Origin: Vulcanimicrobiota bacterium
GTDB lineage: Bacteria; Vulcanimicrobiota; Vulcanimicrobiia; Vulcanimicrobiales; Vulcanimicrobiaceae
Assembly (NCBI GenBank): GCA_963820825.1
Contig: CAWGBN010000009.1
Location: 261,967 to 325,966, forward strand
Direction of reading: 5' to 3'
DNA length: 64,000 nucleotides
Position 1 is the stretch's first letter. Each line of letters starts with the position of its first letter. The notes under the pieces are model-generated. The model was given only the letters and a program-made list of their open reading frames with translations. It searched no databases and was not told where the DNA came from. This document shows, one piece after another, positions 1 to 64,000 of the stretch. The position numbers were made by a program, and so were the translations under genes.

Positions 1-75
1 AGCTCAAAGTGCTCGAAGCGGCAAAGGGCGAGTTGCGCGCCGCCTACGGACGATAGCTTTGCGCGAGCGCGGGCA

Positions 76-1260
76 ATGAACGTCCGCAAGCTGTTTTTGG
101 GCGCCGGCACCGGACTCGCCGCGGGCTACGCGGCGCTGCGCGCGATGCAGGCAGTGCGCGAGTGGCAGCGGCCGTCGCCGGCGCGAACGCCCGACGCGGT
201 GGCGTACGGCGCGATCCGCCGGAGGCTCGAAGTCGCCGAGACGCTGCGGGGAACGATCGGTTTTCTCGCCTTCGCTTACGGTCCGCTCGCGCGAAGGCTC
301 GACAGCGTCACCCACGGCGTGCCGGCCTGGCTGCGGCCGGCACTCTTCTTCGCACCGCTCTCGCTCGTCTCGTCGGCCGCCGATCTTCCGATATCGTTCG
401 TTGCGGAGTACACGCTCGAGCGGCGCTTCGGTTTGAGCGAGCAGACGCGACGCGCGTGGCTGGGCGAGTACGCAAAGAGCGCGCTACTCGGTACGGCCTT
501 GAGCGCTTTCCTCGCGACGCTGCTCGGCGAGGCGCTCCGCCGGGCGCCGCGCCGTTGGCCGTGGCTCGCGAGCCTCGGCACGCTGCCGCTCCTCGTCGCG
601 GGCAACGTCATCGTACCGCTCTACGTGCTCCCGCTCTTCAACAAGTTCGAGCCGGTGACCGGCTCGCTCGAAGAGCGTCTGCGCAAGCTCGCCAAGCGAT
701 TCGGCGTCGGCGACGCGGATATCTTACGAATGGACATGAGCCGGCAGACGCGCAAGGCGAATGCCTTCGTGACCGGCATCGGACGAACGCATCGAATCGT
801 GCTCGGCGACACGCTCATCGCAGCCTTTCCCGAGAACGAGACCGAGTTCGTCGTGGCGCACGAGCTTGGCCACTACGTCAACAAGGACACGTGGCGCATC
901 ATCGCGCTCGGCGAGGTCCTGGCGGCGACGCTCTTCTTCCTCGCCAACGCCGGCGCGTCGAAGCAGGTGCGCGAGGAACTACGCGACCGGCCGCTGCTGG
1001 TCGCACGTATATACGCGATCATGCTCGTCGCCACGCAACTCTTTCGACCGCTGCTCTTCGCTTTCTCGCGTTCGCGCGAGTGGGCTGCCGACCGCTTCGC
1101 GATCGCCGCAACCCGCGACCCGGCGGCCGGCGCCTCCGCGTTCCGCCGGTTACGCGATCAGAATCTCGCCGACGAAGATCCGCCGGCCTGGTACGAGTTC
1201 TTCTTCGCTTCGCATCCGTCGCTGCGCGCGCGCATCGCCGCGCTGGACCGCTCGGGCTAG
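76..1260 (+). CDS. M48 family (Ste24/HtpX-like) membrane zinc metallopeptidase
   Basis: HELGH zinc motif, ANAFVTG, SREWAADRFA and C-terminal SHPSLRARI motifs; several hydrophobic segments. Confidence 0.9.
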   Translation: MNVRKLFLGAGTGLAAGYAALRAMQAVREWQRPSPARTPDAVAYGAIRRRLEVAETLRGTIGFLAFAYGPLARRLDSVTHGVPAWLRPALFFAPLSLVSSAADLPISFVAEYTLERRFGLSEQTRRAWLGEYAKSALLGTALSAFLATLLGEALRRAPRRWPWLASLGTLPLLVAGNVIVPLYVLPLFNKFEPVTGSLEERLRKLAKRFGVGDADILRMDMSRQTRKANAFVTGIGRTHRIVLGDTLIAAFPENETEFVVAHELGHYVNKDTWRIIALGEVLAATLFFLANAGASKQVREELRDRPLLVARIYAIMLVATQLFRPLLFAFSRSREWAADRFAIAATRDPAAGASAFRRLRDQNLADEDPPAWYEFFFASHPSLRARIAALDRSG

Positions 1261-2675
1261 GGTAAGACCGCCGAGGGGCGAGTGCCAAGCCAAGCGGCGA
1301 GATCGGTGCGATTCGCGGACGAGCCGTCGCGAAGCTCGGCGCGCAGCTCGCCGAAGAGCCCGAAGCCTTCGGCGAAGGCGTCGTGCTTGTGGATCGACTC
1401 CTCGTTCACTTGACTTGCGAAGACAAAGGTCTCGTCGCCCAGGTCGGCATACATGTCGAGCGCGCGCGCGAGTATCCCGCGAACGACGTCTTCGACGAAC
1501 CGCGGATTGTGATGGGCCTTGTTGACGACGAAAAACTCGTCGGGGCGCTTCAGGAGATCGTAGGTCTCGCTCGACATCGAGTTCTCGACGATCTCGACGA
1601 GATCTTCGGCACGAATCGCTTCCGAGTGCGCTTCGTCGAGACCTAACAGAATCGCCCCACGGCCGCGCTGGTTGTGCGTCGCCACCGGGAGCGCGTCGAG
1701 CGCGCGCGCGGCATCGGATTCGCTGAACCCCGCGTCGATCAGCTCGGCCAGCGCGTGTTCGCGCACCATCGCTTGCGCGCAGGGACAGGCCGTCATTCCT
1801 TCGGCTTCCACGCCGATCACGCGGCGCGTGCCGTACGCGTCGGCGTGCGCGACCCCGACCAGCGTATAGGTCTCCTCGCCGCGCTTGCCGCTCACGGGCG
1901 TCCATCGTTCCAATCCGAACTCGGCACGCAGTCGCACGTCGGCGCGCACGGCGCGATGACTGCGCACGACCTCGCAGGCGATCGCTTCGACGAGACGCTC
2001 GATTCGAGCGGGCCGCACGTCGCGCGCCAAAACGTCGAGCGCCGCTTCTTCCAAGATCTCGGCGAAGCGCGACATATGCACGCCCGATTTGTCGGCCGCC
2101 AGATCGGCGACCATGGTGAACTCGCCGTTGTAAACGCGCGCGCGTCCGTCCACTTCCAAGTGCACGACGCGGCGCACCCGCGAGACGCCCGCCCGATTGA
2201 GCGCGAGCCGAACCTCGGGCGCCTCGGATTGCCGGTCGGTATCGAAGCGCAGCCCGCGTTCGCGCCGCCGGACGCCGCCGTTGACCGGCGTCGTGACGAG
2301 ATGCGGCGCGATCTCCGCGAGCGGCGCGAGATTATAGGGACGCCCTTCGAGATGCGGCTGCACGACGGTGCCGTCGTAGACGAGCAAATCGAGGTCGATC
2401 GGTCGCGGCTCCAGCTTGGCGCTCGAGCGTGAACGGCCTACGGCGAGCTCGACGTCGCGCGCAAACCGCCTGAATGCTTCGAGATCGAGCTCGGAGCGCA
2501 GCGCTGCGGCCACGTTGAGATAGGCGGGCCCATCGGCGCCGCCGGCCGCGGGCGACTCGTAGAATGCCGAGACCGCGGAGATCTGGGCACGCGCGCGCAG
2601 GCGTTGGAGCGCGGCGAGGATATTGCCCTGCCGGTCGCCGAGGTTCGAGCCGATTCCGACATAAAGGTCGTGCAC
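1257..2675 (-). CDS. folK-folE2: Fusion of HPPK (FolK) and GTP cyclohydrolase I type B (FolE2/MptA)
   Basis: GTG start at 2675 (MHDLYVGIGSNLGDR, FolK N-terminus), PRPIDLDLL FolK motif; C-terminal GVHMSRF, GMTACPCAQ, ATHNQRG, LLKRPDE, NPRFVEDVVR and ESIHKHDA FolE2/MptA motifs in one open frame. Confidence 0.88.
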   Translation of the reverse strand: MHDLYVGIGSNLGDRQGNILAALQRLRARAQISAVSAFYESPAAGGADGPAYLNVAAALRSELDLEAFRRFARDVELAVGRSRSSAKLEPRPIDLDLLVYDGTVVQPHLEGRPYNLAPLAEIAPHLVTTPVNGGVRRRERGLRFDTDRQSEAPEVRLALNRAGVSRVRRVVHLEVDGRARVYNGEFTMVADLAADKSGVHMSRFAEILEEAALDVLARDVRPARIERLVEAIACEVVRSHRAVRADVRLRAEFGLERWTPVSGKRGEETYTLVGVAHADAYGTRRVIGVEAEGMTACPCAQAMVREHALAELIDAGFSESDAARALDALPVATHNQRGRGAILLGLDEAHSEAIRAEDLVEIVENSMSSETYDLLKRPDEFFVVNKAHHNPRFVEDVVRGILARALDMYADLGDETFVFASQVNEESIHKHDAFAEGFGLFGELRAELRDGSSANRTDLAAWLGTRPSAVLP

Positions 2676-2738
2676 CGGCTCAACCTTCGCGCCGTGCTGC
2701 CGGAATTCCGCACGAGCGCCGCGTATCGTAGGCGGCGA

Positions 2739-3800
2739 GTGGAACGCGATACGATCTATCCCTACGTCCTCGATCCGAAGCTCACGACGCAGGTGTGGGG
2801 AGGCGACGAATTGGTTCGCCTCTACGGCAAGCACGGCGATCCGCAAGCGCGGTTGGGCGAGTCGTGGGAGTGCTGGGATACCGATCGCGTCGTCAATGGG
2901 GCATTGGCCGGTTCGAGCGTGGCCGAGCTGCGATCGAAGCTGGCGCACGAATTTCTCGGCGATCTCGACCCCGCGAAGATCTTTCCGGTGCTCACGAAGA
3001 TCATCACCGCACACGATTGGCTCTCGGTTCAAGTCCATCCCGACGACGCGTACGCGCAGCGTGTCGAGCATCAACCATTCGGAAAGACGGAGTGCTGGTA
3101 CGTGCTCGACGCCCAACCGAACGCGGAGATCGTCTACGGGTGGACGCGCGACACCTCGCGTGCCGAATACGAACGGCGCGTCGCCGACGGCACGCTCGGC
3201 GAGATCCTCCGTCACGTCACGCTCAAGAAGGGCGATACCGTCTACATTCCGCACGGCATGGTGCACGCGATCGGACCGGGACTGACGGTATTCGAAACGC
3301 AGCAGGCATCCGATTTGACCTATCGCATGTTCGACTACAACCGCGTCGGCCTCGACGGGAAACCGCGCGAGCTCCACGTACGCAAGGCCGCGGACGTTCT
3401 CGATTACAGCGCCACCACGACCGGCACGCTCGCTCAGATCTCGTACCGGTTCGAAGGGCTCGAGCGAACCGCGCTCATCGCCGACCAGCACTTTGTCGTC
3501 GAGCGAATCGTCGCCGGCAGCGAGCCGGCCTCGATGGCGACGCAGGGTCGTCCGCTCATTCTGATGTCGCTCGACGCGCCGCTCGAGGTGACCGCCGGCG
3601 AAACGGTAGCGAAGCTGACTCCCTATCAGACCACGCTGATCCCCGCCGCGGCCAAATGGTGCACCGTCGCGGCCACCGCGGGAGACTCCGCGCCGTTTAT
3701 GTTCGTAACACCGCCGGAAGACGGCGAGCGGCTTGCGGCACGCCTGCTCGCCGCCGGGATCGCTCAATCCGCGATCGACGCCTTCATGGCGCAGTTTTGA
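2739..3800 (+). CDS. manA: Mannose-6-phosphate isomerase, type I
   Basis: VWGG, GESWE, LSVQVHPDD, KTECWY, HAIG and ETQQASDLTYR motifs; GTG start inferred at 2739. Confidence 0.9.
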   Translation: MERDTIYPYVLDPKLTTQVWGGDELVRLYGKHGDPQARLGESWECWDTDRVVNGALAGSSVAELRSKLAHEFLGDLDPAKIFPVLTKIITAHDWLSVQVHPDDAYAQRVEHQPFGKTECWYVLDAQPNAEIVYGWTRDTSRAEYERRVADGTLGEILRHVTLKKGDTVYIPHGMVHAIGPGLTVFETQQASDLTYRMFDYNRVGLDGKPRELHVRKAADVLDYSATTTGTLAQISYRFEGLERTALIADQHFVVERIVAGSEPASMATQGRPLILMSLDAPLEVTAGETVAKLTPYQTTLIPAAAKWCTVAATAGDSAPFMFVTPPEDGERLAARLLAAGIAQSAIDAFMAQF

Positions 3801-3839
3801 GATGAATCCGGCCGGCGCGCTGCGGCGTTATAAATGTGT

Positions 3840-4334
3840 ATGACGCCGCAAACCGCGCAAACCGCAACCTTCGCAGCCGGTTGTTTCTGGGGGGTCGAAG
3901 ACGCCTTTCGCCGGATTCCCGGCGTGCTCGAGGCCGTTTCGGGCTATACCGGCGGGCAGGTCGATAATCCGACGTACCGCCAGGTCTGCGGCCACGCCAC
4001 CGGCCACGCCGAAGCCGTCGAGGTTACCTTCGATCCGCAACGCGTGAGCTACGACGACCTGCTCAAAGCCTTCTGGCAGATTCACGATCCGACCCAGCTC
4101 AATCGTCAGGGACCCGACGTCGGCGATCAGTATCGCTCGGCGATCTTCACCCACGGCGAGGAGCAGGAACGGCTTGCGATTGCCTCGCGCGATCGCGAGC
4201 AGAGCAATCACGCGCGTCCGATCGTGACGCAGATTCTTCCGGCACCGCGCTTCTGGCCCGCCGAAGAGTACCATCAGCGGTACTTCGAAAAGAATGGCGG
4301 CGCGTGCCACATCGTGCCGAACCTTTCGCGATGA
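3840..4334 (+). CDS. msrA: Peptide-methionine (S)-S-oxide reductase
   Basis: GCFWG active site, GHAEAV and AEEYHQRY; alternative start at 3834. Confidence 0.95.
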
Positions 4335-4804
4335 AACGCGCCGAGTTCGCAGCGACGTTGGGCGGCCTCGCCATATTCGGATTGGCCGTACGCTGCGGCG
4401 CGGCGCAAAACTATGCGGTAGTCCATACCGACGCGCAATGGCGCGAGCTGCTCGGTCCGGAACGGTATGAAATTCTCCGCCAGGGTGGAACGGAGCCGGC
4501 CTTCTCGAGCCCGCTCATCAAGGAGTCGCGCGCCGGCGTCTATCGCTGTGCCGGATGCGGACTCGCGCTCTTCTCTTCGAAGGTCAAGTATGACAGCGGC
4601 GACGGCTGGCCGTCGTTCTGGGACGTGCTGGCAGACGCAACGCGCAGCCAATCCGACTACGCGCTGATCGAGCAGCGCACCGAAGTCCACTGCCGGCGCT
4701 GCGGCGGCCATCTCGGCCACATCTTCGACGACGGTCCGGCGCCGACGCACTTGCGCTACTGCATCGACGGCCTTGCGTTGCGATTCGTGCCGGGCACGGC
4801 GTAG
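4331..4804 (+). CDS. msrB: Peptide-methionine (R)-S-oxide reductase with N-terminal signal-like segment
   Basis: [22 protein letters not shown] and LRYCI motifs; ATGA overlap with msrA. Confidence 0.93.
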
Positions 4805-5572
4805 TTGCGCATTCTCATCACCAACGACGACGGAATCGATTCGCCGGGAATCCACGCGCTCGTCGACGCGCTAGTCGCCGATCACGCGTTGATCGTCGTC
4901 GCGCCGTCGGGAAACCGCAGCGGCGTCTCCCACGCGATCACTGCCGATGAGGCGATCACGATCGAGCGCCGGCACGACGCCTCCGTTCCATCATATGCAT
5001 GCTCCGGAACGCCGGCCGACTGTGTCTTTCTCGGTTCGACCGAGCTCGCGTCGCGTTCTGAGCTGGTCGTCAGCGGAATCAACCATGGGCCGAACCTTGC
5101 CGATGACGTCAACTACTCCGGAACCGTCGCCGGCGCCGTGGAGGCGTCGCTCCTGGGCATTCCCGCGCTCGCGGTCTCACTCGCGTCGAATCACGAAGAC
5201 CCGGCCGGCCGCCGCTACTGGGAGAGCGCCGCGGAGATCGTGCGGCGTTGCGTCGAAACGGCCTACGCGAACCTGCGCGACGGAGCTTCTTACTGGAACC
5301 TGAACGTTCCGAATCTGCCGCTCGATTCGATTGCCGGCATCGCCGTGACGCGGCTCGGGCGCAAACGGATCTGCGGGCGGATCGTCGGCCAAGAACACGA
5401 CGGGGCGATTCGTTACTATCGTGCTTGGGAGTCGCCGTTCGAGACGGATCGCGAAACGCTCGGCACCGATATCGGCGCCGTACACGCCGGCTATGCCAGC
5501 TTGACGCCGCTCTTGCTCGATCGCACCGCGGAGTCGGGACTCGACGCCTTGCCGGCGCTGACCATGCGGTAG
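4805..5572 (+). CDS. surE: 5'/3'-nucleotidase SurE
   Basis: ILITNDDGI, GTPADCV and VVSGINHGPN...YSGTV motifs. Confidence 0.93.
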   Translation: MRILITNDDGIDSPGIHALVDALVADHALIVVAPSGNRSGVSHAITADEAITIERRHDASVPSYACSGTPADCVFLGSTELASRSELVVSGINHGPNLADDVNYSGTVAGAVEASLLGIPALAVSLASNHEDPAGRRYWESAAEIVRRCVETAYANLRDGASYWNLNVPNLPLDSIAGIAVTRLGRKRICGRIVGQEHDGAIRYYRAWESPFETDRETLGTDIGAVHAGYASLTPLLLDRTAESGLDALPALTMR

Positions 5573-6420
5573 CGCTTGGGCAATCGCCGGCCCGCGATCT
5601 CGGCGACGGGTCCCAACCGATGCATAAGCTGTTCGAACTCCGCGCAGTTGAGCGACTGCGCTCCATCCGATAGCGCGTTTGCCGGATCCGGATGCACCTC
5701 GATCAAGAGTCCGTGCGCGCCCGCCGCGATGCTCGCAACCGCGATCGACGGAACCAGGCGCGCGATTCCGACGGCGTGCGACGGGTCGACGACCACCGGA
5801 AGATGGGTCATCTCTTCGAGCAACGGAACCACCGAGATGTCGAGAACGTTGCGCGTCGCCACGTCGAACGAGCGCACGCCGCGCTCGCAGAGCACGACGC
5901 CGTCGTTGCCTCCGAGCAGGATATATTCGGCGGCCAGCAGCCACTCTTGAACCGTCGCCGATAATCCGCGTTTGAGAAGCACCGGGGTGCGCGCGGCGCC
6001 AACCTCACGCAAGAGCGGAAAGTTCTGCATGTTGCGCGCGCCGATTTGGAGCATATCGGCGTAGCCCATCACCATCTCGACGTCGCGCGGATCCAGGACC
6101 TCGGTCACGACGCCCAACCCGTACCGGTCTCCCGCGTCGCGCAGCAGCTTGAGCGCCTCTTCGCCGAGGCCTTGAAACGAGTACGGCGAGGTACGCGGCT
6201 TGAATGCGCCGCCGCGCAGCACGTTTGCGCCGGCTGCGGCGACGGCACGCGCGGCGGCTTCGAGTTGCTCGGCCGATTCGACGCCGCACGGACCCGCGCA
6301 GATCGCAACCTCGTCGCCGCCAAACGTCGCACCGTTGCGAAGCCGCACGACCGTCCGCTCGGCCCGTGCGTCGCGACGGACCAGCCGATACGATTGCGGC
6401 ACGTTGACGCCTCGCTCCAT
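5491..6420 (-). CDS. aroF: DAHP synthase type I-beta, lacking N-terminal regulatory domain
   Basis: AGPCGVES, RGGAFKPRTSPYSFQG, QIGARNMQNF, LLKRG, DPSH and EVHPDP..SDG motifs; start ATG 6420 inferred. Confidence 0.92.
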   Translation of the reverse strand: MERGVNVPQSYRLVRRDARAERTVVRLRNGATFGGDEVAICAGPCGVESAEQLEAAARAVAAAGANVLRGGAFKPRTSPYSFQGLGEEALKLLRDAGDRYGLGVVTEVLDPRDVEMVMGYADMLQIGARNMQNFPLLREVGAARTPVLLKRGLSATVQEWLLAAEYILLGGNDGVVLCERGVRSFDVATRNVLDISVVPLLEEMTHLPVVVDPSHAVGIARLVPSIAVASIAAGAHGLLIEVHPDPANALSDGAQSLNCAEFEQLMHRLGPVAEIAGRRLPKRYRMVSAGKASSPDSAVRSSKSGVKLA

Positions 6421-6493
6421 GCGGCCCGCTTCGACGCCTCGCAAGGGCTTCATCCTGCTGCTCGCGGCAGGCCGCAAGCGTGGCGCTGCATGA

Positions 6494-7715
6494 ATGAGAA
6501 TGCCAATGGAGCACGTGGCCGTTACGGGGCTGGGGATCGTTTCGCCGATCGGCAGCACCACCGAATCGTTTTGGCGCCATTTGCTCGCAGGAAGGCTCGC
6601 GATCGCTCCGATGGGCGGCCGCGAGCGTCTCACGGGCAACGGCTTCTGGGCCGCCGTGGGCGACGACTTTCTTCACGCGAGCGCGCTGCCGCGCGCCGCG
6701 TTGCGCAACACCGACCGTTTCACGCAGTACGCGATGGTCGCAACGCACGAGGCGCTCGCGCAGGCGGCACTCGATCTGCCGGCCGATTCGACGGCGGTGA
6801 TTCTGGGCAACACGATGGGCGGCTTTCCGTTCGTCGCCGAATCGCAGACGCGGTTTCTGGACGCGGCGCGCAACGTCACGCCGAAACTCATGGCCCTGGT
6901 CATCCCGAACATGGCGAGCGCGCGCATCGCGATGCATTGGGGAGTTCACGGCCCGCAGCTCGCAATCAGCACCGGCCTGCGCCTCGTCGCTCGATGCGAT
7001 CGGCCTCGCAGCGGGAATGATCGAACGCGGCGAGATCGAGGCGGCGATCGCCGGCGGGAGCGAGACGCTGCTCAGCCCGCTCGTTTACGAGAGCCTCGTC
7101 CGCGCCGGCGCGCTTTCGCGCAATCCCGACCCCACCGGCGCCTCGCGCCCGTTCGACGTCGATCGCGACGGTTTCGTGATGGGAGACGGAGCCGGTATCG
7201 TGATTCTCGAGCGCAGCGAACGCGCGCGAGCGCGTGGCGCCGCGATCCTCGCCCGAGTTCGGGGATATGGTTCGCGCGCGGATGCTTACCACATCACCTC
7301 ACCCGAACCGTCGGCTCGCTACGAGGTGCGCGCGATGCGCGACGCGATCGAAACCGCCGGCGACGCCGGCGCGGCCTGCCGCGTCGTCTACGCGCACGCC
7401 ACCGGCACGATCGTCGGCGACGCCGCCGAATCGAAGGCGATCGATGCCGTCTACGCCCAGCAGCCCGCGATCGTGACCTCGATCAAGGGGCACCTCGGAC
7501 ATAGCATGGCGAGCGCCGGCGTGATGTGCGCGATCGCCGGCATCAAGGGGATGCACGAAGGCTGGATTCCACCGACGCTGGGAACGCAACGCGTCGATTC
7601 GAAGACGCGCTTCGATCTCGTGCTGCGGGAGCCGCGTGCGGAATCGTACTCCGCCTTTCAAGTCAACGCGTTCGGATTCGGCGGACAGAACGCGTCGCTG
7701 ATTCTCTCGCGATGA
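6494..7715 (+). CDS. Beta-ketoacyl synthase (FabF-like), one +1 frameshift near 6974
   Basis: VAVTGLGIVSPIG, DRFTQYA and IPNMA; removing one G at about 6974 restores STACASSLDAIG; SRPFDVDRDGFVMGDG, HATGT, KGHLGH and NAFGFGGQN motifs. Confidence 0.88.
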
Positions 7716-7782
7716 CGCCGAGCAGGGCGCTTTCAACCGCACTAGGAAGGTTCCGGGCGGTTTCTACCGAGGTGCGACGCCG

Positions 7783-10700
7783 ATGAATCTTTTCGTGAAA
7801 GGCACGAGCGGGCCGTTGACCGGTGAGGTGCTGGTCCCGAACTCAAAATATCACGCGCACCGCGCGTTGATCCTGGCCTCGCTCGCGCCGGGAACGAGCC
7901 GGATACTCGGCCTCTCCGACGCTCGACACGTGCAGTACACGATGGACGTACTGCGCGCGCTCGGCACGAAGATCGAGGTCGACCAAGATACCTTGCTCGT
8001 CACCGGCGGTCGCTACCACGTCAAGCGCAAGGTCGTCTCCGTCGGCAGTTCCGGCTCGACCCTCTACTTTATGATCGGATTGGCCGCGCTCGCCGACGCG
8101 CCGATCACCTTGACGGCACAGAAGTACTTCCGCCGCCGTCCCGTCGGGCCGCTGTTGGAAGCGTTGGCGGCGATGGGCGTGCGATTCGAGTCGGCAGACG
8201 GCTGTCCGCCGATCGCGGTTCAGCCCGGAGACCGCGCGGCGGCACGATCGTCATCCCGGGGATGCTCTCGCAGTGGATCTCCGGCCTGCTGCTGCTCGCG
8301 CCGTTTGCGACGGAGCCGACCGTCATCGAAGTCGAAGGCGAGCTCAACGAGCGCCCGTACATCGCGCTCACCATCGCGATGATGCGCACCTTCGACTTGC
8401 AGGTGCGCATGGCGCCGAATTGGCGCCGGTTCGAGATCGAACCGGGACAGCAGGCACGGCCGGCGACCGTCGAGCTTCCGCCCGACATCGGCTCGGCCGC
8501 GTTCGGCCTCGCCGTCACCGCGATCCATCCGTCGAACGTGCTCTTTCGCGGCTTGCACCAGCTCCCCGGAGAGCTGCCCGACCATCCCGAGGGCGCGTTC
8601 ATGGAGATCGTTGCCGAGATGGGCTTGCCGATGAGCTACGATGCGCACGAGAAGGCCGTACGCGTGAAGCACGACGGCATCGAGCTTCGCGGTATGCGCG
8701 TCGATTGCCGCGACATTCCCGACATGCTTCCGATTCTCTCGACCCTCGGCACCTTTGCAAAGGGGGAGACCGTCCTGGAGAACATCGCGCACGTCCGGCT
8801 CAAGGAATCCGATCGCGTCGCCGCGATGCTGCAGCTCAATCTCATGGGCGGAGATCTCGAGCTGCACGACGACCGGCTCGTCGCACGCGGCGTTTCGAAA
8901 CTCTTCGGAGCGCGGCTCTCCTCCTTCAACGATCATCGAATTGCTGATGTCACTGGCGGTGGCCGCGTCGCGCGCCGAAGGATCGAGCACGCTCACCTAT
9001 CCCAACGCATACCGCATCTCCTATCCGCGCTTTCTCGAAGCGATGCGCAGCATCGGCGTGCCGATGTCGATCGCCAAGGTCCCCGCGAGCGGAGAGGTCA
9101 CCGCACCGAAGGCGGCCCGGCCGATGCTCAAACCCGATCGCGCGGCCGAGATGACGCTCGACGAGCTGCTTCGCCGCCTCGCGCGCGAGCGGCCGCTCGA
9201 ACTCGCGGTCGTCGAGACGCGCGACGAAACCGATGCGGCGCTGACCTGGCAAGAGCTGCTCGATCGCGTCGAACGCACCGCGATGTTTCTGTTCGATCTC
9301 GGCGTGCGTCCGGGCGAGTGCGTCGCTTATCAGCTCCCCAACTGCATCGAGTTCGTCGTGATCTCGCTGGCTGCGCTGCGGATCGGCGCGATCTGCTGTC
9401 CGCTGATGCCGATCTTCCGCGAGCGCGAGATGGCCTTCTGCCTGCGCCGTTCCGGGGCGCGCGTTCTCGTCGTGCCCGACGAGGCGCGCGGCCGCCATCC
9501 CGCCGGCGAGATTGCGTCGCTGTTGAGCGAGGCTTCGATCTTCAGCGGCGCGCTTCCATTGCGCCTCGAGCACGTCATCGTCTCGGCGAGCGGGCGCCGC
9601 GCCCATCCGTTACCGGCGGCCGATAATGCGAACGGCAGCGTGAACTGGATTCGTCTCGAAGATGCGCTCAAAACCGTCAGCGTGGATGCGCAAGCGCTCG
9701 ACGCGCGGCGCGTCAAACCGGCCGCGCTCGCGCAGCTCCTCTTCACCTCGGGAACCTCGGGCGAACCGAAAGGCGTTCTCCATCGCAACGACGTGCTGAT
9801 GCGCGCCGCCGCAATGGAGGTCGAGCACCTCGGGCTCAACGCGGAGGACCGCGTCTTCGTCCCCTCCCCGCTCGCCCATCAGACCGGTTTTCTCTACGGC
9901 ATGTGGCTGGCGATCGTCATGGGCGTCCCCCAGATCGTGCAACCGATTTGGAACGCGCCTCGCGCGTTGCGCGCGCTCAACGATTGGGACGGAACGTTCG
10001 TTCAGGCGGCGACGCCGTTCTTGGCCGATATGGTAAAGGCCGTCGAGGATGGCGCGCTGCCGCCCGCGGCCCTGCGGATATTCGTCGCGACGGGCGCGGC
10101 GGTGCCGCGCGGACTCGCCGAGCGCGCGACGCGCATTCTCGGCACCGCCGTCTGCGGCGCGTGGGGAACGACCGAATCGTGCCTCGGCTCGCTCTCGGCG
10201 CCGGGCGATGAGGCCGCAAAGGTCTGGGGGACCGACGGCCGCGCGCTGCGCGGAATTCGTTTGCGCATCACCGATTCCGAGGGCCGCATCTTATCGCCGG
10301 GCGCGGAAGGACACTTCGAGATCTTCTCGCCGACGATGTTCGAGGGTTACGCCGATCACCCCGAGTGGACGGCGGCAGCCTATACGCCCGACGGGTGGTT
10401 TCGCACCGGCGATCTCGGCGCGATCGACGAATCGGGATACATCCGCATCACCGGCCGCGTTCGCGACGTGATCAATCGCGGCGGCGAGAAGATTCCCGTC
10501 GCCGAGGTCGAGCAGCTCCTGAGCGACCATCCGGCAGTCGCGCAAATCGCAATCGTTGCGATGCCCGATCCGCGCTTAGGCGAGCGCGCCTGCGCGTTCG
10601 TCGTCTTGCGGCGCGGTGCGACGCTCGATTTTGACCGGATGCAGCATTATCTCGACGCCTGTCAAGTCGCCAAGCAGTACTGGCCCGAGCGGCTCGAAAT

Positions 10701-10809
10701 CGTCGGCGAACTCCCGAGAACGCCCTCGGGGAAGGTGCAGAAGTACGTACTGCGCGAGCGCGCCCGTGAGATGCGGCCGCACGAGCGCGTGAAGGAAGCG
10801 ATATCGTGA
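7783..10809 (+). CDS. EPSP-synthase-like domain fused to acyl-CoA ligase (PlmJK/AsuB1/AnsJ+AnsK-like), two compensating frameshifts near 8230 and 8940
   Basis: AroA-fold motifs PNSKYHAHRAL, RRPVGPL, SQWISGLL, RLKESDR and NDHR; AMP-binding motifs FTSGTSGEPKG, WGTTE, WFRTGD and LPRTPSGKVQK; first and last segments share a frame (1009 codons in total). Confidence 0.85.
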
Positions 10810-11978
10810 AGCAACTCGACCGCGCAGCGTTCGACGAGGCCGCGTTTGCCGCATTGAAGGAGGAGATCGCGGCATACGTTGCCGGTCCCGGCGAAACGTG
10901 GGCCGCCCGCATCGAGCGCGAGCGCCGCGTGCCGCCGGAGCTCTGGGAAGACCTGCGTGCGCGTGGATATCTCTCGCTCGCCGCGCCCGAAGCCTATAGA
11001 GGGCGCGGCATTCCCTTCACCCGCTTTCTCGAGCTGATCGAGCTCTTTTCGATGTCGCACGCGTCGATCCGAATGATCGTCCACGTCGTCAACGGCACGT
11101 GGCGAGCGATGGACCGATTCGCGACGCAGGAGCAGCGCCGACAATTCGTAGTTCCCTCGGTTCAAGGCGCGGTGAAGATCGCATTTACGCTCACCGAACC
11201 GACCGCCGGGACCGGCGCCGACCTTCGCTGCAGCGTCGTGCGCGAAGGTGATACCTATTACCTGAGCGGCGAGAAACACCTCATCACCTTCGGAACCATC
11301 TGCGATTACTGGCTGCTCTTCGCGCGGCTCGCCGGTACGCGCGGCGCCGAGGGAACCGTCGCGCTCCTCGTCGACCGGAACTCGCCCGGTGCGACAGTCG
11401 TCGAGATGGACGAATCGATGGGCGTGCGCGGAACCGACCACGCCCGCTTGCATTTCGACCGCACGCCGGTTCCCGTTGCCAATCGCCTCGGCGACGAAGG
11501 CGAAGGGTTGGCAATTGCGCTCGGCGGATTTCTGACGCCCAGCCGCATCTCCGTCGCGATGAGCTGCGTCGGTTTGGCGCGGCGCGCGCACGAGCTTGCG
11601 GTGGCCTATGCCGGCAAGCGCGAGACCTTCGGCAAGAAGCTCGAAGCGCGGCAAGCGATTCGATTCATGATCGCCGAGAATGCGACCGATATCGAGGCGG
11701 CGCGCCAACTCGTGTTACACGCCGCGCGCCAATGGGAGAGCGGAACTCCCGACGCGCCGATGCTCTCCTCGATGTCGAAGCTTCAAGCCGTCGACATGCT
11801 CACCCGCGTCACCGACAAGGCGCTGCAGATTCACGGCGGCATCGGCTTCTGGCAGCCCAACGCCATCGAGCGCGTCTATCGCGACGCGCGGGCGCAACGC
11901 TTCGAAGAGGGCACGAACGAAATCCAAAAGACCGTCATCGCGCGAGCGCTTCTCGGAAGCGCGGGAGGCGGAGCATGA
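10806..11978 (+). CDS. Acyl-CoA dehydrogenase (AnsL/PlmL/AsuB2-like)
   Basis: [28 protein letters not shown] and QIHGGIG...[11 protein letters not shown] motifs; GTGA overlap with the upstream gene. Confidence 0.9.
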
Positions 11979-12781
11979 GCCGCCGGTTCGAGAACAAGGT
12001 CTCGCTCATCACCGGCAGTTCGCGCGGGATCGGCCGGGCGCTCGCCTTGACGCTTGCGCGCGAGGGCGCCTCGGTCGTCGTTAACTACGTGCGCAACGCC
12101 GATCTCGCGGCACAAACCGTCCGCGATATCGAGGCGCTCGGCACGCGGGCAATCGCCGTGCAGGCGAATATGGAGACGGTCGAGGAGATCGATCTGCTCT
12201 TCGACGCGGTCGAAGCGGAGTTCGGCCGGCTCGATCATTTCGTCTCGAACGCCGCGGCCAGTTCGTTCAAGAAGATCCTCGACCTCAAAGCGAACAATCT
12301 CGATCGCTCGTTCGATCTGAACGTTCGCGCCTTCGTCCTCGGCGCGCAGAGGGCCGTCAAGCTGATGAAGGACGGCGGACGCATCGCCGTACTTTCGAGC
12401 TATGGAAGCATTCGCGCCTATCCCACCTATGCGAATCTCGGCTCGAACAAGGCGGCGGTCGAAGCATTCGTGCGGTACATGGCCGTCGAGTTCGCGCCGC
12501 GCGGCATCAACGTCAACGCGATCAACGGCGGGCTTATCGACACCGAATCCTGCGCCTACTTCTACGAGCGGGTTGCGGGGATGGCACCGATCGAGTCGGT
12601 GCTCTCCAAGGTCCCCAAAGGGCGCATGGGCACGACGCAAGAGGTCGCCGACACGATCGCGTTCCTGCTCGCTCCCGAGTCGGAGTACATCACCGGTCAG
12701 ACGATCTGCGTCGACGGCGGCTTGAGCGTTATCGCGCCGCCGTTTTACTCCGATACCTCGCCGCCCCTCTCGCTGACGTAG
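11975..12781 (+). CDS. SDR enoyl-thioester reductase (ChcA/FabL-like, candidate 1-cyclohexenylcarbonyl-CoA reductase)
   Basis: ATG at 11975 (MSRRFENK), [12 protein letters not shown] and the Y-x6-K (YANLGSNK) enoyl-reductase-type motif. Confidence 0.85.
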
Positions 12782-12789
12782 CCGCGCTG

Positions 12790-14808
12790 GTGTTCGAACA
12801 CGCGCTCGCGGCGGGTTCGATCGGCTCGCTGCGACTTCGCAATCGCATCGTGATGGGCTCGATGCATTTGGGCATCGAGCGAGACGGCGCGGCGCTGGCC
12901 GCCTTTTACGCCGAGCGCGCGCGAGGCGGCGCGGGCTTGATCGTCACCGGCGGCTCGTCGGTCAGCCGGGTCGGCGCAGGCGGGCGCAACTACAGCTTCA
13001 TCAACGATCCGCAGAGCGCCGCCCCGCTGCGCCAAGCCGTAACGGCCGTGCACGAAGCGGACGGGCGAATTGCGTTGCAGCTCTTTCATGCCGGCCGTTA
13101 CGCGCTCTACGCATCGTTCGGATTGCAGCCGGTCGCGCCGTCGGCGATTCCATCGCGCTTCTCCCCCGATCCGCCGCACGCGCTGAGCGACGAAGAGATT
13201 CACGAAACGATCGGCGATTTTGCGCGCGGGGCGGCGCGCGCGCGCGAGCTCGGCTTTGACGCGGTTGAAGTGATGGCTTCCGAGGGCTATCTCCTCAACG
13301 AGTTTCTCTCGCCGCTCACCAACCGCCGCGACGACGCCTGGGGCGGCGACTTGCAACGGCGCATGCGCCTGCCGCGCGAGGTCTTAGCCGCGATCCGCGC
13401 GAGCGCCGGCGCCGATCTTCCCGTCATCTTCCGAATCTCCGGTGCCGACCTAATGCCCGACTCGACGAGCCCGGGCGAGACGCTCGATTTTGCGCGCGCG
13501 CTCGCCGCGGACGGCGTCGACGCGCTCAACGTCGGCATCGGCTGGCACGAGTCGGCCATTCCTACCGTCCAGCATCTCGTCCCCAGCGGCGTCTGGGTCC
13601 GGTACGCGGCTGCAGTCAAAGCTGCCGTCGGCAGCGTTCCGGTGATCGCCAGCAATCGCATCAACTCGCTCGCCGCCGCGCAAGCCGTACTCGCCGCGGG
13701 GAGCGTCGACTTCGTCTCGATGGCGCGTCCGTTTCTCGCCGACGCGCAGATCGTTGCCAAGGCGGCGCGCAACGAATCGCAGCTCGTCGACACGTGCATC
13801 GCCTGCAATCAGGCATGCATCGATCTCTCGCTGCTCGATGCGCCGGTCTCGTGCATGGTCAATCCTCGCGCCGGCCGCGAACTCGAGTTCCCCGAACCCG
13901 GCAGCGCGCCGGAGCGGCCGCGCCGGTTTGCCGTGATCGGCGGCGGGCCGGCCGGAATGGAGAGCGCGCGCGCCCTCGCCGCGCTCGGGCATCGCGTCGA
14001 ACTCTTTGAAGCGCAAGGCGAGCTCGGCGGCCAGTTTCGAATGGCACGGCGCATCCCCGGCAAGCGTGACTTCGGCGAGACGATTCGTTACTTCACCAAC
14101 GAACTCGCTCGACTCGGCGTGGTGGTGCATTTCGATTGCCGGCTTCGCGACGCGAGCGCACTGCGCGCGTTCGATGCCGTTGTCCTCGCGTCGGGAGTGC
14201 TGCCGCGGCGAGTCGCGCTTGAAGGAAGCACGCTTCCGCACGTCGTTTCGTATGCCGACGTCCTATCGAACGGTTGCGCGGTCGGCGAACGCGTTGCCAT
14301 CGTCGGCGCGGGCGGAATCGGCGCCGACGTCGCGCATTTCTTGAGTTTCGGAGAGGTAAACGTCGACGAGACGACGCGCTTCCTTTACGAACAGGGATTG
14401 GCGGCGCCGGCGGACGGCGCGCTGCTGGTGACCGGACGCAAGCGCGTTGCGCTGATGCGCCGCGGACCGACCATCGGTGAAGGCATCGGCAAAACGACGC
14501 GCTGGGCCGTCGTCCGCGCGTTACGCGCCGCGGGAGTCGAGGCGCTGCCGAACGTCGCGTACGAAGCGATCGTTCCGGGCGGCATTCGCGTGCGAGCCGC
14601 CGACGGTTCGTCGCGAACGATTCCCGCGGATACGGTCGTGATCGCGGCGGGTCAGGAACGAAACGACGCGCTGCTCGAACCAATCCGCGCGCTCGGGGTT
14701 CCGTATCGCGTCGTCGGCGGCGCGCGAGAGGCGATCGAACTCAACGCCGTGCGCGCATTCGAAGAGGGTCTGCGCGCCGCGTACGAGCTCGCACGCTTCG
14801 TCTCCTAA
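12790..14808 (+). CDS. fadH: NADPH-dependent 2,4-dienoyl-CoA reductase (FadH/AnsM/PlmM-like)
   Basis: NRIVMGSMH, SEGYLLNEF, GIGWHE, CIACNQAC...CMVNP 4Fe-4S motif, GGGPAG and GKTT. Confidence 0.92.
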   Translation: MFEHALAAGSIGSLRLRNRIVMGSMHLGIERDGAALAAFYAERARGGAGLIVTGGSSVSRVGAGGRNYSFINDPQSAAPLRQAVTAVHEADGRIALQLFHAGRYALYASFGLQPVAPSAIPSRFSPDPPHALSDEEIHETIGDFARGAARARELGFDAVEVMASEGYLLNEFLSPLTNRRDDAWGGDLQRRMRLPREVLAAIRASAGADLPVIFRISGADLMPDSTSPGETLDFARALAADGVDALNVGIGWHESAIPTVQHLVPSGVWVRYAAAVKAAVGSVPVIASNRINSLAAAQAVLAAGSVDFVSMARPFLADAQIVAKAARNESQLVDTCIACNQACIDLSLLDAPVSCMVNPRAGRELEFPEPGSAPERPRRFAVIGGGPAGMESARALAALGHRVELFEAQGELGGQFRMARRIPGKRDFGETIRYFTNELARLGVVVHFDCRLRDASALRAFDAVVLASGVLPRRVALEGSTLPHVVSYADVLSNGCAVGERVAIVGAGGIGADVAHFLSFGEVNVDETTRFLYEQGLAAPADGALLVTGRKRVALMRRGPTIGEGIGKTTRWAVVRALRAAGVEALPNVAYEAIVPGGIRVRAADGSSRTIPADTVVIAAGQERNDALLEPIRALGVPYRVVGGAREAIELNAVRAFEEGLRAAYELARFVS

Positions 14809-15555
14809 CTAGGCGTACCGCTTTCGTTCGTCGCGCCGGTAGCCGATCGCCGCAATCGCCGCGAAGGTCGCCGTGTAGAGCGCCAGCCCCGCGAGCGCGC
14901 GCATCGCGTTACTATCGCTGCCGATGACGCTCCATAAGAGATCGGCGAACTGCCGCGTCGGCAGATACGGTGAGATCTTGGCGACGGCGCTCGGAAGCTC
15001 GTCGGGCGGCATCCAGAGGCCGCCGGCGTAGGCGAGCAGCAGATTGGCGGCCGTCGCGATCGGCACGGCGGCGCGCGCCGACGTCCAATAGCCGATCGAG
15101 ATGCCGATCAGAACGAACGGCACCCCGCCAAAGAACGCGTAGATCAATACGCGCAGCCACTGCTCGAGCCCGAGATCGATCGGGGTAAAGGCTCGCGCGA
15201 CGAGCGCGACGACGAGCGCGGTCAAGATTCCAAAGAGCACCGCGGTTAGGATGCGCGCGGCGAAACGAACGAGCACCGGAACGGCGAGCGTGCGAAGATA
15301 GCGCTCCCACGGGCGGCCTCGCTCCTGCGCGATGCCGACGCCGAACTGATAGAGCGTCACGCCGACGATTGCGAAGACGATAAACGCCAGCGTCGTGAAG
15401 TTCGCGATCTCGGCGCTGCGACGCGCAAACGGCAGGTCGAATAGTACGAAGAACATCGCCGGAAAGAGCACGGTCGGCACGACGTAGCCCGGCCAGCGAA
15501 GGAGATCGAGAAAGTCGATCCGCGTATGGGCGCGCAGCAGCGTGAAAGAACTCAT
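14809..15555 (-). CDS. ABC-2 type exporter permease
   Basis: About six hydrophobic helices, ER..W..LR motif and GGLWMP; coupled to the ATPase gene. Confidence 0.85.
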   Translation of the reverse strand: MSSFTLLRAHTRIDFLDLLRWPGYVVPTVLFPAMFFVLFDLPFARRSAEIANFTTLAFIVFAIVGVTLYQFGVGIAQERGRPWERYLRTLAVPVLVRFAARILTAVLFGILTALVVALVARAFTPIDLGLEQWLRVLIYAFFGGVPFVLIGISIGYWTSARAAVPIATAANLLLAYAGGLWMPPDELPSAVAKISPYLPTRQFADLLWSVIGSDSNAMRALAGLALYTATFAAIAAIGYRRDERKRYA

Positions 15556-16379
15556 TGGACACTCCCGGTGAGCGAGAGAAATGCTTCTTCGAGCGACGGA
15601 TGCACGATCTCGAGCTCCGAAAACGCGATTCCATCTGCGACCATCGCGCGCACGTAGGCGTCGGCGTCGCCGGTCGACACGGAGACGGGGCCGTCGCTTC
15701 CGATGTAGGTCAGTCGCCGGCCGCCGACGCGTTCGCGCAACGCCTGCGGCGTGCCGTCGAAGAGCAGCCGGCCGCGATCGATGACGACGATCCGAGTGGC
15801 GAGCTCGTGCGCCTCATCGAGATAGTGCGTCGTAAAGAGAACCGAGCGGCCCGAACCCAAATCGCGTACCGCCTGCCAGAGCCTGCGCCGCGATTCGACG
15901 TCGAGTCCGGTGGTCGGCTCGTCGAGGACGGCCAACTCCGGATTCCCCGCGAAGGCCAATGCAAGCGCGAGGCGGCGCGACTCTCCGCCCGAGAGCGTTC
16001 CGGCGCGCCGTTTTGCGAGCGCCTCGAGGCCGAACCGCGCGAGCGTTTCACCGGCGGCCGCCGGACTCGGATAATGTGCCGAGACGAACGAAACGATCTC
16101 GTCGACGCGCAGCATGTCGGGAAAACCGCTCTCCTGCGGCGTGACGCCGAGGCGCCGGCGAGTGGCGACGTCGCGCGGCGAGCCGCCGAAGAGGGCGACG
16201 CGACCGGAGTCAGCGCCGCGCAGGCCAAGTGCGATCTCGAGCGCAGTCGTCTTACCGGCACCATTGGGGCCGAGCAGGGCGACGATCTCGTCGCGGCAGA
16301 CGTGCAACGTCAGCGAGTCGAGCGCGCGAATCTCGCCGTACGACTTCGAGACGCCGTCAAAGGCAAGAATGCTCTCCAT
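15552..16379 (-). CDS. ABC exporter ATP-binding protein
   Basis: GPNGAGKTT, LSGGE, LDEPTTGLD and TTHYLDEA. Confidence 0.93.
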   Translation of the reverse strand: MESILAFDGVSKSYGEIRALDSLTLHVCRDEIVALLGPNGAGKTTALEIALGLRGADSGRVALFGGSPRDVATRRRLGVTPQESGFPDMLRVDEIVSFVSAHYPSPAAAGETLARFGLEALAKRRAGTLSGGESRRLALALAFAGNPELAVLDEPTTGLDVESRRRLWQAVRDLGSGRSVLFTTHYLDEAHELATRIVVIDRGRLLFDGTPQALRERVGGRRLTYIGSDGPVSVSTGDADAYVRAMVADGIAFSELEIVHPSLEEAFLSLTGSVQ

Positions 16380-16382
16380 CGT

Positions 16383-16661
16383 CTACGTGGCTTCTTTCAA
16401 CAGCGCTTGGAGTTGGCTCACGTGCGCGGCAAAGGCGTCACGCCCGCGTTGTGTCAGCCGATAGCGCGTGAGCGGCCGGCGATTGACGAAGCTCTTCTCC
16501 TCCTCGACGTACCCGGCGTCGACGAGCTTGCCGATATGCGCGCCGAGATTGCCGTTACTGACGTCGAGCGAGCGCGCGAGCTCGGAGAACGCGACCCAGT
16601 CGAAGTTCAAGAGCTCGGCAACGATGCCGAGACGCACTTTGGAGAGGAGCAGCTCGTCCAC
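16383..16661 (-). CDS. Winged-helix transcriptional regulator (ArsR/MarR-like HTH)
   Basis: RLGIV...F..L...L..SNGNLG.H...L..AGYV...K.F..RRP.T.Y.LT..GR.AF pattern. Confidence 0.85.
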   Translation of the reverse strand: MDELLLSKVRLGIVAELLNFDWVAFSELARSLDVSNGNLGAHIGKLVDAGYVEEEKSFVNRRPLTRYRLTQRGRDAFAAHVSQLQALLKEAT

Positions 16662-16676
16662 GCGCTTGCGGCCGTA

Positions 16677-17255
16677 TTAGTCGCGAGCGAGCAGCTCGGC
16701 GACGCCGAAGCCGGCGTATCCCGCGAGCATGCCTGCGGCGAGAATATATGCGGCCATACCCGGTTGCGCGAAGTTCGCCGCGATCATCGAGACGACGACG
16801 AAGACTCCGGCAATCTGCGCGCGGCGATTACCGTGCATTCCGATATAGAGCAGGACGATCGCCTGAGCGACGCTCCAAATCGCCGCCGCGGCGATTCCGT
16901 TGAAGATTCGGTAGATCGCAATGTTCGCGATGAAGGCGAGCCCGAGCGTGAGCCAGAGAACGTTGAAGAACTCGCGCTGTAAGAGCGAGGTGCGCGCGAA
17001 CGAGCGGCCCGTGCTGCGGCCGCGAAGGATCGAGAAGAGCACGGCGGCGGCGAGCACGACCGGCGTCGACCAGATCGCCGCACCGGGGATCCAGCCGATC
17101 CCGACGAGGTGAACGCAGAGCGTCACGTAGGCCGAGGCGATCCCCCAAACGACGAAGTACTCCCCGCCGGAACATAGGCGCGGCTGGGCCTCCGCCAAGA
17201 TTCGCTCGACCATTTCGATGTGGTCGCGCGCCCGGGCAGCATCGATCCGTTCCAT
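16677..17255 (-). CDS. Hypothetical multi-pass membrane protein
   Basis: AGGAGG RBS before ATG 17255; several hydrophobic segments; in operon with the regulator and ABC genes. Confidence 0.75.
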   Translation of the reverse strand: MERIDAARARDHIEMVERILAEAQPRLCSGGEYFVVWGIASAYVTLCVHLVGIGWIPGAAIWSTPVVLAAAVLFSILRGRSTGRSFARTSLLQREFFNVLWLTLGLAFIANIAIYRIFNGIAAAAIWSVAQAIVLLYIGMHGNRRAQIAGVFVVVSMIAANFAQPGMAAYILAAGMLAGYAGFGVAELLARD

Positions 17256-17256
17256 C

Positions 17257-17460
17257 TCACACCTCCTGGGCGAGCAGAAGCCCGAGCGCGGCGACCCCGC
17301 AGACGACCCAAACGGCGACCTGAGCCAGTGCGTCGGGGCCGGCCAGACGCCAGAGTATCGCCGCACCGGCTCCGAAGAGCGCCCAGATCGCAAAGAGGCG
17401 GCCGAGGCAGAGCCTGGCGGCCGATCCCGGGACTCGGGTTTCTAGAATAATCTGTTTCAT
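17257..17460 (-). CDS. Small hypothetical membrane protein
   Basis: 67 aa, two hydrophobic segments, promoter immediately upstream, stop abuts the next start. Confidence 0.6.
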   Translation of the reverse strand: MKQIILETRVPGSAARLCLGRLFAIWALFGAGAAILWRLAGPDALAQVAVWVVCGVAALGLLLAQEV

Positions 17461-17470
17461 AGACTACTCT

Positions 17471-17512
17471 GTTTTAGCATAGCTTGAGGCCGGCGTCAAG
17501 ATTTGCTATCGT
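17471..17512. promoter_or_regulatory. Overlapping divergent sigma70-type promoters (rplU and ABC operon)
   Basis: Plus strand TTGAGG-N17-TATCGT (17484-17512); minus strand TTGACG-N17-TAAAAC (17499-17471); both have TG extended -10. Confidence 0.6.
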
Positions 17513-17521
17513 ACCGGGGTT

Positions 17522-17836
17522 ATGTACGCGATCATTGAGTCGGGCGGCAAGCAGTATAAGGTTGCCGAGGGCGATGTAATCCGCTGCGATTTGGTCGCGA
17601 GCGAGGTTGGTTCGGATGTGACCTTCGACCGGGTCGTTCTCGCCGGAAGCGGGGAGACGGTCAAGGTCGGCGCCCCGACCCTCGACGGGGCCAGCGTTTC
17701 GGGCACCGTTTTACGGCAGGCGAAGGACAAGAAAATTTTGGTCTTCCGCTACAAGCCCAAGAAACGGGTCCGCAAGCTCAACGGCCACCGTCAGCCTTAC
17801 GCCGAAGTCAAGATCACCAAAATCACGCTTCCGTAA
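17522..17836 (+). CDS. rplU: 50S ribosomal protein L21
   Basis: MYAIIESGGKQYKV...YKPKK...GHRQPY. Confidence 0.97.
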   Translation: MYAIIESGGKQYKVAEGDVIRCDLVASEVGSDVTFDRVVLAGSGETVKVGAPTLDGASVSGTVLRQAKDKKILVFRYKPKKRVRKLNGHRQPYAEVKITKITLP

Positions 17837-17852
17837 CGGCTCTCTGCCGCCA

Positions 17853-18242
17853 ATGCTCGAGGTGACCTTCTACCGGGACGAACGCGATCGAGTCTCGGGC
17901 GTTTCGGCCCGCGGCCACGCCGATTACGAAGATCACGGCAAGGACATCGTCTGCGCGGCGGTCTCCGCCGTTCTGCAGGCTGCGCACCTCGGTTTAAGTT
18001 CCTACGCCGGGGCGAAGGTCAGCGCCAGGCAAGTACCGGGTGAGATGGAGTTGTCGTGGCCGAAGGATGAAGGCGATCGCGAGAGCGTCCGCGCAATCGT
18101 GGCAACGGCCGAGTTGGCGGTCGAGCAGATCGCCCGCCGGTTTCCCAAGAACGTTCGTTTGAAGCAGGTTCGCACGCCGGGACGCACGGGCGCCGGACGG
18201 GTAAGAGCCTTGTCGGACCGAAGGAGAGTTCACGATGTCTGA
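17853..18242 (+). CDS. prp: Ribosomal-processing cysteine protease Prp (YsxB)
   Basis: GHA...DIVCAAVS His/Cys dyad; position directly after rplU. Confidence 0.88.
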   Translation: MLEVTFYRDERDRVSGVSARGHADYEDHGKDIVCAAVSAVLQAAHLGLSSYAGAKVSARQVPGEMELSWPKDEGDRESVRAIVATAELAVEQIARRFPKNVRLKQVRTPGRTGAGRVRALSDRRRVHDV

Positions 18243-18522
18243 GAGTTTCCGCACCACGCCGCCGGACCAGCCTTGGTCGGGCACGTCGAATACCGGTAAC
18301 GGCTACCAAGGCAGCCTCGGCGAGCGAGCCTCGCACGACGCCGACGACGCCGGCGAGACCGGGAAGGTTCTACTGGTCGGCGTGCTCGGCGGATTGCTCT
18401 CCGCCGCGGGATATCTTATCTACCGCCGCCTCCCCGAGGAGCAGAAGCAGCGCATCCACGCGCAGGTTCGCTCGGTGGTGGCTCAGCGGATTAACGAGAT
18501 TCGCCAGAATCTAAACCTTTAA
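18235..18522 (+). CDS. Hypothetical single-TM protein (YtxH-like architecture)
   Basis: AAGGAG RBS; one Gly-rich TM segment (VLLVGVLGGLLSAAGYLIY) followed by a helical basic tail. Confidence 0.65.
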   Translation: MSESFRTTPPDQPWSGTSNTGNGYQGSLGERASHDADDAGETGKVLLVGVLGGLLSAAGYLIYRRLPEEQKQRIHAQVRSVVAQRINEIRQNLNL

Positions 18523-18799
18523 ACGGCAGTTCGGGCTGATTCTCCGGTGCGGCGTCTTGCGCCGCCGCACTTTCGTGCCAGGGCGGATCGTACGGCCCGG
18601 TCTCGCGCCACGGGGGCGGCGAAGCCGGCGGCTCGTGCGAGTCGGCGGCTCGCTCCATCTCCGCGATGAACGATTGCGACGTGTTCTGAACGTCGCGCAT
18701 GAAGCGGCCCGCCTGGCGCATCACCTTCGGCAGCCGGTCGGGGCCGAAGAGCAAGAGCCCGAGGACGCCGAGTACGAGGATATCGGGTACGGAGAACAT
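18491..18799 (-). CDS. tatB: Twin-arginine translocase TatA/TatB family subunit
   Basis: MFSVPDILVLGVLGLLLFGPDRLP followed by an amphipathic helix. Confidence 0.8.
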   Translation of the reverse strand: MFSVPDILVLGVLGLLLFGPDRLPKVMRQAGRFMRDVQNTSQSFIAEMERAADSHEPPASPPPWRETGPYDPPWHESAAAQDAAPENQPELPFKGLDSGESR

Positions 18800-18848
18800 T
18801 GGATGGGAGGGCTTACCTGCGTAGCCGTGCAAGCATCAGGGCCCGCCC

Positions 18849-19331
18849 GTGAAGATCATTTATACGCGCGGCAACCGCACCGAGACTCTTGCCTCGCTCG
18901 CGACGCTGCGGAAAATTCTCAACCGGTTTGTGGCGCACCGCGTCTTCTACGAAGTCTCGAGCCGCAGCAAACGCGGGCACGAGTTCTTTTCGGCCAAGAA
19001 CGTCTTCGTGGTCGGGCTCATCGAAGTAACGAACTTCGAGCATCTCAAGATTCTGTTCTTCGACGCGAACAGCCAGCAACACTCGCTCGAGATTCTCAAT
19101 CCGCAGACGATGCGCATCTACGACGAGATGCCCGGACGCGGCTTTGCCGTTTCGTTCATCAGCGGTGACGGCGAGGGCGTTGAGACGCGCTGCTACATCC
19201 GCGACGAGGGTGCCGACGGCGACGCCATTCACGAGCGCACGGCCCTGGAGAAGATCACCTTGCCGCAGCTCTTCGAATACCTGGAAGAGATTACCGCCGC
19301 CGAGCCCGCTTCCAACCACGTACAGCGTTAG
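18849..19331 (+). CDS. Hypothetical protein
   Basis: 160 aa ORF with coding-like codon usage and globular composition; family not recognised. Confidence 0.7.
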   Translation: MKIIYTRGNRTETLASLATLRKILNRFVAHRVFYEVSSRSKRGHEFFSAKNVFVVGLIEVTNFEHLKILFFDANSQQHSLEILNPQTMRIYDEMPGRGFAVSFISGDGEGVETRCYIRDEGADGDAIHERTALEKITLPQLFEYLEEITAAEPASNHVQR

Positions 19332-19758
19332 CGCGGCGCTCGAGCCGCTGCGCGGTTCGTAACGCGCGCACGCCGTCGGCGATTCGCCCGGCACGCTTAT
19401 AGGCGACTCCCAAGTTCAAATACGCGACTGCGTAATCGCCGTCCGACGCAATCGCGCTCTCGTACCAAACGATCGCGGCCTCGACCCGGCCTTCTTCGAG
19501 CAGTAAATTCCCCAGGTTCGTCAGCGCCGGTGCGTATGCCGCACGTGCCTCCAGTGCAGCGGCGAAATCGGCGCGTGCGAGCTCCCGCAGGCTCAGCCCG
19601 ATCCTCGCGACGCCGCGTTTGTTGAGCAGAAACGCGCGTTCGCCGGCAGCGAGCCGTTCCGAGGCGAGCAGCTCGTCGAGCGCGGTCTGCGCGCGCTCGA
19701 ACTCGCGGCGATCGAGGGCCTGCAGCGCAAAAGCAAATCGAGGTTCATCCCGAAACAC
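19291..19758 (-). CDS. Tetratricopeptide repeat protein
   Basis: GGAGGG RBS then GTG at 19758; TPR patterns LNKRGVARI, ALTNLGNLL and AYLNLGVAY. Confidence 0.8.
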   Translation of the reverse strand: MFRDEPRFAFALQALDRREFERAQTALDELLASERLAAGERAFLLNKRGVARIGLSLRELARADFAAALEARAAYAPALTNLGNLLLEEGRVEAAIVWYESAIASDGDYAVAYLNLGVAYKRAGRIADGVRALRTAQRLERRANAVRGWKRARRR

Positions 19759-19767
19759 GCACCCTCC

Positions 19768-20478
19768 ATGTTCACGATCGACGTCGTCACGCTCTTTCCC
19801 GAGCTCTTCGCGCCCTTCGTCGGTCTCTCGATCGTCGGCCGTGCCGTCGAAAGCGGAACCGTCTGCGTCCGCTATCACCATCTGCTTGAGGAGCTCGCCG
19901 CGGAGGAGCGTGCCGACGATGCTCCCTTCGGGGGCGGTCCGGGCATGGTGCTTCGAATCGAGCCGATCGCCCGGGTACTCGACCGGATCGCCGGGGAGGC
20001 CCCGCTCAACGAGCGGCGGACGATTGCGGTGCCCTCGCCGAGCGGCGAGCGATTTACCCACGCGGTCGCACAGCGCTGGGCGGAGCTCGACCGGCTCGTC
20101 GTCGTCTGCGGCCACTACGAAGGCATCGACGACCGGCTCGCGCGGCTCTATCCGGTCGAGGAACACTCCTTGGGAGACTTCGTCCTGACCGGGGGCGAGA
20201 TTCCGGCGCTCGCCTTTATGGACGCCACCGTACGCCTGCTGGCCGGCGCCCTTCGCCCGGGATCGCTCGAGAGCGAATCCTTCACCGGCGGCTTGCTCGA
20301 CTACCCGAGCTTCACGCGGCCGGCGAGCTTTCGGGGTATCGACGTTCCGGCGGTTCTGCTCTCGGGCGATCACGCCAAAATCGCGCAGTGGCGCCGGGAA
20401 CAGTCGCGCCAGCGCACTGCGGCGCGCCGTCGCGACCTGCTCGACGATACCGCCTTGCAGGGCCCGGAAGGCCCATGA
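19768..20478 (+). CDS. trmD: tRNA (guanine37-N1)-methyltransferase
   Basis: DDAPFGGGPGMV, CGHYEGIDDR, SLGDFVLTGGE and VLLSGDH. Confidence 0.96.
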   Translation: MFTIDVVTLFPELFAPFVGLSIVGRAVESGTVCVRYHHLLEELAAEERADDAPFGGGPGMVLRIEPIARVLDRIAGEAPLNERRTIAVPSPSGERFTHAVAQRWAELDRLVVVCGHYEGIDDRLARLYPVEEHSLGDFVLTGGEIPALAFMDATVRLLAGALRPGSLESESFTGGLLDYPSFTRPASFRGIDVPAVLLSGDHAKIAQWRREQSRQRTAARRRDLLDDTALQGPEGP

Positions 20479-20526
20479 TAGGATACGTTGGTTCTGCCGG
20501 GCTCCGCGCCCGGCTCTTCCTTGCGC

Positions 20527-20566
20527 CCCTTCGCCTACGGCGCTTCGCGCCTCGCTCAGGATGACA
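20527..20566 (-). repeat. Short REP-like dispersed repeat, copy A
   Basis: Reverse complement TGTCATCCTGAGCGAGGCGCGAAGCGCCGTAGGCGAAGGG; shares its ends with copies at 51022 and 47694. Confidence 0.65.
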
Positions 20567-20574
20567 CAACTACG

Positions 20575-20928
20575 ATGAACGTGATTGACGTACTTAACCG
20601 CGAACAGCTCAAGGACGGCATTCCGGAGTTTCGCCCCGGCGATACCGTCAAGGTCTACTCCAAGGTCCTCGAAGGTGGCAAAGAGCGGACGCAGATGTTC
20701 GAAGGCGTCGTGACCGTTCGCAAGGGCGGCGGCGCCGGCGAATCGATCACGGTCCGGCGCATCGCGCACGGCGTCGGCGTCGAGAAGACGTTTCTTCTGC
20801 AGAGCCCGCGCGTCGAGCGCATCGAGGTCGGCAAGCGCGGCGTCGTTTCGCGAAGTCGGCTCTACTACCTGAGCGAGAAGGTCGGTAAGGCCGCGCGCAT
20901 CAAGGAAAAGAAAGCCAAAGGAACCTGA
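20575..20928 (+). CDS. rplS: 50S ribosomal protein L19
   Basis: [29 protein letters not shown] and SRLYYL. Confidence 0.97.
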
Positions 20929-20967
20929 CCCGCGACACCACTGCAGCTCGTAGGCCTCATCGTCGTT

Positions 20968-21612
20968 TTGGGGATCGCGCGAGTCGCACTTTCGGTCGCG
21001 CCCTCGGCGCGCCGGTCGAACGGCGTCGCACGAGTCTCGCTCGACGTATTGATCGTCGCGGCGCTCCTGGCGCTCTTCTCGATTACGTTCCTCACCCGGA
21101 CCTTCTACATTCCATCGGTATCGATGGTTCCGACCCTGCAGATCGGCGACGTGCTGCTCGTCGACGAAATCGGCTACCGGTTTGCGTCACCGGGGGAGGG
21201 CGAGATCGCCGTCTTCACCCCGCCGTTCAAGCCACGGGACGGCGATTTCGTCAAGCGAGTCATCGGAACTCCCGGTGAGGCGATTGCAATTTCGAATGGG
21301 GTCGTCTACCGGAACGGATCGGCGCTCCGCGAGCCGTACGAGAACCAGACGCCCTCGTACGATCTCGCCATCCGCAAGTACGGCATCTACGTCAACGGCA
21401 GCCCGCTCGACCCGCACGTCGCGAACGTTCCGGCGCCCGGGCTCTGGCAAGCTCCGGACCGCATTCCGAAAGGGTTTTACTTCGTGCTCGGTGACAATCG
21501 GAACTACTCCGACGACTCGCACGTCTGGGGATTCGTTCCGCGCACGGCTTTTGTCGGCCGAGCCTTCCTGATTCTGTGGCCGCTCAAACGGCTGCGCGCT
21601 TTGGAGAGATAA
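20968..21612 (+). CDS. lepB: Signal peptidase I (paralogue 1; true start uncertain, homology extends to 20932)
   Basis: IPSVSMVPTL (Ser), FVKRVIG (Lys) and GDNRNYSDDS. Confidence 0.88.
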   Translation: MGIARVALSVAPSARRSNGVARVSLDVLIVAALLALFSITFLTRTFYIPSVSMVPTLQIGDVLLVDEIGYRFASPGEGEIAVFTPPFKPRDGDFVKRVIGTPGEAIAISNGVVYRNGSALREPYENQTPSYDLAIRKYGIYVNGSPLDPHVANVPAPGLWQAPDRIPKGFYFVLGDNRNYSDDSHVWGFVPRTAFVGRAFLILWPLKRLRALER

Positions 21613-21619
21613 GAGGCGA

Positions 21620-22354
21620 GTGACTCCTTACGAGCTTCTGGCAATCGTCGCCGTCATCGCCGTTGCGCGCGTGATTCTCTCGCTTCGCCCGGTCGTTGCC
21701 GGCTCGTCCGGACGCAGCACCGCGATCGCCCGCGAGTTTCTCGACCCCTTCATCATAGCCGGAATCGCGGCGTGGGTTCTCATCACGTTCGTCGCTCGCA
21801 CCTACTACATTCCCTCAGGTTCGATGCTGCCGACGCTGCAGATCCACGACGTCCTTCTCGTGGACAAGTTCGAGTACCGATTTCATCCTCCGCACGAGGG
21901 CGACATCGTCGTCTTCCCCCCGCCGGTTCCTACGCCCGACGACTTCATCAAGCGCGTTATCGGCCGTCCGGGTGACACGATGCGCATCGCCGGCGGCACC
22001 GTCTATCTCAACGGACGCGCGTTGGCCGAACCCTACGTCGCCGAGCGGCCCGCGTATAACCTCGAGATACGCAACTACGGGATCTACATCAGCTATGGTG
22101 CCGGTTGGCAGCGCCTCGACTCTATTGACGGCAACGTTCCGCCCGCGACGAAGTGGAGCGCGCCGGATCGAATTCCCCCGCACTGCTACATCATGCTGGG
22201 CGACAATCGCAACGATTCCGAGGACTCACACATCTGGGGCTTTGCGCAGGATTCCGGACGCTTCGCCAGCGGTCCGCGCTCCGGCGCGGGTGCCGGGTTC
22301 ACCGGCCGTGCGTTTCTCATCTTCTGGCCGCCGTCTCAAGCCAAGATTCTGTAG
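21620..22354 (+). CDS. lepB: Signal peptidase I (paralogue 2)
   Basis: IPSGSMLPTL, FIKRVIG and GDNRNDSEDS. Confidence 0.92.
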   Translation: MTPYELLAIVAVIAVARVILSLRPVVAGSSGRSTAIAREFLDPFIIAGIAAWVLITFVARTYYIPSGSMLPTLQIHDVLLVDKFEYRFHPPHEGDIVVFPPPVPTPDDFIKRVIGRPGDTMRIAGGTVYLNGRALAEPYVAERPAYNLEIRNYGIYISYGAGWQRLDSIDGNVPPATKWSAPDRIPPHCYIMLGDNRNDSEDSHIWGFAQDSGRFASGPRSGAGAGFTGRAFLIFWPPSQAKIL

Positions 22355-22378
22355 CGAGCGAAGCGAAGTCGGAGCAAC

Positions 22379-22888
22379 GTGGTCCGCTTCGTCCGCTGGC
22401 GACCGGTTGCGAACCTCGCCCTGCAGCTCGCGGTGCTCGCGGCGATCATCGCGGCTTTCTTCGTCCGACTGCCCCAAGTCTCAGGACTCTCGATGGAGCC
22501 GCATATCCGCTCCGGCGAATACGTGATGATCAATACCTTCGCATATCGGGTCGGTAGCCCGCGGCGCGGCGACATCGTCGCATTTCGGCACGAAGGTGAC
22601 GAACGCGCGATCTTCATTAAGCGCGTCATCGGCGCTCCCGGCGATCGTATTCGCATCGATCGCGGCCTCATCTACCTCAACGGAGCCAAACTCGACGAGC
22701 CGTACGTGCAGCACCCGGACGCCCGGTCGTTCGGCGAGATCGTGGTTCCTCCGGCCTCCGTCTACGTCTTGGGCGACAACCGTGCAGAGAGCGAAGACTC
22801 TCGCTTCTTCGGACCCGTCGGAGATGGATTGCTCGTCGGGCGCGCGATCGCCGGCATCTGGCCGCCGCGAATGCTGGGCGGATTGTGA
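22379..22888 (+). CDS. lepB: Signal peptidase I (paralogue 3, short SipS-like)
   Basis: VSGLSMEP, FIKRVIG and GDNRAESEDSRFFG. Confidence 0.9.
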   Translation: MVRFVRWRPVANLALQLAVLAAIIAAFFVRLPQVSGLSMEPHIRSGEYVMINTFAYRVGSPRRGDIVAFRHEGDERAIFIKRVIGAPGDRIRIDRGLIYLNGAKLDEPYVQHPDARSFGEIVVPPASVYVLGDNRAESEDSRFFGPVGDGLLVGRAIAGIWPPRMLGGL

Positions 22889-22926
22889 CCCTTCGATGCG
22901 AGTGCGCGGGAACTAGGAGTCCGTAG

Positions 22927-23727
22927 TTGGAGCGGCAGATCGCGTGGTATCCGGGTCACATGGCGAAGGCGTCACGCCACATCCGCGAGTACCTTCGCTC
23001 GATCGACATCGTCGTCGAGGTGGTCGACGCTCGTATCGTGCGCAGCGGACGTAACCCCTTGCTCGACGAGCTCGGCGCGCGGCGCACGCGGGTGGTCGCG
23101 CTCAACCGTCAGGATTTGGCCGACCCTGCAACGACGAAGCACTGGCTGCGTCAGCTCGACGAGCGCGGAACGAACGCCGTCGCCGTCGACGGCCGATCGC
23201 AGCGCAGCGTCGGACGAATCGCCGCTGCGATTGAAAAGGCGACGCCGGCGGGACGCAGGGGAATCTCCCGCGCGATGGTCGTCGGCGTCCCCAACTCGGG
23301 AAAGTCCTCGATCGTCAACGGATTGCTCGGCCGAGCGGCGGCGCGAACCGAAGACCGTGCCGGGATCACGCGACGCACGCAATGGTTTCGCCTATCGCCG
23401 AACGTCGAGCTGATGGATACGCCCGGAGTTCTGCCTCCAAAGATCGGGACGCGCGACGCGCAGTGGAAGCTCGCACTCTGCGGGGCCGTGCCGCGCGATC
23501 TCTACGATCCCGCCGAGGTTGCGGCGGCCTTCCATCACTGGCTGCTCGCGCGCAATGCGAGAACGCAAGTGCCGAATCTCGACACGTTCGCGGCCCGGGG
23601 CGGATTCATGCGCCGTCGCGGCGAGATCGACTATCACAACGCGGCGCAATCCTATATTCGCGCGTTCAACGACGGCGCGTTCGGCCGAATATCTTTGGAG
23701 GCTCCCGATGACCCCGAAGCAGCGTAA
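22927..23727 (+). CDS. rbgA: Ribosome biogenesis GTPase YlqF/RbgA
   Basis: IAWYPGHMAKA, DARI, GVPNSGKSS and DTPGVL. Confidence 0.93.
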   Translation: MERQIAWYPGHMAKASRHIREYLRSIDIVVEVVDARIVRSGRNPLLDELGARRTRVVALNRQDLADPATTKHWLRQLDERGTNAVAVDGRSQRSVGRIAAAIEKATPAGRRGISRAMVVGVPNSGKSSIVNGLLGRAAARTEDRAGITRRTQWFRLSPNVELMDTPGVLPPKIGTRDAQWKLALCGAVPRDLYDPAEVAAAFHHWLLARNARTQVPNLDTFAARGGFMRRRGEIDYHNAAQSYIRAFNDGAFGRISLEAPDDPEAA

Positions 23728-24415
23728 GGCCAAGAACGCGTACGAGCGCGAGCGCCGGCGCCTCCACCGTCTGCATCATTTTGAGTACGCGGTACGCGAA
23801 CGGGGCTTTACGCTCGTCGGCGGCATCGACGAGGTCGGCCGCGGACCGCTGGCCGGGCCCGTCGTCGCGGCCTGCGTCGTCGCGACGCAGCCGTTGATGA
23901 TCAAGGGCTTGAACGACTCCAAACAAGTTCGCCCGGAGATGCGCGTCGCGATCGCCGAGATCGTCAAATCGCGCGCGACCGCCTGGGCCGTCGGGAGCGC
24001 CAGCGTTGCCGAGATCGATCGGCTCAACATCTACTGGGCGAGCATTCTTGCGATGGAGCGCGCCATCGCTGCGCTGGCCGCGGCGCCCGAGTATCTCATC
24101 ACCGATGCGGTCCGGATTCGCTCGTTCGGCGGTCCGCAAGAGCCGTTGATTCACGGCGATGCGCGCTGCGCGCTCGTGGCGGCCGCCTCGATCGTCGCCA
24201 AGGTTCACCGCGACGCGCTCATGGTCGAGCTGGACCGAGAGGATTCGCGTTACGGCTTCGGGCTGCATAAGGGCTACTCGACGCCCCACCATATCGAGGC
24301 CTTGCGCGCGCACGGTCCGAGCGTGCATCACCGCGCGAACTGGGCGCGCGTTCGCGACGCGCAGCTCGCACTGGGCTTGGACTCGCTGGAAGCCTTCGAG
24401 AACGTTGCAGAGTAA
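23708..24415 (+). CDS. rnhB: Ribonuclease HII
   Basis: GIDEVGRGPLAGPV, LNDSK, AAASIVAKV.RD and HKGY. Confidence 0.95.
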   Translation: MTPKQRKAKNAYERERRRLHRLHHFEYAVRERGFTLVGGIDEVGRGPLAGPVVAACVVATQPLMIKGLNDSKQVRPEMRVAIAEIVKSRATAWAVGSASVAEIDRLNIYWASILAMERAIAALAAAPEYLITDAVRIRSFGGPQEPLIHGDARCALVAAASIVAKVHRDALMVELDREDSRYGFGLHKGYSTPHHIEALRAHGPSVHHRANWARVRDAQLALGLDSLEAFENVAE

Positions 24416-24743
24416 CAGCGAGAAAGGGCGCCAAGGCGAGGACCGCGCGAGCGATTTCCTGCGTTCCTGCGGTTATCGCATTCTCGCGCGCAACGTGCGC
24501 GTTCCCGGCGGCGAGATCGACGCGGTCTGTTTAGACGGGCCGACGCTCGTCATCGTCGAAGTGAAGCGTCGTGATTCGAGGAAGTTCGGATCGGCATTGC
24601 ACGCCGTCGACGCGCGGAAACGCGCAACGCTGCGGCGTATTGCCGCCGATTACGCGCAGATCGTCGCGCCGTCGGCAAAGATCCGATTCGACGTGGTCGC
24701 GCTGGACGGCCGGCGGCTGAGTCTGCACCGAAACGCGTTCTAA
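24405..24743 (+). CDS. yraN: YraN family (UPF0102) endonuclease-like protein
   Basis: GRQGED.A, RN...GGEIDAV, VEVKRR and RFDVV; TTG start inferred. Confidence 0.88.
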   Translation: MQSNSEKGRQGEDRASDFLRSCGYRILARNVRVPGGEIDAVCLDGPTLVIVEVKRRDSRKFGSALHAVDARKRATLRRIAADYAQIVAPSAKIRFDVVALDGRRLSLHRNAF

Positions 24744-26371
24744 TGGCAACGAAACGAGCCGGCCCCGAGCCGGAACTGCGCCGAAGCGTCACGCCCTGGG
24801 GATCGTTTGCGTGGGGATACTCCGACGTCGGCGCCGACATCTTCGTCGGTCTCGGCCTCGTGCTCGCGTGGGCCGCCGGCGCTTCCAACGTCGCCTTCCT
24901 CTTTGCCGGCGTCGTCTACGTCTGCATCGGTCTGGCCTACACCGAGCTGGCGGCGACCTACCCCGTCGCCGGCGGCGGCCAATACTTCGTGATGCGCGGA
25001 CTGGGCGATATCTTCGGCTTCATCGCGGGTTGGGCGGTGCTGCTCGACTTCACCATCGACGTGACGCTCTTTGCCTGGAGCTCGGTCGATTATACGAGTC
25101 AGCTCGTCCCCGCGCTCGTCAACTCCGTCCACCCCTGGCTGCACTTCGTCGTCGTGCTCGGTCTCGTCATTGGGCTCTGCCTGCTCAACGTCATCGGCGT
25201 TCGCGAGAGCACCGCTTTCAACGGCGTCGTTTCGGCGCTCGACGTTCTCAGCGAAACTCTGATCCTCTGCCTCGGCTTCCTCTTCGCATTCCGGCCGCAG
25301 CTTCTGCTGCACGCGATGCACTTCAACTGGCCCACGCCGTATGCGCTCATGCTCGGCACCTCGCTCGCGATCGTCTCCTTCGTGGGGCTGGAATCGATCT
25401 CGCAGGCAGCGCAAGAGACGCAGCGTCCCGCTTCAATCATTCCGCGGACCTCCGTCGCGCTGATTCTGACGATCCTCATCTTTGCGCTCGCCTATTCGAA
25501 CCTTGCGCTCGGCCTGCACCCATGGCATCCGATCCTCGACGCCTCCGGCCATCCGCAGCAGTTCTGGCAGATCTTTCCGCATAACGCCGACAATCAAGGA
25601 AAGGCCGTCGCGCTGCTCGCAGCGCAGGTGCCGTACTACGGCGCCATCGCGGCGCTCTACGTTCCGGTGCTCGGAGCGATATTGCTGTTGATTTCGTCCA
25701 ACTCCGGCGTCTTCGGCAGCTCTCGCATCGCTTACGCGATGAGCAGCAGCAATCTGCTGCCCTCGATCTTCCAGCGCGTGCACGCGACCTTCCGGACGCC
25801 GGTGATCTCGATCGTCTTCTTCTCGGCCATCGCTTTGATCGAGCTAATCTTTGCCGCGGCGCCGAGCCTCTACCCGCGCTCGGACTCGCTCTACGCCCGA
25901 TTTTTCCACGGTGAAAACGGCCTTGGATTTCTCGCCGACCTCTATGCCTTCGGCGCGGCGACGAGCTACTCGTTCGTCTTCCTCGGATTGATCGCGTTGC
26001 GGTTCAACGATCCGTTGAGTCCGCGCAAGTTCAAGATTCCGTTCAACCTGGCGATGCGTTTTCGCGGCGAGCGGGTCGAGCTTCCGATCATCGCCGTGAT
26101 CGGCTTCATCGGAATCTTCTCGATCTTGCTCTTCACGCTGCGTACGCATCCGTTGGGGCGAATCTTCGGACCGACCTGGCTGCTGCTCGGACTCATCCTC
26201 TACCTCGTCTATCGGCGGCATCGGCGCTTGCCGCTCGTACGTTCGCAGCCGCGCAACTGGCGCGCCGATCAAGTGAACATTCTGCGCCGCGCCGGAGAGC
26301 TCGAACTGATGGACGAATACGTTGCCAACGTGAAGGCGAGCGACGCGCGGCGCTCTGGGCAGCAGGTCTGA
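24743..26371 (+). CDS. APC family permease
   Basis: About 12 TM segments, YTELAATYPVAGG and FVGLESISQAAQE. Confidence 0.9.
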   Translation: MATKRAGPEPELRRSVTPWGSFAWGYSDVGADIFVGLGLVLAWAAGASNVAFLFAGVVYVCIGLAYTELAATYPVAGGGQYFVMRGLGDIFGFIAGWAVLLDFTIDVTLFAWSSVDYTSQLVPALVNSVHPWLHFVVVLGLVIGLCLLNVIGVRESTAFNGVVSALDVLSETLILCLGFLFAFRPQLLLHAMHFNWPTPYALMLGTSLAIVSFVGLESISQAAQETQRPASIIPRTSVALILTILIFALAYSNLALGLHPWHPILDASGHPQQFWQIFPHNADNQGKAVALLAAQVPYYGAIAALYVPVLGAILLLISSNSGVFGSSRIAYAMSSSNLLPSIFQRVHATFRTPVISIVFFSAIALIELIFAAAPSLYPRSDSLYARFFHGENGLGFLADLYAFGAATSYSFVFLGLIALRFNDPLSPRKFKIPFNLAMRFRGERVELPIIAVIGFIGIFSILLFTLRTHPLGRIFGPTWLLLGLILYLVYRRHRRLPLVRSQPRNWRADQVNILRRAGELELMDEYVANVKASDARRSGQQV

Positions 26372-26373
26372 CC

Positions 26374-26559
26374 GTGCTCTATCTACGCGGATTCCTCGCG
26401 GTGGCGATGATCGGATGCGGGCTCGTCATCTTGGCGCGAATGCTCGCCGTCGCCAACGCGGGCTTTGCAATCGTCCCGGGACTGGTGCTCGGTGCCGCAA
26501 TGATCGCACTCGGCGTTCATCGCGTCTCGCTCATCCTGCGAATGCGACGGATGACGTGA
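26374..26559 (+). CDS. Small two-TM membrane protein
   Basis: 61 aa hydrophobic ORF tightly coupled between the APC and USP genes. Confidence 0.6.
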   Translation: MLYLRGFLAVAMIGCGLVILARMLAVANAGFAIVPGLVLGAAMIALGVHRVSLILRMRRMT

Positions 26560-27185
26560 TCGGACCGGCGACGGACATTCACGTGACCGTGGCGGGAGCG
26601 GTTATCGCGCTCATCATCGCCGGCACGGTCGGCGCGACGCTCTGGTGGATGCTTCATCCACCCTCGTCCTACGTTCAGCGAATCGCCGAACAAGCAGAGA
26701 GCGAGCTGGAGCGCATGGTCGGCAGCCTGGTCGTCGCGTTCTCACCCGAGATCGATTCGTCGCATATGGTCGCGCTGGCCGTAAAGCTCGCGCGCGGCGA
26801 ACGCTCCGAGTTGCTGGCGGTCTACGTCATCGAGGTGCCCTATACGCTGCCGCCGGATGCAGAGATGCCTTCGGAGGAGCGTGCCGCGCTCGATGCACTC
26901 GGCGCCGCAGAGACGATTGCCAACCGGAACAACGTGGCGATCCGCACCGAGATCGTCAAATCCCGCTCGACCAAACAGGCGGTTCTCGACGTCGCCAAGC
27001 GCGAGAAGACCGACCTCATTATTCTCGGCTCGTTTCGCGAAGGCAAGTACAGCGGCGCACCGCTCGGCCGCACCATCGAGGAGATCGCGGCCGATGCAAA
27101 ATGCGATGTGCTCATCGGCGTCGAAGGAAAGCACGGCACGCTTCTGATCGATGAGAGCGTTCAATCCAGCTCGCAACCGGTTTGA
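26556..27185 (+). CDS. Membrane-anchored universal stress protein
   Basis: N-terminal TM segment; USP fold motifs VYVIEVP and DLIILG...LGRTIEEI...AKCDVLI. Confidence 0.85.
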   Translation: MIGPATDIHVTVAGAVIALIIAGTVGATLWWMLHPPSSYVQRIAEQAESELERMVGSLVVAFSPEIDSSHMVALAVKLARGERSELLAVYVIEVPYTLPPDAEMPSEERAALDALGAAETIANRNNVAIRTEIVKSRSTKQAVLDVAKREKTDLIILGSFREGKYSGAPLGRTIEEIAADAKCDVLIGVEGKHGTLLIDESVQSSSQPV

Positions 27186-27201
27186 TTTCGAGGAGAGTTT
27201 T

Positions 27202-27880
27202 GTGAACTTCAGTCGTTCTTCTTCGCTCGCCGCCGCAATTGCAGCGGTCTTGATTGCGGTGGTGTGGCCGATCCGGCGCGCTTCGTGCCGCCAACTCCGC
27301 GCCGGCGATCGCCGATTTCGACAAGACCTTTGCGTCGGTGAATGATTACACGGCCATCCTGCACGTCCACGAAGCGAAGGGAACGCAGACGCAGGATCGC
27401 GTCTATCAGTATCAGTTCATGAAGCCGCACTACGTCAAGACGCTCATCCTCGATGGCGACGGCAAAGGCTCGGGCGGCGTCTGGGTCGGCGGCGATCAGG
27501 TCAGCGGCCATCAAGGCGGCATTCTCTCCGGATTCCATCGCAAGGTTTCGGTCGACGATCCGCGGGCCGTCTCGCTGCGCGGCGTGACGATCCCCCAAGG
27601 CCTGCTGCAGCGAATCGTCGAGAACTACGCGACGATTCCCGGAAAGCTCACGCAGACCGACGGCGGAAAGATCGGCGGCGTTCCGACCGATCGCCTCGAT
27701 CTCAAGGTTGCGGATCCGTCTTCGAACGGCGGCGTTAGCGAGCAGATTCTCTACCTTTCGAAAGAGACGCATTGGCCGGTTCGCCAAATCATGTACGACG
27801 GCTCGCAGATCGTCCTCGACGAAACGGTCAACGATCTCAAAACCAACACCGGCCTAACCCAAGCCGACTTCCCGTTCTAA
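27202..27880 (+). CDS. LolA-like / outer-membrane lipoprotein-sorting protein, frameshift in the signal region (about 27270-27285)
   Basis: GAGGAG RBS, GTG 27202 and signal-like start; downstream frame has F.KP..VK and LYLSKETHWPVR...N.GL...DF LolA-like pattern. Confidence 0.6.
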
Positions 27881-27899
27881 ATTATGTCGGGGCTACCGC

Positions 27900-28901
27900 T
27901 CAGCGCGATAGGTAGCGTTTGCGCAGCTCATCGAGTACGACTGCCAGCAGGATCACGGCGCCGAGCAGCACTTTCTGCAGATACGAATCGACGCTAAGCA
28001 GGTTCATCGCGTTGTAGAGCACGCCGATCAGCAGCGCGCCGAAGAAGGTGCCGATCACGCTGCCGCGGCCGCCCATCAGGCTCGTGCCGCCGACGACGAC
28101 CGCGGCGATCGATTCGAGCAGCTCGTCTCCCGTGCCGGTCTGCGGTGAGCCTGACGAAAAGAGCGCCATGTAGAGGAACCCGACGATCGCGGCGCAGGCG
28201 CCGCTGATCACGTAGACCGTGGTCTTGACGCGCACGACGTTGATCCCGGCAAGGCGCGCCGCTTCCTCGTTGCCGCCGATCGCGAAGACGTACCGGCCGA
28301 ATCGCGTCCGCGTGAGGAGGACCGACGCACCGACGATCACCACGAGCATCCAAATCACCGGTACCGGAATGCTCGGGAGATGCAGCGCCGTCGTCACGCC
28401 TCCGAGGAACGAGCCGATGCCCGTGTTTTGAAAGTCGGCGCTCTGCAACGCGACCGGACGTCCATGCGAGAGAATGAAGGCGGCACCGACGGCCATCTCG
28501 AGCATCGCCAGCGTCGTAATGAACGGCGGCAGGTTCAGCTTCACGACCGGGAGCGCGTTGATCCAGCCCGCGACGCACCCGACCGCGACCGCGACCAGCA
28601 GCGTCGCGGCGATCAGCGGAAAGCCCGTGAGGTGCACGGAGTTGGCGAAGAGCGCGGCAACGACGCCGGTTAGCGCAACCAGCGAGCCGACCGAGAGATC
28701 GATCCCGGCGGTGATGATCACGAAGGTCTGGCCGACACCGAGAATACAGTTGTACGTAATCTGCCGCAAGACGCGCACGATGTTGCTCGGCTCGAGGAAC
28801 GAACCACGCGACGCGACGTCGACGACCGCGACCAGGATCAAAAAGAATACAACGGCACCGGCGATGCGCAGCCAGTAGGTAAGACGAGCCCGGTCGTTCA
28901 C
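27900..28901 (-). CDS. rbsC: Ribose-type sugar ABC transporter permease
   Basis: TAGIDLSVGS, PPFITTL, GRYVFAIGGNEEAARLAGI and IAAVVVGGTSL.GG.G. Confidence 0.9.
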   Translation of the reverse strand: MNDRARLTYWLRIAGAVVFFLILVAVVDVASRGSFLEPSNIVRVLRQITYNCILGVGQTFVIITAGIDLSVGSLVALTGVVAALFANSVHLTGFPLIAATLLVAVAVGCVAGWINALPVVKLNLPPFITTLAMLEMAVGAAFILSHGRPVALQSADFQNTGIGSFLGGVTTALHLPSIPVPVIWMLVVIVGASVLLTRTRFGRYVFAIGGNEEAARLAGINVVRVKTTVYVISGACAAIVGFLYMALFSSGSPQTGTGDELLESIAAVVVGGTSLMGGRGSVIGTFFGALLIGVLYNAMNLLSVDSYLQKVLLGAVILLAVVLDELRKRYLSR

Positions 28902-30394
28902 GCGGCGGCACCCGTGGCAACGGCGATGACACGGTCCGGCGTCGCCTCGGCTCGCGCGAACTCCGCGGCGATGCGCCCGCCCCGGATGACGAGAATCCGG
29001 TGCGACATCCCCAGCACCTCCGGCAGATCGCTCGAAACCATCACGATTGCCGCGCCGCGCGCGGCGAGCTCGATCATGAGCTTGTAGATTTCGCTCTTCG
29101 CCCCAACGTCGATTCCGCGCGTCGGTTCGTCGAAGAGAAAGACGCGCGCGGCGCCAAGCAGCCACTTTGCCAGCACGACCTTCTGCTGCGTTCCACCGGA
29201 GAGGTTGCGCGCGAGTTGTTCCGTCCCCGGCGTGCGAATCTGCAGCTCGTCGATCATGCGACGGGTCGCCGCGCGCTCGCGCGCGACGCTGACGAGCTGA
29301 TCGCGGTCGACGAACTCCTCGAGATGTGCCAGCGTAACGTTCTCGCGTACCGTCATGCCGAGAACCAGGCCCTGAGCCTTGCGGTCTTCGGTAATGAAGG
29401 CAATGCCGGCCGCAATCGCCTCGCCGACCCTCCCGGCGCGCACCGGCTCGCCATCGATCGAGACCACGCCCGCGTCGATCGGATCGGCTCCCGCAATCGC
29501 GCGCAGCATCTCCGTCCGGCCGGCGCCGATGAGACCCGCGAGCCCGACGATCTCGCCGGCTCGCACCGAGAAGCTCACGTCGTTGACGATGCCGGCGCGC
29601 CGCAATCCGCGCACCTCGAGACGCGCCGGCGCTTGGGCCGGCAGGTCGGGAAGTTCGGGAAAGTGCGAAGTAAGGCGGCGTCCGACCATCGCCGCGATGA
29701 TCTCATCGGGCGAGAACTCCCGCGCGTCGCGCTTGGCGACGACTCTGCCGTCACGCAGCACGACCACCCGGTCGGCGATGCGGGGAAGTTCCTCCAGCCG
29801 ATGTGAGATGTAGATGATCCCGGCGCCGGCTGCGCGCAGCCGGCGTATGATCTCGAAGAGCCGCTCGGTCTCGCGATCCGCGAGCGCGGCGGTCGGCTCG
29901 TCCATGACGAGAATGCGCGCCGACGTTGCGAGCGACTTCGCGATTTCGACGAGCTGCTGCTGACCGACCGAGAGCCGCGAGACCGGAACGTCGAAGGGAA
30001 GCTCCAATCCGAGTTCGTCCAAGACGCGATGCGCGCGGGCGCGCACCGCCGCCAAATCGATCAGGCCGGCACGCGTCGGTTCGGCCCCGAGGCTGATGTT
30101 CGCCGGAACGCTCAACTGCGGCACCAGCGTGAACTCTTGATAGATCATGCCGATGCCGAAGTGCTGCGCCTGCTGGGGCGAATCGATGCGCACGCGCGTC
30201 CCGTCGACGTAGATCTCGCCTTCGTCGGCGGTCAGCGCGCCGGCGAGGATCTTCATCAACGTCGATTTCCCCGCCCCGTTCTCACCGACCAGCACGAGAA
30301 CTTCGCCGGCGCGAAGCTCAAGCGAAACGTCGGAGAGCGCGCGCACGCCGGGAAAACTCTTCCCGATGCCGCGCATCTCGAGCAGCGGCGTCAC
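28898..30394 (-). CDS. rbsA: Ribose-type sugar ABC transporter ATPase (tandem NBD)
   Basis: GENGAGKST, MDEPTAAL, EDRKAQGL, LSGGTQQKV and DEPTRGIDVGAK. Confidence 0.92.
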   Translation of the reverse strand: MTPLLEMRGIGKSFPGVRALSDVSLELRAGEVLVLVGENGAGKSTLMKILAGALTADEGEIYVDGTRVRIDSPQQAQHFGIGMIYQEFTLVPQLSVPANISLGAEPTRAGLIDLAAVRARAHRVLDELGLELPFDVPVSRLSVGQQQLVEIAKSLATSARILVMDEPTAALADRETERLFEIIRRLRAAGAGIIYISHRLEELPRIADRVVVLRDGRVVAKRDAREFSPDEIIAAMVGRRLTSHFPELPDLPAQAPARLEVRGLRRAGIVNDVSFSVRAGEIVGLAGLIGAGRTEMLRAIAGADPIDAGVVSIDGEPVRAGRVGEAIAAGIAFITEDRKAQGLVLGMTVRENVTLAHLEEFVDRDQLVSVARERAATRRMIDELQIRTPGTEQLARNLSGGTQQKVVLAKWLLGAARVFLFDEPTRGIDVGAKSEIYKLMIELAARGAAIVMVSSDLPEVLGMSHRILVIRGGRIAAEFARAEATPDRVIAVATGAAA

Positions 30395-30398
30395 AAGT

Positions 30399-31367
30399 CT
30401 ACGGCGACGATTGAGCGTTCGCGCGCGTAAAGCTGCCGACGTCGATCTTCACGACCGGCGGCGGCGTCTTGCCGCCAAAATATGCGTTGATCACGTCGAT
30501 CGTCGTCGCGCCGATCTTCGCCGGATACTGAATCGCATCGCCGTACATATCACCGCGCGCGATTGCCGCGCGCGCTTCGGGCGTCGCATCGTAACCGACG
30601 ATCGCGATCTCGCCGTTCAAGCCGGCGGCTTTGACCGCGGCGAGCGCACCGAGCGCCGAATCGTCGTTGATGCCGAAGACGCCTTTGAGATCGCGGTGGG
30701 CTTGCAGGATGTCGCCCGTGTCGCTGCTCGCCTTATCGCGGGTGCCACCCGAGTCGACGTCGGCGACGATCGTGACGCCGGGGCAGCGTTGCGCGAGCGC
30801 CGCTTTGAAACCCTTGACGCGGTCTTGCACGCTCGTCACTTCCGGCTCGTCGATGATCGCGACGCTTCCGTGCGATCCGACCGCCTGACAGATCAGCGTT
30901 CCGGCCTGGAATCCACCCTGCACGTTATCGCTGGCAATATGCGCGACGACGTGTCCTTGGCGGCTCGCGCTTGCAATATCGGCGGTAAAGACCGGGATGC
31001 CGGCATTGTTTGCCTCGGCTATCGCGCTGCCGATCGCTTGCGAATCGTAGGGCGTCAAGACGATTGCATCGGCGCGCTTGGAGATGAAGTCTTCGACTTG
31101 GCTCTGCTGCTTGGCGTTGTCGCGGCTGGCGTCGACGACGAGCAGCGTATACCCGTACTTGGACGCCTCGTTGCGCATCCCCGACTCCATGTCTTGATAG
31201 AATTGCGCCTCGCGGTTCTGAATCGAGACTCCGATTGTTTTGCCACCGGACGAAGCGGAGGCCGCCGGAGCCGCACTCGACTGCGACTGCGAGGTCGCGT
31301 GGGAACAGGCTGCAAGCGTGGCGCCGGCGAGAAAAAGCGTAACAACGCGAGCGAGCGCTCTTTTCAA
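30399..31367 (-). CDS. rbsB: Sugar ABC transporter substrate-binding lipoprotein
   Basis: GAAGGAG RBS and TTG 31367; LAAC lipobox; IASDNVQGG, NDDSALGA and VGYDA. Confidence 0.88.
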   Translation of the reverse strand: MKRALARVVTLFLAGATLAACSHATSQSQSSAAPAASASSGGKTIGVSIQNREAQFYQDMESGMRNEASKYGYTLLVVDASRDNAKQQSQVEDFISKRADAIVLTPYDSQAIGSAIAEANNAGIPVFTADIASASRQGHVVAHIASDNVQGGFQAGTLICQAVGSHGSVAIIDEPEVTSVQDRVKGFKAALAQRCPGVTIVADVDSGGTRDKASSDTGDILQAHRDLKGVFGINDDSALGALAAVKAAGLNGEIAIVGYDATPEARAAIARGDMYGDAIQYPAKIGATTIDVINAYFGGKTPPPVVKIDVGSFTRANAQSSP

Positions 31368-31495
31368 ATTCGTCTCCTTCGGCGATTCCGGCATAGCTGC
31401 GGTGCTTTGGGCGCCCGAAACGGACGCGCCTCTTCGAGACTGTCCACAGCCTGTGACATTAATCTTGTGCAATCTGTGGAGAACCGGCGGCTCGC

Positions 31496-32092
31496 CTAGC
31501 TCTCCGCGGCTTCGCGGCGATCGGCATCGCGCCAGCGATCGGCTAAAGGCGTGCGCGCAAGCGCCCGAGGAAATGCGCCCGCCGGGTGAAGTTCGAGCCA
31601 CGCCGCAGCACGCAATGCGAGGTATTCGAAGTCATGGTACTGCGCCTCGCCGCGCAGCCGGCGCAGGATCGCGATCGCCGGCGATACTTGCTTCCAGCAG
31701 TGAACGATTAAGCGGCCAAAGAGGTCCAAGAAGGGGTCTTCCGGGACGAGTCCCCGTTTGAGGAGCGTACCCATCTGGTTGAGCCAGTTGCAAGCGACCA
31801 TCTCCGGGTGGGCCGCCGGATCGACGAATCCGATCCTCTCGAGCTCGCGGCGGTAAGCCGGATCCTCCAGCCGCTGCGGCAGTTGCTCTTGAATGTAGGT
31901 CAATGCGGCTTGCAGTTCCGGGTCGCGGAAGTTGCGTTCCAAGGAGAGCAGAGCCTCAAGTTCGTTTCCCGCACGAATGTGCCGTAACTGGATCACCGCT
32001 GCGACGACGCTGATCAAAATCACGATCATCGTACCGGTTTCCGCAAAGGCGCTTAAGTCGGCGGCGCTCGTCGCGTTCATGCTCCCCGTCAT
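31496..32092 (-). CDS. DUF4760-like membrane-anchored protein
   Basis: N-terminal TM ending in QLR; N..NQMGTLLKRGL and FEYLA pattern. Confidence 0.6.
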   Translation of the reverse strand: MTGSMNATSAADLSAFAETGTMIVILISVVAAVIQLRHIRAGNELEALLSLERNFRDPELQAALTYIQEQLPQRLEDPAYRRELERIGFVDPAAHPEMVACNWLNQMGTLLKRGLVPEDPFLDLFGRLIVHCWKQVSPAIAILRRLRGEAQYHDFEYLALRAAAWLELHPAGAFPRALARTPLADRWRDADRREAAES

Positions 32093-32164
32093 TCTTGACG
32101 CGCACTGCGGAGCCTGTCCTCAACCCCTCTAGACAATCCCGGTCCAACGCGCAGAGGTACGTGG

Positions 32165-33700
32165 ATGCTCTCCGTCGCCTTCTCCGCCGCGATGCTCGGC
32201 ATCGAGGGCTACGTCGTACGCGTCGAAGCCGACAGCGCGGCCGGACTGCCGCATTTTGCAATTATCGGTCTCCCCGATCGCGCGTTGGGTGAAGCTCGAG
32301 AACGCGTGCGGGCGGCGATCCTCAACTCGGGATTCGCCTACCCGGCCGGCCGGCTTCTCGTCAATCTCTCTCCGGCCGACGTCCGCAAGGCCGGGCCGGC
32401 CTTCGATCTCGCGATCGCGCTCGCGCTGATCGGAATCGACGAACAGGTCGAGCGCACCGCGTTGCACGAGTTCATCGCGCTCGGCGAACTGGCATTGGAC
32501 GGCCAGCTCCAACCGGTCAGCGGCATCCTTCCGATGGTGCTGGGTGCGCGCAAATCCGGCTTCACGAAACTCATCGTTCCGGCGCGCAACGCCGACGAAG
32601 CCGCACTCGTTGCCGGCATCGAGCTCTACGCCGTCGATTCGTTGCGCGCGGCGGTTGCGGTGCTCGCCGGTCACGGTGCAAAATGGCGGCAGCGAACCGC
32701 CGCACCGGAGCTCGAACCCGACGACGAACTCGTCCACGGCGATCTCTGCGACGTGCGCGGACAGGTTGCGCCGAAGCGGGCGCTCGAGATCGCGGCCGCG
32801 GGCGGTCATAACCTGCTGCTCGTCGGCCCGCCCGGTTGCGGAAAGACGATGCTCGCGCGACGCTTACCATCGATTCTTCCGGCGATGTCGCTGCACGAAG
32901 CGCTCGACGTGACGAAAATCTACAGCGTCGCGGGATTGCTGGTCGGAAGCGCGGGCATCGTGCGCGCGCGGCCGTTTCGCTTTCCGCATCATACGATCAG
33001 CCAGACCGCACTCGTCGGCGGCGGCGCGCTGGTCAAGCCTGGTGAGATTTCGCTCGCGCATCACGGCGTGCTCTTTCTCGACGAGCTGCCGGAGTTCACG
33101 CGCAGTGCAATTGAGGTCATGCGGCAGCCGCTCGAGGAAGGCACGGTGACGATCGCGCGCGCGGCCGGAACGTTTACCTATCCCGCGCGCTTCCAGCTCG
33201 TCGCCTCGATGAATCCCTGTCCGTGCGGTTACCGCGGTACGCGCAGCGTCGAATGCCGGTGCGACGATGCGATGGTTGCAAAGTACGTCAGCAAACTCTC
33301 GGGCCCGCTGCTCGACCGGATCGACCTGCAGATCGAGATCGCACGCGTGCCGTTCGACGATATGGTGCGCTACGACGGCGCGGAACGTTCGGCAATCATT
33401 CGCGAGCGCGTCGTCGCCGCGCGCGCACGCCAGCGCCTTCGTTTGGCTGAGACGCCGCTCGCCTGCAACGCCGAGATTCCGGGAAATGCGATGCGCCGGT
33501 ACTGCTCGCTCGACGAGCCGGCGATGCGATTGCTGGCGCACGCAAGCGCGAAACGCCAGTTCTCGGCGCGCGCGCTCGACCGGATCGCCCGTGTGGCGCG
33601 GACGATCGCCGACTTGAGCGGCGATGAAGCGATTCGCGCCGAGCACGTTGCCGAGGCGATCCGCTATCGCAGCTTGGAGAGGCTGGGGGCGGCGGCATAA
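32165..33700 (+). CDS. comM: YifB/ComM family Mg-chelatase-like AAA+ ATPase
   Basis: IGLPD..EARERVR, NLSPAD..K.G..FDL, GPPGCGKT, LDELPEF, MNPCPCG and SGPLLDRID. Confidence 0.94.
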   Translation: MLSVAFSAAMLGIEGYVVRVEADSAAGLPHFAIIGLPDRALGEARERVRAAILNSGFAYPAGRLLVNLSPADVRKAGPAFDLAIALALIGIDEQVERTALHEFIALGELALDGQLQPVSGILPMVLGARKSGFTKLIVPARNADEAALVAGIELYAVDSLRAAVAVLAGHGAKWRQRTAAPELEPDDELVHGDLCDVRGQVAPKRALEIAAAGGHNLLLVGPPGCGKTMLARRLPSILPAMSLHEALDVTKIYSVAGLLVGSAGIVRARPFRFPHHTISQTALVGGGALVKPGEISLAHHGVLFLDELPEFTRSAIEVMRQPLEEGTVTIARAAGTFTYPARFQLVASMNPCPCGYRGTRSVECRCDDAMVAKYVSKLSGPLLDRIDLQIEIARVPFDDMVRYDGAERSAIIRERVVAARARQRLRLAETPLACNAEIPGNAMRRYCSLDEPAMRLLAHASAKRQFSARALDRIARVARTIADLSGDEAIRAEHVAEAIRYRSLERLGAAA

Positions 33701-33714
33701 CGTAACAGCGCACG

Positions 33715-36700
33715 GTGCGACGCGTCGCTCTCCTTCTCGCCGGCTGCATCGCGTGCGTCCCCGCATGGGCCGCCGCGGCCTCGTCGCACGCACCGACCGC
33801 GCTCGTCGACACCTTCATCGGAACCTCGGGCACGCCGGCGGGCGGCCCGATCGATACCTTTCCCGGTGCCGACCTGCCGTTCGGAATGGTTCAATGGAGC
33901 CCCGACACGCCATCACAGAATGCCGGCGGCGGTTACGAATACACCGATCGCGAGATCACCGGCTTTAGCCTCACGCATCTCAGCGGCCCCGGGTGCAACG
34001 TCTTCGGCGACTTCGGCGTGCTGCCGGTCGCCGGTGCGATTCCGAACGATCCCGCAGCAGCACGCGAACCCTTCTCGCACGCGACCGAGGAGAGCGCGCC
34101 GGGGTGGTACGCGGTATCGCTCGGCACGCCGCCGGTCCGCGCCGAGCTGAGCGTCACGCCGCGCACCGGCATCGGCCGGTTTACTTTTCCGCCGTCCGCC
34201 GCGGCGAGTCTGCTCTTCAACGTTGCCTCGAATCAGGCAGGCGTTACCGACGCACGCGTCCGCATCGATTCGCCGACCGAGCTCTCCGGCTCGGCCTCGA
34301 GCGGATTCTTCTGCGGCATGCCCGATCGCTACACCGTCTACTTCATCGCCCGGTTCAACCGCGCGTTCGCCGCGTACGGAACCTGGAGCGGCAAGCAGCT
34401 CTCGCCCGGGTCGAACGTCGCGCAAGGTCCGCAAAGCGGCGCGTGGGTGAGCTTTGACACGATCCGCGCGCCCCGCGTCGCCATGAAGGTGGGAGTATCG
34501 TTCGTCGACGCGGCCGGCGCGCGCGCGAACCTCGATGCGGAGAGCAATGGCTGGGACCCGATCGCCGCGCGCAACCACGCGACCGAGGTCTGGAACGGCA
34601 TGCTCGAGCGCATTTCGATTTCGGGCGGCACGTCCGACGAGCAGCGCACGTTCTACACCGCGCTCTACCACACGCTGCTCCATCCCAATCTCATCAGCGA
34701 CGTTACCGGACTCTACCGCGGCTACGACAACCGCGTTCACCGCGTGCGCGCCGGGCACGCGGAGTACGCGAACTACTCGGACTGGGACATCTATCGAACG
34801 GAGGCGCCGCTGTTGGGCCTGCTCGCACCGGGCGAGACGAGCGATATGATGCAATCGCTCGTCGATGCCGCTCGACAGGAGGGCGGCTGGCTTCCGCGGT
34901 GGGCGCTCGTCAACGGTCCGACCAGTGTGATGGGCGGCGATTCGATCGATCCGGTCATCGCTGCAGCCGTTGCCTTCGGCGCACGCGACTTCGACGCGCG
35001 GGCCGCGCTCGCGGCGATGGTCAAGGGCGCGACGACGACCGACGGCCCACCTGGGCAAGGCTGGTATATCCCGCGCTGGGAGCTCAACGACGATTACCTG
35101 CGGCGTGGTTACGTAGTCAACACGCATACCACTTCGGTCGCTCCCGGTCCCAACGGTGCATCGGAGACGCTCGAGTATGCGCTCGACGATTTCTCGATCG
35201 CCCGCGTCGCTTTGGCGCTGCACGATCTGCAGACATACGCTGCGTTCATGCGCCGGTCGGCGAACTGGATGATGCTCTTCGATAGCGCAACCGCTTCGAT
35301 CGTGCCGCGCGATAGCGAGGGTGCGTTCATGCAGACGGCGATCGATGAGAACGGGCAGAGCGGTTTTCAAGAGGGAAACGCCGCGCAGTATACGTGGATG
35401 ATTCCGCAGGATCTGCGCGATTTGGTCGCCGCGATGGGCGGCGCCCCGGCGGCCGCGGCGAAGCTCGACGAGTTCTTCACCAAACTCGACGCCGGACAAG
35501 ACAAACCGTATGCGTGGCTGGGAAACGAGCCGAGTCTCGGCTCGCCGTGGGTCTATCTCACCGCCGGCGCTCCGTGGCGCGCACAAACGATCGTACGCCA
35601 AGCACTCACGACGCTCTACGGCGACCGGCCCGACGGCCTTCCCGGAAACGACGACCTCGGAACGATGAGCGCGTGGTACGTCTGGTGCGCGATCGGCCTC
35701 TATCCGCAGAATCCCGCGGTGCGCTACTTCGACGTCGGAACGCCCCTCTTCACCGCAGTAACGCTCCGGGCACCCGGCGGACCGACGATCGAGATCGCTT
35801 CGCCGCACAGCTCCGACGAAAATCCGTACGTGCATTCTCTGCGCGTCGACGGGGCCGCGAGCGATCGCTCGTGGCTCGCGCTTCCGATGCGCGGCTCCGT
35901 TCGGCTCGACGTCGCGGCCGGCGCGCAGCCGAATCCGCGATGGGCGAGCGCCTCCTCCGCGGCACCGCCCTCGTTTGACAACACGCCGCTGACACTGCCG
36001 CCATCGACGGCCGCCGCCTTCGACCCCGCCGCAGTGAACGTTCGCATCGCGCCGGGCAGCGACGCGGCGGTGCATTTCGAGATCTCTAATCGGAGCGGGA
36101 AGACGAGCGCGACCGTGACGTGGCGCGCAGTGCTTCCCGCTTCGCTTCATCTCGACGTCGCCGGCGGTCGCGCAAATCTCGCGGCCGCCGCGAGCGAGAA
36201 CGTTACGCTGCGCCTCTCCGCCGATTCGGGGCTCGCGGCGGGATACTACGCGGCGCGCATCGAGGGTGTCGCTGCAAACGGCGCGCTCCTCGCGCATCTC
36301 CCCCTCACCGTTCGCGTCACGCGCACAGGCGAGCACCTACAGCTCGCCTACGCCGAGAACTTCTTCGGCAACAGCGTTACGCCGATCGATCTCGCCACCG
36401 GAGTAGCGGCCCCGGAGATTCACGTCGGTGAAGAGCCGCGCGACGCCGCGATCAGCCCCGACGGCACGCGGCTCTACGTTGCGAACTTGGGCGCAGGCAC
36501 GATCAGCGTCGTGGATACGGAGGCACAGCGTACGATCGCCGACGTCAAAGTCGGATCGTCGCCCAACGGCCTCGCGCTAAGCGATGACGGCAAGACGCTC
36601 TGGGTCGCAAACGCCGACGACGCAACGGTGCAGTCGATCGACACGCGATCGCTCGCTGCCGCGCCGCCGATCTCCGCCGGAAGAACGCCGCGCGTCATCG

Positions 36701-37216
36701 CGATCGCGCCCGGCGGCGCAATGCTCTACGTGAGCAATCAGGGCTCGAATACGATCACCCCGGTCGACCTGCGCTCGCGCAGCGCGCAGCCTGCGATTGC
36801 CGTCGGCGCGCGCCCGACCGGTCTAGCGGTAACGCCCGATGGCAAGCGGCTCTACGTCGCGGAGAGCGCCGAGAACGACGTCCGCGCGATCGACCTTCGC
36901 AGCGGACGAACGCTCGCGCGAATTTCCGACTGGAGTCGATCCGATGCGCGTCGCGATTTCCCCCGACGGCCGAGCTGCTTACGTGACCAACTATGCCAAC
37001 TCGACGATCACGCCGATCGATCTGCGACTCGACATCGCGGCGCCGCCGATCGAGGTGGGCGGCGCACCCTACGGCATCGGCATCTCCTCCGACGGACGCG
37101 TGGCCGCGATCGTCTCGCATCGCGACAATTCGTGCGTTCTGCTCTACCTCGGCAGCGGGCGCGTCAGCCGGCCGATTCCGCTGGGAAGCGGCCCGTATAC
37201 GATTAGCGTGCCTTAA
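33715..37216 (+). CDS. Secreted GH92 alpha-mannosidase with Ig-like and C-terminal YVTN/YncE beta-propeller; frameshift near 36925
   Basis: Signal peptide, PFGMVQWSPDT, THLSGPGC, FYTALYH, WDIYRT, TLEYALDD, EGN, GNEPS and PGNDDLGTMSAWY; repeated SPDG.RLYV blades continue in ORF 36839-37216. Confidence 0.88.
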
Positions 37217-38073
37217 GCACTCGACGTTCCGGCGGCGTCGAGCTCCGGAACCGCGTCGCCGTCGAGAAAGACGCGCAACTCGCGCGGCGAGAACTGCAAG
37301 CCCGCCCAGAAGGCGCCAAAGTCGCCGTAGCGGGCGCTGGCCTCGTCGAATCGCATCTCGTAGATGAGCTTCTTAAAGACGAGCGGATCGTCGGCATAGA
37401 GATCGACGCCCCACTCGAAATCGTCGAAACCGATCGAGCCGGAGATGACTTGCGTAACGCGGCCGTGGTACGAGCGGCCGACGACTCCGTGTTCGCTCAT
37501 CATCTTCGCGCGCGCTTCGAAACCCAGGATGTACCAGTTCTGGACCTCGCCGCGACGTTTGCTCATCGGATAGAAGCATTGGTAGCGCCGCGGCGGAATC
37601 TTCGCCCATAGGCGCGGCCCAATATACGGGCTCTCGGCCTGCTTGCGCACGAGCTCGTCGAAGCCGGCGATCCATTCGGGCGACTGCGGTGCGAGGCCGC
37701 GTTGACTCAACTCGGCGTGAATCTTTCCGGTCGCGTCGTAGAGACCGAGCTCCAAGACCGAGACGTACGAGCCCTGCGGCGCGAGAAACTCGCGCAGCTC
37801 GAGCTTGTCGACCAGCGTCTGCGCGTAGGCGAGACCGTCGAAGGTGCGCGCGTAGTGGGTGAGCATGAGATCGCCCTTATGCCCGACGACTTGGGTGAGA
37901 CCGACGTCGCCGTCGTCGTTGCCTTTGAGGTGATCGACGAGGTCGGCGGCATGTCCGGCATATTTGTCGCGCCGCTTCTCCGGGAGCGCATCCCACCGGC
38001 GGCGATTGAACGAAAAAATGCGGTGGAGAATCCACCAGCCTTCGAGCGATTCGGGAACGTTCGGGTCGCGCAT
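37213..38073 (-). CDS. chdC: Coproheme decarboxylase (hydrogen peroxide-dependent heme synthase)
   Basis: GHKGDLML, SYVSVLEL, FYPMSKRR...NWY, EHG..GR.Y, GFDDFEWGV and EMRFDEASARYGDFG. Confidence 0.9.
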   Translation of the reverse strand: MRDPNVPESLEGWWILHRIFSFNRRRWDALPEKRRDKYAGHAADLVDHLKGNDDGDVGLTQVVGHKGDLMLTHYARTFDGLAYAQTLVDKLELREFLAPQGSYVSVLELGLYDATGKIHAELSQRGLAPQSPEWIAGFDELVRKQAESPYIGPRLWAKIPPRRYQCFYPMSKRRGEVQNWYILGFEARAKMMSEHGVVGRSYHGRVTQVISGSIGFDDFEWGVDLYADDPLVFKKLIYEMRFDEASARYGDFGAFWAGLQFSPRELRVFLDGDAVPELDAAGTSSA

Positions 38074-38092
38074 AACCTCCGGCGCTAGCGGT

Positions 38093-39070
38093 TCACTTTA
38101 GTGCGCCAATACTTTTCGCGCGTTTCACCTCGGCTTCGACTTCGGCCTCCAGCCGGTCGGGGTGCTCGCGGTACTTCGCCCAGAGCGGCGGGGTGTGCGC
38201 GATATCGTCGAGCACGCGCGCGTAGACCGCATTGACCGGCGTCGGTACGCGCAGCTCGAGACCGGCGGCGGCGACGGCGCCGTTGAGCACGTCGACTTCC
38301 GTTTGGGGCTTGGCACGGCGCAGGTCGAGCAGCAACGACGGCGGCTTGGTGCCGCGCGCACCGGCAATGCTGTGCGCGAGGAGCGTTCGCGAGAGAGGGC
38401 TCGGCAGCGCGGCGACGCCGAAGAGCGCGCGCACCGGATAGCGCGGCAGATCGATGGGGACGACGTGCAGCGCCTGCATGACGGCGCGCACTTCGCGGAT
38501 CATGCGGATCTCCAGCGTGAAGATCTTGTCGAAGTGGACGAAGCGGTTCGGCAGAACGTTGAGAATCGCGCAGCTTGCGTTCGCGACGACGTTGAGCGCA
38601 AGCTTGCTCCATTTCAGCGCGCGCCAATCCTCGACGACCTTTACCGTCAAACCCGTGCCGGCAAAGGTCGCTGCGAGCCAATTGTAAGCGTTGGCGCCGA
38701 TCGGCGCCAGGGCTAAGCCGCCTTCCTTGGCGGGCCGCGCGTTTCCGTCGCGATCGCGGTCGATCGGCGTCGTGAGCGCTGCGGCGACGACGTTGTCGGC
38801 GCCGAACGCCGCGGCAAGCCGCTCTTCGTTCCCGACGCCATTCTGCGGTGAAACGAAGACGCACTTCTGCGGAGAGACGATCGCCTTGCGCAACGTCTCG
38901 ACCGCGCCTTCGGTATCGTACGCTTTGGTCGCGACGAGTGCGATGTCGGCATCGTACGGGCGCACCTCGTCGAGCCGTCGCGGTGCGTATGCAACGTCGA
39001 CGCCGATCGCGCGAAGCAGGTCGCCCAGATACGTGCCGACGGCGCCCTTGCCGACGATGTAGACGTTCAC
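38093..39070 (-). CDS. panE: 2-dehydropantoate 2-reductase family protein
   Basis: GKGAVG, TKAYD, QNGVG, WSKLALN, SLLLD and EVDVLNGAV. Confidence 0.85.
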
Positions 39071-39522
39071 GAAGAGAGCCCGGTCGAACCGAATCCGCCG
39101 TCGCCGCGCTGCGTTGCGGGGAGTTCGTCGACGATCTCAAACGTAGCGCGCACCACCGGTGCGACGACGATCTGCGCGATCCGGTCGCCGCGGCGAACGA
39201 CAAAGGGCTCGGTGCCGAAGTTTGCGAGCACGACCTGGACTTCGCCGCGATAATCGGCGTCGATGGTACCCGGCGAGTTCAAACAGGTGACGCCGTTACG
39301 GATCGCCAGACCGCTGCGCGGCCGAACCTGCGCTTCGTACCCCGGCGGCAGAGCGATCGAGAAGCCGGTCGGAACGAGCGCGCGCCCGCCCGGGAGCAGC
39401 GTCAGCTGTTCGGCAACGGCGGCATGGAGATCCGCGCCCGATGCATGCGCGCTCATATATCCGGGGATCGGCAATCCTTCGCCCTGCGGCAGACGCTGGA
39501 GGGCGACGCGCACGTTTTGCAT
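39067..39522 (-). CDS. dut: dUTP diphosphatase
   Basis: [27 protein letters not shown] and [10 protein letters not shown]. Confidence 0.96.
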
Positions 39523-39536
39523 TCGCTACTGGGATA

Positions 39537-39980
39537 CTAGAGCTGCGCCAGCTCTTCCCGGAAACTCTCGATATCGCGAAACGAGCGATAGACGCTCGCG
39601 AAACGGATATACGCCACGGGGTCGAGCGCTCGCAGGGCCTCCATCAGCTTCTCGCCGACGAGCGTCGAGGCGACCTCGCTCTCACCGCGGGCAAAGAGCT
39701 CGCGTTCGAGATCGGCGGCGACGGCTTCCATACGGGCTTCGGAGATCGGGCGCTTCTCGCACGCCTTGCGCAAACCGGCCAAAATCTTCTCGCGGCTATA
39801 CTGCTCGCGGCGTCCATCCTTCTTGACGACGAAGAGGCGGGGCACTTCCATTCGCTCGTAGGTCGTGAAACGGTGCTTGCAGCGCGGATCCAAACACTCG
39901 CGCCGGCGGCGAACGACGGTCTCGTCGTCGCGTGAATCTACGACTCGCGTCTCACTCTTGCGACAGGTCGGGCAAGTCAG
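39537..39980 (-). CDS. nrdR: Transcriptional repressor NrdR (probable CTG start)
   Basis: CPTC, VVDSR, RRRREC, RFTTYE, ATP-cone and DPVAYIRFASVYRSF; GGAGAGG RBS 7 nt before CTG. Confidence 0.93.
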   Translation of the reverse strand: MTCPTCRKSETRVVDSRDDETVVRRRRECLDPRCKHRFTTYERMEVPRLFVVKKDGRREQYSREKILAGLRKACEKRPISEARMEAVAADLERELFARGESEVASTLVGEKLMEALRALDPVAYIRFASVYRSFRDIESFREELAQL

Positions 39981-40109
39981 CGGTAACCCTCTCCCCACGG
40001 CATATCTTGTGGGTGCACGTATTATACGTCACTATGGGTGGGTAACGCAAAAAGCCCCAACGCGTTTGCATGCGTTGGGACCCTGCGCCGACGTACGCCG
40101 TGCTCGCGC

Positions 40110-40256
40110 TTAGGCTGCGCCGATTTTGAACATTTTCGTGCCGCAGACAGGGCACTTGCCCTCCACTGCCGGCCGACCGTTCTTCATCTGAATCTGGACT
40201 GCGTCTTTGATCTCGCGCTTCGCCTTGCACTTGACGCAATAGGCTTCTGCTGGCAA
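40110..40256 (-). CDS. 48 aa zinc-ribbon protein (DUF5679-like), absent from the ORF track
   Basis: GGAGG RBS and TTG; MPAEAYCVKCKAKREIKDAVQIQMKNGRPAVEGKCPVCGTKMFKIGAA with two CxxC motifs. Confidence 0.85.
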   Translation of the reverse strand: MPAEAYCVKCKAKREIKDAVQIQMKNGRPAVEGKCPVCGTKMFKIGAA

Positions 40257-40342
40257 ATCTGGTACCTCCGGGGCCTGGCTATTCCGTGGCGCCTGCGATT
40301 CCCCCGCCTAGCGCCTCACTCGTGAGGGCGTGATGGGCGGAG

Positions 40343-41233
40343 GTGGAGCCGATCTACGAGCCGCGGGAGCGAATAGCGGCCGCCCGCCTCGGACGCGGGT
40401 TCGAGGTGAGCGCCGGGGGGCTCTGGTGCTGCGGCGACCTGAGCGGGCTCGGGCGGCCCTGCGTCGCGATCGTCGGAACCCGGGCCGCGACCCCCTATGG
40501 GCGCCGCCTGGCCCAACGCTTCGCCGGCGAGCTCGGGCGCGCCGGGTGCTGCATCATCTCGGGCCTCGCGCTCGGCATCGACGCGGCCGCTCACGAAGGA
40601 GCCTTGGCCGCCGGCGCGCCCACGATCGGGGTCTTGGGCGGCGGACACCGCCGGTTCTTTCCCACCCGCAATCGCGAGCTCGCCGAGCGGATGGCGGCAG
40701 GCGGCGGAGCGGTGCTTTCGCCCTACCCGCCCCACCACGCGGCCTTTCCGCACCAGTTCCTCGCCCGTAACGCCATCGTCGCGGCCCTCGCCGACGCCAT
40801 CCTCGTGGTCGAGGCGCCGGCGCGCAGCGGGGCCCTCAATACCGCCGGCTGGGCCGCGGGGCGCATTCCGGTTCTGGCCGTGCCCGGCGACGTCGATCGC
40901 AAACACGTTTCCGGCTGCCTCGCGCTCATTCGCGACGGCGCGACCCTCGCGCGCGGCCCGGAAGATGTTCTCGAGGCAATCGGGCGGCTGAACCTCTCGA
41001 CGGCGCCGCGGCCGCCGGACGTACCCCGAGAGCCCGCCGCGCAGGCGCTGCTAGCCGCACTCGACGCCGGCGTCGGCGAGCTCGACGAGCTCGTCGCCGC
41101 CGCGGGGCTGACGCCGCCGGCCGCGCTCGCCGCGCTGACGATGCTGGAGCTCGACGGCGCAATCGAATCGCGCGGCGCAACGACGTATGCGCGGGTCGCG
41201 GCTCCACCGTACGGCGAAGAGCACGGAGCATGA
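40343..41233 (+). CDS. dprA: DNA-processing protein DprA
   Basis: VAIVGTR, IISGLALGIDAAAH, F.ARNAIVA, VVEA..RSGALNTA and a C-terminal winged helix. Confidence 0.93.
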   Translation: MEPIYEPRERIAAARLGRGFEVSAGGLWCCGDLSGLGRPCVAIVGTRAATPYGRRLAQRFAGELGRAGCCIISGLALGIDAAAHEGALAAGAPTIGVLGGGHRRFFPTRNRELAERMAAGGGAVLSPYPPHHAAFPHQFLARNAIVAALADAILVVEAPARSGALNTAGWAAGRIPVLAVPGDVDRKHVSGCLALIRDGATLARGPEDVLEAIGRLNLSTAPRPPDVPREPAAQALLAALDAGVGELDELVAAAGLTPPAALAALTMLELDGAIESRGATTYARVAAPPYGEEHGA

Positions 41234-42912
41234 ATGCTCGCGCCTCCGATGCGGCGTCACCGGTCGACGTTGCGTTACGCGAATTTGCCGATGCCGCCGC
41301 GCAAGCTGCGGCGTCGAAATATTCGCTGCCGCCGCCCGAGGTCGCGTTCGAGGCGCCGCGCCGTCCGGAGTTCGGCGACTTCGCTACCAATCTCGCCTTC
41401 TCGCTGGCGAAGAGCGCGCGCCGTTCGCCGCAGCAAATCGCCGCGGAGCTCGTCGCCGAGCTCGCGAGTCGCGCGCCGCAACTCGCAAGCACGTTCAGCA
41501 CAATCGAGGCCGTCGCCGGCTTCATCAACCTGCGGCTCGCCCCGGAGGTATGGCAGCGCGTCGTCGCGCGGATCCTTCACGAGGGCGATCGCTTCGGCGA
41601 AGCGCCGCGCAACGGCGTGCGGGTCTCGCTGGAGTTCGGAAGCGCGAATCCGACCGGCCCGCTCGTGGTGGTACAGGGACGCTCGATGTCGATCGGCGCG
41701 TCGCTCGCTTCCGCGATGCGCCTTTGCGGCTACGACGTCTTCGTCGAATGGATCATCAACGACGCCGGGGGTCAGCTCGACGCGCTCGGACGCTCGATCT
41801 ACGCGCGCTACCGCGAGATCTTCGGCGGCGGCTATCCGTTGCCGCAGGACGGATACCCGGGAGAGTATCTGATTCCGATCGCGCAACGGATCGCGCAGCG
41901 CGACGGCAATCGCTGGGTCGCGGCGCAAGAATCCGAGTGGCTGCCATACTTTTCCAAGTCCGGACGCGACGAGCTCGTCGCCGAGCAGCAGCAGACCGCG
42001 CGGCGTTTCGGCGTAAGCTACGATCGCTGGCAGAGCGAACGAGAGCTGCACGAAACGGGAAGAGTGCGCGAAGGGATCGAGCACCTTCGCCAGCTCGGGC
42101 TCACGTACGAAGCGGACGGCGCGCTCTTCTTTCGCGCATCCCAGTTCGGCGACGACAAGGATCGCGTGCTCCTGCGCAGCGACGGACGGCCGACCTATTT
42201 TTGTATGGACGTCGCTTACCATTACCAGAAACTCAAGAGCAGCGATCGCGTCGTCGACATCCTCGGTCCCGATCATCACGGTTACATCGAACGCCTTAAG
42301 GGCATGGCGGCGGCGCTAGGATACCCCGGAAAGCTCGACGTTGCGATCGTGCAGCAGATCACGCTGATGCGCGGAAACGAACAGGTGAGCATGAGCAAGC
42401 GCGCCGGAGAGATCGTCCCGCTCGACGAGATCGTCGACGAAGTCGGCGTCGATGCTGCGCGGTTCTTCTTCGTCATGCTGGCAATGGAGTCGCCGCTCAC
42501 CTTCGACTTAAAACTCGCAGTCGAGAGAGAGAGCGAGAACCCGGTCTACTACGTGCAGTACGGTCACGCGCGCATCGCCTCGGTGCTGCGCCGCGCGCTC
42601 TCCGAAGACGTCGAAGCCGCGCGCTCCACGCCGCTCGCCCCGCTCGTTCATCCCTCCGAGCTCGCGCTCGCGCGGCGGCTCTCCGAGTTCCCCACAGTCG
42701 TAAGGGGCGTCGTGCAGCATCTCGCGCCGCACCGGCTCGCACGCTACGCTCGCGACGTCGCGGCCGACTTTCATCAGTTCTACACCGAATGCAAGATTCT
42801 CACGGAGGATCGCCACGTGCGCCGCGCGCGGCTGGCGCTCGCTCTCGCGGCAAAGAACGTACTGGCGCGCACGCTCGCGCTCACCGGCGTCGGCGCACCC
42901 GACTCGATGTAA
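41230..42912 (+). CDS. argS: Arginine--tRNA ligase
   Basis: FGDFATN, EFGSANPTGPL, GDDKDRV, GPDHHGY, MSKRAG and NPVYYVQYGHAR. Confidence 0.95.
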   Translation: MNARASDAASPVDVALREFADAAAQAAASKYSLPPPEVAFEAPRRPEFGDFATNLAFSLAKSARRSPQQIAAELVAELASRAPQLASTFSTIEAVAGFINLRLAPEVWQRVVARILHEGDRFGEAPRNGVRVSLEFGSANPTGPLVVVQGRSMSIGASLASAMRLCGYDVFVEWIINDAGGQLDALGRSIYARYREIFGGGYPLPQDGYPGEYLIPIAQRIAQRDGNRWVAAQESEWLPYFSKSGRDELVAEQQQTARRFGVSYDRWQSERELHETGRVREGIEHLRQLGLTYEADGALFFRASQFGDDKDRVLLRSDGRPTYFCMDVAYHYQKLKSSDRVVDILGPDHHGYIERLKGMAAALGYPGKLDVAIVQQITLMRGNEQVSMSKRAGEIVPLDEIVDEVGVDAARFFFVMLAMESPLTFDLKLAVERESENPVYYVQYGHARIASVLRRALSEDVEAARSTPLAPLVHPSELALARRLSEFPTVVRGVVQHLAPHRLARYARDVAADFHQFYTECKILTEDRHVRRARLALALAAKNVLARTLALTGVGAPDSM

Positions 42913-42922
42913 CGCTTCGCTC

Positions 42923-44668
42923 GTGGGGGGACTGCTCGCCGCGCTCTGGCTGCTCGGCCTCTTTGCCGCCGCACCCGCGCTGCGCACGAACGCGCGTTAC
43001 GACACTCCCGATCGCCTGCGCGACGCGCTGATTCTCGGCCTTGCGATACCCTTCGCGCTCGGCCTGGTCCACGCGCTCTATCCAACGGCGTGTTGGGCGG
43101 CGCTGCTTCTCTGTATCGCAATCGGCTACGCGCGCGAACGAGCCGCAGGGAGGCCGCCCGCGCGCGATGCGATGAGGGGAATGCCGTACGTGCTGATCGC
43201 TGCGCTCGCCGCGGTGACGTGGCCGCAACTCGTGCGGCCGCTGCTCGACGGCGATTCGCTCTCGTATCATCTGCCCAATGCGGCGGCGTGGGCACAGGCG
43301 CACTCGCTTTGGACGACGACGACGCGCTACTGGTGGTATCCCCCGGCCTCCGAACTCTTCGCAAGCGCAATCTACGTCACGAGCGGACCCTTCGCGCTGC
43401 CGTGGAGCGGCTTCGGCGCGTTGACGCTGCTCGGCTTTCGCGTCTATGCGTGGGCGCGCGACGCGTCGGCACCGCGGCTCCTCGCCGACGCGCTCGCCGC
43501 CGCTACCGTCACGGCCTATCCGCTCGCAATTCAAGGCGGCACGCTGCAGAACGACGTCTGGCTCGCAGCCTTCTTTCTCGAGAGTCTCTGGCATATGCGT
43601 GCTGCCGCGGCAAACGGCGCAGCGATGCGGACGCTCGCCGTCACCGCACTGCTCAAACCGCAGGGATGGGCGCTTGCCGTCATTGCGCTCGTCGCGGGTA
43701 ATGCGCGATGGCGGCTCTGGCTCGCCGCCGCGCTGCCGCTGGGAGTCTGGTTCGCCCACGACGCGATCCTATGGAATCGCGCGATCGTCAATCCGGCGAG
43801 CACGACGTACGCGAGCAATTTCGGCTCGACGATACTCGGACACGGGTTCCCGGCGATCGCGCTGCTGCTGCGCGTCGCAGTCGCGACCTCGCCCTTCGCA
43901 CTCGTCGCGATCCTCGCGGCGCTCGCCGGTCCCGCAATTGCCCGGCGCGACCGGCGGCTCGGCTGGGCGGCGTGCGGGGCCGCACTCCTCTTTCTGGTGA
44001 TACCCTTCGGCTACGCTACGGCGGTCGCTCAACTGGCCACGGGCGCCTCGCTTCGGATTGCCGCTCCCGCGATCGCTGCGGGCGCGGTGATCTTGGCGCG
44101 TCCGGCAGTACGCGTCGCACCGGTTGCAACGGCGCTGTTGCTCGCGTCGACGCTCTTCGGCATCTCCATGGTTGTCGCCACGTTTTGGAACGATGCTCCG
44201 ACGCGCACCGTGCTCGCGGTCGCGCTCGTCGCCGTCGCCGTCGTCTGGTGGGCGCGCCCGCGCCGCGCGCGCTGGGCGGTCGCATTCGGTTTCGCCGCCG
44301 CCGCCATAGCGGCCGATCTGCTGGCGACGCGCCATACGGTTGATTTCGTCAGCGACGCGTTTCGCGTCGAGAACCGGACGACGGGTCTTTACGGGTGGGT
44401 CGCGGCAAACCGCCCCGCTGCGCTCGGCGGCTGGGGCCTCGCCATCGGAACGGTCAATCTGCTCGCGCCGCAGACGCGCACGCTCGAACTGCCGGAGCGC
44501 GATCCCTGCGCGGCCGCGCGCGCAGCGCACGTTCTGCTCGCCGCAGTCGCCGAGAACGATCGGAGCGCGGATTTCAACGCCGCGCGCTTACAGGCGGCAC
44601 GCCGTTGCGGTGCCGTGCAATACGACGACGGCATCGCGGTCGTCGCGGCGCCCGCCCTAGCGCACTAG
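42923..44668 (+). CDS. Polytopic membrane protein, probable GT-C fold glycosyltransferase
   Basis: More than 10 TM segments; D-S-L-S-Y-H in the first loop, YPP..E, ND and LLKP motifs typical of GT-C-like proteins. Confidence 0.55.
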   Translation: MGGLLAALWLLGLFAAAPALRTNARYDTPDRLRDALILGLAIPFALGLVHALYPTACWAALLLCIAIGYARERAAGRPPARDAMRGMPYVLIAALAAVTWPQLVRPLLDGDSLSYHLPNAAAWAQAHSLWTTTTRYWWYPPASELFASAIYVTSGPFALPWSGFGALTLLGFRVYAWARDASAPRLLADALAAATVTAYPLAIQGGTLQNDVWLAAFFLESLWHMRAAAANGAAMRTLAVTALLKPQGWALAVIALVAGNARWRLWLAAALPLGVWFAHDAILWNRAIVNPASTTYASNFGSTILGHGFPAIALLLRVAVATSPFALVAILAALAGPAIARRDRRLGWAACGAALLFLVIPFGYATAVAQLATGASLRIAAPAIAAGAVILARPAVRVAPVATALLLASTLFGISMVVATFWNDAPTRTVLAVALVAVAVVWWARPRRARWAVAFGFAAAAIAADLLATRHTVDFVSDAFRVENRTTGLYGWVAANRPAALGGWGLAIGTVNLLAPQTRTLELPERDPCAAARAAHVLLAAVAENDRSADFNAARLQAARRCGAVQYDDGIAVVAAPALAH

Positions 44669-44683
44669 TCGCTCGCGGCGCTA

Positions 44684-46042
44684 CTATTCCGTGTCGGGCG
44701 GTACTCCCGAGGGCGGTCGCGCGAGGAAGTATGCGGGAGGATAGCGCGCCGGAATCGGCTGGTACGCGCGCGGCTTCTGCTTGAAGTCAAAACTATCGCC
44801 GAGCGTATGGGCGCGCGTATCGGTATATCCGTGGGAGGCCGGCCCGAGCGAGCGCAGCTCGAACGTCTCCTCGATGAACTTCAGAACGCTGCCGAACTCG
44901 TAGCGCGTATGCGAAACGTAGCCGCTCTTTGCATAGGGCGAGATGATGATGCAAGGTACGCGGATCCCGAGGCCGACGAAATCGAGCTGCGGCGGCGACG
45001 CGTTGTCGTACCAGCCGCCCCAATCGTCCCACAGTACGACGATGGCCGTGTTCTTCCAGTACGAGCTCTCCCCGACCGCGTTGACGACTCCCGCAACCCA
45101 CGACGGCCCTTTGTCGCTCTGCGTGCCGGCGTGGTCGGAGTCCGCACCATCCGGAATCACCCACGATACTTGCGGGAGATTCCCGCTCGCGGCGTCGGTC
45201 AAGACGTTCGTCTGCGGAGAGATGACGTTCCGCTTCCAGTCGGGGCCGAAGCGCACGCTCCGGATCGCCGCAAAGGGCGACCAGAGCCGGCCGAGCGCGT
45301 AGTTGACGTTCGGCACGTAGTACTTCCAGCTTATCCCGGCGCCGTCGAGCGTCTCGGCCATCGTATCGTACTGCGTGAAGCACGGAAACGGTCCGCCGCC
45401 GCTCTCGACCCGCTGCGCGTTCAGCAAGAGGGTCTGCGTACCGCCCGGCGCGTCGCATCCCCACGGCTGACCGGTCGGGCCGTCGACTTCGGCTTTGTCG
45501 GGGCTGAGATTCGTCGTGCTCGCGATCAAGTCGATGTGGGCCGTGAACGACGGGCCGAACATCGTCGGAAACATGTGATCGGCGAGCGCGTACTCGCGCG
45601 CCATCGTCCAGTACGGTTGGACTTGATCTCGCTTCAGGTACGCGTAGGTATAGGTTCCGGCTGGCTTTCCGTTGGTATAGAGGCTCTTGTCGAACCCGTT
45701 CATTCGGCCGCCGTTCCAGTCGGCCATCGCATTGCTCCAGTTATGAAAGATATCGGGGCCTTTGAAGGTGATCGCGCGCAAGCGCACCTTCGTCCCGGTA
45801 TGCGTATAACCGTACATCGCCGTGTCGGCGCCTTTGAAACCGGCGAAGATGTCGTTGAAGGTGCGATTCTCCTGAATGATGACGACGATATGCTTGAGAT
45901 ACTTCGACTCGGGTCCGTGCTGCGGCGGTCCCTGCGTCGGCGGCGGAAAGGTCGGCGGCGACGAGACGCCTCCCCCGCCACCCGAGGAGCACGCGCTCAG
46001 CGCGAGCGCGACGAGTGCGATGGCGACGAAGCCGCGGACCAC
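44684..46042 (-). CDS. Secreted phosphoesterase / phospholipase C family lipoprotein
   Basis: LSAC lipobox, HIVVIIQENRTFND, GPSF.AH, WDDWGGWYD and GIRVP.IIISPY. Confidence 0.9.
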   Translation of the reverse strand: MVRGFVAIALVALALSACSSGGGGGVSSPPTFPPPTQGPPQHGPESKYLKHIVVIIQENRTFNDIFAGFKGADTAMYGYTHTGTKVRLRAITFKGPDIFHNWSNAMADWNGGRMNGFDKSLYTNGKPAGTYTYAYLKRDQVQPYWTMAREYALADHMFPTMFGPSFTAHIDLIASTTNLSPDKAEVDGPTGQPWGCDAPGGTQTLLLNAQRVESGGGPFPCFTQYDTMAETLDGAGISWKYYVPNVNYALGRLWSPFAAIRSVRFGPDWKRNVISPQTNVLTDAASGNLPQVSWVIPDGADSDHAGTQSDKGPSWVAGVVNAVGESSYWKNTAIVVLWDDWGGWYDNASPPQLDFVGLGIRVPCIIISPYAKSGYVSHTRYEFGSVLKFIEETFELRSLGPASHGYTDTRAHTLGDSFDFKQKPRAYQPIPARYPPAYFLARPPSGVPPDTE

Positions 46043-46045
46043 GGC

Positions 46046-47119
46046 TCAACTCTTCTCCAACTGCGTCGTAATCCACGGCGCCATAAAGTAGCGCCAGAGA
46101 ATCTTGATCAGCGCGGCGACCGGAATGCCCAAGATCAACCCGGGTATCCCGAAAAGCTCGCCGCCTGCGAAGACGGCGAACATCGCCGCGATCGGCGAGA
46201 CGCCGACCGATTGCCCCATGATCTTGGGAACGAGGACGTTGTCGCTGATCCGCGCCATGCCGAACATGATCACCTGCACCCAAACGATCATCCAAAGACC
46301 TTGGGGCGCGCACATCGGTACCGCGATGAGCTCGGCGATCAGCATCCCGATGATCGGAATGGCGTAGGCGACGCCCGATATAATTCCGATGATAATCGAA
46401 AACTTGAAACCGAGAATCGCGCAGGCAATCGCGATGACCGCGCCGGTAATCGCGCTCACGACGACCTGACCCGAGATATAGTTGCTGAAGAGCTCGGTCA
46501 CCTCGGCGGCGAGCTTGCGCGCGGTATCGCGCCGCTTCGGCGGAAACATCGAGGCAAAGGCCTCGGCAATCTGCGTGTCGTTGAGCAGAAATAAGACCGA
46601 GAGGATGATCGCCGAGAAGGCGATGAAGAAGCCGGTCGCGGTGTTGAAGGCGATCGCACCGATCGAAGCGATCGCCGTGCTGACGAACGTGGAGACCTGC
46701 GCGCCGCCGATCTTCCCCATGTTGAATCCGGAGATGGGAATCTTCAGCGTTGGGAAATGCTGATCGAGCGACGTTTCCAGCGAGAGGAGCCAATTCTGCG
46801 CGGCGGTGGCGAAGCCCGGAATATTTGTCACCAAAAGCTGCGTCTGACTGATCGTGAGCGGGACGACGACGACCAAAAAAAGCGCTATCACGATCAAGAG
46901 CCCCGCGAAGACGATTCCAATCGCCAATGGCTTGGGCATGCGCCGCTCGAGCCGCGCCGCGATCGGCCGGACGCCGAACGCGATAAAGGCGGCGATGACG
47001 AAGATCGAGAGCGTCCGCGGAATGTGACGCGCGATCCAAATGGCCAAAATGGCGAGCGCGACGGCGCCGGCGATCGTCCCGATCCGGCGCACGAGGTCGC
47101 GAGCTACAGGGGCTTGCAT
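46046..47119 (-). CDS. AI-2E family transporter
   Basis: Multiple TM segments, YISGQ, IPIIG, DNVLVPKIMG.SVG.SP and GGELFG..G.ILGIP. Confidence 0.9.
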   Translation of the reverse strand: MQAPVARDLVRRIGTIAGAVALAILAIWIARHIPRTLSIFVIAAFIAFGVRPIAARLERRMPKPLAIGIVFAGLLIVIALFLVVVVPLTISQTQLLVTNIPGFATAAQNWLLSLETSLDQHFPTLKIPISGFNMGKIGGAQVSTFVSTAIASIGAIAFNTATGFFIAFSAIILSVLFLLNDTQIAEAFASMFPPKRRDTARKLAAEVTELFSNYISGQVVVSAITGAVIAIACAILGFKFSIIIGIISGVAYAIPIIGMLIAELIAVPMCAPQGLWMIVWVQVIMFGMARISDNVLVPKIMGQSVGVSPIAAMFAVFAGGELFGIPGLILGIPVAALIKILWRYFMAPWITTQLEKS

Positions 47120-47583
47120 AGCAGACGCCGCTCCGTCCGGTAGCCGCTGCGGTCGTAGAGACACCGCGCCGGCTCGTTCTCTTCGGTCACCATGAGCGCA
47201 ATATACGGTAAACGGCGCCTTCTTGCCTCATCTTCGGCCGAAGCCAGCAGCGCCGCGCCGGTCCCGTTCCCACGAGCGCCCGGCTCGACGGCCATATAGG
47301 CGACGAAGCCTTGTTCGAGGAGGGTCACCTCATCGGGAAGCTGGTCGAGCATCAGCAGAAAGCCGGCGCGCTCGCCGTCGCACTCGGCGATCAGCGTGAC
47401 GTGCGACTGGCTTTCGACGACGTCGCAGAGGCGATCGAAGGCGGTGCGCGCGTTCGCCTCGCTCGCGGGGCGCAACGAGGCAACGCTCGACATCACGCAT
47501 CGGCGTCCCAGTTCGGTGACGAAGGCTCGGTCCTCGGCCGCCTCTGCCGCGTTACGTGCGCCGCGCCGGACCGAGATCGTCAC
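47104..47583 (-). CDS. GNAT family N-acetyltransferase
   Basis: MAVEPGARGNGTG acetyl-CoA motif and N..A..LY...GY; GTGA overlap with the pyrE stop. Confidence 0.85.
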   Translation of the reverse strand: MTISVRRGARNAAEAAEDRAFVTELGRRCVMSSVASLRPASEANARTAFDRLCDVVESQSHVTLIAECDGERAGFLLMLDQLPDEVTLLEQGFVAYMAVEPGARGNGTGAALLASAEDEARRRRLPYIALMVTEENEPARCLYDRSGYRTERRLLCKPL

Positions 47584-48185
47584 GAACGCCGCGAACCGGG
47601 ATCGGCCATTGGCTCGCCGGAACGGCACATCGGGCACTCCGATTCGACGTACGAGCGCAACGGCAGATCGAGCAGCGTGTAGATCACGATGCAGTCATCC
47701 GCAGCCGCGAGCGCGGCGAGCGAGTCGAAGGACGAAGGGCCGCGCGTCACGATAACGCCGAGGCCGAGAATCGCCGCGCCGTGGCTGCGCACGACGCCGA
47801 TCGTCTCGCGGACCGAGAGCCCGGTCGTTACGACGTCCTCAACGATCAGCGCGCGATCCTGTGCGGTGAGGGTGAAGCCGCGACGCAAGACGGGCAGGCC
47901 GTTCTCTTTCTCGACGAAGATCGCTTTGGTGCCGAGCTGCCGCGCGACTTCGTACGCAAGCAGAATGCCGCCGACGGCCGCACCAACCACAACGGTCGGC
48001 GCGAGCGCCCGAAACCGGCCGGCGATGGCGCGCGCGACCGGCTCGAGCAGCACGGGATCTTCGAGAATTCGAAACTTTTGAACGAAACGGTCGCTATGGC
48101 GGCCCGAACTCAATCGGAAGTGTCCCTCGAGCAGTGCGCCGCGCGCGGCGAGCGCGCTTGGAAGATCGATCTCGCCCGCGCTCAT
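47580..48185 (-). CDS. pyrE: Orotate phosphoribosyltransferase
   Basis: GHFRLSSGRHS, VEDVVTTG PRPP motif and C-terminal CPMC...PGSR. Confidence 0.94.
   Translation of the reverse strand: MSAGEIDLPSALAARGALLEGHFRLSSGRHSDRFVQKFRILEDPVLLEPVARAIAGRFRALAPTVVVGAAVGGILLAYEVARQLGTKAIFVEKENGLPVLRRGFTLTAQDRALIVEDVVTTGLSVRETIGVVRSHGAAILGLGVIVTRGPSSFDSLAALAAADDCIVIYTLLDLPLRSYVESECPMCRSGEPMADPGSRRS
47694..47732 (+). repeat. Degenerate REP-like repeat, copy C, inside pyrE
   Basis: GTCATCCGCAGCCGCGAGCGCGGCGAGCGAGTCGAAGGA shares its ends with copies A and B. Confidence 0.5.
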
Positions 48186-48892
48186 GCGCGCACGGACATC
48201 TCTTCGAGAATCGCTTTCGCGGCGGCGACCGGATCGGCCGCATCGACGATCGGACGTCCCACGACGAGGTAATCGGAACCCGCCTCGACGGCTTGTGCCG
48301 GCGTCGTTACTCGTTTCTGGTCGCCGTGGACGCTGCCAGAGGGGCGAATGCCCGGCGTCAGGGTGAGAAAATCGTCGCCGAAGAAGCGCTTGAGATCGCG
48401 AACCTCGTGCGCGCTGCAGACGACGCCGGTACAGCCGGCATCGCGCGCCAGCGCCGCCAGGCGGATTGCGTTCTCACCAGGGCCGCCTTGGAAGCCGAGT
48501 TCGTTGAGATCTTCGGGAGCGATGCTAGTCAGCAGCGTCACCGCGAAGACGTGCGGCGTCGCGACGCCGAGCTCGGCCGCGCGCGCCTCCGCCGCTTCGA
48601 CGGCGGCCCGCATCATCTCGAGTCCGCCGACGGCGTGAACGTTGACGATGTGGACGTTGGGACGCACGAGTTGACGGCACGCGGCGCCGACCGTACGCGG
48701 GATGTCGTGAAGCTTGGCGTCGGCGAAGATCCGCACGTCGCGGGCTTCGCAGTAGGAGAGGATTCGCTCGGGATAGCCGTAGAGCGCTTCGATGCCGATC
48801 TTGACGATCACGTCGAGCTCGTAGAGCATGTCGACGAGTTCCTCGGCCCGCTCCGCGTTCGGCACGTCGAGCGCGACGATCAACTGGGCCAT
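48182..48892 (-). CDS. pyrF: Orotidine-5'-phosphate decarboxylase
   Basis: LIVALD, DAKLHDIPRT, VTLLTS, TPGIRP, DQKR and VVGRPI. Confidence 0.95.
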   Translation of the reverse strand: MAQLIVALDVPNAERAEELVDMLYELDVIVKIGIEALYGYPERILSYCEARDVRIFADAKLHDIPRTVGAACRQLVRPNVHIVNVHAVGGLEMMRAAVEAAEARAAELGVATPHVFAVTLLTSIAPEDLNELGFQGGPGENAIRLAALARDAGCTGVVCSAHEVRDLKRFFGDDFLTLTPGIRPSGSVHGDQKRVTTPAQAVEAGSDYLVVGRPIVDAADPVAAAKAILEEMSVRA

Positions 48893-48908
48893 TTCGGAAC
48901 CTCGGACA

Positions 48909-49871
48909 TCAACCTTCGTCTCCTTCGTATTGATGCGGCGTCGCGAATCCGACGTTCGCCTGACCGACGATCTGTTCGATTCGCTCGAGACCGCGACGAG
49001 CGAGATAGGAGTGCAATCCGGCAACGATTCGCTCGGGAATTCGCGGATCGGTGAAGTTCGCCGTTCCAATCGAGATCGCCGTTGCTCCCGCCAAGAAGAA
49101 CTCGAGCGCATCGGAGAGCGTTTCGATTCCGCCCTGACCGACGATCGGAATCTTCACCGCTTGCGCGACCTCATAGACGGCGAGCACCGCGATCGGGCGG
49201 ATTGCCGGGCCGGAGAGACCGCCGGAGACGTTACCCAGGCGCGGTCGCCACGACTCGACGTCGACCGCCATACCGCGCACGGTATTGATGACGGCGAGCG
49301 CGTCGGCACCCGCGGCTTCGGCGGCGCGCGCGACCGTACGGATGTCGGTCACGTTCGGCGAGAGCTTGACGATGATCGTCTTGTCGGTCGTCGAGCGCGC
49401 GGCCTCGACGACGCGGGCCGTCAAGCCGGCGTCGCATCCGAAGGTCTCGCCCTCACTCGCGACGTTCGGGCAGGAGACGTTGAGTTCGACCGCGGCGATC
49501 TCGTCGCGCGCCGCAAGGCGTTGGCAGACGTATGCGTAGTCGTCGACCGAGAAGCCGGCGACGCTGCCGACGATCTTGCACGGACGATCGGCATATTTCT
49601 GGACCTCGTGCGCGAGGTACCAGTCGAGGCCGGGATTCTGCAATCCGATCGCATTGAGCATTCCGGCCGGCGTGTGAACGATCCGCGGCACCGGATTGCC
49701 GAGGCGCGGAAGGCGCGTGACGCTCTTGAGCACGATGGCGCCGATTCTCGAGAGATCGGCGAAGGGCGCGAACTCCTCGCCGGTGCCGTAGCAGCCGCTG
49801 CCCATGAGCGTCGGATACTCGAGCTCGAGCCTTCCCAGCTTCGTCGCCAGACTCGGGTGGGCGTTCACCAT
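48909..49871 (-). CDS. pyrD: Dihydroorotate dehydrogenase family 1B, catalytic subunit
   Basis: GMLNAIGLQNPG, ELNVSCPN, VKLSPNVTDI and GGLSGPAIRP. Confidence 0.95.
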   Translation of the reverse strand: MVNAHPSLATKLGRLELEYPTLMGSGCYGTGEEFAPFADLSRIGAIVLKSVTRLPRLGNPVPRIVHTPAGMLNAIGLQNPGLDWYLAHEVQKYADRPCKIVGSVAGFSVDDYAYVCQRLAARDEIAAVELNVSCPNVASEGETFGCDAGLTARVVEAARSTTDKTIIVKLSPNVTDIRTVARAAEAAGADALAVINTVRGMAVDVESWRPRLGNVSGGLSGPAIRPIAVLAVYEVAQAVKIPIVGQGGIETLSDALEFFLAGATAISIGTANFTDPRIPERIVAGLHSYLARRGLERIEQIVGQANVGFATPHQYEGDEG

Positions 49872-50689
49872 CGCAACTCGTCGGCCCAGAAGACCGGGCC
49901 CTCGCGGCAGATGCGGGCGTAGACGACGTCGCTCCCGCCTTCATCGGCCGGAGGAAAGCTCGGAGCTTGCGCGCTCGTGCGCACGAGCGGAACGACGCAT
50001 CCCCAACAGCCGCCGATGCCGCATCCGAAGGTCTCTTCGAGCGAGAGCTGCGCGCGCACGCCGAACTCCGCCGCGACGCGCGCGACCGCGCGCAACATCG
50101 GCGACGGACCGCAGGCAACGATCATCTCGGGTTTGCGCGCGCGCGCGAGCGCGGCGGTGATGAATCCGCGTTCGCCGGCGCTCCCGTCATCGGTCGTAAG
50201 AACGAGCTCGCAACCCAAATCGGCAAAGCGTTTCGCTTCGACGAGCCGATCGGCGGTACGCGCCCCGTAGAAGAGCCGTACGCGTACGCCGGCGCGCAGC
50301 AGGGCTTGCGCGCAGAGCAATACCGAGGCGATGCCGACCCCGCCGGCAACGATCGCGACGTCGCGCACGCCGTCCGGCCAATCGAAGCCGTTGCCGAGCG
50401 GCCCAACGACGTCGAGGCGATCGCCCTGACGCAGATCGGCGAGCTCCCGCGTGCGGTTCCCGGTTACAAAGAAGAGAAGGCTTGCGCGCTTGCCTTCTGC
50501 TTCGTAGACGGCAAGCGCGGTCGCAGCCGTTTGTGCGCTCGGCGGAATCGCCATCACGTACTGACCGGGCCGCGTGGCCGTCGCCAGTTCGGGCGCGTCG
50601 AGCGAGAGCAAGACGACGTCCTCAGTGAGGACGCGACGCTCGACGACGGTCGTCGCGTGCACGGCGGCATTCGAGTCAAGCGTCGCCAT
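49865..50689 (-). CDS. pyrK: Dihydroorotate dehydrogenase electron transfer subunit
   Basis: PGQY, GPLGNGF, AGGVGIA, CGP.PM and CGIGGCWGC...C.EGPVF 2Fe-2S motif. Confidence 0.92.
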   Translation of the reverse strand: MATLDSNAAVHATTVVERRVLTEDVVLLSLDAPELATATRPGQYVMAIPPSAQTAATALAVYEAEGKRASLLFFVTGNRTRELADLRQGDRLDVVGPLGNGFDWPDGVRDVAIVAGGVGIASVLLCAQALLRAGVRVRLFYGARTADRLVEAKRFADLGCELVLTTDDGSAGERGFITAALARARKPEMIVACGPSPMLRAVARVAAEFGVRAQLSLEETFGCGIGGCWGCVVPLVRTSAQAPSFPPADEGGSDVVYARICREGPVFWADELRW

Positions 50690-50808
50690 TTCTCGAGCTA
50701 TTTTCAACAAATTCTTACGAAAATCTCTGGAAATGGCTACACGCCCTTGCCGTCAGAGCCGTTATACTGTATAGAGAGCGTAAATATACGGGAAAGGAGG
50801 GTCCGCAA

Positions 50809-50949
50809 ATGGCAGGTCTTATCGTCTTCAAATCGTTAGCCGACGCACTCAGAGCGGGCTATCAGGTTTACGATCGGACTGCTGACGGATATCTCGTCAG
50901 GACGCGCACGGCCGCCGGCTGGGCCATGGCCTTGGTCTCCTGCAAGTAA
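50809..50949 (+). CDS. 46 aa small protein of unknown function, absent from the ORF track
   Basis: AAAGGAGG RBS; MAGLIVFKSLADALRAGYQVYDRTADGYLVRTRTAAGWAMALVSCK; followed by a perfect hairpin. Confidence 0.8.
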   Translation: MAGLIVFKSLADALRAGYQVYDRTADGYLVRTRTAAGWAMALVSCK

Positions 50950-50967
50950 TATCGTCTTTATTCGACA

Positions 50968-51003
50968 AGTAATGCCGCCGGTCAACCGACCGGCGGCATT
51001 ACT
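50968..51003. terminator. Perfect 16-bp stem hairpin, probable terminator between convergent genes
   Basis: AGTAATGCCGCCGGTC-AACC-GACCGGCGGCATTACT. Confidence 0.7.
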
Positions 51004-51021
51004 ATGTGGGCGCTCGAACGT

Positions 51022-51070
51022 TGTCATCCTGAGCGGGGCGCGATCGTAGCCAAAGGCCCGAGTCGAAGGG
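51022..51070 (+). repeat. Short REP-like dispersed repeat, copy B
   Basis: TGTCATCCTGAGCGGGGCGCG...GAGTCGAAGGG. Confidence 0.65.
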
Positions 51071-51667
51071 TCAGCCGCGGTAATCCGGCGGTGAGGCGGG
51101 CTTTTCAATCTCCGGCGTCGTCCCAGGGCGCCACCCGCCGTAGGTCGGACCCGGCATCGCGCTGCCGGCCTCGCGGGTCGGGGCGCTCGGCGCCGCGCCC
51201 GGCGGCGGCCCGAACTGCTGGCGCGCGGCCGGCGGACCGAAGCTGGCGCCGCCGAGGACCGCGCCGATGATCTGGGCGATGCCGACGAAGAGCGGGATCA
51301 GGCCGCCCAAGAGCCACGGACCGTACACGTAGGTTCCGTCCCCCCGGTAGCCGATGAAGCCGAGCCCGATGAGCAGAGCCAGACCGATGAAGGCCACCTG
51401 CATTCCTCGCCGGAGCTGATGCTGCGGATAGTAGTCGGGGGGGAAGTAGCCGTACTGATTCGGTGCATTCTCCGCCGTCGCGCTGGGCGTCCACCCGTAC
51501 TTCATGGCGCGGCGCATTTCACGCGCGTTGGGCGGCGGCGTGATTCCTCGGCGCAGCATCTCCATGCGCTCTTGATGCGCGAGCACCCGCGAGACGATGA
51601 ACGCGGCGATCGGCGCTCCGAAGATGAAGATTATCGCAATCGCTGGTACGAAATCGCTAGTGTCCAT
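51071..51667 (-). CDS. DUF6249-like membrane protein
   Basis: TM segment then H.ER..M..RG, two further TM segments (GLIPLFVGIA) and a Pro-rich tail. Confidence 0.7.
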   Translation of the reverse strand: MDTSDFVPAIAIIFIFGAPIAAFIVSRVLAHQERMEMLRRGITPPPNAREMRRAMKYGWTPSATAENAPNQYGYFPPDYYPQHQLRRGMQVAFIGLALLIGLGFIGYRGDGTYVYGPWLLGGLIPLFVGIAQIIGAVLGGASFGPPAARQQFGPPPGAAPSAPTREAGSAMPGPTYGGWRPGTTPEIEKPASPPDYRG

Positions 51668-52586
51668 TGCTTTGGAGTTCTCCGTTGGTCTTAATGTGTA
51701 TCGATCCGTCGGCAGTGGCGAGCGTCATGCGGCCCGTCCCGGCGCCGAGGCGAAGCGTGCGCTGTGCCGCGTCGTCGCTATCGGCGGTACTTCCGTCGAC
51801 GTAAATGTGTCCGTCTCGCGTGGATGCGTCGACGGTAAGATCCGCGTTCGGCGCGAGAGCCACGTGCATCGAGCCGTCGCCGGTTTGCAGCTTCGCGTCA
51901 CCGCTGACGCTGAGTTCGCCGGCTTCGATGCGCCCGTCGCGCGTCGTCGCGGTCAATGATGCAACCGCTACGCGGTCGAGCGTGAGGCGACCGTCGCTCG
52001 AATCCATCGCGAGCCGGTCACCGCGCACGTTGGTTGCCCGCAGAGAGCCGTTGTCGCTGCGCGCGTCGACCGTGCCCTGCAGATCGCTCAGCGTGACGTG
52101 ACCGTCGACCGAATGGACGCTCACGCCACCCGTAATCCCGGCAACGTCGGCACCCGAACAGCGCGCGATCTCGAGACGCGCGCCGGCGGGTACGTCGACC
52201 TCGATCTTCTGCGTGCTGAAGCCGAAGATGCCGATCGAGAGATTGGGGACGCGCGCACGTTCGATGCTGACGCCGTCGGCCGTGCGAGCGACGTGTAGCT
52301 GCGGATAGGTCGTATTGGAGAAGACGCCGCCCTGTATCTGCGTGAGATCGCGTACGTGGACGAGCGCGTCGCTCGAAACGTTGACTAAAACGCGCGAATC
52401 TGCATCGTCGACGACGACGTGCGGGGTCGCGCCGGCCGCAAGCGGCGCAACCTGCGCCGCCGCGAAATCGACGTGGTGCAACCCCGCCGCTAACGATGCC
52501 CGGCCGTGGCCGACCGCGAAGAGCGCCATCCCGACGATCACGATCTCGGCCGCGACGAGCATTGCGACGACTGATGCCCGCGACAT
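51657..52586 (-). CDS. DUF4097 beta-strand repeat (adhesin-like) protein
   Basis: N-terminal TM segment; repeated (S/T)xDGxI/V units. Confidence 0.8.
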   Translation of the reverse strand: MSRASVVAMLVAAEIVIVGMALFAVGHGRASLAAGLHHVDFAAAQVAPLAAGATPHVVVDDADSRVLVNVSSDALVHVRDLTQIQGGVFSNTTYPQLHVARTADGVSIERARVPNLSIGIFGFSTQKIEVDVPAGARLEIARCSGADVAGITGGVSVHSVDGHVTLSDLQGTVDARSDNGSLRATNVRGDRLAMDSSDGRLTLDRVAVASLTATTRDGRIEAGELSVSGDAKLQTGDGSMHVALAPNADLTVDASTRDGHIYVDGSTADSDDAAQRTLRLGAGTGRMTLATADGSIHIKTNGELQSNGH

Positions 52587-52721
52587 TTAGAGACGCGGTC
52601 CCCAGCCGTCGAAGGTGGGCCGCAGCGATTGCGCGGAGTTCCGTTCTTCGCTGGGCAGCCCCGGAAGCGTCCGATCGTGGCCGGCGCCGCCGGGAAGGGT
52701 TTTGTTCGGAATCGTGGTCAT
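52587..52721 (-). CDS. Putative 44 aa small ORF at the head of the DUF4097-DUF6249 operon
   Basis: GGAGG upstream; MTTIPNKTLPGGAGHDRTLPGLPSEERNSAQSLRPTFDGWGPRL; its TAA directly abuts the next ATG. Confidence 0.5.
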   Translation of the reverse strand: MTTIPNKTLPGGAGHDRTLPGLPSEERNSAQSLRPTFDGWGPRL

Positions 52722-52758
52722 CTGCGAGTTGAGCCTCCGTGAAAGTTCCTGCCCTAGC

Positions 52759-52784
52759 TACGGCGGCCCCAACGTTATGTTTCG
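52759..52784 (-). promoter_or_regulatory. SigW-type ECF promoter for the DUF4097 operon
   Basis: CGAAAC-N16-CGTA on the minus strand. Confidence 0.7.
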
Positions 52785-52806
52785 AGCCCGGCGGCTCCGG
52801 CGCAAA

Positions 52807-52833
52807 CGAAACAATCCCCTCGGCGCGCGCGTA
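52807..52833 (+). promoter_or_regulatory. SigW-type ECF autoregulatory promoter
   Basis: CGAAAC-N17-CGTA ending 8 nt before the GTG of the sigma gene. Confidence 0.7.
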
Positions 52834-52841
52834 CGACGAGC

Positions 52842-53426
52842 GTGTCGGCACTCTTGGCGGAGGCTCCGCGACCCCGGGTGAGGGCGGAACCGCAGGACGG
52901 CGATTTGGTGGCGATGACGCTCCGGGGCAACTCGGAGGCATTCGCTACGCTCGTCGAGCGATACGACCGAGCCGTCTATCACTTGGCGTATCGCACGCTG
53001 CACGACGTAGAGGAGGCGCGCGACGTGACCCAAGAGGCATTTTTCAAAGCTTTTCGCAGCCTGAGGACCTTCAAGGCCGGGGCCAAGTTCTCGACCTGGA
53101 TCTTCGCGATCACGTACCATGCCTGTTGCGACCGGCTCAGCCGGCGCAAGCATTATAGCGGTGAAGAGCTTCCCGAGCGTGCCGACGCTTCGCCGGGACC
53201 AGAGCAGCGCGTGATTGCCCTCGACGAGGCCTCACGACTTCGCGCCGCCATCGAGGCGTTGCCCGAGAAGTACCGCACGGTCGTCACGCTCTTCCATCTG
53301 CAAGGCAAGCAGTACGAAGAGATCGCGACGGTCTTGGGCCTGCCGATGGGTACGGTAAAGACACATTTGTTTCGCGCGAAGGAGCAGCTCCGCAGGCTTC
53401 TGAGCGGGATGGAGGTAACGGACTAA
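52842..53426 (+). CDS. ECF sigma-70 factor (SigW-like)
   Basis: Region 2 (AF..LV.RY, DVTQEAF, KFSTWIF) and region 4 (LPEKYRTV, YEEIA..LGLPMGTVKTHLFRAK). Confidence 0.93.
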   Translation: MSALLAEAPRPRVRAEPQDGDLVAMTLRGNSEAFATLVERYDRAVYHLAYRTLHDVEEARDVTQEAFFKAFRSLRTFKAGAKFSTWIFAITYHACCDRLSRRKHYSGEELPERADASPGPEQRVIALDEASRLRAAIEALPEKYRTVVTLFHLQGKQYEEIATVLGLPMGTVKTHLFRAKEQLRRLLSGMEVTD

Positions 53427-53800
53427 TGACCATGGACGAGCTCGAACGCGCAATCCTCAAGCTTCCGCTCGAGGAGCCGCCCGAGGGGCTGCGCGCCTCC
53501 ATCTTGCTTGCGACCGCCTACCGCCCGGCGCCGGCCTTCTCATTCGTCGAGCTCGCAACGCTCGGCGCCCTCGGTGCGGTTGGCCTCTGGCTCGTCGTGC
53601 AGCTCGTTTTGGGAGGCGGCTCGCTCTTCGTCCAGACGCTCGGCACGATCGGTTCGGTACTCTCGCGGACGCTCTCCAACGGCGCCGTTCTCGCATGGGT
53701 CGCGGCCGGCGGTGCGACGGCACTCTGGCTGACGCTTTTCACCGGATCCCAACCCCTTCTGGCGGCCTCGCACAGGTCCGAACGGAGTGCCGGACGATAA
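53426..53800 (+). CDS. Putative membrane anti-sigma factor
   Basis: Coupled to the sigma gene (TAATG); L..LP.EEPP.GLR..I N-terminus and two TM segments. Confidence 0.65.
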   Translation: MTMDELERAILKLPLEEPPEGLRASILLATAYRPAPAFSFVELATLGALGAVGLWLVVQLVLGGGSLFVQTLGTIGSVLSRTLSNGAVLAWVAAGGATALWLTLFTGSQPLLAASHRSERSAGR

Positions 53801-53809
53801 TGTATCGGC

Positions 53810-54502
53810 ATGGAGAAACACGCACCGCCGGAGCGACGTCAATATAGAGTCCTCGTTATCGAGGACGACGCGGCAATCAGTCGCGTTCTGCAGCTCGAAC
53901 TAGAGCACGAGCGCTACGACGTCGAGATCGCGCGCGACGGACTATCGGGCCTCGAGAAGGCCCTCAAAGAGCCCGACCTGGTGATCCTCGATCTCATGAT
54001 CCCTCGCATGGACGGCATCGAGGTCTGCCGCCGCATCCGCGCCAAGAGCCGCGTTCCAATCATCATGCTCACCGCGAAGGATCGCGTCCCCGATCGCGTC
54101 GCCGGACTCGACGTCGGTGCCGACGACTACGTGACCAAGCCGTTCGCCACCGAAGAGCTGCTCGCGCGCGTTCGCGCCCGGCTGCGCGAACGCGCCCCGC
54201 AGGGAAACGTCATCGAGTACCGCGACGTCGTCATGGATCGCGATCGCCACGAGGTGCACCGCGACGGCAAGGCCATCTCCCTCACCGCCAAAGAGTACGC
54301 GCTCCTCGAATATCTGCTGCTGCATCGCAACAAGGTGCACACCCGCGACGAGCTCTTCAACGGCGTCTGGGGTAGCGATTTCCTCGGCGACTCCAACCTG
54401 ATCGACGTTTACATCCGCTACTTACGCGGCAAAATCGACGACGGCTTCGACGACAAGCTCATTACGACGGTCCGTGGTGTAGGATATACCATTAAGGATT
54501 AG
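53810..54502 (+). CDS. OmpR-family response regulator
   Basis: IEDD, ILDLMIP, MLTAK, GADDYVTKPF, LTAKEY.LL and TVRGVGY. Confidence 0.95.
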   Translation: MEKHAPPERRQYRVLVIEDDAAISRVLQLELEHERYDVEIARDGLSGLEKALKEPDLVILDLMIPRMDGIEVCRRIRAKSRVPIIMLTAKDRVPDRVAGLDVGADDYVTKPFATEELLARVRARLRERAPQGNVIEYRDVVMDRDRHEVHRDGKAISLTAKEYALLEYLLLHRNKVHTRDELFNGVWGSDFLGDSNLIDVYIRYLRGKIDDGFDDKLITTVRGVGYTIKD

Positions 54503-54592
54503 CGAGAGAGGCCCGACCCGAGCGGTGCGTATGGGCGACCAGAAGGCTCCAACTTTTTCGGGCCGGCTGTCGATGAGGAACCCGAGCTAATC

Positions 54593-56044
54593 GTGTCCCT
54601 CAAGTGGCGCATCGCGCTGGGTTATTCGGTGCTGCTGATCGTGGCGATCACGGCGATGAGCGCGATCATTACGTGGCGGTTTCAGCAGATTCTCTACGAT
54701 CAAGCGCAGGCGAGCGTCAACGCGACGATGCGCGGGATCGTGCAGTTCGCGCAGCAGTCGACGACGCCGTTCTCGCTCGAGGACTCGTCGCTGGGAACGC
54801 TGCAGTTGCTCTTCAACAGCGCGAACCTGGCGACGTGGAATTCGACCAACAGCTACGTTCAGGTCGATTCGGGGAGCGGCTATCCGCTGGCGAAGACCGC
54901 GAATCTCGGGGCTCTGACCATCCCGCCGAATCCCAAACTCTCGGCGGCGCACGACGTCGCCTTCCGGCAAGAGACGATCGGCGGGCGTCAATTCCTGATC
55001 GAGGATCGCTTCGTCAAGGAGGGCCCGAGCGCGGCGATCATCCACGTCGCCGAGCCGCTCGACGCGCTGCGGCGTACCTTTGCGCTCGCGAGCGAAGCGA
55101 TCGTGGTCGTGCTGGCTGCCACGGCGGCGGCGGTCGTCATCTTCTCGATCGTCTTTGCATCGCAAGCAACGACGCCGATCAACCAGCTCTCGCGCGAGAT
55201 GCGCGAGATCAGCTCCGACCGGCTCGCGCTCGCCGCGGGAACCTTCGACGGCCGGCGCAGCGGTCAGGAACTCGAGCGGCGGAACGACGAGATCGGACGC
55301 CTCGCAACGAGCTTCAACGATCTGCTCGCGCGGCTCGCCGAGGCCTTCGCCCGCGAGCGCCAGTTCATCTCCGATGCCTCGCACGAGCTCAAGACGCCGC
55401 TGACATCGATCAACGCAAACGCGCAGATGCTCCTGCGCTGGGGCGATCGAGATCCGACGATTCGCACCGAGAGCTTGGAGACGATCGCACGCGAGAGCGC
55501 CGATCTTGCGGCGATGGTCAACGGGATGCTCACCTTGGCGAAGGCCGATCGCGGCGACGAGATTCCCAAGGAGCCGCTCTCGCTCGCGCAGATCGCCAGC
55601 GAAGTCACCCAGAATGCCGCGCCGCGAGCGGCCGAGAAGCAGATCGCGCTCACCTTTGAGTACGACGGAACGCCGATCGTGTACGGCGACGCGCACCTGC
55701 TGCGCCAGCTCGTTGGAAATCTCGTCGACAACGCGATCAAGTTCACCGAGCGTGGAAGCGTCGACGTCCGCGTGGGCCAGAATCACGACTCCGCCTGGAT
55801 CGAGGTCGCCGACAGCGGCCCCGGCATCCCCGCGACGGAGCGGGCGCACATCTTCGAACGCTTCTACCGGGCCGACAAGGCGCGCTCGCGCAGCGTGCCG
55901 GGGACGGGGTTGGGCCTTGCGATCGTCCGCTCGATTGCCCGGGTCCACGGCGGCGAGGCGACGGCGGGCCAGGCACCCGCTGGCGGGGCGCTGCTGCGCA
56001 TCGTTTTACCCCGTCTTCGCCCTCCGTTCACCGACTTCTCATGA
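54593..56044 (+). CDS. HAMP-domain sensor histidine kinase
   Basis: Two TM segments, DEIGRLA, DASHELKTPL, NLVDNAIKF, DSGPGI and GTGLGLAI. Confidence 0.95.
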   Translation: MSLKWRIALGYSVLLIVAITAMSAIITWRFQQILYDQAQASVNATMRGIVQFAQQSTTPFSLEDSSLGTLQLLFNSANLATWNSTNSYVQVDSGSGYPLAKTANLGALTIPPNPKLSAAHDVAFRQETIGGRQFLIEDRFVKEGPSAAIIHVAEPLDALRRTFALASEAIVVVLAATAAAVVIFSIVFASQATTPINQLSREMREISSDRLALAAGTFDGRRSGQELERRNDEIGRLATSFNDLLARLAEAFARERQFISDASHELKTPLTSINANAQMLLRWGDRDPTIRTESLETIARESADLAAMVNGMLTLAKADRGDEIPKEPLSLAQIASEVTQNAAPRAAEKQIALTFEYDGTPIVYGDAHLLRQLVGNLVDNAIKFTERGSVDVRVGQNHDSAWIEVADSGPGIPATERAHIFERFYRADKARSRSVPGTGLGLAIVRSIARVHGGEATAGQAPAGGALLRIVLPRLRPPFTDFS

Positions 56045-56076
56045 TGGCCCGGCGGCCATCCCGATACAATACATTC

Positions 56077-57099
56077 GTGCGTGGTCGATTGGGGCGAGGA
56101 GCATTCGTAACGCTCGTCGCCTTACTCTGTTCTCTGGCGTTCGCGGCACCGGTCCGGGCCGACGAGCAGTTCGACGTCGGCCCATCGCCGATCATCAACC
56201 TGCACGTGAGCCGCGGGCAGGTAACGATTCAGACCTGGGATCGCCCGCAGGTCCTCATCTCCGCCGAGCGGCCCATCGACGTCCGCCACCTCGCGCCCTC
56301 GGAGGTCGACTCGCAAATTCCCAAGCAGGTCCAAATCGCCTCCGACCAGATCCAGACCGAGCACGGGCCGGTGACGCTCCCCGCCGAGTCGTTCGTCGTT
56401 CCCGAGTTGCCCGGCGGCCCGCACGACGCGATCGTCGCGCGCGGAAGCGGCCGGATGACGATCCTGATTCCGCGCAACGCCGCGATGGTGATGGCGCAGC
56501 AGCGCGGCGGCCATCTCACGATCGCGAATTACCGTGGAGTCTTCATCGCGCACGCCCGCGCGGCCGGCGTCTCGCTCAACAACGTGAGCGGGACGGGCTT
56601 CGTCGAATCGCTGCGCGGCCGAATCGTCGCAACCGATTCCACCTTCGACCGGCTCCGCGTTCGCACCGCGACCGGCGACATGCTCTTCAAGGGATGCACG
56701 TCGCAGCAAATTCAGGCGACGAGCGCGTACGGATCGATCGTCTACGACGACGGTGGGTTCCAACCGGGACTCGCGCGCTTTGAGTCGGAGCACGGCAACG
56801 TGGCGCTCGGGGTCCGCGGCAACGCGGAGATCGGCGCGCACAGCGGCTCCGGCCACGTCGAATCGAGTTTCGACGACGACGCTCAAGTACGCGGCGATCC
56901 GGCAACGAAACAGGCGACGGTCGGCAGCGGCGGACCGGTCGTAACCGCGACGTCGAAGAACGGCTCCGTCTATCTCTACAGCGGCTCGATGAACGAGCAC
57001 CCGCACGTGCGCCAAGAGCTCAGCGGCAGCACGCGCCTTCCGATTCAGATGCCCGCGCGGCCGCCGGTGCGCGTCGAGCGACCGCCGCCGCCGCTCTAA
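56077..57099 (+). CDS. Secreted DUF4097-like beta-strand repeat protein
   Basis: TACAAT 6 nt before an in-frame GTG; signal peptide ending AAPVRA; repeated S/T-x-x-G-x-I/V units. Confidence 0.7.
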   Translation: MRGRLGRGAFVTLVALLCSLAFAAPVRADEQFDVGPSPIINLHVSRGQVTIQTWDRPQVLISAERPIDVRHLAPSEVDSQIPKQVQIASDQIQTEHGPVTLPAESFVVPELPGGPHDAIVARGSGRMTILIPRNAAMVMAQQRGGHLTIANYRGVFIAHARAAGVSLNNVSGTGFVESLRGRIVATDSTFDRLRVRTATGDMLFKGCTSQQIQATSAYGSIVYDDGGFQPGLARFESEHGNVALGVRGNAEIGAHSGSGHVESSFDDDAQVRGDPATKQATVGSGGPVVTATSKNGSVYLYSGSMNEHPHVRQELSGSTRLPIQMPARPPVRVERPPPPL

Positions 57100-57895
57100 C
57101 CCACAGCCGCCGCCATCTCGGTGTCGAGATCGAGCGTGAATCCGTCGTACGCGGCGATCGCGCGCAAGCCGAGGTCGTCTTCGAGCTCTGCGCGAGTTTG
57201 GGCGGATCGGCTTCGAGCATCTTCGTCCCAAAATGCTGGAAGACCGCGACCTGCGGCCGCATTTCGGCGACGAGCGCGCCGTGCATCGTCCCACGTGAGG
57301 TGATCGACGTTCATTTCGTCGCGATGGCGCAGCACGTTGACGATGAGCACGTCGGGGCGCAAGCGCGCGTAGTCGGCGGCGAGACCCGTCGAAGAACCGG
57401 CCGCACGGCATGTACGCGACGCGCAGTCCGTCGTACGCAAACTGCAGACCGTACGTTTGCGACCGCGTGCACGTGCGCGATCGACGTGTGCAGCTCGACC
57501 CGCCGATGCGATACGGCCCGGTGCTCGGCTCGAGCCGCTCGAGGCTCGACGAACCGCCGAACGTACGGCAGCACGACCGGTTCGTCGTCGAACGCGTCGG
57601 CCGGCGCGAGCAGCGTGCCGCGCCGCCGGAATCCGCCCGAGGTCATCGCTTCGACCATCGCGTTGACGTCGCTCGCGTGATCCAAGTGCTTGTGCGAGAG
57701 AACGATCGCGTCGAGCTCGCGCGGATTGCACGGCGGCACGTTCGAGAGCGCGCGCACGAGCGCGCCGGGGCCGGGATCGACGTGAATCTGCGTCTGCCGA
57801 GGCGCAGCCACATGCCGCCCGAGGCGCGCAACTGCCGCGCGACGACGAACCGTGCGCCGCCGCTGCCGAGAAAGAGTATCGAGGAAGCGAGCCGC
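57096..57895 (-). CDS. MBL-fold metallo-hydrolase, multiply frameshifted
   Basis: FLGSGGARF, VDPGPGAL, LSHKHLDH and DHL...A.DG fragments spread across several frames. Confidence 0.7.
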
Positions 57896-58304
57896 TCAGG
57901 CGCCTTTGCGTCCGGTCGTGGTGCGTTCGTTACGGCGCTCGTAGAGCGCGAAGAACGTTTCCAAATTCGAGCGATATTGATCGAGCGCTTCGCTCCATCG
58001 CCGCAGCGCGGTGCCGTTCGGAGTCAGCGCGTACAGCCGCCGCGGCGGCCCTTGTTCGGTCGGATTCCACCACGACGAAATGCAGCCGTCGCGCTCGAGC
58101 TGCCGCAGCGCCCGGTACACCGTGCCGGCGTCGGTGATCACCTCGAACTTTTCGTTGAGCTCTCGCGTGATTTCGTAGCCGTGAAGGCTCTTCTCGGCGA
58201 GCATCACCAGCAGCCACGCCATCAAGTAGTTCTTGGGCGTGCCTTTAGGAGGAAGACCGCCTTCGCGGCAACCGGCGAAGGGACGACGCGCGGGCGCTCG
58301 GCAT
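57896..58304 (-). CDS. PadR-family transcriptional regulator (start uncertain)
   Basis: LHGYEI, GTVYRALRQLE.DG and GPPRRLY.LT..G. Confidence 0.8.
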
Positions 58305-58358
58305 TGGCCGGGTAGGTCTGTACCGGCTACTACCGCCCGCAAGCGGAGCCCTGAGCAG

Positions 58359-59594
58359 CTAAGCGCAGGAGCGGAGAGCTGGCGGGGATCTTGACCCGCC
58401 GAGGACGGTCGTCGAAGGCCGGCCGAGCCAGCGCTCGAGCACGGTGGCGTAGACGCTGCGGAAGTCGGTGCTGAAGGCCACGTTGCCCATGTTCGTGCTG
58501 GCGAGGTCGGGCAGCTTCCCGTAGACGCCGCCTTTGACGCCGCCGCCGATCAAGAACAGCGGCGAGGCTTCGCCGTGGTCGGTGCCGCGAGCGCCGTTCT
58601 CTTCGACGCGCCGCCCGAACTCGCTGAAGGTCAGGTAAGCACGCGCCGGTCGTTGCCGTGCGCGGCAAGGTCGTCGTAGAACGCGGAGATCGCGTCGGAG
58701 AACTGCCCGAGCAGATTGTTCTGCGTCGCCATCTGATTGACGTGCGTGTCGAACGACCCGTGCGAGACGTACAGCACTTTCGTGCCGAGATTGCTGCCGA
58801 CGATCTGCGCGACCAGCGCCAGGCTTCGACCGATCGGCGTCGCCGGATACGCCGCCTGCGTCTTGTATCCCGAGATCAGCGCGGCAGCTCTTCGGACGTG
58901 CGCTGCGCGTGGTCTTCGATTTCCATCACGTGCGCCAAGTACGGCGAGCTGAAGGGCAGCTCGCGATCGCGCGATTCCTGCGAGAAGGCCTCGCGCGAGA
59001 ACGCATCGCGGTTGGCGATCATCAAGCCGTAGTGCGCCGAGGTTGGAGATCGTCGGAATGTCGGTGCGATTGGAAACCAGCGCTTCCGGAAGGACTTGCG
59101 ACACGGCGACGCCTTTGAAGAGGTTGTTGTCGGGAAGGCCGCGGCCTCGTCGAGATAGCGGCCGAGCCAGCCGGTGTGCTCGTAGCGGTCCGGGCACGCC
59201 GGTCTGCCAGATCTCGCTCGAGCGGAAGTGCGAATGGTCGGCGTTCGGGTAGCCGACGCCTTGCACGATCGCGACGATGCCCTTGTCGTACATGCGCTTT
59301 GAACGACTGCATCTTCGGGATTGAAGCCGAGGCGTCGCATCGATCGCCAGCACGTCGCTTGCCGGAATCGCGAGCGACGGGCGCATTTGATAGTACTGCG
59401 GGTTGCCGTGCGGCACGACGCAGTTCAAACCGTCGTTTCCGCCGTTTAAGTTGACGAGCACCAGACAACGGTTCTGCGCCTCCGGGCAATCCCGGCAACG
59501 GCGACTGCGCCAGCGCCTGCGCGAAGACGTGATCGCCGTTGGCGACTACGGCGAGTCCGGAAACCGTTCCGAGGAGAAAGTTCAACCGCTTCAT
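58359..59594 (-). CDS. DUF1501 domain protein, multiply frameshifted
   Basis: NLNGGNDGLN.VVP, GVGYPN..HSHFRS, GSFDTH..Q, FSEFGRR..EN, GTDHG and DFRSVYATVL fragments. Confidence 0.8.
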
Positions 59595-59605
59595 CGTATG
59601 CCTTG

Positions 59606-61085
<1,480 letters not shown>

Positions 61086-61209
61086 CGGCAGTAGTATACC
61101 TCGCGTCCGCTCGGCGACGCGACCGCGCCGACATCTAACCCGCGTTTCATTGAGAGGCTGCCCAGCCGGGCACCGGAACAAGGCAGCCAAGCGCCGAATG
61201 GCGCGGCCG

Positions 61210-62793
61210 ATGGCTTTGCTGGAATCGCGCCTCGAACGATCGGAGAGTTTCGCTCGTCAACGCCGAGCGCATGGAAGGCATGGTCGCGGAGTTGCGCGGG
61301 CGCCTGGTTGCCGTTCGCGAAGGCGGCGGCGCCGAGGCGATCGCGAAACATCGCAAACGCAACAAGCTGACCGCGCGCGAGCGCATCGAACGCGCGATCG
61401 ACGCCGGGTCGGATTTTCTCGAGTTCTCGGCGCTGGCGGCCAACGGCATGTACGACGACCGCTTCGCCGTCGGCCGGAATGATCACCGGGATCGGCATCG
61501 TGGAAGGGCAGCACTGCGTCATCGTCGCCAACGACGCGACGGTCAAGGGCGGCACGTACTATCCGATGACCGTCAAGAAGCATCTGCGCGCGCAGGAGAT
61601 CGCCGAGCAGAATCATCTGCCGTGCATTTACCTGGTCGATTCCGGCGGCGCGTTCTTGCCGCTGCAAGCCGACGTGTTCCCCGACCGCGAGCACTTCGGA
61701 CGGATTTTCTACAATCAGGCGCGCATGTCGGGTAAGCGCATTCCGCAGATCGCGGCAGTCATGGGCTCGTGCACCGCCGGCGGCGCGTACGTTCCGGCCA
61801 TGAGCGACGAAACGGTGATCGTCAAGGGCAACGGAACGATCTTTCTCGGCGGACCGCCGCTTGTGAAGGCGGCGACCGGCGAGGAGGTGACCGCCGAAGA
61901 GCTCGGCGGCGGCGACGTGCACACGCGCATTTCGGGCGTCGCCGATCACCTCGCCAACGACGACGCGCACGCGCTCGCGATCGTCCGCGAGATCGTGGCG
62001 AATCTTCATCTCGAGCTGCCGCGCCAGTGGGACCGCGCCGAACCGCAGCCGCCGAAATACGACGCCGCGCGAAATCTACGGCATCATTCCGGCGGACAGC
62101 CGCGTCGGCTACGACGTGCGCGAAGTGATCGCGCGGCTGGTCGACGCGTCCGACTTCCACGAGTTCAAGCCGCGCTACGGCACGACGCTGGTCTGCGGAT
62201 TCGCGCGCATCGAAGGACATCCGATCGGCATCCTCGCCAACAACGGCATTCTCTTCAGCGAAAGCGCGCTCAAAGGCGCGCACTTCATCGAGCTCTGCGC
62301 GCAGCGCGGCACGCCGCTGCTCTTCCTGCAGAACATCACCGGCTTCATGGTCGGCAAGGAGTACGAAAACCGCGGCATCGCCAAAGACGGCGCGAAGCTG
62401 GTGACGGCGGTCGCGTGCGCCGAAGTGCCGAAGTTCACGGTCGTGATCGGCGGAAGTTTCGGCGCGGGCAACTACGGGATGTGCGGACGCGCCTACTCGC
62501 CGCGCCAGCTCTGGATGTGGCCCAACGCGCGCATCAGCGTGATGGGCGGCCCGCAGGCCGCGAGCGTGCTTTCGACGGTCAAGGGCGACCTGTCGCCGGA
62601 AGAAAAGGCCGAGTTCGAAGCACCGATTCTCGAGAAGTACGAACGCGAAGGCAATCCGTACTACTCGACCGCGCGGCTCTGGGACGACGGCATCATCGAT
62701 CCGCTCGACACGCGCCGCGTCATCGCGATCGGCCTCGACGCCGCCGCGCACGCGCCGCAGCCGCGCACGCACTTCGGCATCTTCCGAATGTAG
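61210..62793 (+). CDS. Methylcrotonoyl-CoA carboxylase beta subunit (carboxyltransferase), frameshifted
   Basis: [42 protein letters not shown] and [13 protein letters not shown]...FGIFRM. Confidence 0.88.
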
Positions 62794-62804
62794 CGCTGCG
62801 ACGC

Positions 62805-63880
62805 TTAGGGCGTGCCGATGAGCACTTGGAAGGGATAACCGACGCCGTCGGTGATCGTTGCTGTCGGCTTTGCACCGTTACGATCGTAAAACGGTTACGG
62901 TGCTGGCATCGGTATTTGCGACGTAAAGCTTATCCGATGGATCGACCGCGAGCGAGAGCGGAACGTCGATCCCGTCGGTGATCCGGCGTTGCGGTTTGGT
63001 CGCACCCGATCCGTAGACCGAGACCCAGCCGGGAGCGGGCGTCACCCTCACAACGGGCGCGTTACCCACGTAAAGCGTGCCCGTCGAATCCACGGCGAGC
63101 GAGGACGGATGGTCGATCCCATCCTTGATGACTCGGTCGGGAACGCTCTCTCCAGGATTGAAAACGACAACGGCGTCCGGCCGCGGAGGCTTGCTGTAAT
63201 AACAAGAGACGCAATCCGCGACGTAGAGGCGCCCGGATCGGTCTAGCAACAGAGTAAATGGATTGTGGAGTCCACGAGAGACCCGGCCGATGAGCTGCGG
63301 ATGTCCTCCCCGCTTCCGGGTTTATAAATGCTCACCGAGCGACCGTACGCATTTCCGGCGTAGAGATTACCGGCCCGGTCTGCGACAATCGAGCAAACGC
63401 TTCGGGCGCCGTGTCCGATCACTCTATAGAGTCCCTTACCGCCGCCGGGCTTGAAGACACCGATTCGGCTGCACCCGCCGGCATAAACGTAGTTGCTCCG
63501 ATCGAACGCAAAAGAGCCAATGTTTTCAATTCCTTCGTATGTCTTCTTTAAGCTCAAGGTACGCGCGTCGTATACCGTCATCGTCCCCCAACTCGGGTTT
63601 ACGTTCTGCGAAAAGAGATTGTCAACGGCGTCCAAGCCAATCGTACGGCTGAGGCCCAACGGTGCCGGAATCGAGCGAACTGGAATCGAGCTGCCCAATC
63701 GATATTGGGAGATGTACGAACCATTCACGTAAAGAAACGGGCCGCGCTCCCTCGCGGTGCCAACGAGGAGATTCGCGGAAACGCCGGGCTGAGGCGACCG
63801 TGTACTTGGCGGAAGCGACGCTGCGCAGCCGCTTCCGATCAACGCGAGCACTGGGACGACCGGGCAAATGCCCACGTCAT
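62805..63880 (-). CDS. Secreted NHL-repeat / beta-propeller protein, frameshifted (start approximate)
   Basis: Repeated LAVD..G.LYV.N...V.VY...P...I.DG units across frames; C-terminus [28 protein letters not shown]; signal/lipoprotein-like N-terminus. Confidence 0.65.
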
Positions 63881-64000
63881 TTTGCGGATCCGGTAACCTT
63901 GAAGTAGTTGGGCGTTTCGACCCATTTGCCGCCGGCATAGCGCAGGGTCGCACTCACTTTTGGTTTCGTCGGACAGCAGAGCGGCGCGTTGGCACTGTAA

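Follow-up and report, generated by a model that had tools for sequence, protein, structure and literature searches.

The window analyzed here is a 64,000-nt stretch of DNA from an uncultured bacterium of acid soil that belongs to the genus Candidatus Cybelea; the initial annotation had correctly guessed its wider lineage, Eremiobacterota/Vulcanimicrobiota. Surrounded by housekeeping genes, it carries a cassette whose plus-strand order is FabF-like ketosynthase (KS), EPSP-synthase-like/CoA-ligase fusion, acyl-CoA dehydrogenase (ACAD), Y-x6-K SDR and FMN/FAD reductase, faced by a DAHP synthase (Table 1). Pfam and NCBIfam profile searches verified the gene content, the order and the outer coordinates (5491-14808) given in the initial annotation, and its remark on the housekeeping setting was also borne out; the frame breaks in the KS and fusion genes, described below, had been overlooked. 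The fusion and ACAD genes share a GTGA start/stop overlap, the ACAD and SDR genes share an ATGA overlap, and the gap between the SDR and reductase genes is 8 bases. The plus-strand cassette genes are translationally coupled, and their arrangement is far beyond chance.

Table 1. Features of the cassette, with their positions in the window and the supporting evidence
Feature	Position	Strand	Evidence
DAHP synthase, type I-beta	5491..6453	-	PF00793, NF006421, TIGR01361
Divergent intergenic region, DAHP synthase/KS	6454..6505	.	ORF coordinates
FabF-like ketosynthase, ~402 aa, frame-broken here	6506..7715	+	PF00109, PF02801
EPSP-synthase-like + AMP-ligase fusion, 1008 aa if intact, frame-broken here	7783..10809	+	PF00275, PF00501, PF13193
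Acyl-CoA dehydrogenase family protein (PlmL/AnsL position)	10806..11978	+	PF02771, PF02770, PF00441
Enoyl-reductase-type SDR (ChcA position)	11975..12781	+	PF13561
Two-domain OYE (FMN) + FAD/NAD(P) reductase (PlmM/AnsM position)	12790..14808	+	PF00724, PF07992

Family assignment of the cassette proteins

In the Pfam search, the domains PF00275, PF00501 and PF13193 of the fusion were spread over three frames of the window, and intact 1008-aa homologues aligned with the window by tblastn in three collinear pieces with 84-92% identity. Fusion homologues of 1000-1012 aa carry the same three domains. Stand-alone EPSP-like homologues (425-470 aa) also exist, and six Herbiconiux entries are of the stand-alone kind (57-60% identity). 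Judged by its domains, the fusion is of the PlmJK/MycA4 type.

If the EPSP-like half served the cell as its EPSP synthase in aromatic amino acid synthesis, the locus would be a shikimate-pathway island. This would fit the scores of the intact EPSP-like N-domains with TIGR01356 (aroA), which were 309-333 bits and above the cut-off of 287.25. It would also fit the finding that no other aroA was detected in this assembly (G000, 85% complete) and that the adjoining DAHP synthase is the only one. In contrast, a separate full aroA lies elsewhere in the genomes of three relatives (G018, G022 and G014) and a partial aroA in a fourth (G005). Compared with E. coli EPSPS, residues K22, R27, R124, D313, E341, R344, H385 and R386 are kept, whereas the positions of S23, N94, R100, P101, S197 and N336 are altered; we take the listed E. 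coli residues to be substrate-binding positions. In addition, this domain always has the CoA ligase and the three reductive enzymes as fusion partner or neighbors. We regard a housekeeping role of the EPSP-like half as very improbable.

The best NCBIfam match of the ligase half was a cyclohexanecarboxylate-CoA ligase, below the cut-off, and many fusion homologues are labelled 'cyclohexanecarboxylate-CoA ligase' by JGI. The ACAD matched cyclohexane-1-carbonyl-CoA dehydrogenase models, far below their cut-offs, and no NCBIfam equivalog was reached at cut-off. These matches favor a reading in which the pathway is catabolic (AliA/AliB/Bad type), breaking down cyclohexanecarboxylate or a similar alicyclic acid instead of making it, and we find this reading hardly credible. 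The ligase scored 462.8 with TIGR03208 (AliA), the cut-off being 792.3, and the AliB-type models TIGR03207 and NF043006 gave 143.6 and 190.4 with cut-offs of 575.35 and 650, respectively. The initial annotation had named a grouping with catabolic AliA/AliB proteins as evidence against its proposal; when this was checked, the equivalog cut-offs were not reached. Moreover, the ligase is joined to an EPSP-synthase-like domain, and among the Pfam families listed for the 61 scanned window frames there was none of a hydratase, hydroxyacyl-CoA dehydrogenase or ring-opening hydrolase. The gene order is that of the biosynthetic plm set, as far as the available part of its source describes it.

The SDR scored 203.8 bits with PF13561, and its best NCBIfam match was FabL with 265.2 bits, below the cut-off of 328. 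The motif YANLGSNK occupies residues 146-153 (numbered from 11993) and YxxxK is absent, which confirms the Y-x6-K motif claimed in the initial annotation; ChcA presumably bears a Y-x6-K motif as well. The reductase scored 206.7 bits with PF00724 and 81.7 bits with PF07992. Its best NCBIfam matches were FadH/OYE-type models, all below the cut-offs, and by these domains and matches it is of the 2,4-dienoyl-CoA reductase (FadH) kind.

Frame breaks in the KS and fusion genes

Three indels interrupt the two genes. In the KS gene, one extra base at about 6973-6975, immediately ahead of TACASS, the motif of the catalytic Cys, moves the reading from frame 2 to frame 3. In the fusion gene, a base is missing at about 8226-8229 (frame 1 to 3) and an extra G is present at 8943 (frame 3 to 1). 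In the DNA alignment, all three indels differ from the six relatives (6/6).

If the indels were real, the operon of this strain would be decaying, the KS and fusion genes would be pseudogenes, and no cyclohexanecarboxyl-CoA (CHC-CoA) would be made. Three indels within ~2 kb (6974-8943) exceed the ~0.1-0.2 expected from the genome-wide mean, one of them lies at the KS catalytic-Cys codon, and none is in a long homopolymer, points that favor decay. Against this, frame switches are genome-wide: 6-13 unique switches were counted in 103-164 kb of coding DNA conserved with G018 (~0.06-0.08/kb). They are clustered elsewhere in the assembly also (e.g., 6 sites in C9:15-31 kb), and fabH, a gene of fatty-acid synthesis, is split as well. 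Beyond each break, no further stops occur and the similarity to the intact homologues is kept. The assembly is 85% complete and consists of 9 contigs. Among the 25 genus genomes, the fusion is also in pieces in two other few-contig genomes of low completeness (G019 and G024; 69-74%) and in G001, where it is divided between two contigs, while the other 20 listed rows cover at least residues 1-1002 of 1008 and are stop-free. From these comparisons, the three indels are most likely long-read consensus errors rather than gene decay, and we consider a decaying operon improbable.

DAHP synthase and the divergent intergenic region

The DAHP synthase, whose start (6453 or 6420) was picked from the ORF text, is of the AroF/B. 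subtilis type without a chorismate mutase domain. It scored 256 bits with PF00793, 417.3 bits with NF006421 (cut-off 335) and 373.9 bits with TIGR01361 (cut-off 267.75). The initial annotation had regarded it as the cassette's own enzyme, a claim that was not supported; it is not an additional copy. In five genus genomes (G000, G018, G022, G014 and G005), the cassette-side DAHP synthase was the sole PF00793 match; a search of this assembly for PF01474 found none; and counterparts with 60-72% identity were present in 39 of 40 other genera without the cassette. The region 6454..6505 is presumed to be a shared promoter region of the DAHP synthase and KS genes, and a sigma-70 consensus scan of it gave no match. 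The single DAHP synthase, head to head with the operon, may link the shikimate supply to the operon.

Conservation and distribution of the cassette

The fusion gave a strong match in all 24 genomes of the genus. The KS-fusion-ACAD-SDR-reductase synteny was observed in the five fetched genus relatives (5/5) and in a genome of another family (G025). Within the family, the cassette was found in Candidatus Cybelea only; 147 sampled genomes from 77 other genera yielded none. Among the best 80 of 573 confirmed stretches (species genomes), the cassette hosts were Eremiobacterota and many Actinomycetota, the four-gene core order was kept in most, and the five-gene order was kept in the Eremiobacterota loci with enough flank, L101 excepted. 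Departures from the core were seen in at least two loci, one without an ACAD match (L101) and one without an SDR match (L102), and loci at contig ends (e.g., L031, L041, L051, L082 and L104) show a partial set only. The Actinomycetota copies, from uncharacterised cassettes of Streptomyces and other actinobacteria, were 50-76% identical to the window proteins. The best explanation is that the operon is genus-wide and vertically kept in Candidatus Cybelea.

The ketosynthase and the fate of the product

In the Pfam search, PF00109 and PF02801 of the window KS were divided between two frames, and the two pieces scored 251.2 and 88.9 bits with TIGR03150 (fabF). An intact orthologue (G005) aligned full-length with T. 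thermophilus FabF 1j3n, and the catalytic Cys, both His and the Lys were kept (TACASS, AHATGT and GHLGH); these residues are also encoded in the window, flanking the frame break. The cassette KS is thus like FabF/KAS II in fold, length and Cys-His-His-Lys residues, whereas its C-terminal motif is GFGGQN and that of FabF is GFGGHN. Intact orthologues scored 365.9 bits (G018) and 360 bits (G025) with TIGR03150 and did not reach the cut-off of 493.75, compared with 582-597 bits for the housekeeping fabF. In the tree, a long branch led to the cassette KSs, which formed a clade (100/100) of their own, distinct from the housekeeping FabF. A FabF-like KS also lies directly 3' of the cassette in Microbacterium sp. 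STN6, S. albus NRRL B-1811, S. iconiensis and the Streptomyces SPB074 group, and in the three of these loci with scanned flanks (L096, L098 and L087) no modular PKS was found within 10 kb. The tree placed the Eremiobacterota cassette KSs apart from those linked to actinobacterial cassettes, and therefore a common role is not supported by descent.

No PKS or NRPS was found among the 61 window frames scanned with Pfam, in agreement with the absence of an adjacent one noted in the initial annotation. In four genus genomes (G000, 85% complete; G018, G022 and G014, 95-96%), the only full KS genes (PF00109) were the housekeeping fabF and the cassette KS, and NRPS condensation domains occurred in one, G022, which has a large NRPS with 16 of them. 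With no PKS in the window or the four genomes and condensation domains in one of the four, a PKS/NRPS starter sub-cluster was rejected as a candidate.

By analogy, the cassette most likely turns shikimate into CHC-CoA, and the individual steps proposed below are inferred from published work on Streptomyces. Shikimate would first be activated by the CoA-ligase half of the fusion. Its three hydroxyls would then be stripped, dehydrations alternating with reductions, by the ACAD-like flavoenzyme, the Y-x6-K SDR acting as enoyl reductase and the FMN/FAD dienoyl-CoA reductase, and the product would be CHC-CoA. One in vitro study, going by its title, reportedly terms the CHC-pathway flavoenzyme an FAD-dependent dehydratase. 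Finally, the diverged FabF-type KS would join the CHC unit or the first elongation products to malonyl-ACP of the housekeeping type II FAS, and the predicted cell output is omega-cyclohexyl fatty acids for the membrane. Because no other ketosynthase or PKS was found in the four genus genomes, the best reading appears to be that the diverged KS of the cassette directs the product into lipids. As a rule, however, FabF-type enzymes elongate acyl-ACP rather than prime from acyl-CoA. The genome also has a housekeeping FabH (its gene split in this assembly) that could do the priming alone, and this speaks against a role of the KS.

CHC-CoA might instead be made for a short CHC-primed keto-acid or polyketide-like metabolite built by the KS, or to acylate a lipopeptide, signal, storage compound or other molecule, and not for bulk membrane lipid; we consider this unlikely. 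In the available parts of the literature, CHC-CoA goes to secondary metabolites in all experimentally studied cases. The distance of the cassette KS from FabF, the large NRPS of G022 and a Streptomyces group with a KS and a second CoA ligase after the cassette point in the same direction. On the other side, the operon lies among housekeeping genes and has no ACP, acyltransferase, thioesterase, cyclase or tailoring gene, and the NRPS was found in one of four genomes compared with the cassette in 24 of 24. We favor, with moderate confidence, the whole explanation of a genus-wide operon for CHC-primed omega-cyclohexyl fatty acids in which the indels are assembly errors. The phylum's sole cultured strain contains iso-C14:0-type fatty acids but lacks cyclohexyl acids (PMC9758169). 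Its lipids say little either way, because none of the 77 other genera sampled in the family yielded the cassette.

Comparison with known CHC systems

AliA, AliB and BadH of Rhodopseudomonas palustris and Aromatoleum resemble the cassette in their related CoA ligase and ACAD families, and the names shared with them come from automatic annotation. The cassette differs in falling below the equivalog cut-offs, in the ligase fused to an EPSP-like domain and in that no Pfam family of the catabolic partners came up in the scanned window frames.

The phoslactomycin set of Streptomyces sp. HK803 is plmJK-plmL-chcA-plmM, with counterparts pnP1-P4 in S. platensis and lmP1-P4 in Streptomyces sp. ACT232, according to the part of PMC5852498 that includes Table 2. 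By the descriptions in that table, the two sets share four families in the same order with the first gene fused. The fusion, ACAD, SDR and reductase correspond to plmJK, plmL, ChcA and plmM, and the order match proposed in the initial annotation was upheld. The plm-type features found here were a fused EPSP-like/ligase gene, an ACAD second, an SDR third and an FMN/FAD reductase fourth. Uncharacterised Streptomyces plm-type cassettes are 51-71% identical to the window proteins. In contrast, the plm genes lie within a modular PKS cluster and give its starter, whereas no PKS was found in the window or in the four genus genomes, and the Cybelea operon is headed by a FabF-like KS and faced by the cell's DAHP synthase.

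For ansatrienin (MycA1-A4) and asukamycin (asuB1-B4), the available portions of PMC13304725 and PMC12720273 assign four genes to the formation of CHC from shikimate. The likeness to ansatrienin/mycotrienin (ansJ, K, L, chcA, ansM) and asukamycin is that the shikimate pathway is given four or five genes in what these sources describe; the difference is that those genes belong to Streptomyces antibiotic clusters. We take ansJ and ansK to be separate genes.

Omega-cyclohexyl fatty acids, the predicted end product here, link the cassette to Alicyclobacillus and the Microbacteriaceae. Curtobacterium pusillum is among the Microbacteriaceae with such acids, and Moore and Floss in 1994, going by their title, reportedly addressed a common origin in shikimate for the rings of ansatrienin and omega-cyclohexyl fatty acids. 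In the portions of the literature available, no gene assignment for the omega-cyclohexyl lipid route was found. Alicyclobacillus membranes contain up to ~60-65% omega-alicyclic acids, as stated in the available part of PMC10562698, and the genus description of Herbiconiux notes that 'Cyclohexyl-C17:0 may be present' (PMC10011130). The six stand-alone EPSP-like homologues mentioned above come from this same genus, a pairing that favors the lipid reading. The difference lies in the hosts: these are Gram-positive, whereas PMC9758169 describes the Eremiobacterota as Gram-negative bacteria that have an outer membrane.

Organization of the cassette

Genes were found by similarity and Pfam; GC3 was too weak a filter in this genome and picked antisense frames in Streptomyces loci. 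The six genes of the locus are listed below.

Genes of the locus, with window coordinates
Feature	Coordinates	Strand	Basis and remarks
DAHP synthase, type I-beta	5491-6453	-	Pfam, NCBIfam, ORF listing
FabF-like ketosynthase (KS)	6506-7715	+	Pfam, NCBIfam, ORF listing; ~50-base gap from DAHP synthase
EPSP-synthase-like/AMP-ligase fusion	7783-10809	+	Pfam, NCBIfam, ORF listing
Acyl-CoA dehydrogenase family protein (ACAD)	10806-11978	+	Pfam, NCBIfam, junction read
SDR	11975-12781	+	Pfam, NCBIfam, junction read
Old-yellow-enzyme + FAD/NAD(P) reductase	12790-14808	+	Pfam, NCBIfam, junction read

Junction reads revealed start/stop overlaps at fusion/ACAD (GTGA) and ACAD/SDR (ATGA), and a spacing of 8 bases between the SDR and the reductase. 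The SDR carried YANLGSNK and lacked YxxxK, in agreement with the Y-x6-K motif noted in the initial annotation. The locus was flanked by msrA, msrB and surE on the 5' side and by an ABC-2 transporter pair on the 3' side, and the remaining window genes were housekeeping genes (ribosomal protein L21, signal peptidases, RNase HII, ArgRS and others). Pfam scans detected neither a PKS nor an NRPS in the window, which bears out the earlier description of a cluster in housekeeping surroundings with neither type adjacent. A promoter and terminator scan of 5300-15700 was not above chance (1 promoter-like site, 0.9 expected; 9 terminator-like sites, 7.9 expected). At 1257-3767 (-), an 836-aa frame consisted of approximately 368 residues without a Pfam match, then HPPK (369-488) and FolE2 GTP cyclohydrolase (511-799); in several relatives it matched as two pieces of differing identity.

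Frame breaks in the KS and fusion genes

The initial annotation did not mention that two of these genes are broken in the window. The N-terminal part of the KS was in frame 2 and the remainder in frame 3, and the fusion was read through frames 1, 3 and 1; intact 1008-aa homologues matched it as three collinear pieces (84-92% identity). DNA alignment located three sites at which 6/6 close relatives differed from the window: one extra base in the KS at ~6973-6975, immediately 5' of the TACASS active-site codons; one base missing from the fusion at ~8226-8229; and an extra G in the fusion at 8943, within the conserved NDHR-I-LMS motif.

We determined the background of such switches by searching 375 long frames, drawn from 14 20-kb blocks of the related genome G018 (96% complete), against the whole genome of the window (G000, 85% complete). 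A frame switch was present in 5/87 frames with a top match of >=70% identity, one of the five being doubtful. The unique sites amounted to 6-13 in 103-164 kb of conserved coding sequence (0.06-0.08 per kb) and were clustered in G000, with six in C9:15-31 kb, for example. The housekeeping fabH, which lies outside the window (G000:C2:12538-13502, minus strand), was also split over two frames by a single-site switch (model positions 3-87 and 86-322). In the window, several other genes were seen only as partial domains. At 58631-60517 (-) and 62116-62793 (+), only DUF1501 and DUF1800 fragments were detected, and a carboxyl-transferase frame covered profile positions 260-483 only; these are probably further frame breaks of the G000 assembly. 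Among 25 genomes of the genus, Candidatus Cybelea, the fusion was in pieces in four. Three were few-contig assemblies (G000, G019 and G024; 85, 69 and 74% complete), and the fourth, G001 (94% complete, 280 contigs), had its two pieces on two contigs. The spread of the switches and the split fusions in few-contig genomes fit indel errors of long-read assembly. Against this, three sites in 2 kb are more than the mean rate predicts, and none of them falls within a long homopolymer. A run search did not find the sequencing run of the source sample; the single listed soil run held 0.05 of the words. On balance, we consider it quite likely that the breaks in the KS and the fusion are assembly errors.

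Conservation and distribution of the cassette

The cassette is real and conserved. The names carried by homologues and loci place the lineage in Candidatus Cybelea, Vulcanimicrobiaceae, Eremiobacterota. The fusion was present in 24/24 other genus genomes; in 20 of them the match covered residues 1-1002 of 1008 or more and had no stop. The synteny survey proposed in the initial annotation gave an identical arrangement, the DAHP synthase beside KS-fusion-ACAD-SDR-reductase, in 5/5 genus relatives examined. The operon is kept genus-wide in a phylum that has hardly been cultured and is common in peat and acid soils. Beyond the genus, the fusion occurred in another family of the same order, in 2/5 genomes of a single genus (66-68% identity). 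One genome of that other family (G025) retained KS through reductase (58-74% identity) amid unrelated housekeeping genes. In a third family (11 genomes, including G036, marked unpublished), no fusion was found, and the matches listed were <=34% identical and fell on the ligase half or a separate aroA-like gene. Within the window's own family, the draw of 150 genomes included 3 from Candidatus Cybelea, and the fusion was found in these 3 only, being absent at E <= 1e-150 from the 147 genomes of 77 other genera.

The core cassette occurs widely: at least 573 confirmed stretches were found when one genome per prokaryote species was scanned. Among the best 80 of these loci, most had fusion-ACAD-SDR-reductase in this order. 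L101 lacked an ACAD match and L102 an SDR match, and some loci, L031, L041, L051, L082 and L104 among them, were cut at a contig end, where only part of the set is visible. In L101, an Eremiobacterota MAG (9065-15900), the DAHP synthase was directly 5' of the fusion and no KS was found; the SDR and the reductase were kept. The hosts outside Eremiobacterota in the best 80 included Streptomyces, Actinocatenispora, Nakamurella, Microlunatus, Sinomonas, Arthrobacter, Microbacterium and others, with cassette proteins 50-76% identical to those of the window. The upstream KS and DAHP synthase were confined, in the same best 80, to Eremiobacterota loci.

In an unrooted tree of 32 fusions, a branch with SH-aLRT support of 98 split all Eremiobacterota copies, including G025, from the 18 Actinomycetota; without a root, the tree points to no donor lineage. 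Homologues of the EPSP-like domain that stand alone and share 58-63% identity with the Cybelea N-domain (P0132, P0169, P0178, P0192, P0210 and P0231) were named from Steroidobacteraceae (Gammaproteobacteria) and Limnocylindrales MAGs, indicating that the module extends well past Actinomycetota and Eremiobacterota.

The DAHP synthase is the cell's own

The DAHP synthase was the sole PF00793 match in each of five genus genomes (G000, G018, G022, G014 and G005), and no type II DAHP synthase was found in G000. Counterparts with 60-72% identity were present in 39/40 other genera of the family, a tally that includes G048, G061, G068 and G069, marked unpublished. The immediate neighbours of the counterpart in 11 other genera (L113 and L117, from unpublished genomes, included) comprised none of the window's flanking genes. 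These results rule out an extra copy, contrary to the initial annotation, which gave the pathway its own DAHP synthase. The sole copy and its counterparts indicate the cell's own DAHP synthase, located next to the operon, and this position alone is specific to the genus. With one PF00793 match per genome, a KDO-8-phosphate synthase of this family was not detected in the same five genomes. A cultured relative of the lineage is described with LPS (PMC9758169).

The EPSP-like domain and the ketosynthase

The intact EPSP-like N-domains scored above the aroA cut-off. We aligned them with E. coli EPSPS at residues whose functional roles we take as assumed: K22, R27, R124, D313, E341, R344, H385 and R386 were kept, and the positions of S23, N94, R100, P101, S197 and N336 were changed. 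Relatives carry a separate aroA. No housekeeping aroA was found in the 85% complete G000, in which the aroA model and a relative's AroA matched only the EPSP-like domain of the cassette. Public records label the fusion 'EPSP synthase' or 'cyclohexanecarboxylate-CoA ligase', and such labels hide the fusion.

The KS is distinct from the housekeeping FabF. G000 has a separate fabF (582 bits, above the cut-off), whereas the cassette KS orthologues scored 360-366 bits against the fabF cut-off of 493.75. The intact orthologue of G005 could be aligned along its entire length with solved FabF structures, and its catalytic Cys, two His and Lys were conserved. Among the 26 KSs placed in a tree, those of the Eremiobacterota cassettes made up a clade with a long branch (100/100, length 1.46), apart both from the housekeeping FabFs and from the actinobacterial cassette-linked KSs, the latter grouping in another clade.

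A stand-alone FabF-like KS lies directly 3' of the reductase in Microbacterium sp. STN6, S. albus NRRL B-1811, S. iconiensis and the Streptomyces sp. SPB074 group. No modular PKS was found by Pfam of the flanks within 10 kb of the cassette in L096, L070, L084, L087, L098 and L010. Both cassette-linked KS types share the end motif GFGGQN, which is GFGGHN in FabFs. Orthology of the Eremiobacterota KS and this 3' KS was not supported by the 26-sequence tree; given the separate clades, common descent of the two types is not demonstrated.

Fate of the cassette product

Textbooks know omega-cyclohexyl fatty acids as a curiosity of the thermoacidophile Alicyclobacillus and of a small number of actinobacteria. 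In 4/4 genomes (G000, G018, G022 and G014), fabF and the cassette KS were the only full PF00109 genes, the remaining matches spanning 38-69 profile positions. NRPS condensation domains were present in G022 only (16, ~0.9 Mb from the operon), G000, G018 and G014 being without them. The 16 matches of G022, a complete genome, belong to a very large NRPS region (G022:C1:1220592-1273406), with frames up to 7029 aa. Since there is no PKS to take up the product, while a KS heads the operon and the cell has a type II FAS, the most economical fate is elongation to omega-cyclohexyl fatty acids, and we regard this lipid fate as a well-motivated inference.

Independent support comes from Herbiconiux: six entries have stand-alone EPSP-like homologues (57-60% identity), and the genus description states 'Cyclohexyl-C17:0 may be present' (quoted in PMC10011130). 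H. daphne is among the carriers (P0213) and is listed with 25% 'C17:1 w9c' (PMC10011130), which has the same elemental formula as cyclohexyl-C17:0. We infer that this entry is a misnamed cyclohexyl-C17:0. 'C17:1 w9c' is an unusual acid for Microbacteriaceae. For Vulcanimicrobium alpinus, the only cultured member of the phylum, PMC9758169 gives iso-C14:0, iso-C14:0-3OH and iso-C13:0-3OH as major acids.

We tentatively put forward a joint reading, which may well prove wrong. Candidatus Cybelea, a diderm soil lineage, would make omega-cyclohexyl membrane lipids, with a dedicated, highly diverged FabF-type KS priming or extending from cyclohexanecarboxyl-CoA (CHC-CoA); in the classical view, FabH does the priming. 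The module would have been gained once by the phylum, from or shared with Actinomycetota. A CHC cassette with its own FabF paralogue and no PKS would also explain cyclohexyl-C17:0 in Microbacteriaceae, and the acids would serve as a biomarker of such bacteria in acid peat and soil. If true, a membrane adaptation would be added for a phylum of which one member has been cultured, along with a lipid biomarker and a FabF paralogue with unusual substrate choice. Our literature search found neither a gene assignment for the omega-cyclohexyl lipid route nor a published link between Eremiobacterota and cyclohexyl lipids; the operon offers a concrete gene set for that route.

Comparison with known CHC-CoA systems

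The work of Floss and Reynolds reportedly described three dehydration/reduction rounds, with ChcA acting on several enoyl-CoA intermediates. In PMC5852498, plmJK is an AMP-dependent synthetase and ligase, plmL a short-chain acyl-CoA dehydrogenase, ChcA the cyclohexenylcarbonyl-CoA reductase and plmM an NADH:FMN oxidoreductase. MycA1-A4 are assigned to CHC formation from shikimate (PMC13304725, which cites an in-vitro study by Skyrud et al. 2020), and asuB1-B4 to cyclohexylcarbonyl-CoA formation (PMC12720273). The most fitting reading of the cassette is an operon that leads from shikimate to CHC-CoA and includes a condensing enzyme of its own. The CHC-CoA genes well known from Streptomyces lie here in a genome without a PKS and are headed by that condensing enzyme. 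The kind of system is already known, and the cassette is a new member of it; the phylum and the context are what is new.

Follow-up and report, generated by a model that had tools for sequence, protein, structure and literature searches.

The window, by which we mean the whole 64,000-nucleotide stretch of Vulcanimicrobiota DNA analysed here (from the genome designated G000 below), contains an operon that opens with a FabF-like ketosynthase (KS) gene and continues with a gene for a two-domain protein, in which an EPSP-synthase-fold (AroA-like) domain precedes an acyl-CoA ligase (Table 1). Further along the operon are genes for an acyl-CoA dehydrogenase (ACAD) homologue, an SDR and a flavin oxidoreductase (OYE). 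At some distance from the operon the window also holds an 836-aa open reading frame with HPPK and FolE2 domains, whose N-terminal stretch of about 360 aa has no Pfam match and which is conserved in relatives, as well as a tandem array of signal peptidase genes.

Table 1. Features of the window, with positions counted from its first nucleotide.
Feature	Position	Strand	Evidence
HPPK (FolK) + FolE2 GTP cyclohydrolase domains, one ORF	1257..3767	-	
DAHP synthase, divergently transcribed	5491..6450	-	Pfam/NCBIfam
FabF-like ketosynthase, first gene of the operon	6494..7715	+	PF00109/PF02801; NCBIfam fabF below cut-off
EPSP-synthase-fold (AroA-like) N-terminal domain, PlmJK-type fusion	7783..9066	+	Pfam PF00275; identities
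Linker and C-terminal acyl-CoA ligase (AMP-binding), same protein	9067..10809	+	PF00501/PF13193
Acyl-CoA dehydrogenase homologue (PlmL position), candidate FAD-dependent dehydratase	10806..11978	+	Pfam
SDR enoyl-CoA reductase (ChcA position)	11975..12781	+	Pfam adh_short_C2
NADH:flavin oxidoreductase, 2,4-dienoyl-CoA-reductase type (PlmM position)	12790..14808	+	PF00724 + PF07992
Three signal peptidase I (S26) genes in tandem	20968..22888	+	

In the window copy the AroA-like domain is spread over three reading frames, with breaks near 8229 and 8941; PF00275 matches the first two pieces and the AMP-binding family matches the third. Comparison with two relatives indicates the loss of a base near 8229 and the gain of one near 8941, and the upstream ketosynthase gene carries an additional base near 6975. 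In the two relatives that we translated, the fusion is a single uninterrupted ORF of 1,006-1,007 aa, and a strong match to the window domain was present in 36/36 sampled relatives of the genus, mostly inside an open frame of at least about 1,000 aa. The intact ORF of the relatives, together with the AMP-binding match, bears out the claim of an earlier note on this DNA that the domain is fused to a CoA ligase. The two frameshifts within the fusion are probably assembly errors, this being the likeliest cause given that 13 of 126 other G000 orthologues also change frame (0.11 per kb, though some of the 13 may be adjacent genes). No RNA run was listed as holding the sequence, and a single DNA run, with a small share, reached neither frameshift. 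It is improbable that the window copy is instead a recent pseudogene, a matter separate from that of its chemistry: the operon does carry three frameshifts in 8.3 kb where about 0.9 would be expected from the G000 background, and partial loss of the cassette is known in three genomes of the genus (see below), but the copy has no in-frame stops, its motifs are all intact, its 87% identity to intact relatives is normal, and unrelated orthologues of the same genome shift frame as well.

For comparison with E. coli K-12 AroA, the window protein was read through with X at the two breaks. All of the residues that the earlier note had listed as kept are present in this alignment (K22, R27, Q171, D313, K340, E341, R344 and D384-H385-R386), as are G96, R124 and Y200, and all of the listed departures could be seen: SKS to SKY, GNAGTAMR to GSSGSTLY, SSQ to LSQ, SKPY to ERPY, N336 to H and K411 to I. 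The change to LSQ amounts to the loss of a single serine; S170 is retained in HMMER and richer MAFFT alignments, and the E. coli alignment used for the residue list places a gap at 170. In E. coli AroA these residues contact S3P and PEP, and S23, R100, S169 and S197 serve in S3P binding and closure. The fold assignment also held: an AlphaFold2 model of the domain from an intact relative (pLDDT 91.4) had EPSP synthases as its best structural matches, with TM scores of about 0.87-0.88. The domain thus shares with canonical AroA its fold (TM about 0.88) and a core consisting of K22, R27, R124, Q171, D313, K340, E341, R344, H385 and R386, but it differs in S23Y, R100Y, S169L and S197E, in its fusion to a CoA ligase, and in being only 29% identical to E. 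coli AroA and 27-30% identical to the canonical AroA of its genus relatives, with which the window-type domain coexists. At 315 bits against a cut-off of 287, the domain nevertheless passes the NCBIfam model for aroA, and PlmJK, a Streptomyces homologue, does so too. In databases PlmJK-type domains are annotated as EPSP synthase, which can mislead pathway reconstructions and predictions of glyphosate sensitivity.

Homologue searches returned 862 and 820 proteins of the AroA-ligase architecture. Among the best 120 of each, the closest named matches carry the label Ca. Cybelea or Eremiobacterota, next come Actinobacteria at 65-69% identity, and none of the named matches is from Alicyclobacillus. 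A cluster look-up identified three of the homologues as PlmJK (AAQ84158.1, Streptomyces sp. HK803, phoslactomycin), AsuB1 (ADI58632.1, S. nodosus subsp. asukaensis, asukamycin) and MycA4 (AFG19409.1, S. flaveolus, ansatrienin/mycotrienin), each of which has the same two-domain architecture as the window protein. The AroA domain of the window copy is 64% identical to those of AsuB1 and MycA4 and 61% identical to that of PlmJK, and the ligase domains are 60-62% identical. All four proteins have Y23, S94, Y100, L169, E197, H336 and I411, and the three Streptomyces proteins match the window at its listed departures except for S/T at 97, R/Q at 198 and P/T at 199. The ligase also behaves like that of PlmJK in having TIGR03208 (AliA, a catabolic cyclohexanecarboxylate-CoA ligase) as its best NCBIfam match at 466 bits, with PlmJK scoring 460 bits against the same model, both below its cut-off of 792. 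Since PlmJK, AsuB1 and MycA4 carry the same substitutions, the "rewired" active site is the signature of a published family rather than a local oddity. This kinship supports the idea that the domain has been repurposed; the protein family and its pathway are already published, and the gene itself is ordinary.

The genes that follow the fusion extend this correspondence. Relative to the genes at the same places in actinobacterial loci, the ACAD homologue is 65-76% identical (a stretch of 12 residues recurs in 6 of 8 loci tested), the SDR, whose best NCBIfam match is FabL-like and below cut-off, is 59-69% identical, and the OYE is 49-58% identical. The order KS-fusion-ACAD-SDR-OYE was found in 13 of 14 loci of relatives, the 14th being cut by the end of its contig. 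By gene type, these four genes from the fusion onwards match plmJK-plmL-chcA-plmM, which a table in PMC5852498 gives as the CHC-CoA genes; passages in two other papers name asuB1-B4 as the asukamycin counterpart (PMC12720273) and state that MycA1-A4 make CHC from shikimate (PMC13304725). Within 10 kb of the fusion at 16 loci labelled Actinobacteria we found the ACAD at 15, the SDR at 14, the OYE at 13 and a FabF-like KS at 6. Homology and synteny together leave very little doubt that the window domain is the N-terminal domain of a PlmJK/AsuB1/MycA4 orthologue, encoded by the first gene of a cassette leading from the shikimate pathway to CHC-CoA. Our literature search, which subscription journals mostly fell outside, yielded no account of what the AroA-like half of PlmJK-type proteins does and no text tying CHC-CoA to Eremiobacterota.

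The window cassette differs from its Streptomyces counterparts in several respects. Its host belongs to a Vulcanimicrobiota (Eremiobacterota) genus in which close homologues are labelled Ca. Cybelea; it has no modular PKS nearby and is near-core in that genus; and it is preceded by a FabF-like KS and by the DAHP synthase gene. The latter adjoins the cassette in 12/12 genus loci, and three near-complete genomes of the genus yielded no other PF00793 gene. As for ketosynthases, G000 has two strong loci, a separate housekeeping FabF on contig C6 and the operon KS, so no modular PKS is seen. We consider it probable that the cassette, with a FabF-like ketosynthase of its own, primes omega-cyclohexyl fatty acids. 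This proposed end use would be shared with the omega-cyclohexyl fatty acid pathway of Alicyclobacillus; a passage in PMC10562698 links these lipids in Alicyclobacillus to acid and heat resistance. Vulcanimicrobium, a cultured member of the phylum, has iso-branched fatty acids according to a passage in PMC9758169, so branched CoA primers are in use in the phylum. A near-core cassette in one soil genus in turn predicts a lipid biomarker. A FabF-like KS accompanies the cassette in Vulcanimicrobiota and at 6 of the 16 actinobacterial loci (L121, L122, L123, L125, L128 and L133), and these KS proteins are only 28-40% alike, which suggests repeated recruitment for priming or elongating cyclohexyl chains.

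In a survey of 401 genomes of the phylum, the domain was present in 77 of 79 genus genomes (G000 itself being left out of this count) vs 3 of 321 other genomes, and the cassette is near-core in the genus. A set of 61 genomes used in the counts included two class-level relatives without the fusion, G048 and G059, neither of which carries a claim by itself. Within the genus, the fusion domain is mostly 80-90% identical between genomes vs mostly 61-76% for canonical aroA. In a FastTree phylogeny of the domain, the Vulcanimicrobiota sequences, together with unnamed ones, make up one group (support 0.83) that lies next to an actinobacterial clade and outside Streptomyces, and we therefore do not claim a Streptomyces donor. 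A plasmid search returned only distant AroA matches, of about 33% identity or less. Partial loss of the cassette is seen in G126, G199 and G213, within one sub-branch of the genus. The G126 locus (L120:8784-13299) has the KS, a stand-alone AroA-like domain and the OYE, and is without ligase, ACAD and SDR; in this genome, which is 96% complete, the domain has all of its motifs and no orthologue of the ligase or the ACAD was found, a state that fits either an independent activity of the domain or decay of the cassette. The G199 locus (L117:9053-15974) has the fusion, SDR and OYE with no KS, and no ACAD orthologue was found in that genome; in G213 the AroA-like domain was not found.

The earlier note had held that the domain is not a working EPSP synthase. 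Of 90 other genus genomes, 84 carry a canonical class II aroA as a gene of its own, as do 59/59 of those of high quality, and aroC and aroK occur alongside it. In G000 itself no canonical aroA was found among the contigs, but this genome is only 85% complete and hence is no instance of a complete genome without one. It also lacks orthologues of the four genes on one side of the relatives' aroA (HU, SRPBCC, M20 peptidase and MMPL): the best matches are 34-39% identical or there are none, vs 67-86% identity among relatives, and the joint absence of aroA and these four neighbours points to an assembly gap. A PF00275 match on contig C6 of G000 was considered as a second aroA and rejected, since by our reading of its motifs it is MurA and it scores far below the aroA cut-off. 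The comparative evidence is strong, and we hold with high confidence that the domain is not the housekeeping EPSP synthase. It appears very improbable that it is a second aroA, encoding a functional though divergent EPSP synthase. Such a role would suit its score above the aroA cut-off, its retained catalytic core and its standing as the only AroA-like gene found in G000; yet that last point is weakened by the likely assembly gap, canonical aroA coexists with it in every high-quality genus genome, none of S23, R100, S169 and S197 is retained, and PlmJK scores above that cut-off too.

Which of the substitutions are diagnostic was judged against a control set drawn from the best 150 of the AroA-like representatives at 50% identity; removal of 20 that fell short of 395 aa left 130, of which 92 have S197 and are assumed to be working EPSP synthases and 38 have E197. 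Position 336 is H in 51 of the 92 S197-type sequences and N in only 12, and K is absent at position 411 in 32 of them; in canonical aroA from relatives, position 411 is V in 10/10. N336H and the loss of K411 are thus frequent in S197-type AroA and neither change is diagnostic. This part of the earlier note's argument is not supported as it stood: the PEP site is largely intact. The remaining positions behave differently: S197 travels with R100 (92/92) and S169 (90/92), S23 being present in 84/92, and E197 travels with the loss of R100 and S169, which persist in only 9/38 and 6/38 of the E197-type. Judged by these alignments, what truly marks the family is the set S23Y, R100Y, S169L and S197E, together with a PEP/enolpyruvyl site that hardly varies.

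The same pattern is seen across the fusions. Among 144 fusion proteins (dereplicated from 355 to below 85% identity), the equivalents of R124, G96, Q171, D313, K340, E341, R344, H385 and R386 are held by 144/144 and those of K22 and R27 by 143/144, and the substitutions are just as fixed, with L169 and E197 in 144/144 and Y23 in 143/144. The AroA domain is about as conserved as the ligase, with a mean identity of 0.61 vs 0.59 and near-invariant columns numbering 80 of 427 vs 84 of 545. By the E. coli contacts, then, the 3-phosphate pocket would be remodelled (S169L and S197E, with S170 and K340 kept) and the enolpyruvyl site intact. One member of the fusion clade, P0302, has lost the K22, D313, K340 and Q171 equivalents; it is apparently a degenerate copy and offers a natural control.

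The earlier note favoured a dehydratase or eliminase, which in its most general form would take one of the hydroxyls off the ring, whether of shikimate, of shikimoyl-CoA or of an intermediate further on, with D313, E341 and K22 as acid-base groups. We found no direct support for this label. In its favour, three hydroxyls have to be removed along a pathway for which the cassette provides just four genes, the acid-base residues do not vary, and the fixed Glu in the former 3-phosphate pocket could engage the 3-OH. A dehydratase would, however, leave the fixed PEP site unexplained (the R124, R344, R386, G96 and H385 equivalents, 144/144), and the title of Skyrud et al. 2020 gives the dehydration to an FAD-dependent enzyme, whereas the EPSP-synthase fold is cofactor-free. 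We infer that the dehydratase of that title corresponds to the neighbouring ACAD homologue. This weakens the proposal, which we regard as rather unlikely. Nor do we think it likely that the domain is catalytically silent, binding shikimate (or PEP or chorismate) in order either to channel this ligand into the ligase or to gate the latter against the demand for aromatic amino acids. Silence would fit the loss of R100 and S23, which are nearly invariant in the S197-type, and the fact that in the homologues listed the domain is almost always fused to a ligase; set against it are the catalytic pair D313/E341, fixed in 144/144 fusions, and the G126 domain, which keeps all its motifs with ligase and ACAD orthologues unfound, though that copy may be a relic of decay.

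An intact enolpyruvyl site next to a pocket unfit for the 3-phosphate suggests a phosphate-free substrate that bears an enolpyruvyl group, and the residue pattern would fit enolpyruvyl chemistry on such a ring better than it fits a dehydratase. The explanation we lean towards, at somewhat less than even chances, is that the domain is still an enzyme with enolpyruvyl-ether chemistry that acts on a ring without the 3-phosphate. In the version we tentatively favour, it would bind chorismate, which is EPSP after loss of the 3-phosphate, and remove the enolpyruvyl group, either hydrolytically, yielding pyruvate, or by handing it back to phosphate. The product would be trans-3,4-dihydroxycyclohexa-1,5-diene-1-carboxylate; the fused ligase would trap this dienediol as its CoA ester, leaving the remaining dehydrations and reductions to the flavoprotein of ACAD type, the SDR and the reductase of OYE type. 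The difficult step at the start, a 1,4-elimination, would fall to the cell's own chorismate synthase. In the other version, a distinctly unlikely one, the reaction would run forwards, with PEP donating its enolpyruvyl group to shikimate that lacks the phosphate or to a CoA intermediate.

Several observations bear on the chorismate-cleaving version. The dienediol has been put forward as the initial CHC intermediate, and it is also what chorismatases (FkbO/RapK) provide on the way to FK506 and rapamycin. Chorismatases of the FkbO/RapK/Hyg5 type are proposed here as an analogy in function only, making the dienediol from chorismate for a cyclohexane-type starter, and they belong to another family than the AroA-like domain; the FkbO/Hyg5-type family (PF21168) was not found in 5/5 genus genomes searched, and by Pfam the window protein has no PF21168 domain. 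The catalytic and PEP-side residues are fixed in 143-144 of 144 fusions, and section 2.6 of PMC7144000 describes hydrolysis of EPSP to S3P and pyruvate by E. coli EPSPS, with Glu341 as acid/base. Against the enolpyruvyl explanation, K340 and S170 of the phosphate pocket are still present, and S23Y and R100Y may just as well have knocked out closure or turnover. In addition, Skyrud et al. 2020 name the ligase in their title as a promiscuous shikimoyl-CoA synthetase, which gives free shikimate a way in that bypasses chorismate. Were turnover of chorismate or PEP to prove true, the entry point to CHC-CoA would have to be revised for ansatrienin, phoslactomycin and asukamycin, and the fold that is the target of glyphosate would gain a new reaction; were it cleavage of chorismate, CHC-CoA would branch from chorismate and not only from shikimate.

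Stand-alone proteins with Y23 and E197, labelled Anaerolineaceae and Deltaproteobacteria, form a sister group to the fusion clade (support 1.0). Their genes were recovered from nine metagenome loci (L139-L147), eight of which were annotated and one, L145, listed. A chorismate-synthase homologue lies one or two genes away at L141, L142 and L147, and a shikimate dehydrogenase lies beside the gene at L139 and L140; an NMT1-type ABC binding protein adjoins it in four loci, and three have no pathway neighbours. The three chorismate-synthase homologues read GESYG where the other 46 of the 49 recovered read GESHG, a count that comes from three related loci and from a pattern admitting only H or Y. 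We take the histidine of GESHG to be chorismate synthase His17. A passage in a review places this conserved residue near the phosphate of EPSP. No shikimate kinase was found among the ORFs scanned in the stand-alone clusters (L141:218-2835, L142:6316-9299, L147:1522-3854, L139 and L140:5857-12878), which also contain citrate-synthase-like, DinB and NMT1-type ABC genes, and at L140 a type II dehydroquinase. These loci lend the proposed mechanism indirect support, since they tie the Y23/E197 signature to enolpyruvyl-shikimate chemistry with an altered 3-position, although the direction there may be synthetic; the clusters possibly encode a parallel pathway that handles a shikimate analogue, or else a route that needs no kinase. 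It is conceivable, though on balance doubtful, that the AroA domain of PlmJK-type proteins is a chorismate-cleaving enzyme and one branch of a wider, so far unrecognised set of E197 homologues working on rings without a 3-phosphate, some of them with GESYG partners.

A second E197 clade, of about 21 representatives, stands apart from the PlmJK clade and often reads SKSHTIR. Its members include P0424, P0428, P0327, P0416, P0349, P0326, P0417, P0330 and P0431, with Clostridium, Sphaerochaeta and Mesotoga among the names attached to the clade. One of them, P0431, is fused to a shikimate-kinase-like domain (a match below cut-off), so that E197 by itself may go with a phosphorylated substrate.
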